The notes: a model not told the origin generated them from the sequence alone. A DNA stretch of 64,000 nucleotides from an uncultured Peptococcaceae bacterium (GCA_937897635.1 CALCQI010000025.1:53749-117748); one strand, 5' to 3'. Positions 1 through 64,000 are shown, counted from the stretch's first letter. Numbers and translations: made by a program.

Positions 1-1891
1 TTGTAGAACCCGCAGGTGTTTGGGAAGTAACTATATTGGAGCCATCCTTTATTTCGGAAGTAAGGCCGGCAATGGCAAGTACTTTTTCAGCCTCTTCCGC
101 AGTAAGGTTTATCACATTAGGAACTGCAATTTTTTTAGCAACAGTATTACCCCTAATTTTATTATCTTCAAGATTGCTAAGTTGGGAAACCACACCCAAA
201 TAACGTAAAGTATCCTCAATTACAACCTTGGCAACAGGGGCAGCTACCTGACCCCCTTGATACAAAGGCCCGCTGGGTTCATCTATCATTACCAGTACTG
301 TGATTTGGGGATCATCACAAGGAGCAACCCCTATAAAAGATGCCACATATTTACCGGGCAAATAACCGCCTTTGCCCGCTTTTTGAGCAGTACCTGTTTT
401 ACCACCTACCCTGTAGCCTTCTACATAAGCCTGACGCCCTGTACCTTCAGCAACCACGCTTTCCAGAATATCCCGCATTACAGAAGAACTATCTTCTGAA
501 ATAACACGGCGTACTTCCTTAACCTGAAAATCCCGTATCACATTACCGTCATTATCCACTATTCGTTTGATGATCTGCGGCTTCAACAAATTTCCCCCAT
601 TTACAACCGCTGATACTGCGGATACCATTTGTAAAGGTGTTACGGAAATGCCTTGGCCTATGGAGATAGTTCCTATATTAAGATCCGATAATTTTTCTTC
701 AGGTATCATTATACCAGCAGCTTCACCCGCAAGTTCTACACCCGTAGGCTTACCATAACCAAAATTTCTTATATAATCGTAAAACAGGCCTTCCTCTTTT
801 GCCTCTATCCTTAAGCCTACTTGCACCAAAGACGGGTTACATGAATTTTGCATAGTCTGCGCAAAGATTTGGTCACCGTGGGGTCTATAGCTGCGCCAGC
901 ACTTAATCCTTTTTGAGCCTATACTGTAATAGCCCTTGCAATAAAAATGATCACTAAGGCTTACCACTCCCGAATCATAAGCAGTAGATGCGGTAATAAT
1001 TTTGAAGGTGGAACCGGGTTCATAGGTATCTACTACCGCTTTATTCCTGCGTGTGGAATTGTCATAGTTTTGATAATCGTTAGGATCATAGGTAGGACGG
1101 TTTGCCATAGCCAATATTTCACCTGTCTTCGGGTTCATTATCAAAATACTGGCAGATGCAGGCGGATACTCGGAAGTCATAAGATTATCCAGCTCACGCT
1201 CGGCAAAATATTGGATAGTTTCATCTATTGTCAAAACTATGCTGTTACCATCCGTAGGCGGATTATATTCCTTTACGGCCTGTGGTATTTCAATACCTTT
1301 GGCATCATATTCCGTAACAATACTTCCCGCAGTACCCGAAAGCACATCGTCCTTGGCAATTTCCAGGCCTTCCAATCCCTGGTTATCAATACCTGCAAAA
1401 CCCAAAATATGAGCAGCCAAACTGCCCTTAGGGTAAAAACGCTGTGTTTCCTCAATGATTTTTATGCCGGGCATATCGGCATCTTCTATTTCTTGGCTTT
1501 TAGCAAAATCAACCTTGCGCTTGATCCATTCAAAAGAACTGTTTTTGGTGATTTTAGCCAAAATAGTTTCTTTATCCATTCCCAATATGCTTGCCAGCTT
1601 TTCAGCTGTCGCATCCGCCTCTCCTGAGGCTAAAACCTCTGTAGGTGCGGCATATATAGAATCGGCACTTAAGCTTATGGCAAGCTTTTTACCATTCCTA
1701 TCGTAAATGGTACCGCGCTTTGCAGCAACCGAAAGTTCTCTGGTTCTAAGGCTTTCCGCCTTGGCCTGCAATTCCTCGCCATTGACTAGCTGAACGTATG
1801 CTAAACGAATAATGATAGCTGAAAAAGCTATCATTAGAATTACAAAAGCCATAAACAGCCTCTTGCGTGTAAATAATTTATTTTTGACCAA
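1..1891 (-). CDS. Class B penicillin-binding protein (FtsI/SpoVD-type transpeptidase with C-terminal PASTA). It is partial: the C-terminus lies beyond the window start. Start is probably TTG at 1891 (alternative ATG at 1852).
   Basis: Not in the ORF track because it runs off the edge. Manual minus-strand translation gives the N-terminus 'KNKLFTRKRLFMAFVILMIAFSAIIIRLAYVQLV' (basic stretch plus a TM helix). Motifs found include '…NRPTYDPND', 'TYEPGSTFK' (SxxK active site), 'KTGTAQ' (KTG motif) and a PASTA-like tail. A GGAG lies 9 nt upstream of the TTG. Position directly after ftsL-rsmH-mraZ supports the call. Confidence 0.85.
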   Translation of the reverse strand, partial: MVKNKLFTRKRLFMAFVILMIAFSAIIIRLAYVQLVNGEELQAKAESLRTRELSVAAKRGTIYDRNGKKLAISLSADSIYAAPTEVLASGEADATAEKLASILGMDKETILAKITKNSSFEWIKRKVDFAKSQEIEDADMPGIKIIEETQRFYPKGSLAAHILGFAGIDNQGLEGLEIAKDDVLSGTAGSIVTEYDAKGIEIPQAVKEYNPPTDGNSIVLTIDETIQYFAERELDNLMTSEYPPASASILIMNPKTGEILAMANRPTYDPNDYQNYDNSTRRNKAVVDTYEPGSTFKIITASTAYDSGVVSLSDHFYCKGYYSIGSKRIKCWRSYRPHGDQIFAQTMQNSCNPSLVQVGLRIEAKEEGLFYDYIRNFGYGKPTGVELAGEAAGIMIPEEKLSDLNIGTISIGQGISVTPLQMVSAVSAVVNGGNLLKPQIIKRIVDNDGNVIRDFQVKEVRRVISEDSSSVMRDILESVVAEGTGRQAYVEGYRVGGKTGTAQKAGKGGYLPGKYVASFIGVAPCDDPQITVLVMIDEPSGPLYQGGQVAAPVAKVVIEDTLRYLGVVSQLSNLEDNKIRGNTVAKKIAVPNVINLTAEEAEKVLAIAGLTSEIKDGSNIVTSQTPAGST

Positions 1892-1976
1892 ACATATCAC
1901 TCCCAAGGAGAGCCTTAACTCATTAAATCAATTTATTTTAATATATTACCAGGAGCTCAACTTAATACCAAAAGCC

Positions 1977-2606
1977 TTAATTTGCCAACATACCCATTTG
2001 TTTTGAGTTAAGTGCACTTTTATACTGAGAAATCAATTTAGTAATAGCCGAAACCACAGGATGAACTTCCTTACCCTCAATAACCTCAATAGAAGCGGCA
2101 GCGGAAGTAGGAACTACCGTATCCATACCGGAGCTTGCTTTAGCTTCAGCAACCATAGCATTGCCAGTAACTGCTATTTCGGAGCTTATTTCCTTATATA
2201 AAATATGGTCTGCCGTAGGCTGTACCATACCAAGCTCAGTAACAGCATAAGCAGCAATACGCTCGGGAGAGCTCAATTCCTCCACCTGCAGCAGTAGTTT
2301 GGCATTGTCATTTTCTATATCCGCAATAGCCAGCTTGGTAGTATTTATTTCATAACCATACATGGTTATTTTGGCTTCCATGGCAGTATAAGTTAAAGCT
2401 ACCAACAGAATTGCAACTACCGTAAAAGTTATTCTAAATTTTACTCTTTTATTTCTTTCTTTTTTTTGGCAAACGCGTTCCTGATTCAATAGCTCCAGCT
2501 TCGCCTTTGCCTGTTTTTGCACAACATTGCTCGATTCATTTAAAAATTGTCTTGCTGCCAGCACATGAACGCACCACCCTACAATTTTTTTACAGCCTTT
2601 CAGCAA
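1977..2606 (-). CDS. ftsL: Cell division protein FtsL-like (basic cytoplasmic tail, one TM helix, coiled coil); exact start uncertain.
   Basis: Contains '[29 protein letters not shown]' (TM helix) followed by a coiled coil '[15 protein letters not shown]' and '[15 protein letters not shown]'. Located between rsmH and the PBP gene and overlaps the rsmH stop. Confidence 0.65.
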
Positions 2607-3525
2607 CCCTTAATTTGGCGCTTCTGGATCTGTGGTTGTTTTCCAGCTCCTCTTTCCCTGCCACAATAGGTTTACGGGTAATCAATTTTATTACAGGTTT
2701 TTTACCGCATATACAAACAGGGAACTCGGGCGGACAAGTACAACCTTTGGCCCAGGTTTTAAATTTGTCTTTTACTATCCTATCCTCCAAGGAGTGAAAA
2801 GTTATTACAGCCACTCTGCCGCCGGTTTTTAAAATAGTTAAAATATCCTCAAGCGCCCTATCCAAAATATTCAATTCATCATTTACAGCTATCCTAAGAG
2901 CTTGAAAAGTTCTTTTGGCAGGATGCTGATCCTCATATTTGCCTTTTGGCATGGCCTTTTTTATTAAATCCACTAATTCAAAGGTAGTTTCGATCCTTTT
3001 TTTTTGCCTTGCCTCAACTATCCTTGCGGCGATTCTTCTGGAATAACGCTCTTCCCCATACTTGTAAATAAGATTGGCAAGCTCCTCCTGCCCTAAGCTG
3101 TTTACCAAATCCGCCGCTGTAGCAGAAGCAGAATTTGTATCCATCCGCATATCTAAAGGTGCATCCGCCATATAGGAAAAGCCTCGCTCTTTTTCATCAA
3201 GCTGATGAGAAGAAACACCTATATCCAAAAGCACACCATCCACTTTTTCAATATTAAGGCTATAGACAACCTCTTTTATATTAACAAAATTATTTTTAAC
3301 TATTTTTATCTGCCTACCATAACAGCTTAAACGCTTTTGCGCGGCAACTATGGCATTTTCATCCTGGTCTATGCCAATAAGCATACCGCCATTATCAAGG
3401 CGTTTTGCTATTTCACTGCTATGACCCCCACCCCCCAAAGTACCATCTACATATATACCTTCGGGTTTTATGGCCAAAAGCTCTATTGTACTTGAAAGAA
3501 GTACGGGAATATGTTCAAAACTCAC
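2590..3525 (-). CDS. rsmH: 16S rRNA (cytosine1402-N4)-methyltransferase RsmH (MraW).
   Basis: 'HIPVLL', '[12 protein letters not shown]', '[10 protein letters not shown]' and '[10 protein letters not shown]' motifs, 311 aa; dcw-cluster context. Confidence 0.95.
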
Positions 3526-3542
3526 AATATGACCGCCCTTCT

Positions 3543-3980
3543 TTAAATATCTATATCAAAATCGTTCAGATCCTCGGCAAGGGCTTCATAATCGGCAGCC
3601 GCTTCCTCACTGTAGCCGGACCAATGTGCCGAATCCCAAATTTCCAACCTATTGCCAACACCTATTATTATTACTTCTTTATCCAAGCCGGCAAATTTTC
3701 TAAGATGCGCGGCAACCAAAGCTCTGCCCAGTTTATCTGGTTCAACCACATCAGCTCCCGAAAAAAACAAGCGGCTGAAAGCACGTGCCTTGGCCTTAGT
3801 GAAAGAAAGCTTTTTTAGTTTATCCTCTAAGGCTTGCCATTCATTCATTGGATATACAAAAAGACAATTATCCAGCCCTTGAGTTATAACAAAGCTTTCA
3901 CCCAAGGCATCACGAAACTTGGCAGGAATACTTACCCGCCCTTTGGCATCTATGGAATGTTGGTACTGCCCAATAAACAT
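3543..3980 (-). CDS. mraZ: Transcriptional regulator MraZ. Start re-placed to the internal ATG that gives the canonical '[15 protein letters not shown]' N-terminus.
   Basis: Canonical MraZ N-terminus '[23 protein letters not shown]', with a second half-domain '…[34 protein letters not shown]'. GAGG sits 9 nt upstream of the ATG at 3980. The track start at 4019 would place the operator repeats inside the coding sequence. Confidence 0.9.
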
Positions 3981-4003
3981 AATGCCAAACCTCGTTTCTA
4001 TTT

Positions 4004-4030
4004 TACCACTTTTGCCCACTTCTTACCACT
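4004..4030 (-). promoter_or_regulatory. Putative MraZ operator: three direct GTGG(T/G) repeats at 10-bp spacing in the mraZ 5' UTR.
   Basis: Minus strand reads aaGTGGTaagaaGTGGGcaaaaGTGGTaaaat, i.e. three evenly spaced TGGGN-type repeats like those described for MraZ boxes, positioned between the predicted promoter and the RBS. Confidence 0.45.
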
Positions 4031-4040
4031 TGATATAATA

Positions 4041-4069
4041 AATATACCCTAAATTCTATAATATGGCAA
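4041..4069 (-). promoter_or_regulatory. Putative sigma-A promoter of the mraZ/dcw operon (-35 TTGCCA, 17 nt spacer, -10 TATATT).
   Basis: Hexamers read directly on the minus strand, about 60 nt upstream of the mraZ ATG. Confidence 0.4.
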
Positions 4070-4221
4070 GTATTTTTACTTATAAAAAAACAACCTTTTT
4101 CTGACAATTTATTCAACTTCCAATAAAAAAAACCCCTATATTGGGGGTTAATAAAAATATTTGCTGTTTTCCATACTATATATAGTATGATTTAATATTG
4201 AAAATTTTTTATTATTCTTTA

Positions 4222-4253
4222 CAAAAAAAGAGCAGGGTTTTTAACCCTGCTCT
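4222..4253 (-). terminator. Rho-independent terminator downstream of the M20 amidohydrolase gene.
   Basis: Perfect 9-bp stem agagcaggg / ccctgctct with a 7-nt loop, followed on the minus strand by a run of Ts. Confidence 0.6.
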
Positions 4254-4264
4254 TAAAAATATAC

Positions 4265-5446
4265 TTATTTATCTTCAGACGCTATCGTGTACATGGTTTC
4301 CGCCATGACTTCAACACCTGTTTTCAAGCATTTTTCATCAATATTGAATAACCGATGATGCCATGGATAATTCTCACCTTCACAACCGCAGCCATTTAAA
4401 TAATAAACAGAAGGTGCATATTGGCCGTAATAAGCATAATCCTCGCCTGCCAACAGGGAATATTTCATTTCTGAAAGTTTTAATTCAGGCTTAGCTTGAA
4501 CCACTTTACGCACAACATCGGTTATTTCCACATTATTCATTACAGGCGGATAACCATATAAATAGTTCAGCTGGTACTCCACACCCCAAGCCTGGGTAAC
4601 CCCCCTAAGCACTTCATGCATATGAGCAAGGGCTATATCTCTTGTTTCATTGTTAAGGCAGCGCAAGGTACCTGTCATTTCCACCCTGTCAGGAATAATG
4701 TTCTGGGCAGTACCGCCATGGATAGTACCTATAGTAATAACCAACGGCTCCATAGGATTATTCATACGGCTGGCAATAGTTTGCAATGCCACAACAGCTT
4801 CAGCAGCTACAATAATAGGGTCGCGCGTAACATGAGGTGAAGAACCATGACCGCCCCTGCCTTTTATGGTTAAATGAAAGTCATCCGCCACCGCAAAAAT
4901 AGTACCGTTCTTCAGCGCAATGGTACCGGCCGGATAAAGCGGGGAAACGTGCTGCCCCAATACAACATCTACATCAGGGTTTTTCAAAACCCCTGCTTCA
5001 ACCATATCCCTAGCGCCTCCCGGCGGCTTTTCCTCACGAGGCTGGAAAATAAATTTAAGTGTACCACCGGGCGGATTTTGTATCATCGCCTTAGCTACAC
5101 CCAACGCAATAGTCATATGGGCATCATGGCCACAAGCGTGCATACAACCACGATTGCGGGAACGATACTCAACCTCGTTGCCTTCTTCAATGGGCAGGGC
5201 ATCTATATCCGCACGTAAAGCTACACATTTTTTTTGGGGTTCACCTTCTAAAACAGCAAGCAAGCCATAGCCCGCAATATTGCTTTTTACTTTTAGCCCC
5301 ATAGCCTTCAATTCCTTTGCCAAATAAGCAGAGGTTTCTTTTTCTGCCCCCGAAATTTCAGGATACATGTGCAAATGCCTGCGCCATTTAATTAATGCTT
5401 CCTCGTCAATAGCTTGACTAACCGATGCATTAACCACACCACTCAT
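4265..5446 (-). CDS. M20D-family amidohydrolase (aminoacylase / hippurate-hydrolase type).
   Basis: 'RADIDALP', 'HACGHDAHMTIALGVAK' and 'GRGGHGSSPH' metal-binding motifs. Start set at the ATG (MSGVVNAS…), which has AAAGGTGG 8 nt upstream; the track's first codon is a GTG. Confidence 0.85.
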   Translation of the reverse strand: MSGVVNASVSQAIDEEALIKWRRHLHMYPEISGAEKETSAYLAKELKAMGLKVKSNIAGYGLLAVLEGEPQKKCVALRADIDALPIEEGNEVEYRSRNRGCMHACGHDAHMTIALGVAKAMIQNPPGGTLKFIFQPREEKPPGGARDMVEAGVLKNPDVDVVLGQHVSPLYPAGTIALKNGTIFAVADDFHLTIKGRGGHGSSPHVTRDPIIVAAEAVVALQTIASRMNNPMEPLVITIGTIHGGTAQNIIPDRVEMTGTLRCLNNETRDIALAHMHEVLRGVTQAWGVEYQLNYLYGYPPVMNNVEITDVVRKVVQAKPELKLSEMKYSLLAGEDYAYYGQYAPSVYYLNGCGCEGENYPWHHRLFNIDEKCLKTGVEVMAETMYTIASEDK

Positions 5447-5526
5447 TTTTAATACCACCTTTTATATTATAAATAACAAGCTAATAGCGAACCCAAAACA
5501 GGCTCGCTATAGTTGAATTTTAAAGC

Positions 5527-6309
5527 TTACTCGTTTTTAGCTTCGGATTTTTCCGCGGAAACGTCGTCTTTAGCTTCACTGCCACTATTTGAAGCTTCTT
5601 CATTAGGTTCAGCCACCTTACCATTTGCTTCGATCAATTGTTTCAAGGTTTCAATAGCCGAATCAATACTTTGCAAATATGTACTATCTGCGGGAAGTAA
5701 GGCTTTATAAACCTGCAATTCCTGCTTAGCATCCTGATAACGGCCAACACTTACTAAAAATTGGGTATAGGACATAGCAACTTCATAATTTGTGCTGTCT
5801 GTTTCTTTGGCCAGCAAATATTTTGTTTCCGCCTTTTCATTTTCACCCGCCATAGCATAGCTGTTAGCTGCTTTAACAATAAGCTGTGCTTTACCTGTAT
5901 TATTCAAGCCTTCAGGCGTATTGGCATAAGCCTCTTCAAAAAGCTTAGCTGCTTCCGCATATACGGGTTTAGATTTATCACTGTATTCTGTGCTCTTTGC
6001 GGTATCACCATCCGTAGCGGCTTGAGAAGCCGCATCAATATAAACACCTGCCTGGTTATACAAAAGCTCTGCCAAAGCATTTATGGATGCATAATCATTG
6101 GCTTTTTCCTGATAAGTGATCCTGGCTGTGTCAATAGCAGATTGATAACTTGCAATCTGTGCATTGTAATCTACTTTGCTGGTTACATCAGGAGCAGTTC
6201 TGCCGTTGGTTGCATAAACACCCAAAAGGCCAATAACCAGAACCACAAAAATAACGATCAAAAGCCATCTTCTTTTTTTAACACTTGTACGTAAAGACAG
6301 AATAGACAT
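5527..6309 (-). CDS. Membrane-anchored protein with TPR-like repeats (one N-terminal TM helix; acidic, low-complexity C-terminus).
   Basis: N-terminus 'KKRRWLLIVIFVVLVIGLLGVYA' is a signal-anchor. The rest is helical, Ala/Tyr-rich and repeat-like. No specific family recognised. Confidence 0.5.
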   Translation of the reverse strand: MSILSLRTSVKKRRWLLIVIFVVLVIGLLGVYATNGRTAPDVTSKVDYNAQIASYQSAIDTARITYQEKANDYASINALAELLYNQAGVYIDAASQAATDGDTAKSTEYSDKSKPVYAEAAKLFEEAYANTPEGLNNTGKAQLIVKAANSYAMAGENEKAETKYLLAKETDSTNYEVAMSYTQFLVSVGRYQDAKQELQVYKALLPADSTYLQSIDSAIETLKQLIEANGKVAEPNEEASNSGSEAKDDVSAEKSEAKNE

Positions 6310-6575
6310 TAGCTTTCCTCCATCAACAATAGTTTAGCCTAAAAATACTTTTAAACTCACTTATAGTATTATAATATATATTTTTCAATAAATCCAGTTT
6401 TAAAATAGAAAAGAGCTACAAAGTGCCATTAATAAAAAAGCTGTCATTCTGAACATAAGTGAAATATTTTACAAGATCCTTCGCTACGTTCAAAAAGAGA
6501 TAACAATAGTTAACACAATACAAGGTTTTATTATATAAAGAGTACTTTACCACTATTTTTTATTTTTAGTTATTT

Positions 6576-6998
6576 TTATACTATTGGCCCAAATTTTTCC
6601 AAACAGTTATGGCATCTTCCGTAAAATTCAAGCCTGTGCAAAGTAACCTGCCCCGGTATTTTAGTATTAGCCATTTTCAGTATTTCCTCACAAACAGGCG
6701 CATCAACATCATATACTCTGCCGCAATCCTGGCATACAAAATGATAATGTGGTATGGTATTGCCATCAAAGCGGCTGAAACCCTTACCATAATTAAGCTC
6801 TATAATAGCATTTTCATCAAGCAAAACCTGTAGGTTTCTGTAAACCGTACCCAAACTTATATCCGGCAAGCGTTTGCGAGCTTCAACATAAATGGCCTCC
6901 GCGGTTGGATGGCTTTTGGTACTGCAAAGAATTTCCTTTATGACCCGCCTTTGCTTGGTCATTCTTTTACACTTTAACTTTCCAGTATCCACTGACAT
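6576..6998 (-). CDS. Fur-family metalloregulator (Fur/PerR/Zur type).
   Basis: A winged-helix region 'AEAIYVEARKRLPDISLGTVYRNLQVL', followed by 'HYHFVCQDCGRVYDV…' and 'CHNCL' zinc-site cysteines. AGGAGG 7 nt upstream of the ATG at 6998. Confidence 0.85.
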   Translation of the reverse strand: MSVDTGKLKCKRMTKQRRVIKEILCSTKSHPTAEAIYVEARKRLPDISLGTVYRNLQVLLDENAIIELNYGKGFSRFDGNTIPHYHFVCQDCGRVYDVDAPVCEEILKMANTKIPGQVTLHRLEFYGRCHNCLEKFGPIV

Positions 6999-7020
6999 TT
7001 TAATTCCTCCTGCTTAAAGC

Positions 7021-7455
7021 TTAATTAACCAGTTTATAGGCTTTGCTTTCATTGAACATAGGCAATACTTCCACTGTTTCCCGGTTCAGGCCCAAAATAT
7101 CACCAAAGATCTTTTGCAATTCACCCAAAAGCCTGTTCAAAGAATATTCTGCATTTAAATATTCACTTACAACGGGGTTCAAGGAAAGAGCCATATACAT
7201 TTCCTCCAACAGTTCTTCCCTGTTCAAAATACCTTCGCCCATAAAATCGCTCATTCTTATGTGCAATTCCTGCTTTTTCATTTCATTTAAAACATTTATA
7301 TTATATTCATCCTGTTCCAATTTTGCCTTGGCAGATAAATACTGGTTATATTCCTTGCTTTGCCTTAAAAGATCGGCTAAGCTTTCGGCATTTTGCAGAA
7401 TTTTATGATTAACATCATTACTGTATTTACTATATTTTTTTTCATCTTTAGTCAT
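7021..7455 (-). CDS. YlbF/YmcA-family regulator (UPF0342-like).
   Basis: About 145 aa, all-helical, with the YlbF-like pattern (…SKEYNQYLSAKAKLEQDE…QELHIRMSDFMGEGI…EEL…). Start set at the ATG that has GGAGGTG 7 nt upstream. A possible promoter (TTGCAT, 17 nt, TATAAT) lies at about 7518-7548 on the minus strand. Confidence 0.5.
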   Translation of the reverse strand: MTKDEKKYSKYSNDVNHKILQNAESLADLLRQSKEYNQYLSAKAKLEQDEYNINVLNEMKKQELHIRMSDFMGEGILNREELLEEMYMALSLNPVVSEYLNAEYSLNRLLGELQKIFGDILGLNRETVEVLPMFNESKAYKLVN

Positions 7456-7575
7456 ATTTATCACCTCCAAACTGTAAATCCAAGCAATGTCTTTTTAATA
7501 ATATCTATTACTGATTAAATTATAACCCATCAGCTTGATTTATGCAATATTTATTTGTATACCTGCTTAGTGTCG

Positions 7576-7609
7576 CAAAAAGGGCATCGCAGCTGCGATG
7601 CCCTTTTTA
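7576..7609. terminator. Bidirectional rho-independent terminator downstream of the flx/hdr operon.
   Basis: A 22-nt perfect palindrome gggcatcgcag/ctgcgatgccc flanked by aaaaa on one side and ttttt on the other. Confidence 0.7.
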
Positions 7610-7642
7610 TGTTAAATAAAGCTATTGCAGTTAAATTCAGCT

Positions 7643-8485
7643 TTAGAATTCCTGTGGCAAGCCTTCCAGTTCAGCCATGGTGAATACGGGGCCGTCCAGG
7701 CAAATATATTTACTGCCGATATTGCAACGTCCGCATTTACCAATACCGCATTTCATCCTCATTTCCAAGGTAGTGATAACCTGGTCATTAGAGAAGCCCA
7801 TTTTGGTAAGGCTATCTAAGCAGAATTTGATCATGATGGGAGGTCCACATAATACAACCATCCGGTTATCGGGTTTGAAAGCTAATTCTTCCAAATATGC
7901 GGGCACAAAGCCAACGTGGCAAGCCAGCTCCTCGTCATCACAGTCTACCGTGATATGAACTTTAGTATCCTTCATAGCAGGCCAGTTAGTATAAAGGTCT
8001 TCTTTGAATACCAAGTCTTTAGCACTGCGGGCACCGTAAAGGATGTCTATTTTACCATAATCTTCACGGTTTTCAAAAGCATAACGGATAAAAGAACGTA
8101 CAGGCGCTAAACCGATACCACCGCCGATAAACAGCATATCCTTGCCCTTGCAGGCTTCCACGGGGAAAGTATTGCCATAAGCTCCGCGCACACCTACCTG
8201 CTGGCCTACACTCATTTCATGCAGGGCATCGGTAAGCATACCGCAGCGTTTGATAGCAAAATCCAAATAATCCTCGCCTTTGGCGGTAACGGAGAACATA
8301 CCTTCACCAACACCTATCAGAGAGAACATGCCCAATTGGCCGGGCATGGGATCGAATGGCTTTTTGCCGTCCAATGTTTGTACCCTGAAGGTTTTAGTAT
8401 CAGGAGTTTCATCAGTTATTTTAATAACATTGCAAATTTGCGGCACCAAAGGATTTTCGCCACAAGTACATTCATGATTAGTCAT
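7643..8485 (-). CDS. flxA: FlxA-like FAD/NAD(P)-binding oxidoreductase subunit with a C-terminal [2Fe-2S] site (HydG/AsrB/sulfide-dehydrogenase-beta-like).
   Basis: Ferredoxin-NADP-reductase-like fold ('…RVQTLDGK…', 'MLFIGGGIGLAPVRS') and a C-terminal 'CGIGKCGRC' cluster motif. Last gene of the hdr-flx operon, overlapping the upstream gene. Confidence 0.75.
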   Translation of the reverse strand: MTNHECTCGENPLVPQICNVIKITDETPDTKTFRVQTLDGKKPFDPMPGQLGMFSLIGVGEGMFSVTAKGEDYLDFAIKRCGMLTDALHEMSVGQQVGVRGAYGNTFPVEACKGKDMLFIGGGIGLAPVRSFIRYAFENREDYGKIDILYGARSAKDLVFKEDLYTNWPAMKDTKVHITVDCDDEELACHVGFVPAYLEELAFKPDNRMVVLCGPPIMIKFCLDSLTKMGFSNDQVITTLEMRMKCGIGKCGRCNIGSKYICLDGPVFTMAELEGLPQEF

Positions 8486-9530
8486 TGCTGCCAGCCTCCT
8501 TTAATGCTCCCACTTTATCGATAAACATCGTAATATCAAGGTCTACGGGGCAATCGGCAACACAACGGCCGCAACCCACACAAAGAGAACCTTTACCATA
8601 GCGGTCTTCAAAATAGGCCAGTTTATGCAGGAAACGGTTGCGCACACGTTCCTTTTTACTGGGACGTGGATTATGGCCACCCGCCATTCTGGTATATTCG
8701 GAGAACATGCAGGAATCCCAGCAGCGGAATTTATAGCCTTCATTGCCGCATTCTTTGCCCTCGATATCAAAACAATAGCAGGTTGGGCAAACATAAGTGC
8801 AAGTACCGCAGCCAATGCATTTTTGAGCAGTTTCCTGCCAAATATCGCTTTCAAACATTTTTACATTCATTAATTTTTTCTGCACACCATCCATATTTAC
8901 TTTTAAGGTGCACTCCAAAGCAGCGGCTTCACCATCCCCTTCTTCCAATAAGGGTTTCAGAAGGTTAACCAAAGCTTCGCCTTTTTCGGTTTGGGCTTTT
9001 ACGGCATAATAATCCCCTAAGTCGTTAAGCTGAACATCCGCGGTAGGTGCAGCTACAGGGTTTAAGCCCATAGAATCGCAGAAACAGGTAGGCAAAACCT
9101 TAGTGCAGCCAATAGCTACAGTTGTAAGGTTTTCTTTTTTCCTGGAGTAGAAGCTGTCTACATAACCGCGGGTAAGGAAAACCTCATCCATGCAATCTAT
9201 AGAGTGCATATCACAGCTGCGGATACCAAAAATGATTTGCTTATCGGTTTCTTTGATTTCTTCAAGGCTTTCCACCTGGGTAAGCCTGGTTTTGTATTTA
9301 TACATTTTTTCCGTTTGCGGGAAAAGGGCATCCTTGGGAGGCAACAGCGTATTTACGGCATCCATGGCCAATTCGCCCTCTGCACCCCAAGGCGCAAATT
9401 TGGTAACTCCTTCTATTTTCATAGGCACAAGTAAATTAGCTTCCTTGGCCATTAAATCGAAGGCCTGTTGTAATTTATTTTTCGCTAGTTTCAATTTTGG
9501 CACCCCCCTACATATACTCTTCATGGTCAT
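8478..9530 (-). CDS. flxB: FlxB-like iron-sulfur subunit (AsrA/HydB-like, 4Fe-4S dicluster).
   Basis: 'CIGCGTCTYVCPTCYC' and 'CVGCGRCVADCP' ferredoxin motifs, 350 aa. Matches the beta subunit of sulfhydrogenase / anaerobic sulfite reductase subunit A. Confidence 0.7.
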   Translation of the reverse strand: MTMKSICRGVPKLKLAKNKLQQAFDLMAKEANLLVPMKIEGVTKFAPWGAEGELAMDAVNTLLPPKDALFPQTEKMYKYKTRLTQVESLEEIKETDKQIIFGIRSCDMHSIDCMDEVFLTRGYVDSFYSRKKENLTTVAIGCTKVLPTCFCDSMGLNPVAAPTADVQLNDLGDYYAVKAQTEKGEALVNLLKPLLEEGDGEAAALECTLKVNMDGVQKKLMNVKMFESDIWQETAQKCIGCGTCTYVCPTCYCFDIEGKECGNEGYKFRCWDSCMFSEYTRMAGGHNPRPSKKERVRNRFLHKLAYFEDRYGKGSLCVGCGRCVADCPVDLDITMFIDKVGALKEAGSND

Positions 9531-10362
9531 CTAATTTATAGGTGCCCAACGGAGGTTTAACTTCAGTGTTCATGCCAGCTTCATATTCACCGAACAGTTC
9601 ATTGGCGTCTTTCAGAAGCTTGCGGTTCAATTTCATAAGGGGAAGGCCTACAGGACATACGCGTTCACATTCACCGCATTCAATGCAGCGATCGCCAATG
9701 TGATAAGCACGGGTCAAACCATAAACCTGGTTTTCGGCACGGTTGTTCTGTTTACCCTGCCAACCTACCCTGTACTGATCCACATAACATTCACGGCAGT
9801 TGCAAGCCGGACAAACATTGCGGCAAGCATAGCAGCGGATGCATTTATCGTATTGCTTGGCCCAGAATTCATAACGTTCATCTGCACTTAAGGCTTCCAT
9901 AGCTTCTACATCTTTGAAGCGGTCGGGGTAGCCTTTTTCCTGTACGGGTTCACCAACCATTACATCAGCTTCCAGTGGGTTATGGTGCATACATTCAATA
10001 CACTTTTTAACCATTTCGCCTGTAACAGGATCTTTTTTGCCTTCACAGGGCAAACCAATGAGATAAACATTTTCCCTTTTTAGCTGATTATCTTGGATAA
10101 GACGGTTAACGGCACGGGAATCACAACCACGCACACATAAACCGATTTTCTTTTCGGGGTACATATTATCCATAGTATATTTGGCCAAAGTATTCAGGCA
10201 GTATTCATTCCAAACCAGTTCATCAACTTTGGCGGGTTCTTTTACAAATACGGGGCTGGTTTTATTAGTACGGCCTTTGCCCCAGCCTATTATATAACCT
10301 ACTTCACCGCTTTCCAAAAGCTTTTTGGCGGTTTCTCTCAATTTAGCCTGCATATCGCTCAT
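9508..10362 (-). CDS. flxC: FlxC-like polyferredoxin / iron-sulfur subunit.
   Basis: Multiple Cys clusters: 'CVRGCDS', 'CEGKKDP…CIECMHHNP', 'CIRCYACRNVCPACNC' and 'CIECGECERVCPVG'. Its RBS GGAGGGG lies inside the 3' end of the preceding mvhD-like gene. Confidence 0.65.
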   Translation of the reverse strand: MSDMQAKLRETAKKLLESGEVGYIIGWGKGRTNKTSPVFVKEPAKVDELVWNEYCLNTLAKYTMDNMYPEKKIGLCVRGCDSRAVNRLIQDNQLKRENVYLIGLPCEGKKDPVTGEMVKKCIECMHHNPLEADVMVGEPVQEKGYPDRFKDVEAMEALSADERYEFWAKQYDKCIRCYACRNVCPACNCRECYVDQYRVGWQGKQNNRAENQVYGLTRAYHIGDRCIECGECERVCPVGLPLMKLNRKLLKDANELFGEYEAGMNTEVKPPLGTYKLDDHEEYM

Positions 10363-10794
10363 TTAGTTCCCCTCCTTAAATTTGGTGTTGGGGCCTAATG
10401 CCGCTACATCAGCAGTAACTTTTTCAATAGTTTCTTTAAATTTGCCGGCCTCGGAACCGGAAATCCAACGAGCTTGGAAGCGGCCGGGTTCAATACCGTT
10501 ATATTGTAAAAATCTTTGCATCATCAAGAAGCGACGACGTGTGAAGTAATTGCCACTAACATAGTGGCAGTCGCCGGGGTGTCAGCCGGCCACCAAAATA
10601 CCGTCAATGCCTTTTTGGAAAGCACGCAGCACAAATTGGGGGTTTACCCTGCCGGAACAGGGAACACGCAATACGCGTACATTATCCGGATATTTCATCC
10701 TATTCAAGCCTGCCAAGTCTGCACCGGCATAAGCACACCAGTTGCAGCAGAAAGCTAAAATTTTAGGATTCCAGTTTCCTTCTTTTACAGACAC
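10363..10794 (-). CDS. flxD: MvhD/FlxD-like [2Fe-2S] protein with an in-frame UGA (selenocysteine) at 10582-10584. The ORF track truncates it at the UGA.
   Basis: Read-through translation gives '[52 protein letters not shown]…', which matches the conserved MvhD core (xGCxxGDCHYxxGN) with Sec at the first Cys position. A 7-bp stem-loop (tgccact/agtggca) begins 12 nt after the UGA at 10551-10569, which fits a bacterial SECIS. Confidence 0.7.
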
Positions 10795-12764
10795 AGCGCA
10801 TCCACCTCCTCTAAGATCTGGCCGTTGGTATAACCCAACAAATCAATAGCACCGGGACGGCAGGCAACTACGCAGGCACCGCAGCCTTGGCATAAACCGG
10901 TATTTACGGATGCTACTTTACGTTTTACCCATTTACCGTCTTCACGACTGTCTATTTCTTTCAACTCGATTGCTTTATAAGGACAGCATGCCGCACAGAA
11001 ACCGCATCCCGAACATTTTTCCGTATTCACATGGCTAATCATGGGGTCGGTATCCATTTCGTCTTTGCTGAAAAGTGCGCACACTTTAATAGCAGCAGCA
11101 GAAGCCTGAGCAACCGTATCTGGAATATCCTTGGGTCCTTGACAAGTACCTGCCAGGAAAACACCGCCCGTATGGGTTTCCACAGGACGTAATTTGGGGT
11201 GAGCTTCCTGAAGCCAACCATCTTTGTCCATGCCTGCACCGATCATCTGGGCAACCCTGGTAGTATCAGCGGAAGGAACCATAGCAGTTTCAAGAACTAC
11301 CAAATCTGCTTCCACTACCACATTTTTGCTTACTAAAGTATCTTCACCGCAGCAGAACAGCTTACCGTCTTCCTCATAAATCTTGGAAATACGGCCGCGT
11401 ACATAAACTGCACCGTCATGCAGGGTTTTCATGTAAAACTCTTCATAAGCTTTACCCGGAGTACGAACATCCATATAGAATACATAAGCCTGGCTGTCAG
11501 GGCATTTTTCCAGTACTTGGTGAGCATGCTTGGCAGCATACATACAGCAGGCACGAGAGCAGTAAGACCTGCCTTTATTGGGATCACGGGAGCCAACACA
11601 TTTTACGATAACTACCGATTTAGGAGTTTTGCCGTCGGAAGGACGAACAATTTTACCTTCAGTAGGGCCTGAAGCATTGCTCATACGCTCAAACTGCAAA
11701 CCATCTATAACATCGGGATATTTGCCGTAACCATATTCACCGTAAAGTTTAGCCCAGTCGATAAGATCATAACCTGTGGCCATTACGATGGCACCGAAAG
11801 TTTCGGTAACATATTTATCCTGGTCTTCAAAGTCTATGCAACCCAAAGGACAAACTTTGGCACAAATACCGCATTTACCTGTTAAAAGCTTACGGCAGCT
11901 TTGATTATCAATAACAGGTTTACTGGGAACGGCCTGTGGGAAAGGTTTGTAAATACTGGTACGCTTACCCAAACCTTGGTCAAATTCACTAGGTACCTTG
12001 GTAGGACATTTAGTTTCACAAAGACCACAGCCTGTGCAAACAGAATGGTTTACATATTTAGCTTTTTGTCTAATTTTAACTTGGAAGTTACCTATGTAAC
12101 CTTGAACATCTTCTATTTCACTGTAAGTCATTAATTCAATATTGGGGTGCTGCGCCGCAGCAACCATTTTAGGTGCGCTAATTCAGGCAGAGCAGTCTAA
12201 TGTAGGGAAGGTTTTGTCCAACATTGCCATTTTGCCGCCGATAGTAGCTTCTTTTTCCACTATCACTACTTTATGACCGGCATCCGCAATGTCCAAAGCC
12301 GCCTGTAAGCCTGCTATACCACCTCCGATCACCAATGCTCTTTTATTTATGGGAATTGTGGAAGTATACAAAGGCTCGTTTTTAGTTACCTTTGCAACCG
12401 CCATTTTTACAAGATCTGTAGCTTTTTGGGTAGCGCCTTCTTTATCGGTATGTACCCAAGCAACTTGCTCACGAATATTCGCTACTTCCAATAAATATGG
12501 GTTCATGCCTGCGTCGGCAAGGGTTTTACGAAAAGTAGCCTCATGCATACGGGGAGTACAGGCAGCAATAACTACCCTATCCAAACCTTGCTCTCTGATA
12601 GCCTCTTTAACCATTTCCTGACCGGGCTCCGAACACATATATTTATATTCTGTAGCAAAAACCACACCCGGCATTTCCTTGGCAGCTTCAACCACTTGGC
12701 CTACATCTATACCGGCAGCGATATTAGTACCACAATGGCATATAAATACACCTACACGCCTCAT
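10785..12764 (-). CDS. hdrA: Heterodisulfide reductase subunit A (HdrA), a selenoprotein. It is a single 659-codon ORF with an in-frame UGA at 12183-12185; the ORF track splits it into 12183..12764 and 10785..12167.
   Basis: The N-terminal piece '[19 protein letters not shown]…[16 protein letters not shown]…TLDCSA' stops at a TGA exactly where HdrA normally has Cys/Sec (TLDCSxC/U). The same frame continues '[11 protein letters not shown]…' into the C-terminal piece, which carries the ferredoxin clusters. A stem-loop ggttgctgcggcgcagcacc lies 17 nt after the UGA (12146-12165) and resembles the E. coli fdhF SECIS (GGUUGCAGGUCUGCACC). Confidence 0.8.
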
Positions 12765-13717
12765 GCTGTTTCGCCTCCATTTTTAGTATTTTCCTGTTTT
12801 GCCTTAGCAATAGGCTTAACAGGTTTTTTAGCCGAAACTTCTTCCACAGGTTTGGGAATCAAGGCTTTTTCGGCTACTTCCACAGCGGGGAAGAAGTGTT
12901 TATTTATACCTATCGCTTTGGCACCCGAACCTAAAGCCATAGCCAATAATTCGGTAAAGAAATAAACAGGGATATTCAAGCGAGGATCACGCCTGGACAT
13001 TTCCTTCATGCGCATATCCAAATTGAGCATGCATAAAGGACAAGCCGTTACTATAGCCTCGGCACCATTGCTTACCGCATTTTTAAGTAAACGGTAAATG
13101 ATTTCCCGCCCTACTTTAGGAACAGATACTTGGTGGCTAGCGCCGCAGCATTCGGTTTTGAATGCCCATTCCACAGGGGTAGCACCTACCAATTCCATTA
13201 ACTTATCCATGCTTTGAGGGTTTTCAGTATCATCGAACTGCACAACACCTGCAGGACGTACCAAAAGACAGCCGTAATAGCTGGCAACTTTCAGGCCGTT
13301 CAAGGGTTTGGCAATGTTAGCTTTGATAGCTTCCATTGCTTCAGGACGGCTCATTACGTCCAAAAGGCAGTAAACATCGTTTTTAGCCTTGTAGGGAATT
13401 TCCAAAATATCTTCTATATGTTTTTGGTTTTTTTCCGATTCCCTTACATATTTAACAGCTGTTTTCATTCTGCCGAAGCAAGCAGCACAAGGTACTGCAA
13501 CATCCAAATCCATATCTTCGGCCAAAGCCAAATTACGGGCAGGCAAAGCTATTGAAAGATCATGATTAGTAAGGTGAGCGGCAGAAGCACCGCAGCAGTT
13601 CCAATCAGGAGTTTCAATCAGCTCCATACCTATTTTTTTCGCCACAAATCGGCTGGAAAGCTCAAATTCCACACCGCTTCCTGCCGAAGAACAACCGGGA
13701 TAATATGCATATTTCAT
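12761..13717 (-). CDS. hdrB: Heterodisulfide reductase subunit B (two CCG domains).
   Basis: 'YYPGCS', 'CCGAS…' and a second 'CCGASHQ' cysteine-rich CCG motif, 318 aa. Stop/start overlaps with hdrA and hdrC. Confidence 0.8.
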   Translation of the reverse strand: MKYAYYPGCSSAGSGVEFELSSRFVAKKIGMELIETPDWNCCGASAAHLTNHDLSIALPARNLALAEDMDLDVAVPCAACFGRMKTAVKYVRESEKNQKHIEDILEIPYKAKNDVYCLLDVMSRPEAMEAIKANIAKPLNGLKVASYYGCLLVRPAGVVQFDDTENPQSMDKLMELVGATPVEWAFKTECCGASHQVSVPKVGREIIYRLLKNAVSNGAEAIVTACPLCMLNLDMRMKEMSRRDPRLNIPVYFFTELLAMALGSGAKAIGINKHFFPAVEVAEKALIPKPVEEVSAKKPVKPIAKAKQENTKNGGETA

Positions 13718-14283
13718 TATTTATTACCCCCTTCCAGGCATTTGGCCATAATTTTTCTTACGCTTGCTTTATCCTTAACCATATGCGGACGGATACGAAT
13801 CTTACGGTTGAAATATAAATGTGGGGCAGACCAAACATCCTGCATAAGGTGGCCTGTGGTAAAATTATACAAGCCCATCAAAACCATTTCATGAGATTTG
13901 CCGAAATAACGGATATTGTTCAGGAACAAATCATTAAAACGATTCAATTCCTTAATGGGTGTAATACCCTTCTTTTTAGCTTCCTGCCGAACAGCTTCCA
14001 TTAAAGAAGGCAAATCGACTTGATGCGGACAACGGGTAACACAGGTTTGACAAGTGGCACACAACCACGGAGTGCGGGCTTTAAGTACTTCATCCCACAT
14101 TCCAAGCTGCATGTAGCGAATGACTTCACGCGGTTGCAAGTCCATAGCCAAAGCTACAGGACAACCGGCTGAGCATTTGCCACATTGATAGCAGTCAGCA
14201 AGGTTTACGCCGGACTTAGCCTGCATATCCCCAATAACTGATTTGTTCTTGGCTGATGCTTTGGTTAAATCAACTACTACCAT
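13717..14283 (-). CDS. hdrC: Heterodisulfide reductase subunit C (4Fe-4S dicluster). Start re-placed to 'MVVVDL'.
   Basis: 'CYQCGKCSAGCP' and 'CATCQTCVTRCP' motifs. GAGGAG sits 5 nt upstream of the ATG at 14283. The 5' end carries a GGGG…CCCC hairpin. Confidence 0.75.
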   Translation of the reverse strand: MVVVDLTKASAKNKSVIGDMQAKSGVNLADCYQCGKCSAGCPVALAMDLQPREVIRYMQLGMWDEVLKARTPWLCATCQTCVTRCPHQVDLPSLMEAVRQEAKKKGITPIKELNRFNDLFLNNIRYFGKSHEMVLMGLYNFTTGHLMQDVWSAPHLYFNRKIRIRPHMVKDKASVRKIMAKCLEGGNK

Positions 14284-14567
14284 AATATCTCCTCTTCCTC
14301 CTTTTTGAACACAGGGGTTACGGCCCGTCCCCATTGGTTCTGCGTAATTAAATATAAAAAGAATTTATAGGCAAAGCCTTTTTTACGCACATCATTTATG
14401 AATTCTTTACAAATACTGCTTTTCCTGCTAATATATACGATTTTTGTAATTTTTTATTGTATTTTTTATGTTTTTCGACAGATGGAATTTTATTAGTATT
14501 TATACGCAATAAAAGTATAACATATGTATACTGTATTTTCATTAGCAATTTATGCTAAGAATAATAT

Positions 14568-15704
14568 TCAGTTTCGTAAAAATATTCGGGCAATAACACC
14601 ACGCTTGATGTTGATGGCTTTTTGCGGGCAAAGCTCATGGCAGCAAAAACAGCTTACACAAGTTGAAAGGTTTGCCATTGGTCTTTTGTTCTTAATTTCT
14701 ATTATTTTCATAGGGCAATTCTGGGCACAAAGACCACAGCCGTTGCAGGAAACACCGTTAAACACAGGGTATGCCTTAAGCCTTTTATCCAACCATTTCA
14801 CTATGAATTTTGGCAATTTATCAGCATACATATTAATAGCCGCACTTTTTGATTTTACAAAATCCTTTATACATACTTCAGCAAAATCATCCCCCAAAAT
14901 TTCAGGAAATTCATCAGCCTTCAACAAACCACGTTTGCAGGCAGCATTTAGCATAGGTACCTCTTTTGCATCCAAACCTATCAAAGCCGCCCCTACCCTA
15001 TCTAATGCAGGCAGATCCGCTCCTCCTAACAACACCCCTGCTTTACGGGGTTTACCGCCCGAAGGGCCGTCACCTTCCATTCCAACTATACCATCTATAA
15101 TGGCATAATCAGGTTTCATGGCAAAACAAATATCCAAAAGCGTATCGGCAAAATCGTTATATTCGGGCATCCGCAAATGGTACTGTATCTTTTCCACCCC
15201 GGGTATAGCACCAAACATATTTTTCATAGCACCTGTATATGCCATCATACCATGCGTTTTCAACTTAGCCATGCTTATAAGAATATCCGCCGCCGCCATG
15301 GCTTTTACCACATTCATTGTTTTGATTTTTTTACCCTCAGCAAAGCCTATTTCTATTGTATCCGTATTATAATTCAACTCACAGCCTACTGCTTTTGCCG
15401 CCTCCTGCATACATGTTATACGGTAAACCGTTTTCAGATAAGCCGCGTTAAAAACACCACCCGGGCTATCGCCAATGATCACCTTGCAGCCCTTTTCCAA
15501 AAAATAAAGTGCCACCGCTTTGATAACAGCAGGATGAGTGGTTACAGCTTCCTCAGGTTTTTTACCAAGCAAAAGATTGGCTTTTAAAAATACCGTTTGC
15601 CCCTTTTCTACATTTAAGGGGCTAAGCCGGAATATTTTTTTCACTTTTTCCGCTACTGATTTCTCATCATAATCCGCACATTTTAGCAAAACTACTTTTG
15701 ACAC
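14568..15704 (-). CDS. DUF362-domain protein with a C-terminal 2x[4Fe-4S] ferredoxin domain.
   Basis: C-terminal 'CNGCGLCAQNCP…CVSCFCCHELCP'. GTG start with GGAGG 7 nt upstream. Lies 233 bp upstream of, and in the same orientation as, the hdr-flx operon. Confidence 0.7.
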   Translation of the reverse strand: MSKVVLLKCADYDEKSVAEKVKKIFRLSPLNVEKGQTVFLKANLLLGKKPEEAVTTHPAVIKAVALYFLEKGCKVIIGDSPGGVFNAAYLKTVYRITCMQEAAKAVGCELNYNTDTIEIGFAEGKKIKTMNVVKAMAAADILISMAKLKTHGMMAYTGAMKNMFGAIPGVEKIQYHLRMPEYNDFADTLLDICFAMKPDYAIIDGIVGMEGDGPSGGKPRKAGVLLGGADLPALDRVGAALIGLDAKEVPMLNAACKRGLLKADEFPEILGDDFAEVCIKDFVKSKSAAINMYADKLPKFIVKWLDKRLKAYPVFNGVSCNGCGLCAQNCPMKIIEIKNKRPMANLSTCVSCFCCHELCPQKAINIKRGVIARIFLRN

Positions 15705-15793
15705 ACTAAAACCTCCAAAAAGATATACTACTTAAGGCAGAAGCTGCATATTATAAAACAATCGATTTCTATGTCCAAAAAAGGAGGAGCAAC

Positions 15794-16342
15794 ATGAGTA
15801 CAAACAATATACACATCGTAAAAAAAGGGGATACCCTTTGGACCATTGCCAAAGAGCATTGTTTGACCCTGGATGAGCTTTTGGAGGCAAACCCCCAAAT
15901 CACCAACCCGAACCTGATTATGGCAGGACAGGAAATACTTATTCCCGTATCACCAACCCCCTGCCCGCCAATTATTGAAACACCCGCCCCCAATAAAGGT
16001 AATGATACAGAGAAAGTGCCGCCCATACCGGGGGAACGTCCACTTATTTATGTGGTAAAACCCGGTGATACCATGTACCGCATTGCCAAAGGCTTTAATA
16101 TGGAGCTTAAGGAACTTTTGAAAGTAAACCCACATATAGCAAACCCCGATGCCATAAATGTTGGCGATAAACTCTTTATCCCCAAGGCAAAAAAACTTTC
16201 CCTACTTAATATACCCATGCCTAACTTGAATTTAAGGAAAGATAACAGCAATAGCTGCCCCTATAACGGCGACAGCCACGTTTGCCCATGGCTGCAATCC
16301 AAAGGGATAATTTGCCCACATTGCGGCAGGCCCATAAAATAA
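15794..16342 (+). CDS. Protein with two LysM domains and a Cys-rich C-terminal tail.
   Basis: Two LysM repeats ('HIVKKGDTLWTIAKEH…LLEANPQI' and 'YVVKPGDTMYRIAKGF…LLKVNPHI') and a tail 'CPYNGDSHVCPWLQSKGIICPHCG'. RBS AAGGAGG. Confidence 0.8.
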   Translation: MSTNNIHIVKKGDTLWTIAKEHCLTLDELLEANPQITNPNLIMAGQEILIPVSPTPCPPIIETPAPNKGNDTEKVPPIPGERPLIYVVKPGDTMYRIAKGFNMELKELLKVNPHIANPDAINVGDKLFIPKAKKLSLLNIPMPNLNLRKDNSNSCPYNGDSHVCPWLQSKGIICPHCGRPIK

Positions 16343-16465
16343 GGCCTCACATAATTTAAGTACCTAAACTTACAAGCACAAAACTTATTTTAAAATTATA
16401 CAGGCTGGTTAACAAGCTATAATTAAAAGCTAAGTTATACTTATATAATATTACCTGTAATTTGC

Positions 16466-17344
16466 TTATAATAATTGCTCCAGTTCTGCTTTGCTGAAAC
16501 AGTGCTTTTCGTTGCAAAAACGGCAAACTACCTCGGCTTGCCCCTGTTCGGTAATGATTTTAGTAAGCTCATCCTTACCCAGGCTGATTAAGACACCTTC
16601 GATTTTTTCTTTGGAACAGCCGCATTTAAAGCTTACCTCATCATCCGCAAGCTTTTGCCAATTAAGGCCAAAAAGAACTTCATCTGCTATTTCTTCCGCC
16701 GTCATCTTTTGCTCTATCATTTGGGTAACAGGCAGCAGATTAGCTATATTTAGCTCTAATTGTTTTATGGCAAAATCCGTGGCATTAGGTAAAAGCTGCA
16801 CCATAAAACCGCCTGCCGCTTTAACACTGCAATCGGGATCGACCAAAACCCCTACCCCGACCGCGGAAGGGGTTTGTTCCGAATCCAGCAGATACCGTAC
16901 TATATCATCACCTATTTCACCCGTTGCCAAAGGCACACTGCCCGTATAAGGCTCACCTAAACCCATGTCTTTTACAACATAAAGTGTGCCGCTGCCTACC
17001 GCCGTGCCTACATCCAGCTTACCTGATGCTTTGCGTTCTATATCTACATGAGGGTTGGTAAGGTAACCCCTTACTTCTCCACGGCTGTTTGCGGTTACCA
17101 AAAGGTTACCCAAATAGCCATCGGCTTCTATCCTTAGGGTTACAGTATCATCCCCTTTCAGATTAAGGCCAAAAAAAACACCGCAGGTAAGAAGCCTGCC
17201 CAAGGCAGCAGTAGCTACCGGCCAGGTATCATGACGCCTACGCGCTTCCTCACAGGTATTTGTGGTATCGGCTACCCAAATACGGATACTGCCATCCAGA
17301 GTAGCCCCTTTTAAACAAGAATCTTTTTTAATGCTCATGCCCAT
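16466..17344 (-). CDS. hslO: Redox-regulated chaperone Hsp33.
   Basis: C-terminal zinc-centre cysteines 'CGCSKEK…CRFCNEKHC', 292 aa. Confidence 0.9.
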   Translation of the reverse strand: MGMSIKKDSCLKGATLDGSIRIWVADTTNTCEEARRRHDTWPVATAALGRLLTCGVFFGLNLKGDDTVTLRIEADGYLGNLLVTANSRGEVRGYLTNPHVDIERKASGKLDVGTAVGSGTLYVVKDMGLGEPYTGSVPLATGEIGDDIVRYLLDSEQTPSAVGVGVLVDPDCSVKAAGGFMVQLLPNATDFAIKQLELNIANLLPVTQMIEQKMTAEEIADEVLFGLNWQKLADDEVSFKCGCSKEKIEGVLISLGKDELTKIITEQGQAEVVCRFCNEKHCFSKAELEQLL

Positions 17345-17496
17345 CTTCCTTTAATTTTATTTTTGTATTGCTTTTTGATAAGCTTAATATTTTAAACAGA
17401 TAAGGCTATTAAAAGCTCAAAGCTTTATAAAAATACCGCTTTTGAATAGTTATTGTGTCCAAACTGTATTATAACATCTATCACATATATTTAAAA

Positions 17497-17527
17497 GCAA
17501 AAAATCCCAAGCTTAAGCTTGGGATTT
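17497..17527. terminator. Rho-independent terminator between the DUF1858 gene and hslO.
   Basis: Perfect palindrome atcccaagc-ttaa-gcttgggat flanked by A-runs and T-runs. Confidence 0.65.
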
Positions 17528-17571
17528 TAGTTTGGATCAAATTAAGAGTGGTGCTAAATTACAAAAAACTG

Positions 17572-17772
17572 TTATTTTTCCGCCACTTCATTAAGAGCTT
17601 TCATCAGGGCATCAACATCCATGCCATGGCCTATAGCCCCTTGTTCAATGGTTTCATACCTTGCTGCTACACAACCTAAACAACCCATGCCAAATTCCAT
17701 TAAAACACGAGCGGTATCGGGCCATTTTTCTACAATTTCTATAATACCCATATCTTTGGTAATAGTTGCCAT
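17572..17772 (-). CDS. DUF1858-domain small protein (hybrid-cluster-associated redox domain).
   Basis: 'MATITKDMGIIEIVEKWPDTARVLMEFGMGCLGCVAARYETIEQGAIGHGMDVDALMKALNE' matches the DUF1858 pattern. GGAGGTG is 4 nt upstream of this ATG; the track start is over-extended. Confidence 0.7.
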   Translation of the reverse strand: MATITKDMGIIEIVEKWPDTARVLMEFGMGCLGCVAARYETIEQGAIGHGMDVDALMKALNEVAEK

Positions 17773-17871
17773 AATACACCTCCAAAAAAATTTTACGTTA
17801 TTAGTATAACATATCTTGTCCATTTATCAAGTAGTTATTCGATATTTCCTACGGAACTACTAATCTTTATT

Positions 17872-20800
17872 TTATTTAGGCAATTTTAAAACCACATTAT
17901 TAGCACCCCATTTTTCTTTTAAAAAGGGTATAACATCTGTGGAAGTGGTTGCCAAAGGTGCTATTTGATAACGTTTGGCATCGTTGAAATACAAAAACAC
18001 CTGTATATTTCCGTTGTAACCTGATATGTCCTCTTTCACCTGCGGCAGAGCCTGCTTACCATCTACCCTTATAAAAAGCTTGGCCGGGTTTGCCTCCGCT
18101 TCCGCTTTTTTGGCTTTGCCGTTACCGTTATAAGTTTTGGCACCACCATTGCCGTTATAAGATTTTTTAGCAGCTTCATCCTTTTTAACAGGGGACTTGG
18201 TACCCTTAGGTACATCTATAAGCTCCAGCTTATCCAAGTTATGCACCACATCCACCAGCAGGTTTACATTTTCATCCTCTACCTTGGCTTTAGCCTCCAA
18301 AAACACCAGGCTGTTATTGTGGATATTCGCCCTGTAATTATCATAAGCGTAAGGGAAAGCCACACAACGGATACTGCCGTACCAATCCTCCAAATTAAAG
18401 ATGGCCATATTATCGCCTTTTCGTGTGATCTTAATTTGGCACTGATTGATGATACCCGCAATTTTAACGGTTTTCATATTGGCAAGCCCTGCTAAATCAC
18501 GGGTACGGTGAGTAGCTATTTTATCTAAAAGTTCTTTATAAGCATTAAGAGGGTGCCCGCTTACATAAAAACCTATGGTTTCTTTTTCCATAGCCAGCAT
18601 TTCCATAAGCGAATATTCTTCAATAAGCGGTAAATCTATTTCCACTTCACGGGATTCCGTCATCCCAAAATCAAATAAGGACATCTGCATGGATTCTTTT
18701 TCCAAAGCATATTGCTTGCCCATTTCAATAGCACTTTCATAAACAGCCATTAATTGTGAGCGTTTGGCACCCAGGCAATCCATGGCACCGGCCTTGATGA
18801 AATTTTCTATCAGCTTTTTGTTAAGCTTGAGCCTGCGGCAGGTATCACTGATAGATTTATAGGGACCGTTCGTTTCGCGTTCCGCAATTATATCATCTAC
18901 AGCATCCCTACCTACATTTTTGATGGCAGCCAGGCCAAAGCGTATTTTACCTTCAACTACCGTAAAATCACGGTAACTTTCGTTAAGGTCGGGCGGCAGT
19001 ATATCTATTTTCATCCTGTTGCATTCGTCTAAATAATCCGTTACTTTATCCGCATTATCAATAAAGCTGGTAAGCATAGCGGCCATATATTCAGCGGGAT
19101 AATGCGCCCGAAGCCAGGCAGTTTGATAAGATACCACGCCATAAGCCGCAGAGTGGCTCTTATTAAAGCCGTAACCTGCGAATTTTTCCATCAAATCAAA
19201 AATATCGCCTGCAGTTTTGGCATCTATATTGTTTTTAGCGCAACCCTCCAAAAACTGGCCGCGTTTTTTGGCAAGCACATCCGCCTTTTTTTTGCCCATG
19301 GCTCGGCGCAATTCATCCGCTTGGCCAAGGCTGAAACCGCCCAACTTGCTGGCAGTTTGCATTACCTGCTCCTGATACAGCATTACCCCATAGGTTTCCT
19401 GCAAAACGCTTTCCAGCATAGGATGCAGGTATTCCACCTTCTGCCTGCCATGCTTGCGGTCTATGTAATCACCCACCATGCCACTTTCCAAAGGACCGGG
19501 GCGGTAAAGCGCAACCATAGCTATAATATCCTCAATGCGCTCGGGCTGCAAACGCCTTAAATAAGAGCGCATGCCTTCACTTTCAAGCTGGAATACCCCA
19601 CCTGTATCGGCGTTTGAGAGCATATCAAAAGTGGCCTTATCATCCATGGGGATGTTGTCTATATCTATTTCCACGCCGCAGCTTTTTTTGATATTGGCCA
19701 CAGCATCGCCGATGACCGTCAAAGTGCGCAGGCCCAAAATATCCATTTTTAAAAGGCCTTGTTCCTCCACCTGCTCTTTTTCGAACTGGGTGGTTACAAT
19801 ACCATCGCCAAGTTTTTGCACGGGCATGAAGTTCACTATATCATCCGGCGCTATTACTACACCTGCGGCATGTGTACCCGCATGGCGAGGCATACCTTCC
19901 AACGCTTTGGAATAGTCTATCAACTCCTTGATTATATCTTCGCTTAGATAAAGCTCCCTTAATTCAGTTGAGGTATCCAGCGCCTTTTGAATGGTCATTT
20001 TTAAATCCGCAGGGATGAGCTTGGCTATTTTATCTGCCTGGGCATAGGGTATATTAAGGGCACGCGCCACATCACGCACCACCATTTTAGCTTTCATTGT
20101 ACCAAAGGTGATGATTTGCCCTACCCTGCTTTCACCATAATTTCTTACCAAATAATCTATGACTTCACCACGGCGCACATAACAAAAGTCCGTATCTATA
20201 TCCGGCATGGATACACGTTCCGGGTTCAAAAAACGCTCAAAAATAAGGCCGTAATGAATGGGGTCTATATTGGTTATACCAAGTGTATAGGCAACCAAAC
20301 TGCCAGCAGCACTGCCACGGCCGGGGCCTACCAAAATACCGTTGGTATGGCAATAATTAACTAAATCCCAAACCACCAAAAAATAGCCGGGGAACTGCAT
20401 ATCACAAATAACGCCCAGCTCATAATCCAGCCTTTGCTGTAACTCAGGCGTTATTTCAGAGTAACGTTCTGCCAAACCCTTTTGACATAATTCTCTTAAG
20501 TAACTGGCATCATCATGCCCGGCAGGCACTTTAGTTTTGGGCAGGGATACTTTTTTGCCGTCCAAATTAATATTACAGCGCTCGGCAATTTTTACCGTAT
20601 TATCCAAGGCTTCTGGGTACTCACCAAACAAAGCCTCCATTTCTTCCCTGCTTTTTAAATAAAATTGATCAGAAGGAAAGGACATCCTTTCTTCATCCTC
20701 TTTGGTTTTGCCCATTTGCACGCACAATAAAATATCGTGAAAGCTTGCATCCTCTTTATTAATGTAATGTATATCATTCGTAGCTACAAGCGGTATATCC

Positions 20801-21414
20801 AAATCCCTTGCCAACTTTACCAACAAAGGGTTTGTCCAAACTTGCTCCTCGATACCATGGTTTTGCAGTTCAATAAAATAATTGCCTTCACCAAAAATTT
20901 CTTTGTATTCTTTAGCTACTCTGTAGGCTTCCTCATTATTGTGTTCCAAAAAATTCTGCAAAACTTCACCTGCCAAACAAGCGGAAAGCGCAATTAAACC
21001 TTTATGGTATTTTTTCAGCAATTCCAAGTCTACTCTGGGTTTATAATAAAAGCCTTCCAAAAAGGCATAAGAAACCAGCTTGCACAGGTTTTGGTAGCCT
21101 TCCTGATTTTCACACAGTAATACCAAGTGATAGGCAGCATTATCCAGCCCCGCCTCTTTGTCAAAACGGCTTCTTGGTGCTACATAAACCTCACAGCCTA
21201 TAATGGGCTTGATACCCTCTTTGATAGCTGCATTATAAAGGTTCAAAACCCCATACATAACACCGTGATCCGTAATTGCTACGGCGGGCATATCCAGCTC
21301 CTTGGCTCTTTTGACCAGTTTTTTTACTCTGGCCGCGCCATCCAAAAGGCTGTACTCCGTGTGATTATGTAAATGTACAAAAGGCGCATGTTTTTTTATT
21401 TCCATTTCTGTCAT
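17872..21414 (-). CDS. dnaE: DNA polymerase III alpha subunit (DnaE-type).
   Basis: 1180 aa with an N-terminal PHP domain ('FVHLHNHTEYSLLDGA') and a polymerase core. A low-complexity YNGNG insert lies near the C-terminus. Confidence 0.95.
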   Translation of the reverse strand: MTEMEIKKHAPFVHLHNHTEYSLLDGAARVKKLVKRAKELDMPAVAITDHGVMYGVLNLYNAAIKEGIKPIIGCEVYVAPRSRFDKEAGLDNAAYHLVLLCENQEGYQNLCKLVSYAFLEGFYYKPRVDLELLKKYHKGLIALSACLAGEVLQNFLEHNNEEAYRVAKEYKEIFGEGNYFIELQNHGIEEQVWTNPLLVKLARDLDIPLVATNDIHYINKEDASFHDILLCVQMGKTKEDEERMSFPSDQFYLKSREEMEALFGEYPEALDNTVKIAERCNINLDGKKVSLPKTKVPAGHDDASYLRELCQKGLAERYSEITPELQQRLDYELGVICDMQFPGYFLVVWDLVNYCHTNGILVGPGRGSAAGSLVAYTLGITNIDPIHYGLIFERFLNPERVSMPDIDTDFCYVRRGEVIDYLVRNYGESRVGQIITFGTMKAKMVVRDVARALNIPYAQADKIAKLIPADLKMTIQKALDTSTELRELYLSEDIIKELIDYSKALEGMPRHAGTHAAGVVIAPDDIVNFMPVQKLGDGIVTTQFEKEQVEEQGLLKMDILGLRTLTVIGDAVANIKKSCGVEIDIDNIPMDDKATFDMLSNADTGGVFQLESEGMRSYLRRLQPERIEDIIAMVALYRPGPLESGMVGDYIDRKHGRQKVEYLHPMLESVLQETYGVMLYQEQVMQTASKLGGFSLGQADELRRAMGKKKADVLAKKRGQFLEGCAKNNIDAKTAGDIFDLMEKFAGYGFNKSHSAAYGVVSYQTAWLRAHYPAEYMAAMLTSFIDNADKVTDYLDECNRMKIDILPPDLNESYRDFTVVEGKIRFGLAAIKNVGRDAVDDIIAERETNGPYKSISDTCRRLKLNKKLIENFIKAGAMDCLGAKRSQLMAVYESAIEMGKQYALEKESMQMSLFDFGMTESREVEIDLPLIEEYSLMEMLAMEKETIGFYVSGHPLNAYKELLDKIATHRTRDLAGLANMKTVKIAGIINQCQIKITRKGDNMAIFNLEDWYGSIRCVAFPYAYDNYRANIHNNSLVFLEAKAKVEDENVNLLVDVVHNLDKLELIDVPKGTKSPVKKDEAAKKSYNGNGGAKTYNGNGKAKKAEAEANPAKLFIRVDGKQALPQVKEDISGYNGNIQVFLYFNDAKRYQIAPLATTSTDVIPFLKEKWGANNVVLKLPK

Positions 21415-22121
21415 TTGCTTGCCCCTTTCATGCGTTCCAACAAACCCCGTTCCATAAAACTCATATAAACATCACCCGCAACGATGATATGATCCAAAAC
21501 CGGTATATTTACAGTTTTTAAGGCTGCTATAGAGGCTGCCGTTAATTCCAAGTCTGAAAATGTTGCCTTAAGATTGCCGCCCGGATGATTGTGCGCCAAA
21601 ATAACTGCTCTGGCTTTATACTTTAAGGCGGCTTCCACAACCTTGGAAGGATACACTATAACCTCTCCCACTGTACCTTCAGATAATAGCTTTGCCATAT
21701 TCACCTGATTTTTGCTGTTCATGCATATAACAAAAAAGCACTCTTTAGTACGTCCCACAAAAAGGGTCTTAACATAGGGTACCAGTTCCGAAAGATTAGA
21801 ATAAGACTTTTGTTCACGCCAGCGGTTGGCAAAATAATAGCGTGTGAGCTGAGGTATAAAAGTAAGCAGGCTGGCCGTATTAGCACCTACGCCCGCCTGC
21901 TCCTGCAAATCATGATAATCTGCTTCCAAAACCCCCGCCAAAGAACCGTAATGAGAAAGCAAGCGGTGAGCCAAAGCATTGGTATCCTTGTAGGGAATGG
22001 CATAATAAAGCAAAAGCTCTAAAACCTCGTGCTCAGCAAAACTGTCAAGCCCTTGTTCCAAAAGCTTTTGTTTTAATCTGCTGCGATGTCCTTCGTGCAA
22101 ATTAACTTTAGTTATAGCCAA
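21411..22121 (-). CDS. radC: RadC-like JAB/MPN domain protein.
   Basis: An HhH N-terminal region and the 'ILAHNHPGGNLKATFSDLELT' JAMM motif. Confidence 0.85.
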   Translation of the reverse strand: MAITKVNLHEGHRSRLKQKLLEQGLDSFAEHEVLELLLYYAIPYKDTNALAHRLLSHYGSLAGVLEADYHDLQEQAGVGANTASLLTFIPQLTRYYFANRWREQKSYSNLSELVPYVKTLFVGRTKECFFVICMNSKNQVNMAKLLSEGTVGEVIVYPSKVVEAALKYKARAVILAHNHPGGNLKATFSDLELTAASIAALKTVNIPVLDHIIVAGDVYMSFMERGLLERMKGASK

Positions 22122-22237
22122 TCTCCACCTTTATGTATTGCTTATTGATGTATTGATTATTGATAGCTTCCTTTATATTTGTTTAAATTATTTATATTAA
22201 TAAAGCCGATACGCTGCTATACATGCACAAGCAAACC

Positions 22238-23179
22238 TTACACACTTGTTTCTGAACTACTGTCATCCGGTTCGGGGTTTTCTTCAATATCATTAAAAAG
22301 CAGTGGTATCAGCTCCGCCATTTTAGCTTCATCTATTTCCCAATAGCTGATGCCGCCGTAATTGGCGAAATCTCCCGGCATCACTTCAGTACGTAAAGCC
22401 TCCGCCATATTGATACCGGCAAAGTTTTTGGCAAGCAGCAATAATTTAGCGGTAGTTAAATCAGTTTCCATGGCATTCATTACAGCTGGCAAAAGTGTAG
22501 GTAATTTAGCTACATTCTGAGGTTCCAGCATTTTTTCCATTACAGCCTTCATAAAGATTTGCTGCCTGCCCGCGCGAGCTATATCGCCCATGGCATCATG
22601 CCGGTAACGTACATAACCTAAAGCATTTTCCCCGTTTAAGGTTTGCAGGCCTTCCTGCAAATCTATAGTACCGTAATCGGTATGATAATACATACGCTTG
22701 TCCACATCTATTTCAATACCACCCAAAACATCGATTATTTCTTCAAAACCTTGGAAATCTGTAATTGCATAATAATCGATGGGGACTTTAAGTAAATTTT
22801 CCACAGTTTGAATGGTTAAATCCAAACCGCCGCGAGCAAAAGCATGGTTGATTTTATCCTTACCGTCTTTACCGGGTATTTCCACACGGCTGTCCCTGGG
22901 AATAGAAAGCACATTAACCTTTTTGTTTTTCAAATCTAGGCTGAATACCATAATACTATCACTGCGGCCGCTGTAATCTTCGGCACGGCTGTCGGTACCC
23001 AATACTAAAACATTGATACGGTTTTTGCTTACTAAATAGTCTTCCGCTACCTGACTGCGGTTCGGAACCAAAATCATCCTATCCATACCAGACCATAAAA
23101 AAACACCTACTACCGCTGCAATCAAAAGGATAATAACCGCCGATAGGCAACCCTTTTTTTTGCGGGTTTTTGATTTCAT
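22238..23179 (-). CDS. LytR-CpsA-Psr (LCP) family cell-wall polymer transferase.
   Basis: N-terminal TM helix; 'NVLVLGTDSR…SDSIMVFSLD…LSIPRDSRVEIPG…INHAF' LCP core. Confidence 0.85.
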   Translation of the reverse strand: MKSKTRKKKGCLSAVIILLIAAVVGVFLWSGMDRMILVPNRSQVAEDYLVSKNRINVLVLGTDSRAEDYSGRSDSIMVFSLDLKNKKVNVLSIPRDSRVEIPGKDGKDKINHAFARGGLDLTIQTVENLLKVPIDYYAITDFQGFEEIIDVLGGIEIDVDKRMYYHTDYGTIDLQEGLQTLNGENALGYVRYRHDAMGDIARAGRQQIFMKAVMEKMLEPQNVAKLPTLLPAVMNAMETDLTTAKLLLLAKNFAGINMAEALRTEVMPGDFANYGGISYWEIDEAKMAELIPLLFNDIEENPEPDDSSSETSV

Positions 23180-23266
23180 TGTAATTTACCACCTTTTTAG
23201 TGCTTAATTTAATGCTTTTAACAAGCCAAAATATTATAACACATTTGGTGGCAATTGTATATTATT

Positions 23267-23533
23267 TTAATATTCTACCCCTTCATCCTGCAAAGCAATA
23301 ATACGCTTGTTCTTTTCCATAATACTTGCTATATAGCAGGCATTATGGCGTTTTAATTCCTTATTGGAGCGCGTCAGCTCGGCAACCTGGATTTTGCGTT
23401 CCAGTTCGGCTTGCTCCAATATGCGCAGCAGCACTCTTCTGCTCAAACGCATTTGCTCCAAACGTTCTTCTAAAGTATTTACTCTTTCACGCCAGAAAAT
23501 TTCTCTGCCGTTTTCCATTAGTTTTTGTTCCAT
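23267..23533 (-). CDS. Small coiled-coil protein, function unknown.
   Basis: 88 aa, Arg/Glu/Leu-rich heptad-like sequence; no recognisable family. Confidence 0.35.
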   Translation of the reverse strand: MEQKLMENGREIFWRERVNTLEERLEQMRLSRRVLLRILEQAELERKIQVAELTRSNKELKRHNACYIASIMEKNKRIIALQDEGVEY

Positions 23534-23587
23534 ACAGGGCCTCCTAAAGCTTATTCACCATATAGTATATTCAGTATGACCCTGTTT

Positions 23588-24388
23588 TCATACGTTTTTA
23601 TTTTGTAAAATTGCTTTTACTGTTTCAATTGGCGTGGTAATTATGCCCAGCCTATCCCCATGGCAGTCTGAGCCGCCTGTTTTGTAGATACCATACTTAT
23701 CTGCCAGCTTTTCATAATGCACAATATCCTCCAAGTTATGGTTAGGATGGTTTATTTCCAGCCCGCCCAAACCCATTTCAACCATTTTGGGTATATATCT
23801 ATCCGCCTTGGCAATACCGGGATGAGCCATTACAGCCACACCGCCTGCCTGCTGTACCACGGCAATAGCTTTTTCAGGGCTTAATTTTGGACGTACCACA
23901 TAGGCCCTACCTTCCCTGCCCAGCCAATCAGAAAAAACCTCGCTCATGCTTCGGCAATAGCCTTCTTGAACCATTAAACGTGCTATATGGGCTCGCCCGA
24001 TTACACCTTTGCCCATTGCCTTTAATTTTTTCTCATCCAAAAATACCTTGTATTCTTTTAATTTAGCCAGTATTTTGGCAAGCCTTATTTCCCTTTCCTG
24101 CTGCAATTTTTGTAATTGCTCATGTAAATAAGAACTTTGATGATCTATACCATAGCCCAGGATATGTATCTCCCTTTCCTGCCATTCACTGCTTATTTCA
24201 ATGGCGGGAACCAACAAAAAATTTTTCCCCTTCACATATGCTATAGCAGGTGCCAGTGCCGCTACCGTATCATGGTCGCTGATTGCCATACCTTCAAGAC
24301 CGCTTTCCATAGCTAAATTTATTAAATAAAACGCATCAAAAATACCGTCCGACGCGGTTGTATGAACATGCATATCTACACCAGCCAA
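23588..24388 (-). CDS. PHP-domain metal-dependent phosphoesterase. Start is probably the TTG at 24388 (RBS GGGGAG) or the ATG at 24373.
   Basis: 'MHVHTTASDG…ISDHDT' PHP motifs. Confidence 0.75.
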   Translation of the reverse strand: MAGVDMHVHTTASDGIFDAFYLINLAMESGLEGMAISDHDTVAALAPAIAYVKGKNFLLVPAIEISSEWQEREIHILGYGIDHQSSYLHEQLQKLQQEREIRLAKILAKLKEYKVFLDEKKLKAMGKGVIGRAHIARLMVQEGYCRSMSEVFSDWLGREGRAYVVRPKLSPEKAIAVVQQAGGVAVMAHPGIAKADRYIPKMVEMGLGGLEINHPNHNLEDIVHYEKLADKYGIYKTGGSDCHGDRLGIITTPIETVKAILQNKNV

Positions 24389-24419
24389 AATATACTCCCC
24401 TTTCAAGATTTATATAAAC

Positions 24420-25334
24420 TCAATAGGGTAAATTATCCCGCAAAAAACGGTACCAGTTGCCGCCCATTATTTTAGCAACAGCGGCCTCTGCATAGCCTTT
24501 TTGGCTTAATGCCTCCGCTAATTTAGGCAAATCCTGTACTCCATTCATGCCTCCAGGCAATTCATCTATACCGTCAAAATCCGAACCTAAGCCAACCTGT
24601 TCCAAACCTGCTATATTAACTGCATGATGAATATGTTCCACTATATCCTCTATGTTAGCTGTACTGCCCTTTAAAAATTCAGGGTAAAAATTGATACCGC
24701 AAATACCACCTTTTTCCGCCAAAAGCCTAAGTTGCTCATTTGTTAAATTACGTCTGTGCTCATGTAGGCTAAAACAGCAGCTATGGCTGACCATAACAGG
24801 CTTTTTGCTAGTTTTTATCACTTCCCTAAAGGTTTTTGGGGAAGCGTGCGCCAAATCGATAATCATATCCAGTTCATTGAGTTTTTCTATAAGCACGTAG
24901 CCTGCTTCCGTCAAACCGCTGTTATTGCCGCCGCAGCCGCCTGCCGCCCAATTATCATTGTTCCAGGTAAGCCCTGCTGCACGAAAACCTATATCAAAAA
25001 AAATCTCCGCCAATTCAGGTCTACCCAGAAGCACTTCCACACCCTCAAGGCTCATTAAAGCCAGCACCTTGTTTTTAGCTAAATCGCTCTTTTTTAGAAG
25101 CAGGTCGGTAAATTCACAGTTATTAACAATTTGTTTGAAAAGAGCTGCTTTTACCAGCATTTCCTCCAAAAGTTTAGCTTTATATTTTCTTTCATTCAAA
25201 AAAAAAGCAAAAATTTGAGCCTTATGGTTTGCCGTTAAACGCAAAAAATCCAATTGCCCTGCGGAACCCGTAATAAGCTTTTGAGGGTTTGGCAATACCG
25301 CGCTATCACAATGTCCATCTATAAAAAAAGCCAT
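24420..25334 (-). CDS. Membrane dipeptidase (M19 / renal dipeptidase family).
   Basis: 'FIDGHCD', 'IDLAHAS', 'VSHS' and 'GLGSDFDG' motifs. GGAGG is 8 nt upstream of the ATG at 25334. Confidence 0.85.
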   Translation of the reverse strand: MAFFIDGHCDSAVLPNPQKLITGSAGQLDFLRLTANHKAQIFAFFLNERKYKAKLLEEMLVKAALFKQIVNNCEFTDLLLKKSDLAKNKVLALMSLEGVEVLLGRPELAEIFFDIGFRAAGLTWNNDNWAAGGCGGNNSGLTEAGYVLIEKLNELDMIIDLAHASPKTFREVIKTSKKPVMVSHSCCFSLHEHRRNLTNEQLRLLAEKGGICGINFYPEFLKGSTANIEDIVEHIHHAVNIAGLEQVGLGSDFDGIDELPGGMNGVQDLPKLAEALSQKGYAEAAVAKIMGGNWYRFLRDNLPY

Positions 25335-25370
25335 ATAGCACACCTCCTGTGCTATATATATGCGCTTTTT

Positions 25371-26162
25371 TTAAATTAAAGTATCTTCAATATTCAAGGC
25401 ATAAATTTCTTTTGCGCTACCACTTTCAGCCAAATCCACAACTACCGCGTTAAAAATTTGCTCCGGCCCTGCAGCCACATGGAAGCGAGTGGGGCGACCG
25501 GTTAAAAACCGTTCGATGATAGGCGCGGTATCCACCCCCAAACAGGAATCCCTGGGGCCTGTCATGCCCGTATCTGTTATATAAGCGGTACCCCTTGGCA
25601 AAATACGGGCGTCATTGGTTTGCACATGGGTATGAGTACCCAAAACCGCGGAGACTCTGCCATCCAAATAATAGGCCAAAGCAATTTTTTCCGAAGTTGC
25701 CTCAGCATGAAAATCCACAATAATATACGGCGTAATCTGCTCTATTTCTTTAATGAGCTTATCCATGGCCCGAAACGGACAATCAGCAGGCGGTATACCA
25801 ATATATACCCTGCCCAACAAATTGACCACGGCTACTTTTTTATCACCGCAGGGCAAAACAGTATAGCCTCTGCCCGGAGTATTTTCAGGCAAATTATAAG
25901 GCCTTATCAAGCGTTCGCTTTTAGCTATTATATTAAAAATATCTTTATTGTCCCAGGTATGGTTGCCCATAGTAATGGCATCTATGCCCAAATCCATAAA
26001 CAAATTATAGGCTTTGCTGTGTATGCCCGTGCCGCCTGCAGAATTTTCCCCGTTCACTACCGTAAAATCTATATTATGTTCCCACTGTACCTTGGCCAAA
26101 ACATGTTCCAGCATTTTACGGCCAGGGCTGCCGCTTATATCCCCTACGAATAGTATTTTCAT
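25371..26162 (-). CDS. ymdB: YmdB-like metallophosphoesterase (TIGR00282 family, 2',3'-cAMP phosphodiesterase-like).
   Basis: 'MKILFVGDISGSPGR…VVNGEN' calcineurin-like N-terminus. AGGAG RBS. Sits immediately downstream of rny, as in Bacillus. Confidence 0.85.
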   Translation of the reverse strand: MKILFVGDISGSPGRKMLEHVLAKVQWEHNIDFTVVNGENSAGGTGIHSKAYNLFMDLGIDAITMGNHTWDNKDIFNIIAKSERLIRPYNLPENTPGRGYTVLPCGDKKVAVVNLLGRVYIGIPPADCPFRAMDKLIKEIEQITPYIIVDFHAEATSEKIALAYYLDGRVSAVLGTHTHVQTNDARILPRGTAYITDTGMTGPRDSCLGVDTAPIIERFLTGRPTRFHVAAGPEQIFNAVVVDLAESGSAKEIYALNIEDTLI

Positions 26163-26211
26163 AAAAATCTCCTGTCTCATCACATACAAAATCTGTTAAA
26201 ATTATAGCACA

Positions 26212-26240
26212 AAAATAAAAAGGCGGCAAATGCCGCCCCT
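26212..26240 (-). terminator. Hairpin plus T-run between rny and ymdB (intra-operon terminator or attenuator).
   Basis: ggcggc-aaat-gccgcc stem, then ttttt on the minus strand. Confidence 0.45.
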
Positions 26241-26303
26241 TTAAGTATTAACATTTAGTATTTAAATTATTAGAACATATAATCACAAAAAACATTTTGG
26301 TAA

Positions 26304-27845
26304 TTACTTAGCATAATCCATTACTCTGGTTTCACGGATAAGTACTACTTTGATTTGACCGGGATAATCAAGCTCTGCCTCAATACGTTTAACAATATCC
26401 CTGGCCAAGCTTTCGGCAGTAAGGTCTGTAACCTTATCGGGTTTTACCATAATACGAACTTCACGGCCCGCTTGAATAGCATAGGATTTATCCACACCTT
26501 CAAAATCATTGGCTATTTTTTCTAATTTTTCCATACGTTTGATATAGGATTCCAAGGTATCCCTACGAGCACCGGGACGAGCCGCAGAAATAGCATCCGC
26601 CGCCTGTACCAAAGCAGCCTCAACGGTAACAGCCTCTATATCACCATGGTGAGCCATAATACCGTGAATAACTTCCGCCGATTCATGGTATTTTTTAGCA
26701 ACGTCCGCACCGATGGTAACGTGTGGGCCTTCAACTTCATGGTCAATGGCCTTGCCTATATCATGCAGCAAACCTGCACGTTTGGCCAAAGACACATCAA
26801 CACCGAGTTCAGCAGCCATAACACCTGCCAAATGCGAAACTTCTATAGAATGGTTCAAAACATTTTGACCATAGCTGGTACGGAAGTGCAAGCGGCCAAG
26901 CATTCTGATAAGTTCGGGGTGCAAACCGTGCACTCCCGTATCGAAGGTTGCTTGTTCACCCTCTTCGCGTATTCTTTGATCTACCTCTTTTTGGGCTTTT
27001 TCCACCATTTCCTCAATACGAGCGGGGTGAATACGGCCATCGGCAATAAGCTTGGTAAGGGCAACTCTGGCTATTTCCCTACGAACAGGGTCAAAGCCTG
27101 ATAAAATAACGGCTTCCGGAGTATCGTCAATGATAAGATCTATACCTGTTAAGGTTTCAAGGGTACGGATATTGCGCCCCTCACGGCCAATGATACGCCC
27201 TTTCATTTCCTCGTTCGGCAAAGGTACTACAGACACAGTGGTTTCAGCAACGTGGTCTGCGGCTACTCTTTGAATAGCTAAAGTAATGATCTCCCTGGCT
27301 TTCTTTTCACCATCTTCTTTGGCTTTGGCTTGCATTTCCTTAATCAACATGGCAGTTTCGTATTTCATTTCCTCTTCCACGCTTTTCAAGAGCATTTCTT
27401 TCGCTTCCATAGAACTTAAACCTGAAACGTGTTCCAGTTCCGCCTTCTTCTTTTCCTGTAATTCCTGGGTAGCTTTGCGAATATCTTCTATTTCGCCTTC
27501 ACGGCGCAAAATATCCAGTTCTTTCTTTTCAATAGCCTCGATTTTTCTATCCAGGCTTTCTTCTTTTTGCATTATGCGGCGTTCCAAACGCACAACTTCA
27601 TTGCGGCGTTCCTTGTTTTCCTTGTCTGCTTCACTGCGCATGCGGTGTATTTCTTCTTTTGCCTCAACCAACGCTTCACGTTTTTTGGCTTCGGCATCAC
27701 GCTTTGCTTCCAGTAGAATACGGTTAGCTGATTCCGTAGCTGAACCAACTTTGGCTTCGGAAATTTTCTTATAGAAAAAATAACCTGCAACATAACCAAT
27801 TAACATGCCAAGAACAGCAGTTATAATAATGTTTAACCAATCCAT
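26304..27845 (-). CDS. rny: Ribonuclease Y.
   Basis: N-terminal TM helix, coiled coil, KH domain and an HD domain ('[13 protein letters not shown]…LLHDIGK'); 513 aa. Confidence 0.95.
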
Positions 27846-28286
27846 AGGCTTACCCCCTTTTTAGATTTTTCGTATAATTTTTAATTGATTAAATTTAAGT
27901 GTTATGAAAAAATAAATAGCCGAGCATATGCTCGACTTTTAGAAACCCCCTAAAGGTTATTAATCAGTTATACAGGTATAATAGGGTAATGGAATATTAT
28001 GCTTAATAAAATCTACAAAAACACATACAACAACCCCTGTTAAAACCCATTTTTTTAATGTATTTCATCATATATTTAATGCTATATATGCAAAATTCAT
28101 TGAACTGATTATATTCTAAAAGCCATCTATATAAAATTGCTATTATATCAATAACATATTTATTTTATTATTATTGCAAGGGCTTGTCAAGTAAAAGTCT
28201 GCTTACAAGTGCAGGCCTTAAGCTATAAAAAAGCTTTAGCAGGCTTTTTATAGCTTAAATTTTCAGAAAAATTTTGGCAAAAATAA

Positions 28287-28310
28287 ATGCCCGAACCATA
28301 TTCGGGCATA
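28287..28310. terminator. Rho-independent terminator downstream of recA.
   Basis: atgcccgaa / ttcgggcat 9-bp stem flanked by an A-run and a T-run. Confidence 0.6.
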
Positions 28311-28362
28311 GTTTTTATTACTATTGTTTTTATTTTGCTTATTTTTATTTTATTTGTTTTTA

Positions 28363-29385
28363 TTATTTAACATCACCAACACCAAAAATAATATTATGGC
28401 TGGCAAAAGCAGATTGTTTCACTTTTTCTTCCAATTCAGCACGAATCTGCGGGTTAGCTCTAAGATAAGCCTTGGCATTTTCCCTACCCTGACCTATTTT
28501 TTCATCATTGTAAGCATACCAGGCACCCGCTTTGTTGACTATTTTCAATTCTGTTGCCATATCTAAAATAGTACCTTCTCTGGAAATACCCTCACCAAAA
28601 ACAATATCAAATTCCGCCATTTTAAACGGGGGAGCAACTTTGTTTTTAACTATTTTTACTTTGGTACGGTTGCCTACGCTATCACCGCCTTGTTTTAAGG
28701 TATCGGAACGGCGTACGTCAATACGAATGGTTGCGTAAAATTTCAAAGCTCTGCCACCGGGAGTAACTTCAGGGTTACCGTATACAATGCCTACTTTTTC
28801 ACGCAATTGGTTAATAAATACTATAGAAGCCTTAGACTTACTTACCACACCTGTAAGCTTCCTTAAAGCCTGCGACATCAGGCGTGCCTGCAAACCCACA
28901 TGAGCATCACCCATTTCGCCTTCTATTTCTGCGCGTGGTACCAAAGCGGCTACAGAATCCACAACTACTATATCAACAGCACCGCTGCGCACCAAGGCTT
29001 CAGCAATTTCCAAAGCCTGCTCGCCCGTATCGGGCTGGGATACCAAAAGGTCATCCAAATTCACACCTATATTACTGGCATAGGTTGGGTCTAGCGCATG
29101 TTCCGCATCAATAAAAGCCGCTATACCACCCGCTTTTTGGGCTTCCGCCGCCATATGTAAAGCAACTGTGGTTTTGCCTGAAGATTCAGGCCCAAACACT
29201 TCAATTATCCTGCCGCGGGGAATACCACCCACACCAAGGGCAATATCCAGCGGCAAACAGCCCGTTGATATAACAGCTATACCGTTTCCCGCCGAGGAAG
29301 CACCCAAGCGCATAATCGAGCCTTTGCCAAACTGCTTTTCAATTTGCTGCAGCGCAACTTCCAAAGCATCATCTTTTTCCGACAT
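28363..29385 (-). CDS. recA: Recombinase RecA.
   Basis: 'GPESSGKTT' Walker A and full RecA core. Start set at 'MSEKDDAL', which has GGAGGTG 5 nt upstream. Confidence 0.95.
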
Positions 29386-29393
29386 TACCACAC

Positions 29394-29409
29394 CTCCGAA
29401 CATATGTTT
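29394..29409. promoter_or_regulatory. LexA (DinR / Cheo-type) operator overlapping the recA RBS.
   Basis: CCGAACATATGTTTGG matches the Firmicute SOS box consensus CGAACATATGTTCG at 13 of 14 positions. Confidence 0.6.
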
Positions 29410-29422
29410 GGTTCCATGCTCT

Positions 29423-29450
29423 GATTATAATCGAATTTCGTTTAAATTGC
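29423..29450 (-). promoter_or_regulatory. Putative recA sigma-A promoter (-35 TTGCAA, 16 nt spacer, -10 TATAAT).
   Basis: Hexamers read directly, just upstream of the LexA box. Confidence 0.45.
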
Positions 29451-29466
29451 AATAGCAAAACAGCTT

Positions 29467-29976
29467 TTATTTTACTAAATAGTCGCCCGCCAGCTGCCAA
29501 TAATGCTCTGCATGCCTTATATTGCTGTCGGCCCTTTCCTGTTCTATTTCTTTTACTACCTTAGCAGGCAGGCCCATAACCAGTGAATTAGACGGTATCA
29601 CCTTGCCGGGCGGCACCAAAGAACCTGCGCCTATAATAGAGCCCTTGCCTATTACAGCGCCATCCAAAATGATTGCTCCCATACCGATAAGGCAGTTATC
29701 CTCAATAGTACAGCCATGGATGATAGCACCGTGGCCTATTGTAACATAATTACCTATTACAGTTGGCAAATTGTTATCTACATGAACCGCCGAGCAATCC
29801 TGCACATTGCTGTAATCTCCCATAGTTATGTTATTCACATCACCACGTAAAACCGCATTATGCCAAATACTGGTATTTTTTCCTAATTTTACCTTACCAA
29901 CTACGGAAGCTGTGCTTGCTATAAAACACTCCCCCATAAATTGGGGCTCATTATTCAAATATTTTTCAACAGGCAT
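29467..29976 (-). CDS. Gamma-class carbonic-anhydrase-like hexapeptide-repeat protein.
   Basis: Left-handed beta-helix repeats with a conserved 'HG…IHGCTIED' His triad region. Confidence 0.8.
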   Translation of the reverse strand: MPVEKYLNNEPQFMGECFIASTASVVGKVKLGKNTSIWHNAVLRGDVNNITMGDYSNVQDCSAVHVDNNLPTVIGNYVTIGHGAIIHGCTIEDNCLIGMGAIILDGAVIGKGSIIGAGSLVPPGKVIPSNSLVMGLPAKVVKEIEQERADSNIRHAEHYWQLAGDYLVK

Positions 29977-29997
29977 TTTATTTCCCCCTTGAGTATC

Positions 29998-30957
29998 TTA
30001 ATATTTCCGTTTGGCTAAATGAGATGCTACACCTTTGAGCACATTCACCGCATCACTTTCAGGCAGTTTGTCTATTTCCAACATGGCCTTTTTGATAAAG
30101 CGTTCAGCTATTTCTTCCGCATAATCCAAACCGCCTGCCTGATTCACCATGGCAATGATTTTTTCAATTTCCGCAGGATCTTCTTTACTATTTAAAATGA
30201 ACTGTCCCAGCTTTTCCTTCCAATAGGAATTCTGTAAGCTGTATATAACAGGCAAGGACAGGTTGCCTTGACGCAAGTCGCTGCCTACCGGTTTGCCTAA
30301 AACGCTTTCCTCCGAAACCATATCCAAAATATCATCGGTTATTTGGAAGGCCATGCCCAAATAATAGCCATAACGCCTTAATATACCTATTTGCTCATCG
30401 GAAGCGCCGCTCACACAGGCGCCGCATTCACAGCTTGTAGCAAAAAGCAGAGCTGTTTTGCGCTGGATCCTGTAAAAATAGTCCCTGATATTCTGACCTA
30501 TACGGTAAGCATCCGCCAACTGCCTAAGCTCACCGCGGCACATTTCCAAAACAGTTTTATTAAAGGAATCTAAAATACGCAGGTCTTTATAATAAGATAT
30601 TACCTGAAAAGAACGCCCAACTATAAAATCTCCTATATAAACGGCGGTTTTATTGCCGTACAAAGCATTTATGGTAGGCATTTTCCGCCTGGTATCCGAT
30701 CCGTCTATAACATCATCGTGGATAAGGCTGCTGGTATGAATGAGTTCCAAAGCCGCCATCAAGGGCAAAAGCTTTTCGATTTCACAGCCGTTCACCCTGG
30801 CAGCAGCAATAGCAAAAGAAGGGCGCACCCTTTTGCCGCCCGCCTTTAAAATATGCAAAGCTGTGGAAGATATTAAAGGATCCTCCGATACTACGGATTT
30901 CTCTAAGTATTGTTCAAATATTTTCAGCTGTTCCTGTATAATAAGGGTTTGTTGCAT
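29998..30957 (-). CDS. hepT: Polyprenyl (hepta/octaprenyl) diphosphate synthase, trans-IPPS.
   Basis: 'LIHDDVIDGSDTRRK' (FARM) and 'FQITDDILD' (SARM) motifs. Confidence 0.8.
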   Translation of the reverse strand: MQQTLIIQEQLKIFEQYLEKSVVSEDPLISSTALHILKAGGKRVRPSFAIAAARVNGCEIEKLLPLMAALELIHTSSLIHDDVIDGSDTRRKMPTINALYGNKTAVYIGDFIVGRSFQVISYYKDLRILDSFNKTVLEMCRGELRQLADAYRIGQNIRDYFYRIQRKTALLFATSCECGACVSGASDEQIGILRRYGYYLGMAFQITDDILDMVSEESVLGKPVGSDLRQGNLSLPVIYSLQNSYWKEKLGQFILNSKEDPAEIEKIIAMVNQAGGLDYAEEIAERFIKKAMLEIDKLPESDAVNVLKGVASHLAKRKY

Positions 30958-31005
30958 GTTTTTAAGAGCTTTGATATTACCTGCCCCTTTCCCAGAAAAC
31001 TTGAT

Positions 31006-31767
31006 TTATAAGGATTTGCTTACAGTATTGGATTTAGGCATACCGAAGCAATTCAATAAAGGTTCCAAAACCAAAAGCCTTAAATCAGCGGCTAATTTAG
31101 CGGGAAGCATTGCCAAATAGCTTTCACAGTTTTCCAAATAATTCGGTTTGAGATTCAGCTTTTCCTTGATCAAACCCTGCATTATTCCACTGTAATAACC
31201 AAAACCGGCCATGGCCTCTTTAGCTTCACCCTCCAAGCCTGCCAGAGTAGCACCGATCAAGCCTGCCAAAGCAGGTAAATGCGCATATTCACCGTTTATT
31301 TCCTCTAAGCGCTCCTCAAGCGGGACAAAACCTCTTTCCGACCATTTAAGTTTTCCGTTTCTGGCTTCGTTCATTCTGCAAATCACATCACCCAAAGCAT
31401 CCAGCCAAGTACTTAAATCATTTTTTATCATGGCTTCATAAGCTTTGGCAAAAAGATAATCACCTATCAAAATCGGGTATTGATAATCCTCTTTTTCACC
31501 AACAGGTGGAACCTGATTATGTACCTGCTGCGCCAAATAGGTAAACTGCACCACCTGAGAGGCGCCATAAATACGCTTAAGTGCATTATCTGTACAACTA
31601 TCCATAGGTAGGTTAGGTATCAGCACCAGGGAAATCAAATAATCCTTGTCCAACCAGCTCAAATACAGCTGCTGCTTAAGCGGTATATTCCGCACATAAC
31701 GTTCATAATCCTCAGCAATAAAACTTTTTGCTATCATCAGTTGCTGCAATGCTTTAGCTTTCATCAC
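31006..31767 (-). CDS. Putative heptaprenyl diphosphate synthase component I (HepS-like).
   Basis: About 250 aa, helical, and directly upstream of hepT. The assignment rests on size and context only. Confidence 0.4.
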   Translation of the reverse strand: MMKAKALQQLMIAKSFIAEDYERYVRNIPLKQQLYLSWLDKDYLISLVLIPNLPMDSCTDNALKRIYGASQVVQFTYLAQQVHNQVPPVGEKEDYQYPILIGDYLFAKAYEAMIKNDLSTWLDALGDVICRMNEARNGKLKWSERGFVPLEERLEEINGEYAHLPALAGLIGATLAGLEGEAKEAMAGFGYYSGIMQGLIKEKLNLKPNYLENCESYLAMLPAKLAADLRLLVLEPLLNCFGMPKSNTVSKSL

Positions 31768-31796
31768 ACATTCCCTTCACACACTAAAATTTTACT

Positions 31797-33509
31797 TTAC
31801 TTTGTAAGTTCTTCCCCAATCCGCTTTTTCGTCCATTCAGTTATTTCCTCTACAGGTATTTCCATAGTTTCACCTGTAGCGCGTATTTTAACTTCTACCA
31901 CACCCTTAGCCAAGGATTTGGAGCCAACCACTATCCTTAAAGGATAGCCTATTAAATCCGCATCGTTGAATTTAACACCCGGACGTTCTTTGCGGTCATC
32001 TATCACTACTTCCACTTTGGCACGCAGAAGCTCATCATAAATTTTTTTGGCAGCTGCGGTAAGTGCTTCATCCTTATCGTTAACAGGTATAACTACTACC
32101 TGGTAGGGAGCCACCGCCATAGGCCAAATGATACCGTATTCATCATTGGATTGCTCTATAACAGCCGCCATAGTACGCCCTACACCAATACCGTAACAGC
32201 CCATTACTGCGGGACGTTCCACGCCTTCCTCATCCGTATAATTGGCCTCCAGAAGGCGGCTGTATTTATCATGCAATTTAAATATCTGGCCAATCTCAAT
32301 ACCGCGGGCACCCTGCAAAACCCCACCGCAATGAGGACATTTTTCGCCCGCCGTTACCTCACGGATATCCGCAACTTTATCTATTACAAAGTCGCCTCTT
32401 TGATAATTGACATTGAGTAGGTGATAGCCTTCCTCATTGGCGCCCGTAACATAGTTATACATCAATGGCACTTCGCAATCCGCTATTATTTCTATACCTT
32501 TAATGCCAACAGGGCCAAGGTAACCTGCTTTGCCGCCGAATTTTTCCACAGTTTCATCGCTTGCCATACTTAATTCCAAACAACCTAAAAGGTTTTGCAG
32601 TTTGACTTCGCTAACGTGGCGGTCGCCCCGTAAAAGCACCAGTACAGTTTTATCGTCTGCCTGATAATACATGGTTTTTACCACTGTGCTTGTGGGCAAG
32701 CCCAAAAAATTGGCTACATCCTCCACGGAAGCGCAGTTGGGCGTGGCAACTTTTTGGGTTTCGCCAAAAGCCTCTTTCTCACAAGCACCGGCAGGTACGG
32801 AAGCAATTTCCACACTGGCGGCGTAATCACAGGTATCACAATAAACTATAGCACTTTCGCCCGTATCCGCTATAGCCATGAATTCGTGGCTGCCGCTGCC
32901 GCCAATGGCACCGCTATCCGCTTCTACAGGACGGAATTTTAAACCACAACGTTTGAAAACATTAGTATAGGCCTCATGCATCCTTTGGTAGGTTTTATCC
33001 AGCCCCGCCTCATCACGGTCAAAAGAATACATATCCTTCATCATAAATTCCCTGCCCCGCATCAAGCCAAAACGAGGGCGGCGTTCATCACGGAACTTAG
33101 TTTGGATCTGGTATAAGCTTAAAGGCAGTTGTTTATAGGAACGCACATCTTGCTTGAAGGTCATGGTAATGGCTTCCTCATGGGTGGGGCCAAGGCAGAA
33201 ATCACGGTCATGCCTATCCTTCACCCGCCATAATTCGGCACCATAAACATCCCAGCGTCCTGAAGCTTGCCACCATTCGGCAGGCTGTACTATAGGCATA
33301 AGCAATTCCTGGCCGCCTGCCGCATCCATTTCCTCCCTGATTATATTCATGATTTTGCGCATAGTCCGCCATGACATCGGTAAATAGGTATACATACCCG
33401 AAGCGACCTTTCTGATCATACCCGCACGCAGCATCAATTTGTGGCTTTCAATTTCCGCCTCCGCAGGTACTTCACGCAAAGTAGGCGCGTATAAATTTGT
33501 AGCTCTCAT
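31797..33509 (-). CDS. proS: Proline-tRNA ligase (bacterial type with INS editing domain).
   Basis: 570 aa with class II aaRS motifs and a conserved N-terminus '[19 protein letters not shown]'. Confidence 0.95.
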
Positions 33510-33533
33510 TTTCTTTCCTCCATTGTTCTTGGT

Positions 33534-34601
33534 TTATAATAATTTTTGAATTTCCTCCAAAAGCCTGTCCACCAGTTCTTCAGCCTTATATTTACCAACA
33601 GGCTTGCCTTTGGCAAAAATCAATCCTTCGCCTATACCGCCTGCAATACCTATATCCGCCTCCCTGGCTTCACCCGGTCCATTTACCACACAACCCATTA
33701 TCGCAACTTTTAAGGGCTTTTCAATATTCAAGGCATCTACCTTTTCTTCTATTTCCGTTGCCAAGCTTATCATATCTATTTTGGTTCTGCCGCAAGTAGG
33801 ACACACTATATACTCCAAACCCTGTTTATACAAGCCAAATGCACGCAAAATCTCTTTAGCTACAAATATTTCCTCCACGGGGCTTGCCGCCAGCGAAACA
33901 CGCATAGTATCGCCCAGGCCTTCACCTAATAAAGCGCCTATGCCTACAGCGGATTTGATACTGCCCCGTCTTGCCGTACCTGCTTCGGTAACGCCTATAT
34001 GAAAAGGATATTCCGTATATTCGGCAAGCTTGCGGTAAGATTCCAGCATCAGCGGTACATTAGAGGCTTTCAGTGATACTTTTATTAAATCGAAACCCGT
34101 TTTTTCCAAAATATCTATTTGCTTTTTGGCGCTTTCCACAATGGCCTCGGTAGTAACGCCACCGTATTTTTCTAATAAAGCCGCTTCCAAAGAACCGCTG
34201 TTCACGCCTACCCGTATGGGAATATTTTTGGCCTTGGCGGCAAGTGCCACTTTGTGCACCCTAGCTTCCGAGCCTATATTACCCGGGTTCAGCCTTAAAC
34301 CGGCTACGCCGGCTTCAATTGCTCCCAAAGCCAAGTGATAATCGAAATGGATATCGGCTATAACGGGCAGGGGGCTTTTTCTTAAAATCAGGGGCAGTGC
34401 CGAAAGGGCTTCGACATCGGGAACCGTTACCCGCACTATTTGACAGCCCACCATATTAAGTGCTTGAATTTGCGCAAGCGTAGCCTTAACATCCGCTGTT
34501 GGCGTATTTGTCATAGACTGTATGCTTACAGGTGCATCACCGCCCACCGCCACATTATCTATATAAATTTTTTTGGTTTTACGCCTTTTTGTATTTACCA
34601 C
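33534..34601 (-). CDS. ispG: 4-hydroxy-3-methylbut-2-enyl diphosphate synthase IspG (GcpE).
   Basis: 'CPTCGRT…MGCVVNGPGE' [4Fe-4S] motif. Confidence 0.95.
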   Translation of the reverse strand: MVNTKRRKTKKIYIDNVAVGGDAPVSIQSMTNTPTADVKATLAQIQALNMVGCQIVRVTVPDVEALSALPLILRKSPLPVIADIHFDYHLALGAIEAGVAGLRLNPGNIGSEARVHKVALAAKAKNIPIRVGVNSGSLEAALLEKYGGVTTEAIVESAKKQIDILEKTGFDLIKVSLKASNVPLMLESYRKLAEYTEYPFHIGVTEAGTARRGSIKSAVGIGALLGEGLGDTMRVSLAASPVEEIFVAKEILRAFGLYKQGLEYIVCPTCGRTKIDMISLATEIEEKVDALNIEKPLKVAIMGCVVNGPGEAREADIGIAGGIGEGLIFAKGKPVGKYKAEELVDRLLEEIQKLL

Positions 34602-34605
34602 TTGC

Positions 34606-35616
34606 TTAACCGCCTATCAATTTTATTATATCGTTATAGGTAATAAGCACCATTAAGCCCAATAATACCATCAAACCCACAAAATTCATAAAGCCTTCTT
34701 TATTAGGATCAATCGGCTTGCCGCGTATGCCCTCGATAGCCAGGAAAAGCAAACGGCTGCCATCCAAAGCAGGAAAAGGCAAAAGGTTGATAATACCCAA
34801 GTTTATGCTTAAAATGCCCGCAAATAAGAACAGGTACATAAAGCCTACTTCAGCATAATCACCAACCATACCAACCATGCCCACAGGCCCTGCAACTTCC
34901 ACTTTCATTTGGCCTGTAGCCATTTGATAAAGTGATACCAATAAAAGCTTGCTGAAATTATAAGTTTGCACACAACCAAGCTTAACGGATTCTATAATAT
35001 TTACTTTATCCACACTTTGGGTAATGCCCAAAATGCCATAACCCACCTGTTCATCCAAAACAGGGGTAACTTCCGTATTATAAGTGCTGCCGTCTCTTTC
35101 CATAACCAGGTTCAATTCCTTGCCCGCATTTTGCCTAATCATCTCTACCGCTTCCAGCCATTCGGAAACCACTACACCATCAATTTGAGAAATTCTATCA
35201 CCCGTTTCGATACCTGCGGCTGCAGCAGGCTTGTCTGCCATTACCTCACCTATAACAGTGCTTTGGCTAGGCACACCAAAATACATATAAGCCACCATAA
35301 AAAAAATGATCGCAAAAATAAAATTCATGGCAGGGCCTGAAAAAACCACAGCCATCCTTGCCAAAACCGATTTTTGGCAAAAAGCATTGGGTTCTTCCGA
35401 GGCTTCATCTTCACCGTTCATTTTAACATAGCCGCCTATAGGAAAAATACGCAAAGAATATTTGGTTTCCTTGCCCTTCCATTGAACTATTTTAGGGCCC
35501 ATGCCCAAGGAAAATTCCTCCACAAAAATACCGTTCAGCTTTGCTACCGCAAAATGACCGAATTCATGAGTTAAAATCAAAACACATAAAATGATTATGG
35601 TATAAACTATACTCAT
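34606..35616 (-). CDS. rseP: RIP zinc metalloprotease RseP (M50 family with PDZ domain).
   Basis: 'HEFGHF' HExxH motif in a TM helix and a downstream 'LDG' motif. Confidence 0.9.
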   Translation of the reverse strand: MSIVYTIIILCVLILTHEFGHFAVAKLNGIFVEEFSLGMGPKIVQWKGKETKYSLRIFPIGGYVKMNGEDEASEEPNAFCQKSVLARMAVVFSGPAMNFIFAIIFFMVAYMYFGVPSQSTVIGEVMADKPAAAAGIETGDRISQIDGVVVSEWLEAVEMIRQNAGKELNLVMERDGSTYNTEVTPVLDEQVGYGILGITQSVDKVNIIESVKLGCVQTYNFSKLLLVSLYQMATGQMKVEVAGPVGMVGMVGDYAEVGFMYLFLFAGILSINLGIINLLPFPALDGSRLLFLAIEGIRGKPIDPNKEGFMNFVGLMVLLGLMVLITYNDIIKLIGG

Positions 35617-36764
35617 CTATACACTCCTTTATATGCTTTTGCCTGCGCCCTGGCAGCTTCATCAACCGCCAAAACAGTATCCAAGTTCTTTATATAAATT
35701 GTCCAGTGTTTAGACATCAATTCTTCAACGCCTCTGGGTATATCCCAAAAACCTATTTCACCCTTCAAAAACCGCCACACCAAAACTTCATTTACTGCAT
35801 TCAGCACTATGGGGTTGCTTTCGCCTATCATGCCGGCTTGCTTAGCCAGCTTAAGACAGGGAAAACGGTTTTCATCAGGCTCGCTGAAAGTAAGCTGACC
35901 TATTTTTGCAAAATCAACTTCAGGCAGTTCGTTTGCCCACCTTTCCGGGTAAGTGAGCGCATATTGAATAGGTACCCGCATATCGGGCAAGCCCATATGG
36001 GCAAGCACCGCACTGTCATTATAACGTACCATGGAATGAATGATGCTTTGTGGGTGGATGACTACATCTATATTTTCATATGGCACATCAAAAAGCCAGC
36101 GTGCCTCAATTATTTCCAAACCTTTGTTCATAAGGGTTGCACTATCTATAGAAATTTTAGGCCCCATATTCCAGGTTGGGTGTTTAAGAGCTATTTCAGG
36201 TGTTACCGCCTTAAGGGTAAACATATCAGCATCCCTAAAAGGGCCGCCCGAAGCCGTTAAAACCAAGCTTTTAATACCATTATGCCCCTGCATACATTGC
36301 CAGATCGCCGAATGCTCACTATCCACAGGCAATATGCGCACACCTTTTTCTTTAGCCAACTGGGTAACTATAGCACCTGCTGCTACCAATACCTCTTTAT
36401 TGGCTAAAGCTATATCCTTGCCTGCCTCGATAGCTCGAAAAACGGGCACAAGGCCTGCCAGCCCTGAAATGGCGGCAACCACTATATCCGCCTCGGCCAT
36501 GGTTGCGGCGGCTAATACGCCTTCCTCACCACACATTAGTTCACCCTTGTAATTCGGTAGGGCATCTTTTAATTCTTTATAAAAACATTCCTCACGAATG
36601 ACCGCAAGCTTAGGCCCATATTTGATTATCTGCTGTGCTAAAAGCTCCCAGTTGGAACCGCCAACCAAAGCGTCCACCGCAAATTCTTCACTGAACCAAT
36701 CACACACTTCCAGGGTTTGACGCCCAATAGAACCCGTACTGCCCAAAACCGCCAAATGCTTCAT
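35613..36764 (-). CDS. dxr: 1-deoxy-D-xylulose-5-phosphate reductoisomerase.
   Basis: 'LAVLGSTGSIG' NADPH-binding motif, 383 aa. Confidence 0.95.
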   Translation of the reverse strand: MKHLAVLGSTGSIGRQTLEVCDWFSEEFAVDALVGGSNWELLAQQIIKYGPKLAVIREECFYKELKDALPNYKGELMCGEEGVLAAATMAEADIVVAAISGLAGLVPVFRAIEAGKDIALANKEVLVAAGAIVTQLAKEKGVRILPVDSEHSAIWQCMQGHNGIKSLVLTASGGPFRDADMFTLKAVTPEIALKHPTWNMGPKISIDSATLMNKGLEIIEARWLFDVPYENIDVVIHPQSIIHSMVRYNDSAVLAHMGLPDMRVPIQYALTYPERWANELPEVDFAKIGQLTFSEPDENRFPCLKLAKQAGMIGESNPIVLNAVNEVLVWRFLKGEIGFWDIPRGVEELMSKHWTIYIKNLDTVLAVDEAARAQAKAYKGVYR

Positions 36765-36789
36765 TAATTAGAACTCCTTACCCATGCCC

Positions 36790-37899
36790 TTATTTTACGG
36801 GCTTTATTATATCTTTATTATCTTTGGATGCTCTGAATATACCAAGTATTAGCACCAATAAAATAGGCCCCGCAATCAAACCTATAACACCGAACATTTG
36901 CAAACCTATAAAAATTGCCGCCAAACCCGCAAGCGGATGCAAGCCTATATTTTGCGAAACTATTTTAGGTTCCAACACCTGCCTGCTTACGGTAATAACA
37001 GCATAAATAATAATAAGGCCTATGCCAAGCTTCATATTACCCGAAATCAATGATAAAACTGCCCAGGGGATAATTAAAGTACCTGGACCAAGTACAGGGA
37101 TTATATCAAAAAGACCTGTTAACAAGCCCATAGTAAAAGCATATGGTGTACCTAAAATCAAAAAGCCAATCGTGCATAGCACCATGGTAATGCTCATAAC
37201 AGTTATTTGTGCCCTAAAATAACCGGAAAAAGCCTTCGTAGCATTACTGTAGGTATCCACCACTTGATTACGTTTTGAGGCAGGGAAAAGGCCGGCAAAA
37301 CGCCGAAGCAGTTTATCCTTATCCTTAATAAAGAAATAAGTGCCCAAAATAGTAACTATAACAATAAGCACCAAGGAGGGCGTGAACATTAAAAAGTTTA
37401 ACAGGCTGTTCAAAAATTGGTTGGTCCATTCCGAAAAAGCATCAATGAGCTTTTGCAGCGATTCCTTAATGGTATTTATATCCGCAACATTAAGCAGTAT
37501 GAAATTATAAATATTGTTCATAAAATGAGTAACGGCATCCACATATTGCTGCAGATCAGGTATCCTATCGATCATTTTGGCTATTTCATTGATAAGCCTT
37601 GAAATCAATGCACCTATAATTACAATAATAGCTATTAAAGTAAGCAAAACTACATTTAAAGCAGCCCAAGTACGCGACATTTTAAGCTTTCTTTCCAATA
37701 AGCCCACCAAAGGCTCCAAAAGAGCTGAAAGCACAAATGCTAAAATAAAAGGCAAAAGAATAGGCCCGATAAAGGCGGCAAACCTGCCCAAAACGGGAAG
37801 CACATAATCACCCAAAATGTAAACAGCCAAAAGAGCGGCCAAAACTGTAATAGAAAACTTTAGCCAATAATTTAGTTTATCCCGTTCAATATATTTCAC
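36790..37899 (-). CDS. AI-2E-family (PerM/YtvI-like) integral membrane transporter.
   Basis: About 8 TM helices with an AI-2E-like organisation. Confidence 0.7.
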   Translation of the reverse strand: MKYIERDKLNYWLKFSITVLAALLAVYILGDYVLPVLGRFAAFIGPILLPFILAFVLSALLEPLVGLLERKLKMSRTWAALNVVLLTLIAIIVIIGALISRLINEIAKMIDRIPDLQQYVDAVTHFMNNIYNFILLNVADINTIKESLQKLIDAFSEWTNQFLNSLLNFLMFTPSLVLIVIVTILGTYFFIKDKDKLLRRFAGLFPASKRNQVVDTYSNATKAFSGYFRAQITVMSITMVLCTIGFLILGTPYAFTMGLLTGLFDIIPVLGPGTLIIPWAVLSLISGNMKLGIGLIIIYAVITVSRQVLEPKIVSQNIGLHPLAGLAAIFIGLQMFGVIGLIAGPILLVLILGIFRASKDNKDIIKPVK

Positions 37900-38697
37900 T
37901 TATATTCCCCCTCTGCCAATACACAAAATAATTTCATAGGCATAATAAATAAAAGGAGCTATTAAAATTATACTGTCAAAGCGGTCTAAAATACCACCGT
38001 GTCCCGGCAAAAATTTGCCCGCGTCCTTAACACCTGCCCAGCGTTTAAGCCAGGATTCCAAAAAGTCGCCTATTTGCCCTAAAACAGAGCATAAAAAAGC
38101 TATAACTAAAATAGCAGCCATGGGATAATCTAAAATAAAATAATTATATAAAGCAATTACGGCAACACAAGTAACCAAACCACCTATAGCACCCTCCCAG
38201 GATTTTTTAGGGCTTATGGCAGGCATGATCTTATGCTTGCCAAAGAGCATACCAAAAGCATAGGCACCTGTATCCGTAGCCCAAGCTATTAAAAAAGTTA
38301 ACAAAATAAGCCAAAAACCATCCGGCAATTGCCTTATAGCTATAAGATGGCTAAAGCTCCAGGAAACATAAAGCATACCGCACACAGCCATAGTGAAACT
38401 GGGAAAAGGGGCTTTATTAAAAAGCACCCAGCAGGTAGCCGAACCCAAGGCAAGTGCTATGGCAACACCAAGCATATTGGCATCGTAATAGGCTATTGCC
38501 ACAAAAATAAAAGTGATGATTATCATCAGCCAAAAAGGCTGGTAAATATCCTTTCCCTGTACCATTGCCGTATATTCCTTAATAGCTACTATAATAACCC
38601 CCGCTACCACGGCAGGCCAAACCAAACCGCCCAAATACATGGTAATGAGCAGAAATGGTACAAACAGCATAGCACTAAGAAATCTTTGCTTAAGCAT
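37900..38697 (-). CDS. cdsA: Phosphatidate cytidylyltransferase.
   Basis: C-terminal signature 'SPKKSWEGAIGG…GDFLESWLKR…GHGGILDRFDS'. Confidence 0.9.
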   Translation of the reverse strand: MLKQRFLSAMLFVPFLLITMYLGGLVWPAVVAGVIIVAIKEYTAMVQGKDIYQPFWLMIIITFIFVAIAYYDANMLGVAIALALGSATCWVLFNKAPFPSFTMAVCGMLYVSWSFSHLIAIRQLPDGFWLILLTFLIAWATDTGAYAFGMLFGKHKIMPAISPKKSWEGAIGGLVTCVAVIALYNYFILDYPMAAILVIAFLCSVLGQIGDFLESWLKRWAGVKDAGKFLPGHGGILDRFDSIILIAPFIYYAYEIILCIGRGGI

Positions 38698-38720
38698 ATA
38701 AACCTCCCAAATAGGAACAG

Positions 38721-39488
38721 CTAAACCTTACCGAAACGACGCTGCCGTTTTTGATAATGCGAAATTGCGGCAATAAGCTCATTTTTATCAAAATCCGGCC
38801 AATAAATATCTGTATAATAAAATTCACTGTAAGCCAACTGCCATAACAAAAAATTAGAAAGCCTTTGTTCGCCTGAGGTACGAATAAGCAAATCAGGATC
38901 AGGCAAGCTGCTGGTACTGAGCCTTTTAGCAAAGCATTCCTCATTGATATTGCAAGCTTTAAGCTTACCCTGCTCAACCTCTTCGGCAATTTTTTTTGCG
39001 GCCTCCACTATATCCCAGCGGCCGCCGTAATTCAAGGCTATATTAAAAATAAGGCCTGTGTTTTCTTTAGTATCTTTAACTGCTTTTTCCACTGCCATAC
39101 GAGCTTCTTTCGGCAGCAAATTAAGATCACCCAGGATTTTCACTTGTACATTTTTATTTTTAAGCTTAGTTAGCTTTTGTGCAGCAAAATCCTTAAGCAG
39201 CTTCATTAAAAGACTTACCTCAGCTTGGGGACGCTGCCAGTTTTCCGTGGAAAAAGCAAAAACCGTAAGTATTTTCACACCCAAATCATCGCAGGCTTCC
39301 ACAATATTCTCAACCGCCGTCATGCCCTGATAATGGCCCGCGGTACGCGGCAAATTACGTTTTTTGGCCCAACGCCCGTTGCCATCCATGATAACGGCAA
39401 TATGGGTGGGGATATTTGATTTATCAAAAGCCAAAGCTTCCTCAACTTTATGGTTAGGGGATTTGGCTTTCTGCCATAGCTTTTTCAC
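38721..39488 (-). CDS. uppS: Undecaprenyl diphosphate synthase.
   Basis: 'HIAVIMDGNGRWA' and 'FSTENW' motifs. Confidence 0.95.
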   Translation of the reverse strand: MKKLWQKAKSPNHKVEEALAFDKSNIPTHIAVIMDGNGRWAKKRNLPRTAGHYQGMTAVENIVEACDDLGVKILTVFAFSTENWQRPQAEVSLLMKLLKDFAAQKLTKLKNKNVQVKILGDLNLLPKEARMAVEKAVKDTKENTGLIFNIALNYGGRWDIVEAAKKIAEEVEQGKLKACNINEECFAKRLSTSSLPDPDLLIRTSGEQRLSNFLLWQLAYSEFYYTDIYWPDFDKNELIAAISHYQKRQRRFGKV

Positions 39489-39720
39489 AGTAAGCCTCCT
39501 TAAGTAAGCGTATCAAACCATAAAAAACCACACACTCTATATCATACACTATTTTTAATGATTTAGCTATTTTTTTATAAAAATATCTTAAAATAACAGC
39601 TTCACACTAGCATATTTTAAAAAATATTCTAAAATAATAAAAAACACATGAAAACGAAACTGTTTTATTAGCGTCAAATCACCTAATGATATACTGCTTG
39701 AAAAGTTTTATTTTGAAATA

Positions 39721-39748
39721 AAAAACCCCCTCGTACGAGGGGGTTTTA
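39721..39748 (-). terminator. Rho-independent terminator downstream of the ferredoxin gene.
   Basis: ccccctcg-ta-cgaggggg stem, followed by a T-run on the minus strand. Confidence 0.7.
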
Positions 39749-39764
39749 TGTAGTAATCCACTGC

Positions 39765-39926
39765 TTATTTTTCAATAATAGCACCCACAGGGCAAGTTTC
39801 TACACAAGCACCGCATTCTACACATGCATCGGTGATTACGTAGATATCACCTTCGTTGATGGCTTCACTGGGGCATTCTGCCTTGCAAGCACCACAAGCC
39901 AAGCATTCATCAGTAATTTTATACAT
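39765..39926 (-). CDS. Clostridial-type 2x[4Fe-4S] ferredoxin (54 aa).
   Basis: 'CLACGACKAECP' and 'CVECGACVETCP' motifs. AGGAGG is 8 nt upstream of 'MYKITDE'. Confidence 0.8.
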   Translation of the reverse strand: MYKITDECLACGACKAECPSEAINEGDIYVITDACVECGACVETCPVGAIIEK

Positions 39927-39984
39927 TAAGAGCACCTCCTTTCGGTTCATCTAAATATCGCAATTTTATTTAAGAAAAGAAAAA

Positions 39985-41288
<1,304 letters not shown>

Positions 41289-41296
41289 CTATTAAA

Positions 41297-41944
41297 TTAT
41301 TTTTGGGTCATCTTAGCTACTTCGGCAGCTAAATCATCCTGACGTTTTTCAATGCCTTCGCCTACTTCAAAACGGGCAAAACGACGAATAGAAATATTTT
41401 CCCCAATTTTGGAGATTTTGGCATTGATAAGATCTTTTACAGTCATATCAGTATCTTTAATAAAAGCCTGCTCCATAAGGCATACTTCCTTAAAGTATTT
41501 TTCAATACGGCCTTCTACCATCTTGTCCACAATCTTTTCAGGTTTGCCTTCGTTCAAAGCCTGCGCACGCAAAACTTCTTTTTCATGATTTATTTTATCC
41601 TGGCTCACTTCTTCACGAACTACGAATTCAGGCTTCGCCGCGGCTATCTGCATTGCTATATCACGGCAAAGTTCTTTGTATTCAGGGGTTTTTGCCACAA
41701 AGTCGGTTTCGCAATTCACTTCAACCAATACACCAATACGGCCACCGCCATGGATATAGCTTTCTACAATGCCTTCAGCAGCAATACGGCCTGCTTTTTT
41801 AGCTGCGGCCGCCAAGCCTTTTTCTCTTAAAAAGTCAATGGCTTTTTCCTTATCACCACCGGTTTCGGCAAGCGCTTTTTTGCAATCCATCATACCGGCA
41901 CCAGTACGTTCACGCAATTCTTTTACATCTGCTGCACTTATCAT
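41297..41944 (-). CDS. tsf: Elongation factor Ts.
   Basis: '[25 protein letters not shown]' canonical N-terminus. Confidence 0.95.
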
Positions 41945-41992
41945 CTAAATATCCTCCTAATATATAAAATATATTTTTGCCTGATTCAAGAA

Positions 41993-42025
41993 AAGAGGTA
42001 GGGACGAGGTTTTCCTCCCTACCTC
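41993..42025 (-). terminator. Stem-loop plus T-run between rpsB and tsf (classic rpsB-tsf attenuator/terminator).
   Basis: agaggtaggga / tccctacctct 11-bp stem, then ttttctt on the minus strand. Confidence 0.6.
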
Positions 42026-42038
42026 TTTTAAAAGGTTC

Positions 42039-42818
42039 TTATGCTTCTGCTTTATCAAGTTCGGCTTCAGCTTTAGCAGATTCTTCAGCTATTTCGTGAA
42101 CAGCTGCGGCATCAACAGCTGCTTTGGCCATAGACATACCCTGATTAGCTTCAATGATGGCATCTGCCATTTTACCGGTTAGTAATTTTACCGCACGGAT
42201 GGCATCGTCATTACCGGGGATAGGATAATCTATTTCATCGGGATCACAGTTAGTATCCACGATAGCTACAATGGGAATATGCAAACGACGGGCTTCCGCA
42301 ACCGCAATGCGTTCTTTGCGGGGGTCTACAATAAATATAGCACCGGGAAGTTTACGCATATCCTTGATACCGCCAAGAAAACGTTCCAATTTAAGTTTCT
42401 GGCCGCACAACTGGGAAACTTCCTTTTTGGGCAACAGCTCAAAGGTACCGTCTTCTTCCATGCGTTCCAATTCACGCAAACGGTTGATCCTTTGCTGAAT
42501 GGTACCAAAGTTGGTAAGCATACCACCCAACCAGCGTTCATTTACAAAGTACTGGCCTGCACGAAGTGCTTCTTCCTTGATTGCTTCCTGAGCTTGTTTT
42601 TTTGTACCTACAAAAAGTACAGCTTTACCTTCAGAAGCCACTTCTTTAATAAAGTTATAGGCTTCATCAACCTTATGAACGGTTTTTTGCAAGTCGATAA
42701 TGTAAATGCCGTTCCTTTCGGTAAAGATGTAGCGACCCATTTTAGGGTTCCAGCGACGGGTTTGGTGGCCAAAATGTACACCGGCCTCCAAAAGTTGTTT
42801 CATAGAGATTACTGCCAT
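42039..42818 (-). CDS. rpsB: 30S ribosomal protein S2.
   Basis: '[22 protein letters not shown]' motif. A 9-bp-stem hairpin sits in the leader at 42859-42890. Confidence 0.95.
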
Positions 42819-43040
42819 TTTATTTCCTCCTTTTGTTTTGCCTCCAACAAACTCAACTGGTTATTGCAGCTTGCGCCACGGGCAATAACCATCCTTTGCC
42901 GTGAGTGATAATAAACCACAATTTAGTATAGCAAACAAAAATATTTTTTGCAACCATATTATATTTGAATTTCGAGCTTTTTAACATTTTACCCTTATTT
43001 TAGGAAAAAAACCCGAAAATAAATACGATAATTCAAAATT

Positions 43041-44450
43041 TTATAGAATAAATCTGCTCATATCTTCATTTTGTGCTAACAGGGAAAGCTTGCTTTCCAC
43101 ATAAGCTTTATCTATATCCACATTTGTCAAAGCAGCATCCGGAGCCTGATACAACAAATCCTCCAGCACTTTTTCCAAAATTGTGTAAAGCCTGCGGGCG
43201 CCGATATTCTCGGTAGCACTATTTACCTGCTGGGCTATTGCAGCCATAGCACCTATGCCGTCTTCCGTGAAATGTATATCTACACCATCTGCTTGTAAAA
43301 GCGCTACATATTGCTTGACCAAGGAGTTTTGGGGTTCTAAAAGGATACGGCGAAAATCTTCTTCCGTTAAGCTTTCCAATTCCACCCTAATGGGAAAACG
43401 ACCCTGCAATTCGGGAATAAGATCAGAAGGTTTGGCCACATGGAAAGCACCTGCCGCAATGAACAGCATATAATCGGTTTTCACGGGGCCGTATTTGGTC
43501 ATTACGGTAGAACCTTCAACTATAGGTAAAATATCCCTTTGCACGCCCTCGCGCGAAACATCCTGCCCACCGCCGGTATGGCCGCTCCTTACCGCTATTT
43601 TATCTATTTCGTCAAAAAAGATGATGCCGGATTGTTCAGCCCTTTCGATACCACGTCCGGTAGCTTCGTCCGTATCTATAAGCTTCACGCATTCCTCCTG
43701 AATCAAAATTTTTCTGGCCTCCGCCACGGTAAGCTTGCGGCGTTTGGTTTTTTTAGGCATCAGGCCGCCAAACATTTCCTGAATATTGATGCCCATTTCG
43801 TCCATGCCGTTTATGGAACCTATAGGCATAGATTGCTCTTCTACTTCTATTTCTACCAAATGGTCTTCCATATAGCCCATGGCAAGCAGTTCCTTTACTT
43901 TTTGACGGCGGGTTTTGGCTTCCTCCGCCTCCACCTGAGAAGTTTCCCTGGTGTATTCATCGTCGTCATCATCCCTAACCCCTCCGAAAAATAGCTCCAT
44001 GGGATTGCGGTTGACTTTTTTATCCTTGCGGCCTGCGGGAGCCAAAAGATCCAACAGCCTTTCCTCCGCGGCGGCTTCGCCCTGCGGGCGCACTTTTTCC
44101 ATTTGCTCGTTTTTGACCATGCGGATGGCTATTTCCGTTATATCCCTAACGATGGACTCAACATCCCGCCCCACATAGCCAACTTCTGTAAACTTTGTGG
44201 CCTCAACTTTTAAGAAAGGAGCTTGCACAAGTTTAGCTAAGCGACGGGCTATTTCGGTTTTGCCCACACCTGTGGGGCCTATCATAATAATATTTTTGGG
44301 CATTATTTCGTCCTGAATAGCGGTACCCAAGCATTTGCGGCGATAACGGTTTCTTAAGGCCACCGCCACACAACGTTTGGCATTATCCTGGCCGATGATG
44401 TATTTATCCAGCTCGGCAACTATTTGCCTTGGGGTCAATTCATTCATCAT
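43041..44450 (-). CDS. hslU: ATP-dependent protease ATPase subunit HslU.
   Basis: '[18 protein letters not shown]' Walker A and an acidic I-domain. Confidence 0.95.
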
Positions 44451-44952
44451 TATATTACCTCTTTTCTGTTTTTATACTTTTGGCTAGAATTCGAAAGCAT
44501 TAAGCTATTTATTTATAATAAAAACTGCCTCTATTTAATCTTAACCATAAACTTAACCATAAAATCAAAGCATTAATAAAGGAGTTGATGTTATTTTGCT
44601 CCCTATCCCCCTTGACCCCTGCCCAGGAAAGGGGAGTTTTGCGCCCTAACCGCTTAGGCTACAGTTTTCAACTGCCGCTAAGTCGGTGCATTTGGCACGC
44701 GGATACGCCTCAAAACTTCCCCGTTGGATCCGCTAAATGGCATTGCGAACTCGTAATGTAAACTATCTTTCGCAATGCCATTTGCCTGTGCTTACCGCCT
44801 TATCAGCAAGAAAACTCTACGCCACGCTTTACGGGTGCGAAAAAGCATTTTTAATCCCAAACGCTAACTTATAATTCCAAGTATTAGCAAGGAATAATTA
44901 AAACCATTAAATGTATTTCGCATAACATAACATACATAATATTTAAAATCCT
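44451..44952. other. A 500 bp non-coding spacer between hslV and hslU, with a GC-richer, structured core at about 44590-44850.
   Basis: No ORF of 60 aa or more in any frame. Contains a 13-bp perfect inverted repeat (aaatggcattgcg … cgcaatgccattt, 44735-44783), a cccct…agggg hairpin and three CCGCT(T)A direct repeats. Composition is atypical for this genome. Confidence 0.5.
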
Positions 44953-45501
44953 TTATTTGGCTTCCGGTTCGGTTTCTTCCACTATAATATTGGTATTCGT
45001 GTAAACACAAATATCCGCCGCTATGGTAAGAGCTTCCTTAGCTATCTCCGCTGCGCTCAAATCTGTATGAGCTACCAAAGCGCGTGCCGCTGCCAAAGCA
45101 TAAGCACCACCCGAACCTATAGCAGCAATATTATCATCAGGCTCTATTACTTCACCGCTACCGGAAAGGATGAGAACTTCATCACCGCTTGCAACTATCA
45201 TCATGGCTTCCAACTGACGCAGCATTTTATCGGTGCGCCATTCTTTAGCCAAAGCCACTGCAGAACGTGTAAGGTTGCCACGGAATTCCTCTAGCTTTAT
45301 TTCGAATTTGTCGAACAGGCTGAAGGCGTCTGCTACTGAACCCGCAAAACCTACAACTACCTGATCCTTATACAGGCGGCGTACTTTACGTGCACCTTTT
45401 TTCATAATAATACTGTTACTTAAGGTTACTTGGCCATCTCCTGCTACCGCAACTTTGCCGTCTTTTTTTACCGCTACTATGGTAGTACCCCTTAATTCCA
45501 T
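44953..45501 (-). CDS. hslV: ATP-dependent protease subunit HslV (CodW-like, with a 5-residue propeptide before the catalytic Thr).
   Basis: '[11 protein letters not shown]…GDGQV' and 'GSGG'. Confidence 0.95.
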
Positions 45502-45537
45502 TTCTACACAACCTTTCTGTTAGCTGCTATATTATTC

Positions 45538-46452
45538 TTATGCTCGGGGATGACTTTTATTATAAGCATCCCTAATTGTTGTCATACTCAAATGGGTATA
45601 AATTTGTGTGGTCGATATATTTTTATGCCCCAAAAGCTCCTGCACCGAACGCAGATCCGCTCCATTTTCCAAAAGATGTGTAGCAAAACTGTGGCGCAAG
45701 CTGTGCGGGCTTACATTTTTATCTATAAAAGTTTTTTCAATATATTTATTCAAAATCATCCTAACACTGCGGTCAGTTAGCCTGCCGCCCCTTTGATTGA
45801 TAAACAAAGGCTCGTCTAAACCAGCTGTTTTGCCTGCCGCTATCCGCAAAGCCAGATAGGTTTGCACAGCATCAATAGCTAAATCGCCTACGGGCACTAT
45901 CCTTTCTTTACTACCTTTACCGATAACTCGCACAAAACCCGCATGGCAATCGATATTTTTGATATTCATGCTTACCAACTCGCTCACGCGCAAGCCGCAG
46001 CCATACAAAACTTCAAGAATACTCCTGTCCCTCATGCCCCAAAGATCCTCAGCCGTTACCGACATCAGGGCTTCTATTTCCTCGGGATACAAAAAAATGG
46101 GCAATTTTTTTTCCAGCTTTGGGCTTGCTACTTCCGCAGCAGGGTTATGCATAACAATTTCCTGGCGCATCAAAAAACGGTAGAAGGAACGCGCCGCCGA
46201 AAGCTTTCTGGAAATAGTGCGCTTATCCAGCCCCTGCCTTTGCAGATGCGCCAAATAATTACGCATGATAATATAGCTCAAGGCTTCAGGATCATCCAGC
46301 ACCGCTGTTTGGTGGTTTTCCTCAAGGTAGACGAGAAAAGATGCAAGATCCTTGCGGTAAGCCTGTATAGTATTGGGAGAATAATTTTTTTCGATCTGCA
46401 CATAGGATAAAAATTCTGCCGCCCTGTTTTTAAAACTGTTCAGTTCATCCAT
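45538..46452 (-). CDS. xerC: Tyrosine recombinase XerC/CodV.
   Basis: R…HxxR…Y catalytic residues ('HSLRHSFATHLLENGADLRSVQELLGH…Y'). Confidence 0.85.
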   Translation of the reverse strand: MDELNSFKNRAAEFLSYVQIEKNYSPNTIQAYRKDLASFLVYLEENHQTAVLDDPEALSYIIMRNYLAHLQRQGLDKRTISRKLSAARSFYRFLMRQEIVMHNPAAEVASPKLEKKLPIFLYPEEIEALMSVTAEDLWGMRDRSILEVLYGCGLRVSELVSMNIKNIDCHAGFVRVIGKGSKERIVPVGDLAIDAVQTYLALRIAAGKTAGLDEPLFINQRGGRLTDRSVRMILNKYIEKTFIDKNVSPHSLRHSFATHLLENGADLRSVQELLGHKNISTTQIYTHLSMTTIRDAYNKSHPRA

Positions 46453-46478
46453 AGTGCGCCCCCCTTTAAACTGCTTAG

Positions 46479-47798
46479 TTAAACTTGCTCATGCAACAGA
46501 AAGTTTTTTATATCCGTAAGTGCTCTTTCTGCTAAAAGCCTGTTCTTTTCACTCTTTTTGCGAATGCGTTGCCCTAAAGGTTCCAGCAAACCAAATGTAA
46601 CATTCATAGGCTGGAAATTGGGGTTCGGTATTTGCAAATACCTTATAAGCCCACCCAGCGCTGTTGTAGAAGGATAAAGCAAGGCCGTTTTCCCTTGCTC
46701 CTTCCTTGCCGCATTGATACCCACAACCATACCGCAAGCAGCAGATTCCACATACCCCTCCACACCTGTTATTTGCCCTGCAAAACAAATTTGAGGCTTT
46801 GCTTTTAAGGATAAATCAGCATTCAAGAGCATAGGGGAATTCAAATAGGTGTTCCTATGCATTACCCCGTAACGCAGGATTCCTGCCTTTTCCAGCCCCG
46901 GTATCATCCTGAACACCCGTTTTTGCTCAGGCCAAGTTAAACGAGTTTGAAAGCCTACCATATTGAACATGGTTGCGGAAGCGTTATCTTGCCTTAACTG
47001 CACTATGGCATAGGCTTCGGTACCCGTATGCGGGTTTATGATACCCACCGGTTTCAAAGGCCCGAAACGCATGGTATCCACACCGCGCCTGGCCATAGCT
47101 TCAATAGGCATGCAACCCTGAAAATCCTTTTCTTTTTCAAAAACCTTTAGGGGCACTAATTCAGCACTCACCAGCTCATTATAAAAAGCAAGGTATTCCT
47201 CTTTATTCATGGGGCAGTTGATATAGTCACCCTCGGGCAAATCACCCCTGCCATACCGTGAAGCTCGAAAAGCAATCTGCATATCTATAGTATTACCATC
47301 CACTATAGGTGCCACAGCATCATGGAAATGCAGGTAAGGGCTGTTTATCTGTGCGGCAATTGCTTGGGTAAGTTTTTCGCTTGCCAAAGGCCCTGCCGCT
47401 ATGATCACAATACCACTGAATTGTGAGAGATCCGTGATTTCTTCGTGAATTATTTGGATATTGGGATGATTGGACAATGCCTTGGTAATATAGCTGCCAA
47501 AAGCTTCTCTATCCACCGCTAAGGCTCCGCCGGCCGGCACTTTAGAGGCATCTGCCGCTTGCATGATTAGGGAATCAAACAAGCGCATTTCCTCTTTTAA
47601 CAGGCCAACAGCATTGCCCAATCCCGCTGCGCGCAGGGAATTACTGCAAACAAGCTCACCAAAATAAGCAGTTTTGTGGGAGGGCGGCATTTTATGGGGC
47701 CGCATTTCATAAAGTTTTACTTTAATACCTCTTTGGGCTACCTGCCAAGCGGCTTCCGAACCTGCAAGGCCTGCACCAATAATATTAATAAATTGATC
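46479..47798 (-). CDS. trmFO: Methylenetetrahydrofolate--tRNA-(U54) methyltransferase TrmFO (Gid). Start is probably the TTG at 47798.
   Basis: 'INIIGAGLAGSEAAWQ' FAD motif. AGGAG is 8 nt upstream of the TTG; the upstream ATG at 47828 has no RBS. Confidence 0.9.
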   Translation of the reverse strand, partial: DQFINIIGAGLAGSEAAWQVAQRGIKVKLYEMRPHKMPPSHKTAYFGELVCSNSLRAAGLGNAVGLLKEEMRLFDSLIMQAADASKVPAGGALAVDREAFGSYITKALSNHPNIQIIHEEITDLSQFSGIVIIAAGPLASEKLTQAIAAQINSPYLHFHDAVAPIVDGNTIDMQIAFRASRYGRGDLPEGDYINCPMNKEEYLAFYNELVSAELVPLKVFEKEKDFQGCMPIEAMARRGVDTMRFGPLKPVGIINPHTGTEAYAIVQLRQDNASATMFNMVGFQTRLTWPEQKRVFRMIPGLEKAGILRYGVMHRNTYLNSPMLLNADLSLKAKPQICFAGQITGVEGYVESAACGMVVGINAARKEQGKTALLYPSTTALGGLIRYLQIPNPNFQPMNVTFGLLEPLGQRIRKKSEKNRLLAERALTDIKNFLLHEQV

Positions 47799-47886
47799 AG
47801 CCAATGTATTTTCTCCTATTTTTATCAAATAAGTATCTTAAAAGCTTATGCAAACGGGCGGGTTTACACCCGCCCCACAATTTCTA

Positions 47887-50004
47887 TTATTTTTTTGCTT
47901 TCCTGCCGCGCTTTACGGGCACAGCGGGTTTGGAAGGACAATCAGGGTTGGGGCAAATGGTTATTTTACCCGCCTGTTTGGTTTCCTTTTCCGTTAACTG
48001 CCAGCCACAGGATGGGCATTTTTCCTCAATAGGTTTGTCCCAGGAAATATATTTACAATTAGGGTAATTATCGCAGCCATAGAAAATACGACGGCTTTTG
48101 GACTTTCTTTGAATTATATTACCTCCGCAGGCCAAGCATTTAACACCTATAGCATTCACTATAGCTTTGGTATTATGGCATTCGGGAAAACCCGAGCAAG
48201 CCATGAATTTACCGAAACGCCCCATTTTGTAAACCATCGGTTTACCACACTTTTCACAAAGCTCACCTGTATATTCAGGAGCCAGTTCCACTTTTTCCAC
48301 TTTTTCTTCCGCCTGTTTTAAGGCTTCGGAAAAAGGCCCGTAAAACTGGCGCACTACCTCACGCCATTCCAAATTACCTTCTTCCACTACATCCAATTCA
48401 TCCTCCATTTTAGCAGTGAATTCGGTATCTATGATATTAGGAAAATTCTCTTTTAAAAGATCCACCACTACGGAGCCAAGCTCAGTAGAATAAAAGTGTT
48501 TGTCTTCCCTTACCACATAGCCCCTGGTGATTATTGTATCTATAATAGGCGCATAAGTACTTGGGCGGCCTATGCCCAATTCTTCCATCACTTTTACCAG
48601 CATAGCCTCAGTATAACGGAAAGGCGGCTGTGTGAAATGCTGATTAGACAACAATTCTTTAAGACTAAGCTCCTGATTTGCCTTTACCGCAGGTAAATTT
48701 CCCGTAGCCTCGGCATCCGTTTCGCTTGTTTCATTTTCATCCTTGCCTTCCATATAAACCTGCATGAAACCGGGGAAGCGTACAACACTGCCACTGGAAC
48801 GGAACAAGCAATCCGCTGCTTTAATATCCACGGTGGTGGCGTCTAAAACAGCGGCACTCATTTGGCTGGCCACAAAACGCTCCCAGATCAGCTTATATAA
48901 TTTATATTGCGCAGGCTTCAAATAGGGCTTCATTTGGCTTGGCGTACGATAAACCGAAGTAGGACGTATGGCCTCGTGCGCATTTTGCACTTTACCTTTA
49001 ACAGCAAATTCCCGCGGTTTAGCAGGCACAAATTTTTCCCCATAAACTTCACCTATAAAAACGCGCAAACTTGTCATTGCCTGCTCGGAAATACGGGTAG
49101 AGTCTGTACGCATATAGCTTATTAAACCTACCACGCCTTCTTTGCCCAGTTCTATACCTTCATAAAGCTGTTGGGCTATCTGCATGGTTTTTTTGGTAGT
49201 ATAACCTGCTTTACGATAGGCCTCCTGCTGCATACTGCTGGTAGTGAAAGGTGGCACAGGGTTTTTCTTCTTTTCCTTTGTGGTAATAGATTCCACTTTA
49301 TAAACGGCCCCTGTCAAGCTTTGCTTGACTTTTGCCATTTCAACTTCTGAACCTATAGAAACCTTTTTGCCATTTATTTTTTGCAGCCTGGCTGTTAAAT
49401 TGCCTTTTTCTGCAAGTAAAACTGCGTCAAGTGTCCAGTATTCTTCGGGCACAAAGGCATTTATTTCTTCTTCTCTATCGCAAATCAGCCTTACGGCTAC
49501 AGATTGTACACGGCCTGCACTCAGGCCTTTTTTTACTTTTGCCCACAACAAAGGGGAGATTTTATAGCCCACTAGGCGGTCCAAAACCCTGCGCGCCTGT
49601 TGAGAATTCACCCTGTTCATATCGATGGTCCTGGGTTCTTTGATGGCTCTTAATACCGTATCCTTGGTTATTTCATTAAATTCAATACGACAAAGCTCGT
49701 CTTCGGCCTTAAGATAGTGTTTTAAATGCCAAGCTATAACTTCCCCCTCACGGTCGGGGTCAGCAGCCAGCAAAATGCGGCTTGCTTTTTTGGCATCATC
49801 CTTAAGGATTTTCAAAATTTCTCCTTTACCGCGGATTGTTATATATTTAGGTTCAAAGTTATTCTCAACATCCACACCCAGTTCACTCTTGGGCAGATCC
49901 CTAACATGGCCCATAGAAGAACGAACTATATATTTACTGCCTAAAAATTTACTTATTGCTTTTGCCTTGGTTGGAGATTCCACGATTACCAAAGTTTTGG
50001 ACAT
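47887..50004 (-). CDS. topA: DNA topoisomerase I.
   Basis: TOPRIM domain 'LVIVESPTKAK' and C-terminal Cys4 zinc ribbons. Confidence 0.95.
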   Translation of the reverse strand: MSKTLVIVESPTKAKAISKFLGSKYIVRSSMGHVRDLPKSELGVDVENNFEPKYITIRGKGEILKILKDDAKKASRILLAADPDREGEVIAWHLKHYLKAEDELCRIEFNEITKDTVLRAIKEPRTIDMNRVNSQQARRVLDRLVGYKISPLLWAKVKKGLSAGRVQSVAVRLICDREEEINAFVPEEYWTLDAVLLAEKGNLTARLQKINGKKVSIGSEVEMAKVKQSLTGAVYKVESITTKEKKKNPVPPFTTSSMQQEAYRKAGYTTKKTMQIAQQLYEGIELGKEGVVGLISYMRTDSTRISEQAMTSLRVFIGEVYGEKFVPAKPREFAVKGKVQNAHEAIRPTSVYRTPSQMKPYLKPAQYKLYKLIWERFVASQMSAAVLDATTVDIKAADCLFRSSGSVVRFPGFMQVYMEGKDENETSETDAEATGNLPAVKANQELSLKELLSNQHFTQPPFRYTEAMLVKVMEELGIGRPSTYAPIIDTIITRGYVVREDKHFYSTELGSVVVDLLKENFPNIIDTEFTAKMEDELDVVEEGNLEWREVVRQFYGPFSEALKQAEEKVEKVELAPEYTGELCEKCGKPMVYKMGRFGKFMACSGFPECHNTKAIVNAIGVKCLACGGNIIQRKSKSRRIFYGCDNYPNCKYISWDKPIEEKCPSCGWQLTEKETKQAGKITICPNPDCPSKPAVPVKRGRKAKK

Positions 50005-50065
50005 AAATGCACCTCTCGCGTTTTATCTTAATTTAATATTATCCTATTTCCAAATTGCCAAAGCA

Positions 50066-51169
50066 TTAGTGCTTAGCAATATAATACTTGCCCTCAAGCG
50101 GTGTAAGCAAACCGGAAAGCTCTGCCATGGTAAGCATTTGCGCAAGCTCTGCCGCCGTAAGCTTGAGCTCACGAGCTATTTCATCAAAATGACGGGGGAC
50201 CGATAAAAAACTTACTAACTTGCGCTCATCGCCCTTTAAAACGGGCTTAGCTTCATCAAACAAAGATGGCTGGCTTATGCTTGGCCCTTTGAAATCCAAC
50301 AGATCATCTCTATATTCATCTAATATATCGTCTACACAGCTCACTAATTTAGCATGCTGGTTTTTTATCATAGTATGTGTACCACAGCTCAAACTGCTGA
50401 AAATAGGCCCCGGTACGGCAAAAACATCTCTATTTTGCTCCAAAGCAAAATCTACGGTTATTTGAGTGCCGCTTTTTTGAGCAGCCTCAACCACCACAAC
50501 TCCACGGCATAAACCGCTTATCAAACGGTTACGCATGGGAAAATGCATGGGTATAGGCAAAGTGCCTATGGGAAATTCACTGATGACCGCTCCTTGAGCG
50601 GCTGTTTCAGCATACAGGTTTTTATTCTCTCTGGGGTAGATAACATCTACACCGCAGCCCAAAACGCCTGCGGTTTTACCGCCGCCTGCCAAAGCTCCCC
50701 GATGAGCCACAGAATCTATACCTCTTGCCAAACCACTTACTACCCAAATACCTGCCATACCAAGGCTTTTGCTCAAGCTTTCTGCCGCCTGTTTACCGTA
50801 AGCCGTGGCATTTCTTGCACCCACCATGGCTATGCATAAATCACTGTCTTGCGGCAAACTGCCTTTATAATATAACAAATATGGGGGATCAGCAATATTC
50901 TTTAACAAGGTTGGATATTTTTCTTCATTATATAATAACAGTTTGGCTTCGGCCTTACAAAAGTTTTCATAAACCGTTTCAGGGTTGGTAAGCCTACGCA
51001 GGCTTATCATGCTTTCAGCTTCCTTGGCTGTTATACCGTAAACCTCGGCCCATTCGGCAGGGTTGTTCCAAGCAGTTTCGGCATCACCGAAATGCGCCAT
51101 CAGATTATGCAAACGCTTAGGCTGTAAAAAACACAGGCTGTGTAATGCCATTATATGTTCAACAGCCAT
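50066..51169 (-). CDS. dprA: DNA processing protein DprA (Smf).
   Basis: Rossmann-like core 'AMVGARNATAYG…VVSGLARGIDS'. Confidence 0.9.
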   Translation of the reverse strand: MAVEHIMALHSLCFLQPKRLHNLMAHFGDAETAWNNPAEWAEVYGITAKEAESMISLRRLTNPETVYENFCKAEAKLLLYNEEKYPTLLKNIADPPYLLYYKGSLPQDSDLCIAMVGARNATAYGKQAAESLSKSLGMAGIWVVSGLARGIDSVAHRGALAGGGKTAGVLGCGVDVIYPRENKNLYAETAAQGAVISEFPIGTLPIPMHFPMRNRLISGLCRGVVVVEAAQKSGTQITVDFALEQNRDVFAVPGPIFSSLSCGTHTMIKNQHAKLVSCVDDILDEYRDDLLDFKGPSISQPSLFDEAKPVLKGDERKLVSFLSVPRHFDEIARELKLTAAELAQMLTMAELSGLLTPLEGKYYIAKH

Positions 51170-51326
51170 TTTCCTTCCTCACCCTTCCTCACCCTTCCTG
51201 AAATAATTAGCTCGAAACCCTGAAAAGAACAAGCTTCAGTAAAAAGCTTAAAAAGAACCTAAAAACAAAAAGCCCTTTATAGTTTTATTATACTATCCCA
51301 TAAAAAGCCTTTTGTCCAGCACAATT

Positions 51327-52490
51327 TTATTTTTTTATGCCTGCTTTGCCCGCACTGTTCAAGGCCAGCAGGTTAGTATCGTAGGAAAAAGTAAGGTTCT
51401 CCTTGGCTCTTTGTCTGTTCAAAGCAAGGCGGATCAAGTCTGTCAAAAGCACATCATATTCCTTACCGCTGGCCTGCCACAAATAAAAAGCCAAAGACCC
51501 CGGTATCGTATTTATCTCGTTCACATATACACTGTTATCCGCTTTATCCAGTAGAAAATCTATTCTGCTTACACCATGGCCATCCAAGGCTATAAAGGTT
51601 TCCACCGCCAGCTTTTGAATAAGCTTGGTTGTTTCTTCGGGTATTTCCGCCGGTATTTGCCTGCGGCTGCCGCTCATGCCCTTACCACCCTGCATATATT
51701 TATCCTGATATGTCAAAAACTCATTGGCCGTAATCGGTTCTTCACATACAGAAGCCTCGGCCTTGCCGTTACCGCCCAATACGGAGCAATTTATCTCCCT
51801 TAATTCCGTAACACATTTTTCCACCAACAAACGCTGTGAAAAAGTGGCGGCATTATCCAAAGCTTCCTCTAGCTGGGTTCGGTTTGCGGCTTTGTTTATA
51901 CCAACACTGGAACCCAAATTAGCGGGCTTCACTATTACAGGATAGCTCAGATTGGCCTCTATATCCGCCAGAACTTCCTCCCTGGCCTCCTGCCATTTAT
52001 AAGAGGTAAACCAAGTATGCGGCACAATGGGTATACCCACATCCTTCAATACCGATTTCATCATTATTTTATCCATACCCACCGCCGCAGCCAAAACCCC
52101 GGGACCGGCATAAGGTACATTCAGTAATTCCAAAAGCCCCTGCAAACAGCCGTCTTCACCATGAGCACCATGCATTACGGGTAAAGCAACATCAAACTGG
52201 AATTGTTTGACACGAAACAAAGAAGCTATAGATAAGGCACCATGTTCACCGGCACTGGCGGAAACACGCACCAAAGTGGTTTCTGCTTTGAGTTTGTTCA
52301 AATCCTTATAGTTTTCGATATCCAGCAGTTTTTCACCCGTATACCAAAGGCCTTCCTTGGAAATATAAAAAGGCACTACTTCATACTTATTGCTATTCAG
52401 CGCGGCCATAGCCTGAACCGCTGAAATAACGGCTACCTCATGCTCTACCGAGCGGCCGCCGAAAATTACACCTACCCTTATTTTCTGCAC
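51327..52490 (-). CDS. ddl: D-alanine--D-alanine ligase (long form, 387 aa).
   Basis: 'VGVIFGGRSVEHEVA', 'MHGAHGEDG', 'PVIVKPANLGSSVGI' and 'VNEINTIPG' motifs, plus a roughly 40 aa C-terminal extension. Confidence 0.9.
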   Translation of the reverse strand: MQKIRVGVIFGGRSVEHEVAVISAVQAMAALNSNKYEVVPFYISKEGLWYTGEKLLDIENYKDLNKLKAETTLVRVSASAGEHGALSIASLFRVKQFQFDVALPVMHGAHGEDGCLQGLLELLNVPYAGPGVLAAAVGMDKIMMKSVLKDVGIPIVPHTWFTSYKWQEAREEVLADIEANLSYPVIVKPANLGSSVGINKAANRTQLEEALDNAATFSQRLLVEKCVTELREINCSVLGGNGKAEASVCEEPITANEFLTYQDKYMQGGKGMSGSRRQIPAEIPEETTKLIQKLAVETFIALDGHGVSRIDFLLDKADNSVYVNEINTIPGSLAFYLWQASGKEYDVLLTDLIRLALNRQRAKENLTFSYDTNLLALNSAGKAGIKK

Positions 52491-52519
52491 GCTTATCCCT
52501 CCATAATTATTTATACTTA

Positions 52520-54127
52520 TTATTTTTCATTGAATGTATCAGGCAAATCATTTTCAAAAAGCACATAATCACCGCTTTTTACAATAGAACGCATAAAACG
52601 GTTGGCATCCTGCAAGTCTTCCGCCACATAATAACGCGCGGGCGGCATGGCCGCTTCTGCTAAACCATCCTGCAAAGGCTTGCTGTGATTTTTGCCCACC
52701 AGGATAACATAATCACAGGCTTTGGCACAAGCCATGGCAAACTTTTTATTTTCCTCATATTCGGCCTTACCTAATTCCACCATACCTGGGGTGATGATGA
52801 TCTTTTGCCCACCCTGCATAGCATTAAGCACGTCTAAAGCTGTTTGCGCACCAGCAGGGTTGGAATTGAAAGCATCGTCTATAATTGTAACACCGCCTGC
52901 GGAAGGCTTCAACACCAATCTATGCGGAATAGGCGGCACAGTTGCCACTGCCCTGGCAATAACGGGTAGGCTCATGCCCAATTCCCTTGCCACTGCCACC
53001 GCCGCCAATATATTGTAAATATTGTGTTTGCCTAAAAGCGCTGTTTTCATGTTTTGCCTTTCACCCTTGGCACTCACTACTGTAAAATGCATACCATGAG
53101 CATCAAAGCTTATATTTTCCGCCCAATAATCCGTATCCCTAATGTTTAAACCGTAGCTTAAAACGGGCGCGGGCGAAGTATGAGCAAACCCCCGAATAAC
53201 GGGATCATCAAAATTCAAAACCGCCCTGCCGTCTGAGGGAAGGGCACGAATCAGCTCAAATTTGGTTTCGGCTATATTTTCCAAGCTGCCAAAGCTTTCC
53301 AAATGGCAGGGGCCTATAGCCGTAAGGATACCAAATTTAGGCTGTACCAAGCGGCAAAGCTCGTCTATATCCCCTTTTTGCCTGGCACCCATTTCCGCCA
53401 CAAAAACATCATGGATCGGCTTTAGGGAATTGCGTACGGTAATGGTTATGCCCATGGGCGTATTGTAGCTATCAGGTGTTACCAAGGTATTCAGTTCCGC
53501 TGAAAGCACTTTGCCCAAAATGAATTTGGTACTGGTTTTGCCGTAACTGCCTGTAATACCTATGCTTGTTAAAAAAGGCATTTCCTGAATGATTTTTTTA
53601 GCATCATTTATATACCTGTTATTGATGGCTTTTTCCACAGGTGCAGCCAAGACCGTACCCGCCATCATAAACACAGGCGAAATAAAAGCCAATACCAGCA
53701 AAATATCGATGACCAAAACAGGAGCTGCCAAATTGCCCCAAATTATCAAGGCATCCGCAAGCAAAGCGGCAAGCAGCACAAAAAACAGGGAAAATGCATA
53801 GAGCCTTTTAGCGCGCGCAGTAAATACAAGCGACTTCTTTTCCGTGGGACGATGCCAAGTTATTAGCATAAGTGCATAAAAAGCCGCAAGCAAAATAGGC
53901 AAAGCCATGCTTTCTTTGCCTTTTACCACCAGGATAACAGCAAATACCTCTAAAATTACGGGCAATACATCCCTCCAAAGCAAGTACTGGCTCAAACGTG
54001 GCTTTAACCAGCGCCAAAAGCGGTCATTGCGGTAGGAATTTTGCTGCATCATATGCAAATGCTGAACCATACGCCTGCTTAAATAAATAAACCATAACAG
54101 GAAGGTTATTTGCCATGCAATCAACAT
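52520..54127 (-). CDS. MurF-like Mur ligase (central and C-terminal domains) fused to an N-terminal domain of five TM helices in place of the canonical MurF N-domain.
   Basis: Residues 1-165 form 5 hydrophobic helices. The rest is MurF-like: P-loop 'GITGSYGKTSTK' at about residue 190, 'HNIYNILAA', and 'DDAFNSNPAGAQTALDVL' (the MurF DDSYNANP motif). AAGGAG lies upstream of the 54127 ATG, so the extension is part of the ORF. Confidence 0.7.
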   Translation of the reverse strand: MLIAWQITFLLWFIYLSRRMVQHLHMMQQNSYRNDRFWRWLKPRLSQYLLWRDVLPVILEVFAVILVVKGKESMALPILLAAFYALMLITWHRPTEKKSLVFTARAKRLYAFSLFFVLLAALLADALIIWGNLAAPVLVIDILLVLAFISPVFMMAGTVLAAPVEKAINNRYINDAKKIIQEMPFLTSIGITGSYGKTSTKFILGKVLSAELNTLVTPDSYNTPMGITITVRNSLKPIHDVFVAEMGARQKGDIDELCRLVQPKFGILTAIGPCHLESFGSLENIAETKFELIRALPSDGRAVLNFDDPVIRGFAHTSPAPVLSYGLNIRDTDYWAENISFDAHGMHFTVVSAKGERQNMKTALLGKHNIYNILAAVAVARELGMSLPVIARAVATVPPIPHRLVLKPSAGGVTIIDDAFNSNPAGAQTALDVLNAMQGGQKIIITPGMVELGKAEYEENKKFAMACAKACDYVILVGKNHSKPLQDGLAEAAMPPARYYVAEDLQDANRFMRSIVKSGDYVLFENDLPDTFNEK

Positions 54128-54258
54128 TATTGTATTTTCTCCTTATTAACTATTAATTTAATCATAAATATTGTAATATTTACCTAATATATTGTATTAA
54201 AGTTTTCCAACACTACAAAAGTATTGAAATTGCTTTATTGTTTTAGCAATATTTCAGC

Positions 54259-55029
54259 TCAAGGCCTATAGCTTTGCTGTTTGGCCAAAAAACTGTTTAA
54301 AACCGCCAAAAACTGCGGCAGCCTTTCCAAATAGGCAAAATGCCCTGCGCCCTCTATAGCCACCAAACCTGCGTCGGCAATTTCAGCTTCCATGATTTTG
54401 GCATCACTAAACGGGGTTGCGGTATCCTCCTTACCCCAAAACAAAAGTGTGGGGGCTTTTATTTGCTTCAGCAATCCACGCAAGTTTTCATTAACTACAT
54501 TAACAAAAATTTGCCGCATCATGCCACTTGCGTTTTGATAGTCGGAAGAACCAGCTTTACTGCGCCATTTATGCAAGATTTCTTCTTTTTTCTTTTTACC
54601 TAATATAGACAAGCCAAATTTAGCAGCTTTGTAGCTGTAAACCTTGGCATAATAATCAATGCCTCTGTGGGGTTTTAAACCGGCGCAGCCTGTTAAAACC
54701 ATTTTTAAAGGAATACCTTTGCTGCCCAAATGCAAAGCAAGGCGCCCGCCAAAGGAATGAGCTATTATAACGGGCGGCTTTTCACAATGCTCTTTTATAA
54801 AGGCTTCAAGCATAGCAGCATAATGAGCCGTATCCCAAAGCTCTTGTGGCGACTCACTTTCACCGAAACCCGGCAAATCAAAATTAAAAACCCGCATAGA
54901 CTGCGCCAAATGGCATGCCACAGCGGCAAAGCTGGCTCTGGAGCCGCCCCAACCATGCAATAAGAGCACAGGGTAACCATTCCCCATTTCATCATATTTA
55001 ATTGTAATACCTTCATACAGGAAATTCAT
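54259..55029 (-). CDS. Alpha/beta-fold hydrolase.
   Basis: 'LLLHGWGGS' and the 'AHSFGG' nucleophile elbow. Confidence 0.75.
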   Translation of the reverse strand: MNFLYEGITIKYDEMGNGYPVLLLHGWGGSRASFAAVACHLAQSMRVFNFDLPGFGESESPQELWDTAHYAAMLEAFIKEHCEKPPVIIAHSFGGRLALHLGSKGIPLKMVLTGCAGLKPHRGIDYYAKVYSYKAAKFGLSILGKKKKEEILHKWRSKAGSSDYQNASGMMRQIFVNVVNENLRGLLKQIKAPTLLFWGKEDTATPFSDAKIMEAEIADAGLVAIEGAGHFAYLERLPQFLAVLNSFLAKQQSYRP

Positions 55030-55157
55030 TATTACCCCCAAAACTTAAAATAAAGTTATTTAGTTTATATTATATCACAAATAAAATTTTCCTTTTAATA
55101 TTTTTGTTTTAATCTTTTTTTTATTTTATTTAGCTTTTTAATTATAATATCTAGGCC

Positions 55158-55184
55158 AAAAAAATATGCCCAAATGGGCATATA
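55158..55184 (-). terminator. Rho-independent terminator downstream of comM.
   Basis: atatgccc-aaat-gggcatat stem, followed by a T-run on the minus strand. Confidence 0.6.
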
Positions 55185-55191
55185 TGATATT

Positions 55192-56733
55192 TTAAGCGCG
55201 CACCAGCCGATCCAGGCTGCGGTACTGAACAGCCTCCGCTATATGGCTTGCACCTATCATATTCTCACCTGCCAGATCCGCAATGGTACGGGCAACTTTT
55301 AATAATCTATCATGCGCTCTGGCACTGAGATTAAGGCGTTTAAAAGCCTCGGCAAGTAAAATTTCAGCATCGAACTGCATTTTACACCATTCCTGCACGT
55401 GCTTTCTTTCCATATCCGCATTGCAGATAAGGGCAGTACCTTGAAAACGTACCTGCTGAATATTACGGGCAGACATTACCCTAGCCTTGATTTGAGCAGA
55501 GCTTTCACCTTTTGCTGTTTTGCTTATATCTTCATAGCGTACACGCTGTACATCAACGTGCAGGTCAATACGATCCAGCAAAGGCCCGGAAATCCTGTTC
55601 ATATAACGCTGTATTTGAAAAGGCGTGCATTTACAGGGTTTTAAGGGATCACCAAAATAGCCGCACGGACAGGGGTTCATAGCCGCAATCAACTGAAATG
55701 CTGCCGAAAATTGGCTGCGCCCCTGAACTCTGGCAACTGTAACCGTTTTATCCTCCAAGGGCTGACGCAAGGCTTCCAAAACATCGCGCTGGAATTCAGG
55801 CAGTTCATCCATGAACAAAACCCCGTGATGGGCAAGGCTTACTTCACCGGGTATGGGAATACGGCCGCCGCCGATGATGCTTGCGCCCGAAGCCGTATGG
55901 CGCGGCGCCCGAAAAGGCCTTTCCGTAATCAAAGGCCTTCCTAATGGCAACTCCCCCGCTATACTGTAAATCCTGGTTACCGCCAGGCTCTCATTAAGCG
56001 TAAGCTCAGGCATGATGGAGGGCAATCTGCGAGCCAGCATGGTTTTGCCGGAACCGGGCGAACCGATCATAATCATATTATGCCCACCTGCGGCAGCGAT
56101 TTCCATAGCTCTTTTAGCACCCTCTTGCCCTTTCACATCCGCCATATCGTTAACAGGCGGGGCTTGCGCTTTTGCAAGTATCTGTTGACCGTCTGCCTCA
56201 GCAGGGCTGATTTGTACATTGCCTTTCAACCAATCCGCCAAAATCAGCAAATCCGTTATACCATATACGGTAAGCTTACCTGTTAACGCCCCCTCCATAC
56301 TGTTGGCTTCGGGCAAAATAAAAGTGCTTATAGCTTCATTATGTTCAGCCGCCATTGCCATAGCCAAAACTCCGTTTACAGGCCTTACCGTACCATCCAA
56401 AGAAAGCTCGCCTACTATCAGCGCATCCAAAAACCGATTGGGTATTTCAATTTGCCCCGTAGCCGCTAAAATAGCCATTGCAATAGGTAAATCAAAATTA
56501 GAACCTTCCTTTTTTATATCGGCAGGCGCTAAGTTAACGGTAATGCGCCGCAAAGGAAACTCGAAACCTGAATTTTTAATGGCTGTGCGCACACGCTCCT
56601 TGCTTTCCCGAACCGAAGCATCGGGAAGCCCAACAATATCAAAGCAAGGCAAACCTGGGCTCACATCCACTTCCACCTTCACCATATGTGCATCCATACC
56701 AAAAACAGCACAACTATTAACTTTAGCCAGCAT
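55192..56733 (-). CDS. comM: YifB/ComM-family Mg-chelatase-like AAA+ ATPase.
   Basis: 'MLAKVNSCAVFGMDAHMVKVEVD' N-terminus, Walker A 'GSPGSGKT', and a C-terminal chelatase domain. Confidence 0.9.
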   Translation of the reverse strand: MLAKVNSCAVFGMDAHMVKVEVDVSPGLPCFDIVGLPDASVRESKERVRTAIKNSGFEFPLRRITVNLAPADIKKEGSNFDLPIAMAILAATGQIEIPNRFLDALIVGELSLDGTVRPVNGVLAMAMAAEHNEAISTFILPEANSMEGALTGKLTVYGITDLLILADWLKGNVQISPAEADGQQILAKAQAPPVNDMADVKGQEGAKRAMEIAAAGGHNMIMIGSPGSGKTMLARRLPSIMPELTLNESLAVTRIYSIAGELPLGRPLITERPFRAPRHTASGASIIGGGRIPIPGEVSLAHHGVLFMDELPEFQRDVLEALRQPLEDKTVTVARVQGRSQFSAAFQLIAAMNPCPCGYFGDPLKPCKCTPFQIQRYMNRISGPLLDRIDLHVDVQRVRYEDISKTAKGESSAQIKARVMSARNIQQVRFQGTALICNADMERKHVQEWCKMQFDAEILLAEAFKRLNLSARAHDRLLKVARTIADLAGENMIGASHIAEAVQYRSLDRLVRA

Positions 56734-57624
56734 AGCATCCTCTCCACGAAACAAAATAAATACAGCATAAGATTAAGTAAAATGCTATATAATATAGTAA
56801 CTTTTCTGCAAAAGCAGAATATTACCTGCCCCAAACTCCAAATAAATTTTCCGACACTTTAACAAAACCGCAAAACAAGCATTTTTATACAAAAATACTA
56901 CATAATATTACATATTTTCCATTTATTTTTAAAAAATAAAATTAAAAAAAGGCAAAAAATTTTTTACTTCAGATTCAGACAATTTCCCAAAAAACAGGTT
57001 GATTTACATCAATTTTCCGACAAATCAATCATTTTATCAACATTAGACAATATCTTAACATGACGTTCCGTTGAGTGGAAAGAGTTTTTTGAAAATTCTC
57101 ACATGGCAATTTAAGTGGCATTTTGCTTTCTTAATATGAAAGTTTTAAATATAAGCATCTTTATGCCCTGCTATGGTATACTGTATACAGGAATAATGAA
57201 CTCATAAAAAGGCTTGCTATTTTGGCAATAATGTATTAGAATTGTTAAAGAGATTTAACGGGTTTTCCCTGTCCCTTATCCATTTTTTCCCTCATATAAA
57301 AAATGAATAATATTTACTTAATATTGCCTACGGAAAGCTGTGTATTCTTTTTCTTGCAGATATGCTTTAAATAGCAAAAAATGGCGATAAAACACAGCTC
57401 TAACATAAAATTATATGCTGTTTCATATTCCTTCCTATTAGAAATTTCCTATTAGAAACAGGTATAAGCATCTTTGGTAGTTAATTATAACAAAGGGGTT
57501 TATTATTTGTTTGCCCCTAGGCTTTTGGAAATTTCAGAAAAAACAAATAACCTTCTCTTGTCTTTGTTTTGCTTTGGTTAGAGGATCAAGGCAAAATAAA
57601 ATATATTTTAGGAGGCGCGAAGAA

Positions 57625-59463
57625 ATGAATGGTGGTTTTATGGGAAAATTTCTGTGGGTTAATTTGACCACAGGCGCAATCGAGGTGGAAAAGCCTGATA
57701 TAAGCCTTTATAAGGATTATTTGGGTGGCTACGGTATTGGAGATAAGATACTTTACGAAAAATTAAAGCCTGGTATCGATCCTTTGGGTCCTGAAAATAT
57801 TTTAGCTTATTTACCGGGGTTGCTTACCGGTACAGGTGCACTGGTTGCTTCCCGTTTTATGGTTGTAAGCAAATCGCCTTTAACAGGTGGTATCGGTGAT
57901 GCCAACTGCGGTGGACACATTGGCGCGGAAATGAAAAAAGCAGGCTTTGACGGTATTTATTTTACCGGCCAATCCGAAAAACCGGTTTACCTTTATATTA
58001 CAGATGACCATGCAGAACTGCGTGACGCTACATCTTACTGGGGTATGACAACTTACGAAACCGAGGAAGCCTTAAGAGAGGTAACCGACCCCAAAGCAAG
58101 GGTTTCCGCTATTGGACCGGCAGGTGAAAGAATGAGCCTGCTTGCTGCTATTGTAACTGAAAAAGGCAATGTTGCCGCTCGTTCCGGCCTTGGTGCCGTT
58201 ATGGGCTCAAAAAAGCTTAAAGCTGTAGTAGTTAAAGGTTCACAAAAAGTTAAAATTGCTGATGAAGAAGCTTTCAAAGCTGCCCGCGCAAAATATACCC
58301 CGGAATTCAAAGAAGGCATGGGGAAATTATTGCGAGATTTCGGTACTGCGGCTTTCTATGAAGGCTCTGTAGAATCTGCTGATGCTCCTATAAAAAACTG
58401 GGGCGGTGTTCCCAGCGATTATCCCAATGCTGCCAAATGCGGCGCCGAAGCTCTTAAAGAAATAACTGTTAAGAAAACTCCCTGTACAGGTTGCCCCGCT
58501 GGTTGCGCACGCCTGATACAACCCAAATATACCGATGAACAAATAAAAACTATTCAATATGAATCTCAGGGCGCTTTTGGTTCAATGTGCCTGGTAGATG
58601 ATTTGGAATCCATGGTAAAAGCCAACGATTACTGTAACCGTTACGGCACCGATACAATCTCTGTAGGTGCAGCCTGTGCTTTTGCCATAGAATGTTTTGA
58701 AAATGGTTTGTTGACACTGGAACAAACCGACGGCTTGGAATTAAAATGGGGCAACGGCCCTGCTATGGCTGAGCTTGCACGCCGTATCTGCATGAGAGAA
58801 ACCTGGCTGGGTGAGCTTTTGGCAGACGGCACCTTAAAGGCTACAGAACAGATTCCCGGCTCTTTCGAATATGCCATGCAAATTGGCGGCCAGGAACTGC
58901 CCATGCACGACCAACGCTTAACTTATGGCCTTTATACTATGTATTTGGCAGAACCCACGCCGGGCAAACATACTCAAGGTACTGAGGACTATGCTCCTCC
59001 GCAAATCCCCATGCCTGAATATGATCCCGCAGGCCAGGCTGATCGTGGTGCGTCTCACAAAATGATAGAAGACTTTGCCCACGTTGTTGATGCTTTAGGT
59101 TTTTGCCTTTTTACTAATATATTCATACTTCCTTACACAAGTGCGGAAGATTTCCTAAACGCTGTTACCGGCGAAAAATATACCTTTGAAGATTTACTTA
59201 AAATAGGCGACCGTATTTCCATGCTGCGTCATGCTTTTAATACCCGTGAAGGCATTAAATTCACTGACCGCAAGGTTCCTAAACGTTTACTGAAGGCTCC
59301 CGAAAAAGAAGGTCCCCTGCAAGGCGTTGTGTTAGACCATGATCAGCTGATTGGGGATTATTTGAAGGATTCCGGTTTGGATCCTGTTACCCTTAAACCC
59401 AAAAAAGAACGTCTTTTGGCTTTGGGTCTTGATAATGTGGCATCAGAACTTTACCCGGAATAA
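57625..59463 (+). CDS. aor: Tungsten-type aldehyde:ferredoxin oxidoreductase (AOR family).
   Basis: 'GKFLWVNLTTGAIEVEKPD' AOR N-terminus and a 'CTGCPAGC' [4Fe-4S] motif. AGGAGG is 9 nt upstream of the ATG at 57625. The track start at 57511 is an in-frame artefact. Confidence 0.85.
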   Translation: MNGGFMGKFLWVNLTTGAIEVEKPDISLYKDYLGGYGIGDKILYEKLKPGIDPLGPENILAYLPGLLTGTGALVASRFMVVSKSPLTGGIGDANCGGHIGAEMKKAGFDGIYFTGQSEKPVYLYITDDHAELRDATSYWGMTTYETEEALREVTDPKARVSAIGPAGERMSLLAAIVTEKGNVAARSGLGAVMGSKKLKAVVVKGSQKVKIADEEAFKAARAKYTPEFKEGMGKLLRDFGTAAFYEGSVESADAPIKNWGGVPSDYPNAAKCGAEALKEITVKKTPCTGCPAGCARLIQPKYTDEQIKTIQYESQGAFGSMCLVDDLESMVKANDYCNRYGTDTISVGAACAFAIECFENGLLTLEQTDGLELKWGNGPAMAELARRICMRETWLGELLADGTLKATEQIPGSFEYAMQIGGQELPMHDQRLTYGLYTMYLAEPTPGKHTQGTEDYAPPQIPMPEYDPAGQADRGASHKMIEDFAHVVDALGFCLFTNIFILPYTSAEDFLNAVTGEKYTFEDLLKIGDRISMLRHAFNTREGIKFTDRKVPKRLLKAPEKEGPLQGVVLDHDQLIGDYLKDSGLDPVTLKPKKERLLALGLDNVASELYPE

Positions 59464-59573
59464 GCATTAATTTTGCTACAATAATTTCCCTTAAAAAATA
59501 TTGTTTTATTTGCTATTCAATATTCTACAGGGAAAATTTATTGCATATACAATTATATTTGGAGGCGATATTT

Positions 59574-60995
59574 ATGTCCAAAATCGATTGGAAACAAGTA
59601 GAACAATGGAACAATGAGTATGTCATTAAGTGCTTCTTAAAACAGAGCGAGTATGGTACCATGTTCATTGAAAGCACCGAAGGTGATTACCTTATCGATG
59701 CTGATGGTAAGCGTTGGTTAGACTTCTACAACCAACTTTACTGCGTAAACGCAGGCCAGAAAGTTCCTGAAGTACAGCAGGCTATTAAAGATGCTACTGA
59801 CCGTTATGGTTTTGTATGGGATATTTACACAACCGACTACAAAGCCGAAGCAGCTAAAATGATCGTCAAAGACATCCTTGGTGATAAGGGCTGGGCTTCC
59901 CAGGTTCGTTTCACTTTAGGTGGCGGCGATTCCGTAGAAGTAGCTTCCCTGATCGCACGTTTGTACACAAACAAAAACCTGATTGCTACTCGTGAACACG
60001 CTTATCACGGTGTTTCCTCAGGTGCTGTTTCCTTTACCACTATCCCCGCAAGCCGCAATAACGCAGTTACCGAAGAATATGGAAAAAGCTTAGAAGTTCC
60101 TGGTGCAGACTTCCAAGGCTCTTTCATGTGCCCTGCTCCTTTCTGCTATCGTTGCTCTTTGGGCCATACATATCCTGAATGTAAATGTGTACATGCAGAT
60201 GGTACTTTGCCCTGCGTAAAACAAACTGAAGCCGTTATTCGCAGCCACAACGTTAACCGCGTTGCTGCTATCATCACCGAGCCTGCTTTTGGTGCTGGTA
60301 CTATTATGCCTCCTAAAGAATACTTACCACAAATCCAGGATATGAAAAACCGCTTAGGTATACTTTGGATTATGGACGAAGTATTGATGGGTTGGGGTCG
60401 TTTAGGCGAATGGTTTGGCCACCAGTTATATGGCGATATCAAACCCGATATCATGACTACTGCAAAAGGTATTTCCAGCTCCAGCTTACCTTTGGGTGCT
60501 GTAATAGTAAATGAAAAAGTTGCTAAATTCTTGGCAGAAATCCGTTGGAACCACGTTTCCACCTTCTCTGGCCACCCAATCCCTGTAGCAGCTGCTGTTG
60601 CTAACATGAAATATCTGATCAAAAATGATGCTCCCGGTCATTGCAAAAAAGCCGGTGAATATTTCGGTCAGGAATTATTGGCATTAGAAGAAAAACACAG
60701 TTCTATCGGTTTAGTAGCAGGTGCCGGTATGTTCTGGCAGGTTGAATTGGTTAAAAACCGTGAAACTAAGGAACCCTTCATTGCTGATGACCGTTATCTC
60801 ACTTTTGCGGGCGACCAATCTAAATATCCTGTTCATATCATTGCTGATAAATGCGCTGAAAAAGGCGTTCTGCTTGGTGGTTTCGTACCTAATACTTTGC
60901 GTATTGGTGCTTCCTGCATGGTAGAAAAAGCTGATATGGATAAAGCTATTAACGCTATGGATTATGCGTTGACCTATTTGGAAACTCAATTCTAG
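59574..60995 (+). CDS. Class-III (omega) PLP-dependent aminotransferase.
   Basis: 'DEVLMGWGRLG' and the Schiff-base lysine 'IMTTAKG'. GGAGG RBS upstream of 59574. Confidence 0.85.
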   Translation: MSKIDWKQVEQWNNEYVIKCFLKQSEYGTMFIESTEGDYLIDADGKRWLDFYNQLYCVNAGQKVPEVQQAIKDATDRYGFVWDIYTTDYKAEAAKMIVKDILGDKGWASQVRFTLGGGDSVEVASLIARLYTNKNLIATREHAYHGVSSGAVSFTTIPASRNNAVTEEYGKSLEVPGADFQGSFMCPAPFCYRCSLGHTYPECKCVHADGTLPCVKQTEAVIRSHNVNRVAAIITEPAFGAGTIMPPKEYLPQIQDMKNRLGILWIMDEVLMGWGRLGEWFGHQLYGDIKPDIMTTAKGISSSSLPLGAVIVNEKVAKFLAEIRWNHVSTFSGHPIPVAAAVANMKYLIKNDAPGHCKKAGEYFGQELLALEEKHSSIGLVAGAGMFWQVELVKNRETKEPFIADDRYLTFAGDQSKYPVHIIADKCAEKGVLLGGFVPNTLRIGASCMVEKADMDKAINAMDYALTYLETQF

Positions 60996-61015
60996 TATTG
61001 AACTAAAAAAGGGGT

Positions 61016-61037
61016 GAGCCACCCTTAAGGGTGGCTC
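61016..61037 (+). terminator. Hairpin downstream of the aminotransferase gene; a weak terminator with no clean T-run.
   Basis: gagccaccc-ttaa-gggtggctc stem. Confidence 0.4.
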
Positions 61038-61285
61038 GGCTTCCTTTATATATCTGCTAGGCCGCATCCTATACAGATATATAAATATAGTTTTACAATG
61101 CTTAATAAGAAATCACAATCTTGCTAAAATTAGAAATAATAATACAATATTGTTCTTTCTCATTAGGCACTGTTATATAAATTACTATAGTTAAAAAGCC
61201 GCGTTTGTTTTTATCTACTGCTATTTTATTATTATCCATTTATTCAAAGTTGTTGTGAAAGTTGTTATTAAAATGGAGGTGCTTT

Positions 61286-62683
61286 ATGACAGGTTTAAAA
61301 AGAGAGATTGGTTTAATTCCTGCTATAGCAACTGCAGTAGGTATTGTTGTATCCTCTTCTGCATTGCTTATGTTAGGTCAAGGCTTTGGTTTAGGTGGCC
61401 CCGCATTTATAGTTGCTATGCTTATTGCAGCAACAGTTAACTTATGCGTAGCTTTTTCTTTTGCTGAGTTAACTTCCCTAATCCCTGCGGCAGGTGGTAT
61501 CAACCACTATACACTGCCGGCAATGGGTCGTACTGTTGGTATTTTTGCAGTTTTGGCAGGTTACTTCTTGGTATCCATTTTATCCAATGCTGCTGAATCC
61601 ACAATTGCAGGTAACGTATTGCATGACTTTTTCTTCCCCAGCATCAGCCCTACGCTTTGGGCATTTATTTTAATGACTATCCTTACATTAATCAACTTCC
61701 GCGGTGTTAAATCCTATGCTTATTCCCAAGTATTTTTAGCAGGTTCCATGATCATTTCCATGGTAATACTTTCTTGCATAGGTATATTCGGCTTAGGTTC
61801 TGGTACTCCTTTGGAAACCAAGCTTACTTTCGATATGGCTGCTGGTGGTGGCATACTAAGTATGCTGGGTATCGCTTTTTGGTTATTTGTTGGTTTGGAA
61901 TTCGTTTGCCCGCTGGCAGAAGAAATCATCAACCCACAAAGATTTATCCCCATTGCTATGATTTCCGCATTAGTTATCATCTTTATCAGCGATACTTTAT
62001 TCGGCTTTATGGCCATGAAATACTTAGGTGTTGAAGGCTTAGCCGCTTCCGGCACTCCTCACGTTGATGCTGCAAGTGCCGTTCTGGGCAGAGCCGGTCA
62101 GATTTGGATTGGTATCATCAGTATCATAGCTACAGGCTCCACATTAAATACCTTCATTGCAGCTATTCCCCGTATGCTTTACGGGATGGCTAAAGAAGGC
62201 CAGTTCCCAAGGGTATTTGCTAAAATTAACAGATGGGGCGCTCCTTGGGTTGGCGTATTACTAACATATTTGATCACCATCGTTCTCTTGGTATTCAACG
62301 ATCCTAACTCTGTTTCAATGATTTCCACCTTCGTTCTTTCCGGTTGCATCGGCTGGATGGTTTGCTATGTAATTGCTCATATTGACGTTCTCATCTTAAG
62401 GAAAAAATATCCTGATGCAAAACGTTCTTTCAAAGTTCCTTTTGGTCCTCTTCTTCCTATTTTGAGTTCCTTTGGTTTGATTTACATGATGATCTTTATT
62501 TATCCGGATGCTGACGGCAAAATCATTAATGAAGTTTCCAGCATCATCTTCAAATTTGCAGGTACTGCTTTAGGAATCTGTGCACTTTGGAGTATATTCT
62601 GGGTTAAAGTTGTCATGAAAAAACCCTTGTTTGAAACCGTTCCCATGGAAAAATTAGTAAAAGAATTGGAAGAAACAGCTTAG
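61286..62683 (+). CDS. APC-superfamily amino acid/amine permease.
   Basis: 12 predicted TM helices with an APC-like layout. GGAGGTG is 4 nt upstream of the ATG. Confidence 0.8.
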   Translation: MTGLKREIGLIPAIATAVGIVVSSSALLMLGQGFGLGGPAFIVAMLIAATVNLCVAFSFAELTSLIPAAGGINHYTLPAMGRTVGIFAVLAGYFLVSILSNAAESTIAGNVLHDFFFPSISPTLWAFILMTILTLINFRGVKSYAYSQVFLAGSMIISMVILSCIGIFGLGSGTPLETKLTFDMAAGGGILSMLGIAFWLFVGLEFVCPLAEEIINPQRFIPIAMISALVIIFISDTLFGFMAMKYLGVEGLAASGTPHVDAASAVLGRAGQIWIGIISIIATGSTLNTFIAAIPRMLYGMAKEGQFPRVFAKINRWGAPWVGVLLTYLITIVLLVFNDPNSVSMISTFVLSGCIGWMVCYVIAHIDVLILRKKYPDAKRSFKVPFGPLLPILSSFGLIYMMIFIYPDADGKIINEVSSIIFKFAGTALGICALWSIFWVKVVMKKPLFETVPMEKLVKELEETA

Positions 62684-62726
62684 TAGTATTTTAAGTTAAT
62701 TTATAGATATAAAACAAACGCGCACC

Positions 62727-62758
62727 AAAAGGAGCTCCAAAAGGAGCTCCTTTTGTTA
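62727..62758 (+). terminator. Rho-independent terminator downstream of the permease gene.
   Basis: Perfect 12-bp stem aaaaggagctcc/ggagctcctttt with a 4-nt loop, then a T-run. Confidence 0.7.
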
Positions 62759-62842
62759 TACTTAAATATTTTTATAAGAATATTATTAATATTATAGAAA
62801 ATATAGCAAAAAATTGTTAAAAGTTTATTTTTATAAAAACTA

Positions 62843-62864
62843 AAAGCCCCGTTAAGGGGCTTTT
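62843..62864 (-). terminator. Terminator downstream of ispA on the minus strand (bidirectional hairpin).
   Basis: aaaagcccc-gttaa-ggggctttt stem. Confidence 0.6.
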
Positions 62865-62885
62865 GATATATCTTTATATAATAAT

Positions 62886-63770
62886 TTAAGATTCTCTGCT
62901 GCTTAAATGCTTTACTATGGCTTTTAAGTTCTCCGCCCTTTCGCCAAAAGGCTGTAAAGCAGCTATAGCTTTACTTACCGCATCATCCGCTGCCTCAGAG
63001 GCTTTTGCCAAGCCCAGTAAAGCAGGATAAGTGGTTTTGGCATTTTTAGTATCTGAGCCTACAGGCTTACCCAGTTTGGCTTCATCTCCTACCACATCCA
63101 AAATATCATCTATGATTTGAAAACTTACCCCAAAATTATAGGCAAAAACCGTAAGAGCCTCCATTTCCTTTTCATCGGCAGCGCCCAAAATACCTGCGCT
63201 TAAAACTGCGGCATTGAAAAGCGCACCTGTTTTATTAAGATGAATATTTTTCAGTTCCTCCAAAGAAACTTTCTTGCCCTCTTTTTCAATATCCATGACC
63301 TGGCCTACAACCATGCCGTTTATACCTGCGGCAACAGCTACCTGACGGGTAGCATAAAGCAGGTGGTGCGGATCAGCATAGCAGGAAAGCATGATAGCAA
63401 AAGCATGTGTAAGCAATGCGTCCCCCGCCAAAATAGCATTGGCTTCACCATAAACCTTGTGTGCTGTAGGCTTGCCCCTGCGGTAATCATCATTATCCAT
63501 GGCGGGAAGATCATCGTGGATAAGAGAATAGGTATGAATCATTTCAATAGCGCAGGCAAAAGGCATCAACTTTTTAGTTGGAGTATCTAAAGCCTCTAAG
63601 GTTGCCAGAAACAACACAGGACGTAGCCTTTTACCGCCTGCCAGCAGGCTATAGTTCATCGCATCATAAAGTACTTGGCCTGCAGCATGCTTTTGGGGAA
63701 AAATCCCTTTCAGAGCCTTGTTTACTTCCAATGCCTTGGTCTCCAAATATTTTTTACCGCTAATCATCAT
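62886..63770 (-). CDS. ispA: Farnesyl/geranyl diphosphate synthase.
   Basis: 'LIHDDLPAMDNDDYRRGK' and 'FQIIDDILD' motifs; overlaps the xseB stop. Confidence 0.85.
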   Translation of the reverse strand: MMISGKKYLETKALEVNKALKGIFPQKHAAGQVLYDAMNYSLLAGGKRLRPVLFLATLEALDTPTKKLMPFACAIEMIHTYSLIHDDLPAMDNDDYRRGKPTAHKVYGEANAILAGDALLTHAFAIMLSCYADPHHLLYATRQVAVAAGINGMVVGQVMDIEKEGKKVSLEELKNIHLNKTGALFNAAVLSAGILGAADEKEMEALTVFAYNFGVSFQIIDDILDVVGDEAKLGKPVGSDTKNAKTTYPALLGLAKASEAADDAVSKAIAALQPFGERAENLKAIVKHLSSRES

Positions 63771-63966
63771 TTTCACCGCTTCCTTTAACCGCTTGTATTT
63801 TGGTTTCAGCTTCTTGTAACTGAGTGCGGCAGATTGCCAAAATTTCCACGCCTTTAGCATATTGGCTGAGCATTTCCTCTAAAGATAATTCACCATCTTC
63901 CATTTTGGCAATGATATTCTCAAGCTCGTTGATATTTTCAGCAAAATTTTTGATTTTTTTAGCCAT
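63760..63966 (-). CDS. xseB: Exodeoxyribonuclease VII small subunit.
   Basis: 68 aa; 'FAENINELENIIAKMEDGELSLEEMLSQYAKGVEILAICRTQLQEAETKI'. The last 30 nt of the window appear to hold the 3' end of xseA. Confidence 0.9.
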   Translation of the reverse strand: MAKKIKNFAENINELENIIAKMEDGELSLEEMLSQYAKGVEILAICRTQLQEAETKIQAVKGSGENDD

Positions 63967-64000
63967 TATTATCCTCCTCTACCGCAATAACTTTACAAGT

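Follow-up and report, generated by a model that had tools for sequence, protein, structure and literature searches.

What do an aldehyde:ferredoxin oxidoreductase (AOR), a class-III aminotransferase (AT) and an APC permease do side by side in an anaerobe? These are the three open reading frames, in the order AOR-AT-permease, of a plus-strand island in a 64,000-nucleotide stretch of DNA from an uncultured Peptococcaceae bacterium (hereafter the window). An earlier note on this DNA had named the three products and proposed that an amine is converted to an aldehyde and then to an acid, with AOR in place of the usual NAD(P)-dependent aldehyde dehydrogenase (ALDH). The gene identities were confirmed by our ORF calls and Pfam matches (Table 1), which agree with the publicly available gene predictions (L001). 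The question is of some weight: guts, digesters and sediments are rich in biogenic amines and polyamines, whose anaerobic fate has been mapped less than the aerobic routes. From sequence comparisons we consider it fairly probable that the three genes work as a small module that breaks down a primary amine or an omega-amino compound, or scavenges its nitrogen.

Table 1. Features of the plus-strand island and its borders, in window coordinates
Feature	Position	Strand	Remarks
Divergent intergenic region, 870 bp	56755..57624	.	AT-rich; between yifB (minus strand) and the AOR gene
Tandem 13-mer TTCCTATTAGAAA, two exact copies	57432-57458		Unique in the window at 0 mismatches
Leader hairpin, 17 bp	57563-57600		Weak, A/U-rich; directly before a GGAGG ribosome-binding site; z -2.2
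AOR-family aldehyde:ferredoxin oxidoreductase, 612 aa, single subunit	57625..59463	+	AFOR_N, AFOR_C
AOR-AT spacer, 110 bp	59464..59573	+	GGAGG ribosome-binding site; no terminator-like hairpin in the scan
AT, class-III (fold-type I) omega-transaminase, 473 aa	59574..60995	+	PF00202, 206 bits
Cys4 motif C191-x2-C194-x8-C203-x10-C214 inside AT	60144..60215	+	Family alignment A1
GC-rich stable hairpin	61015..61038	.	20 nt 3' of the AT stop; z -4.25
APC-superfamily permease, 465 aa	61286..62683	+	PF13520, PF00324
Terminator-like hairpin after the permease gene	62726..62755	+	13-bp stem; z -5.0
Convergent terminator of ispA (farnesyl-diphosphate synthase gene)	62842..62864	-	3' edge of the island

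Organization and expression signals of the locus

The island had been described as the only plus-strand run, bounded by terminator hairpins. It is the only multi-gene one, a LysM-domain gene (15794-16342) being also on the plus strand, and terminators close its 3' side only; the 5' side is a divergent region, presumed to carry the promoter and operator of the island. The GC content of the island (0.40-0.44) is not anomalous, and across it the GC skew rises from about -0.15 to near 0, as a strand switch would produce. Within the divergent region neither a regulator gene or remnant nor an Rfam match (E<=1) was found; at the same threshold, a scan of positions 56500-63100 returned two sub-threshold chance matches only, and no riboswitch or leader. 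Searching the whole 64-kb window by tblastn with queries from related loci detected no MerR-like, XRE-cupin, AraC or LuxR regulator and no alanine dehydrogenase, aspartate ammonia-lyase (aspartase), MoaD-like or YqeC gene, and no tungstate transporter or cofactor-maturation gene was found within it. We counted the lack of a regulator, alanine dehydrogenase, aspartase and cofactor-maturation gene in the window against the module.

The terminator-free spacer between AOR and AT was borne out by our scan, and the two genes are probably carried on one transcript. A single transcript for the three genes is doubtful, since a stable hairpin that the earlier note had missed lies 3' of the AT gene. None of 200 shuffled sequences folded equally well. 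The plus-strand T-run of this hairpin is imperfect, and the element could be a partial terminator or could stabilize the mRNA; equivalents were found 3' of the AT gene in three related loci (L007, L008, L100). Between it and the permease gene lie about 250 bp with many promoter-like hexamers. Given the hairpin, the permease gene probably has a promoter and a transcript of its own, or is reached by read-through at an attenuated level. Nothing else was conserved, in RNA structure or in sequence, among the AT-permease spacers of 12 loci apart from the ribosome-binding site; those of L007 and L008 have short operator-like stretches in common.

The oxidoreductase retains the cofactor ligands of the AOR family

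Both Pfam domains were recognized well above their cut-offs (AFOR_N, 252 bits; AFOR_C, 317 bits), and the best solved relatives were 9mqx, 9g7j and 1aor (E 1e-112 to 1e-105). The CxxCxxxC motif reads CTGCPAGC (residues 287-294) and the fourth cysteine is Cys494 in DALGFC (489-494); in an alignment with the three structures, all four cluster cysteines coincide with C288, C291, C295 and C494 of 1AOR. Residue-by-residue alignment further showed that E313, H448 and both pterin-binding DxxGxD/C motifs of 1AOR are retained, while position 338 is an asparagine, as in the bacterial structures 9mqx and 9g7j. The metal of the pterin cofactor is predicted to be tungsten, which we regard as probable; MoaD-like, MocA, YqeC and ModC/WtpC-like genes are present in related loci. 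The Escherichia coli YdhV-type model (NF007354) was rejected, with 225.7 bits against a cut-off of 868 and a match restricted to the N-terminal 220 residues. A metagenome scan with the AOR protein recovered three loci only, the peptide patterns being too specific. The P. furiosus AOR and the bacterial single-subunit AORs are ferredoxin-dependent oxidizers of a broad range of aldehydes, and the literature often casts detoxification as the primary role of AORs.

The transaminase falls in an amine transaminase clade

By sequence, AT falls in one clade with the (S)-amine transaminase of Bacillus megaterium: it matched PDB 5g09 over residues 2-471 with an E value of 1.7e-147. The catalytic Lys298, the PLP-binding Asp268 and Arg443 are invariant in the family alignment. 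The same alignment revealed a Cys4 motif, conserved at 90% or more and carried by most of 81 loci, including archaeal ones; it is a candidate structural metal site. Models for ArgD (TIGR00707; 170.8 bits, cut-off 410), BioA (TIGR00508; 149.1 bits, cut-off 405) and the putrescine aminotransferase YgjG/PatA (NF008570, TIGR03372; 151.6 bits, cut-off 612) were all rejected, and AT fell under the cut-off of every biosynthetic, GABA, putrescine and taurine equivalog.

For the permease only superfamily membership was supported, the protein scoring far under the cut-off of every NCBIfam transporter model: GabP (TIGR01773), 66 bits against 678; PotE (TIGR04299), 59 against 560; AdiC (NF007929), 71 against 574; and the ethanolamine permease (TIGR00908), 116 against 382. 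A class-III AT lies beside the permease homolog in nine of the 11 cases examined (at least 58% identity), and ATs adjoining the closest permease homologs score 556 bits with the YgjG/PatA model.

Aldehyde-oxidizing genes recur beside the transaminase

We then defined a close tier of 42 GTDB species-representative loci, with an AT at least 45% identical to that of the window, and a distant tier of 38 loci below 45%, and counted as neighbors the aldehyde-oxidizing genes within 6 kb of AT. Such a gene was found at 23 close-tier loci (ALDH at 13, AOR at nine, and a Mop-type molybdenum aldehyde oxidoreductase at a single one) and at three of the 38 distant loci. The same AT clade is accompanied by ALDH in aerobes, where AraC-ALDH-AT-permease clusters occur, and by AOR in anaerobes, which indicates that AOR takes the place of ALDH in the latter, a non-orthologous replacement. 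These neighborhoods support the scheme of the earlier note, which had suggested looking for conservation in other anaerobes: AT and AOR lie together at 13 loci (the window, L100, L097, L009, L011, L014, L018, L020, L026, L027, L030, L044 and L047) from unrelated lineages, namely Bacillota, Desulfobacterota and one Nitrososphaeria archaeon. The order AOR-AT-permease is kept in L100, whose AT is 73% identical, and in L011; in L097, a MerR gene precedes a tight AT-permease-AOR-MoaD-like operon with gaps of 82, 25 and 9 bp. Repeated recruitment is suggested by the AORs of these loci, whose identities to the window AOR form at least three bands, one at 54-66%, one near 40% and one near 30%. We entertain the idea, at a little short of an even chance, that in many anaerobes among Bacillota, Desulfobacterota and some archaea a ferredoxin-reducing AOR has repeatedly replaced NAD-dependent ALDH as the dedicated second enzyme of amine catabolism started by an omega-transaminase.

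Adjacency could also arise with no metabolic link, AT and permease forming a unit that scavenges amine nitrogen and AOR being an independent general aldehyde detoxifier that landed next to it. Three loci, which we counted against the module, fit this explanation: L007, L099 and the syntenic Peptococcaceae MAG L008 hold AT and permease and no AOR, L008 at the same chromosomal site and with no AOR remnant detected there by relaxed tblastn. Moreover, the 66% identical AORs of L096 and L098, two of the three closest homologs with readable context, have no AT nearby, so that this AOR clade is not dedicated to the proposed pathway; the detoxifying role described in the literature points the same way. 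Against it stand the 13 independent AT-AOR loci, with three gene orders, several phyla and the separate AOR identity bands, and the tight operon of L097. In addition, ALDH, AOR and the Mop-type enzyme interchange at the same position relative to AT, and by our estimate chance adjacency within 6 kb would be expected in the order of 1% of genomes, compared with the nine of 42 loci observed. We consider such a fortuitous pairing unlikely, though it is the most serious competitor of the catabolic module.

A putative route for amine oxidation

Within the catabolic module, the permease would take the amine into the cell and the PLP-dependent omega-transaminase would transfer the terminal amino group of the amine to a 2-oxo acid, with pyruvate as the likeliest acceptor, yielding an aldehyde and L-alanine. 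The single-subunit AOR, with its pterin (probably tungsten) and [4Fe-4S] cofactors, would then oxidize the aldehyde to the carboxylate and deliver two electrons to ferredoxin, and an alanine dehydrogenase or transaminase encoded elsewhere would recycle the alanine. Amine:pyruvate activity is suggested indirectly by the alanine dehydrogenase gene that adjoins AT in six relatives (L026, L027, L030, L035, L044 and L046) and lies 6.9 kb away in L033. In L014, L017, L018 and L020, an aspartate ammonia-lyase that scores above its equivalog cut-off is encoded within about 2.3 kb of AT; in L009 the distance is about 9 kb. The frequency of these two neighbors argues for the catabolic direction. With a potential near -560 mV for the acid/aldehyde couple, electrons from AOR can drive hydrogen production or bifurcating complexes. 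The window itself holds Flx/Hdr-type ferredoxin-linked genes at 7643-14334; that they are fed by ferredoxin reduced by AOR is speculation.

As the earlier note had stated, the substrate is not predictable from sequence. The ALDHs near AT resemble betaine-aldehyde, aminobutyraldehyde or phenylacetaldehyde dehydrogenases and score under the equivalog cut-offs, and being all generic they designate no substrate. The context weakly favors diamines or polyamines and not taurine; our own ranking is diamines and polyamines (putrescine, cadaverine), then other biogenic mono-amines, omega-amino acids and, last, taurine. With putrescine, one may speculate that the enzyme pair acts twice, from putrescine to GABA and on to succinate.

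A route specific for taurine, in which a taurine transaminase yields sulfoacetaldehyde and AOR yields sulfoacetate, was weighed at this point. A pathway made of a transaminase and a sulfoacetaldehyde dehydrogenase (SafD) exists, and NCBIfam includes a SafD model. Many homologs of AT are labeled 'taurine--2-oxoglutarate transaminase' by JGI (KEGG K15372), and L018 comes from Desulforhopalus singaporensis, a taurine fermenter that co-occurs with taurine in papers. However, the taurine:2-oxoglutarate aminotransferase 6jix matches AT with an E value of 5e-51, as compared with 1e-147 for the amine transaminase 5g09. Xsc, IslA/IslAB, SarD, SafD and Tau transporters are absent from the annotated flanks of about 100 loci, and the ALDHs nearby are of the betaine-aldehyde/aminobutyraldehyde dehydrogenase type, SafD being absent among the matches listed. 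At distant-tier loci AT has other, unrelated neighbors, such as methyltransferases, a class-IV AT, a transketolase-like gene and TonB receptors; these contexts are uninformative on the window and do not back the taurine label. Taurine specificity is thus improbable.

The enzymes might instead run in reverse, AOR reducing an acid to the aldehyde with reduced ferredoxin, AT aminating it with alanine, and the permease exporting the amine or importing the acid, which would provide an electron sink or an amine-forming route. AORs are the only known reducers of non-activated acids (PMC10413684), a point in favor of this mode. Transaminases are reversible, and the genome contains ferredoxin-linked Flx/Hdr-type genes. 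Nevertheless, in aerobic relatives the partner of this AT clade is an NAD-dependent ALDH, in effect an oxidative-only enzyme, the adjoining alanine dehydrogenase and aspartase fit ammonia release, and acid reduction at about -560 mV would need a strong pull; we regard the reverse mode as still less credible than the taurine route. Finally, a biosynthetic AT unrelated to its neighbors (of acetylornithine, DAPA or glutamate-1-semialdehyde type) is highly improbable. Many class-III aminotransferases are biosynthetic and weak sub-threshold ArgD and BioA matches occur, but these scores lie far under the cut-offs, and among solved structures an amine transaminase comes closest. The close tier has no arg or bio context and no conserved biosynthetic partner of AT was seen there, transporters, regulators and aldehyde oxidizers being found instead; with these scores and contexts, the biosynthetic placement that the earlier note had named as refuting its scheme was not borne out.

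Comparison with known systems

On these grounds the module is most likely an anaerobic version of a pathway well known from aerobes. If so, AOR would be a pathway enzyme rather than a general detoxifier, a ferredoxin-linked aldehyde step altering the energetics of the pathway. If, beyond this, AOR has repeatedly replaced ALDH, its catabolic role would be a committed one, and amine oxidation would supply hydrogen formation or Flx/Hdr-type bifurcation with electrons of low potential. In the literature on AOR together with amine or omega-transaminases, putrescine/cadaverine or taurine, we did not find this coupling described. The succession of import, omega-transamination and oxidation is that of YgjG/PatA-PatD of E. 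coli (putrescine to GABA), GabT-GabD and Toa-SafD (taurine to sulfoacetate). Unlike these systems, the oxidizer of the window is a ferredoxin-linked pterin/[4Fe-4S] AOR and not an NAD(P)-dependent ALDH, and its AT is no YgjG, GabT or Toa equivalog.

The closest solved relatives of AT are the amine transaminases of B. (Priestia) megaterium (5G09/5G0A, E 1e-147) and Arthrobacter sp. (5G2P/5G2Q, 1e-143), both about 49-50% identical over the full length and with the same catalytic Lys, Asp and invariant Arg. These enzymes, of aerobic origin, are known for their use in biocatalysis; we found no defined physiological role for them in the literature. The clusters of ALDH or AOR with a permease provide a physiological context for this clade, known mainly from biocatalysis, and, should AOR have repeatedly replaced ALDH, would show what the industrially used B. 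megaterium-type enzymes do in nature. Both crystallized enzymes lack the Cys4 motif, in contrast to the AT of the window and most of the family; the ancestral form may then have carried a Cys4 metal site that is missing from the structures solved so far.

The Pyrococcus furiosus AOR (1AOR), 9MQX and 9G7J have the same two domains and the same ligands for cluster and pterin as the AOR of the window, and are of similar length. The P. furiosus enzyme is thought to oxidize aldehydes derived from the 2-keto acids of amino-acid fermentation, and its gene, unlike that of the window, is not adjoined by an omega-transaminase and a permease. Aromatoleum aromaticum differs in that the amine is oxidized by quinohemoprotein amine dehydrogenases and not by a transaminase, and in that its AOR is a three-subunit NAD-reducing filament; no AorA- or AorC-type gene adjoins the AOR of the window. 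The likeness lies in the second step: in A. aromaticum, AOR takes over aldehyde oxidation in the anaerobic degradation of benzylamine and phenylalanine, and AorABC is thus, like the enzyme proposed here, an AOR-family oxidizer of an amine-derived aldehyde under anoxic conditions (PMC10413684).

Results

The three genes of the island code for an aldehyde:ferredoxin oxidoreductase (AOR), a class-III omega-transaminase (AT) and an APC permease. The arrangement described in the earlier note was confirmed with minor corrections (gene calls, Pfam), and the boundaries of all three genes are identical in public gene calls (MAG GCA_036747175.1, the record L001 of identical DNA, and several fermentation metagenomes). 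SRR32304685, SRR32304675, ERZ724041, ERZ724035 and ERZ922859 are samples in which precisely this locus occurs. Housekeeping genes flank the island on the minus strand: dprA, ddl, murF, an alpha/beta hydrolase gene and yifB upstream, and the FPP synthase gene, xseB and xseA downstream. Nothing is unusual about the GC content, and the GC skew tracks the strand switch. Since a LysM-domain protein gene also lies on the plus strand, the island is the only plus-strand run, as had been stated, and not the only plus-strand gene.

Features of the window and of comparison loci in other genomes (L handles)
Feature	Sequence	Coordinates	Strand	Details
Flx/Hdr-like cluster	window	7643-14334
HdrA-like gene	window	10785-12764	-	TGA at 12183-12185
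LysM-domain protein gene	window	15794-16342	+	PF01476, 106 bits
Exact tandem 13-mer	window	57432-57458		TTCCTATTAGAAA, 14-bp period
AOR gene	window	57625-59463	+	612 aa, Pfam
AT gene	window	59574-60995	+	473 aa, Pfam
Cys4 motif of AT	window	60144-60215		C-x2-C-x8-C-x10-C, CYRCSLGHTYPECKCVHADGTLPC, residues 191-214
Hairpin after AT stop	window	61015-61038		z -4.25
APC permease gene	window	61286-62683	+	465 aa, Pfam
Terminator 3′ of permease gene	window	62726-62755	+
Convergent terminator, 3′ edge of island	window	62864-62842	-
Syntenic segment	L008	7432-13279		window 55192-62683
Mop-type oxidoreductase gene	L010	11601-14351		916 aa
Split permease gene	L011	4095-5536		two ORFs, 179 + 304 aa
Permease homologue locus	L087	2699752-2717182		CP171104.1
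76-aa ORF	L096	8823-9053
76-aa ORF	L097	8824-9054
76-aa ORF	L098	4557-4787
413-453-aa regulator	L012	4286-5644
413-453-aa regulator	L087	11384-12685
413-453-aa regulator	L090	6522-7763
413-453-aa regulator	L097	2549-3799
413-453-aa regulator	L099	13457-14695

The 110-bp spacer between AOR and AT contains a ribosome-binding site and, as had been claimed, gave no hit in a terminator scan. Terminators had been proposed at both ends of the island; a convergent pair was found on the 3′ side, and none on the 5′ side, which is an 870-bp AT-rich divergent region. The tandem 13-mer, which precedes the AOR start by about 170 nt, occurs without mismatch nowhere else in the 64 kb and is a candidate operator; no regulator gene was found near it. 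Because the stable hairpin behind the AT gene, also present in the relatives L007, L008 and L100, is followed by a promoter-like sequence, the permease gene probably gives a separate or attenuated transcript.

By a wide margin, the best solved relatives of the AT are the (S)-selective amine transaminases 5g09 (E 1e-147; named Priestia megaterium transaminase in one source) and 5g2p (E 1e-143), the next-best match being a taurine:2-oxoglutarate AT at E 5e-51. The protein scores below all NCBIfam equivalog cut-offs, those of ArgD, BioA, putrescine AT and GabT among them. All 33 family members that were aligned share the catalytic Lys298, Asp268 and Arg443. Across the family, archaeal and aerobic Bacillus members included, the Cys4 motif shows at least 90% conservation; the crystallised 5G09 and 5G2P, a few Bacillaceae and the proteobacterial clade lack it. 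The motif probably forms a structural Zn or Fe-S site, one not visible in any available structure.

The AOR aligns over its full length with the solved AORs 9mqx (E 7.5e-112), 9g7j (E 1.7e-108) and 1aor (E 1.3e-105), while FOR, WOR5 and BamB are much more distant. The alignment retains the 1AOR cluster ligands C288, C291, C295 and C494, as well as E313, H448 and both pterin-binding motifs. Since no AorA- or AorC-type subunit gene adjoins it, the natural reading would be a ferredoxin-linked single-subunit enzyme.

The permease reaches no subfamily cut-off within the APC superfamily and belongs to a small family whose members carry no functional names. Its closest homologues come from Cloacibacillus evryensis and a Bacillota MAG (74-75% identical) and have YgjG-like putrescine aminotransferases as neighbours (556 bits for a cut-off of 612); in Cloacibacillus, an aldehyde dehydrogenase (ALDH) gene adjoins as well. 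At the latter locus (L087, 75% identical), MerR-like and XRE-cupin regulators accompany the module, which sits amid histidine-utilisation genes (urocanase, FTCD, imidazolonepropionase-like, FTHFS); because of this setting, a histamine-type or other imidazole amine is a possible substrate there. In a Clostridia MAG with the order AOR-AT-permease (L011), the split permease gene points to a frameshift, pseudogene or assembly error.

The family alignment was scanned against one genome per GTDB species, which gave 80 loci; their neighbouring ORFs were clustered and the recurrent clusters annotated. Where the AT is at least 45% identical to that of the window (42 loci), an aldehyde oxidiser is encoded within 6 kb in 23 cases (ALDH 13, AOR 9, Mop-type Mo aldehyde oxidoreductase 1). 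Below 45% identity this holds for 3 of 38 loci, and the contexts are mostly unrelated. By a rough estimate, with a few AOR copies per 3-Mb genome, chance would place one within 6 kb of any particular gene in about 1% of cases, against the 9/42 observed. In 15 of these 42 loci, the AT comes with a permease of the window's family. The Mop-type enzyme, encoded directly downstream of the AT in an Oscillospiraceae MAG (L010), belongs to the xanthine-dehydrogenase family (2x[2Fe-2S] and a molybdopterin domain) and adds a third type of aldehyde oxidiser to the partners of the AT clade; its gene cluster has further members in L018, L048 and L082.

Alanine dehydrogenase genes adjoin the AT in L026, L027, L030, L035, L044 and L046, and one lies 6.9 kb off in L033. 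Four Desulfobacterota loci (L014, L017, L018 and L020) have an aspartate ammonia-lyase gene, scoring above the equivalog cut-off, close to the AT; in L009 the distance is about 9 kb. L018 is from Desulforhopalus singaporensis DSM 12130 and L030 from a Desulfallas isolate. Both the regulators (XRE-cupin, AraC, MerR-like of 413-453 aa, sigma-54 activators, LuxR) and the transporters (APC, SSF, MFS, ABC) are diverse, as is typical of a catabolic module re-wired many times. The MerR-like regulators combine an N-terminal MerR HTH with a large C-terminal domain (Cys-rich stretch in the L097 copy) that has no match in Pfam or NCBIfam, and they occur with AT/permease modules whose class-III AT is either B. 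megaterium-like or YgjG-like.

AT and AOR occur together in 13 loci, in three arrangements, across Bacillota, Desulfobacterota and one archaeon, and the identities to the window AOR form at least three groups (54-66%, about 40% and about 30%). Two loci, L097 and L100, were found via searches from the AOR and permease sides. L100, whose AT is the closest among those with readable flanks (73%), has the window's order AOR-AT-permease; in L097, next to a MerR gene, the genes for AT (61%), permease (78%), AOR (66%) and a 76-aa MoaD-like protein come in this order, separated by gaps of 82, 25 and 9 bp. This 76-aa ORF, which ends in Gly-Gly (MoaD/ThiS-like sulfur carrier), comes immediately after the AOR gene in the closest homologues (66% identity). 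The window lacks it, the AOR gene there being followed by AT.

A Peptococcaceae MAG (L008) is syntenic with the window (dprA-ddl-murF-hydrolase-yifB / AT-permease), and no AOR gene or remnant was found at its site. Compared with the window, AOR is thus polymorphic, present or absent, at a conserved chromosomal site. L007 and L099 also have AT-permease without AOR, and the AOR homologues of L096 and L098 (66% identity) have the MoaD-like gene nearby and no AT. Because of these loci, the AT-permease pair is the core, and AOR a second step that can be left out or exchanged, just like ALDH in aerobes. An optional AOR fits the recruitment of any competent aldehyde oxidiser and, together with the AT-less AORs, weakens any claim that the window's AOR clade is dedicated to the pathway.

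Elsewhere in the window, two adjacent in-frame ORFs correspond to the FAD-binding N-terminal and the 4Fe-4S-rich C-terminal parts of one HdrA-like gene of the Flx/Hdr-like cluster, interrupted by a TGA. This codon lies within the motif LDCSA[TGA]ISAPK, at a position where many HdrA proteins carry Cys, and very likely encodes selenocysteine.

Discussion

In the best-supported scheme, whose catalytic steps are all inferred, the permease would import an amine, the AT would convert it to an aldehyde by omega-transamination, and the AOR would oxidise the aldehyde to the acid, reducing ferredoxin. We hold this coupled amine-to-acid conversion with moderate confidence. The succession of AT, AOR and acid put forward in the earlier note is supported by comparative genomics, through the ALDH, AOR and Mop partners and the recurring three-gene sets. 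The catabolic direction is suggested because aerobic versions carry ALDH and the partners release ammonia. The amino acceptor is probably pyruvate, since alanine dehydrogenase genes adjoin the AT and the AT itself is close to amine:pyruvate transaminases.

Weak hints favour diamines or polyamines as substrate: the YgjG-like putrescine aminotransferases beside the closest permease homologues; the HDAC-type amidohydrolases (acetylpolyamine amidohydrolase family) that flank the AT, with an MFS transporter, in L033 and L040; the recurrence at AT loci of XRE-cupin regulators, which are built like E. coli PuuR; and the similarity of the partner ALDHs to betaine-aldehyde and aminobutyraldehyde dehydrogenases. 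Arylalkyl or alkyl mono-amines are also plausible, because the solved relatives of the AT are biocatalysts for amines without carboxylate and prefer bulky and aromatic amines; the corresponding aldehydes are classic AOR substrates. The automatic label 'taurine--2-oxoglutarate transaminase' of AT homologues is not backed by gene context, no sulfonate-pathway gene having been found near any examined locus.

Routes that join a transaminase to an ALDH are textbook knowledge (YgjG-PatD, GabT-GabD, Toa-SafD). Full-text literature searches turned up no account of a gene module that combines an omega-transaminase with an AOR; comparative genomics makes such a module credible. The logic of the coupling will not surprise a specialist; a clear, testable hypothesis arises from the way ALDH, AOR and Mop-type enzymes have repeatedly replaced one another, and a second from the physiological context that the module offers for an industrial transaminase clade. 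In Aromatoleum aromaticum, an AOR takes part in anaerobic amine degradation; that route starts with an amine dehydrogenase, and its AOR is NAD-linked and has three subunits (PMC10413684).
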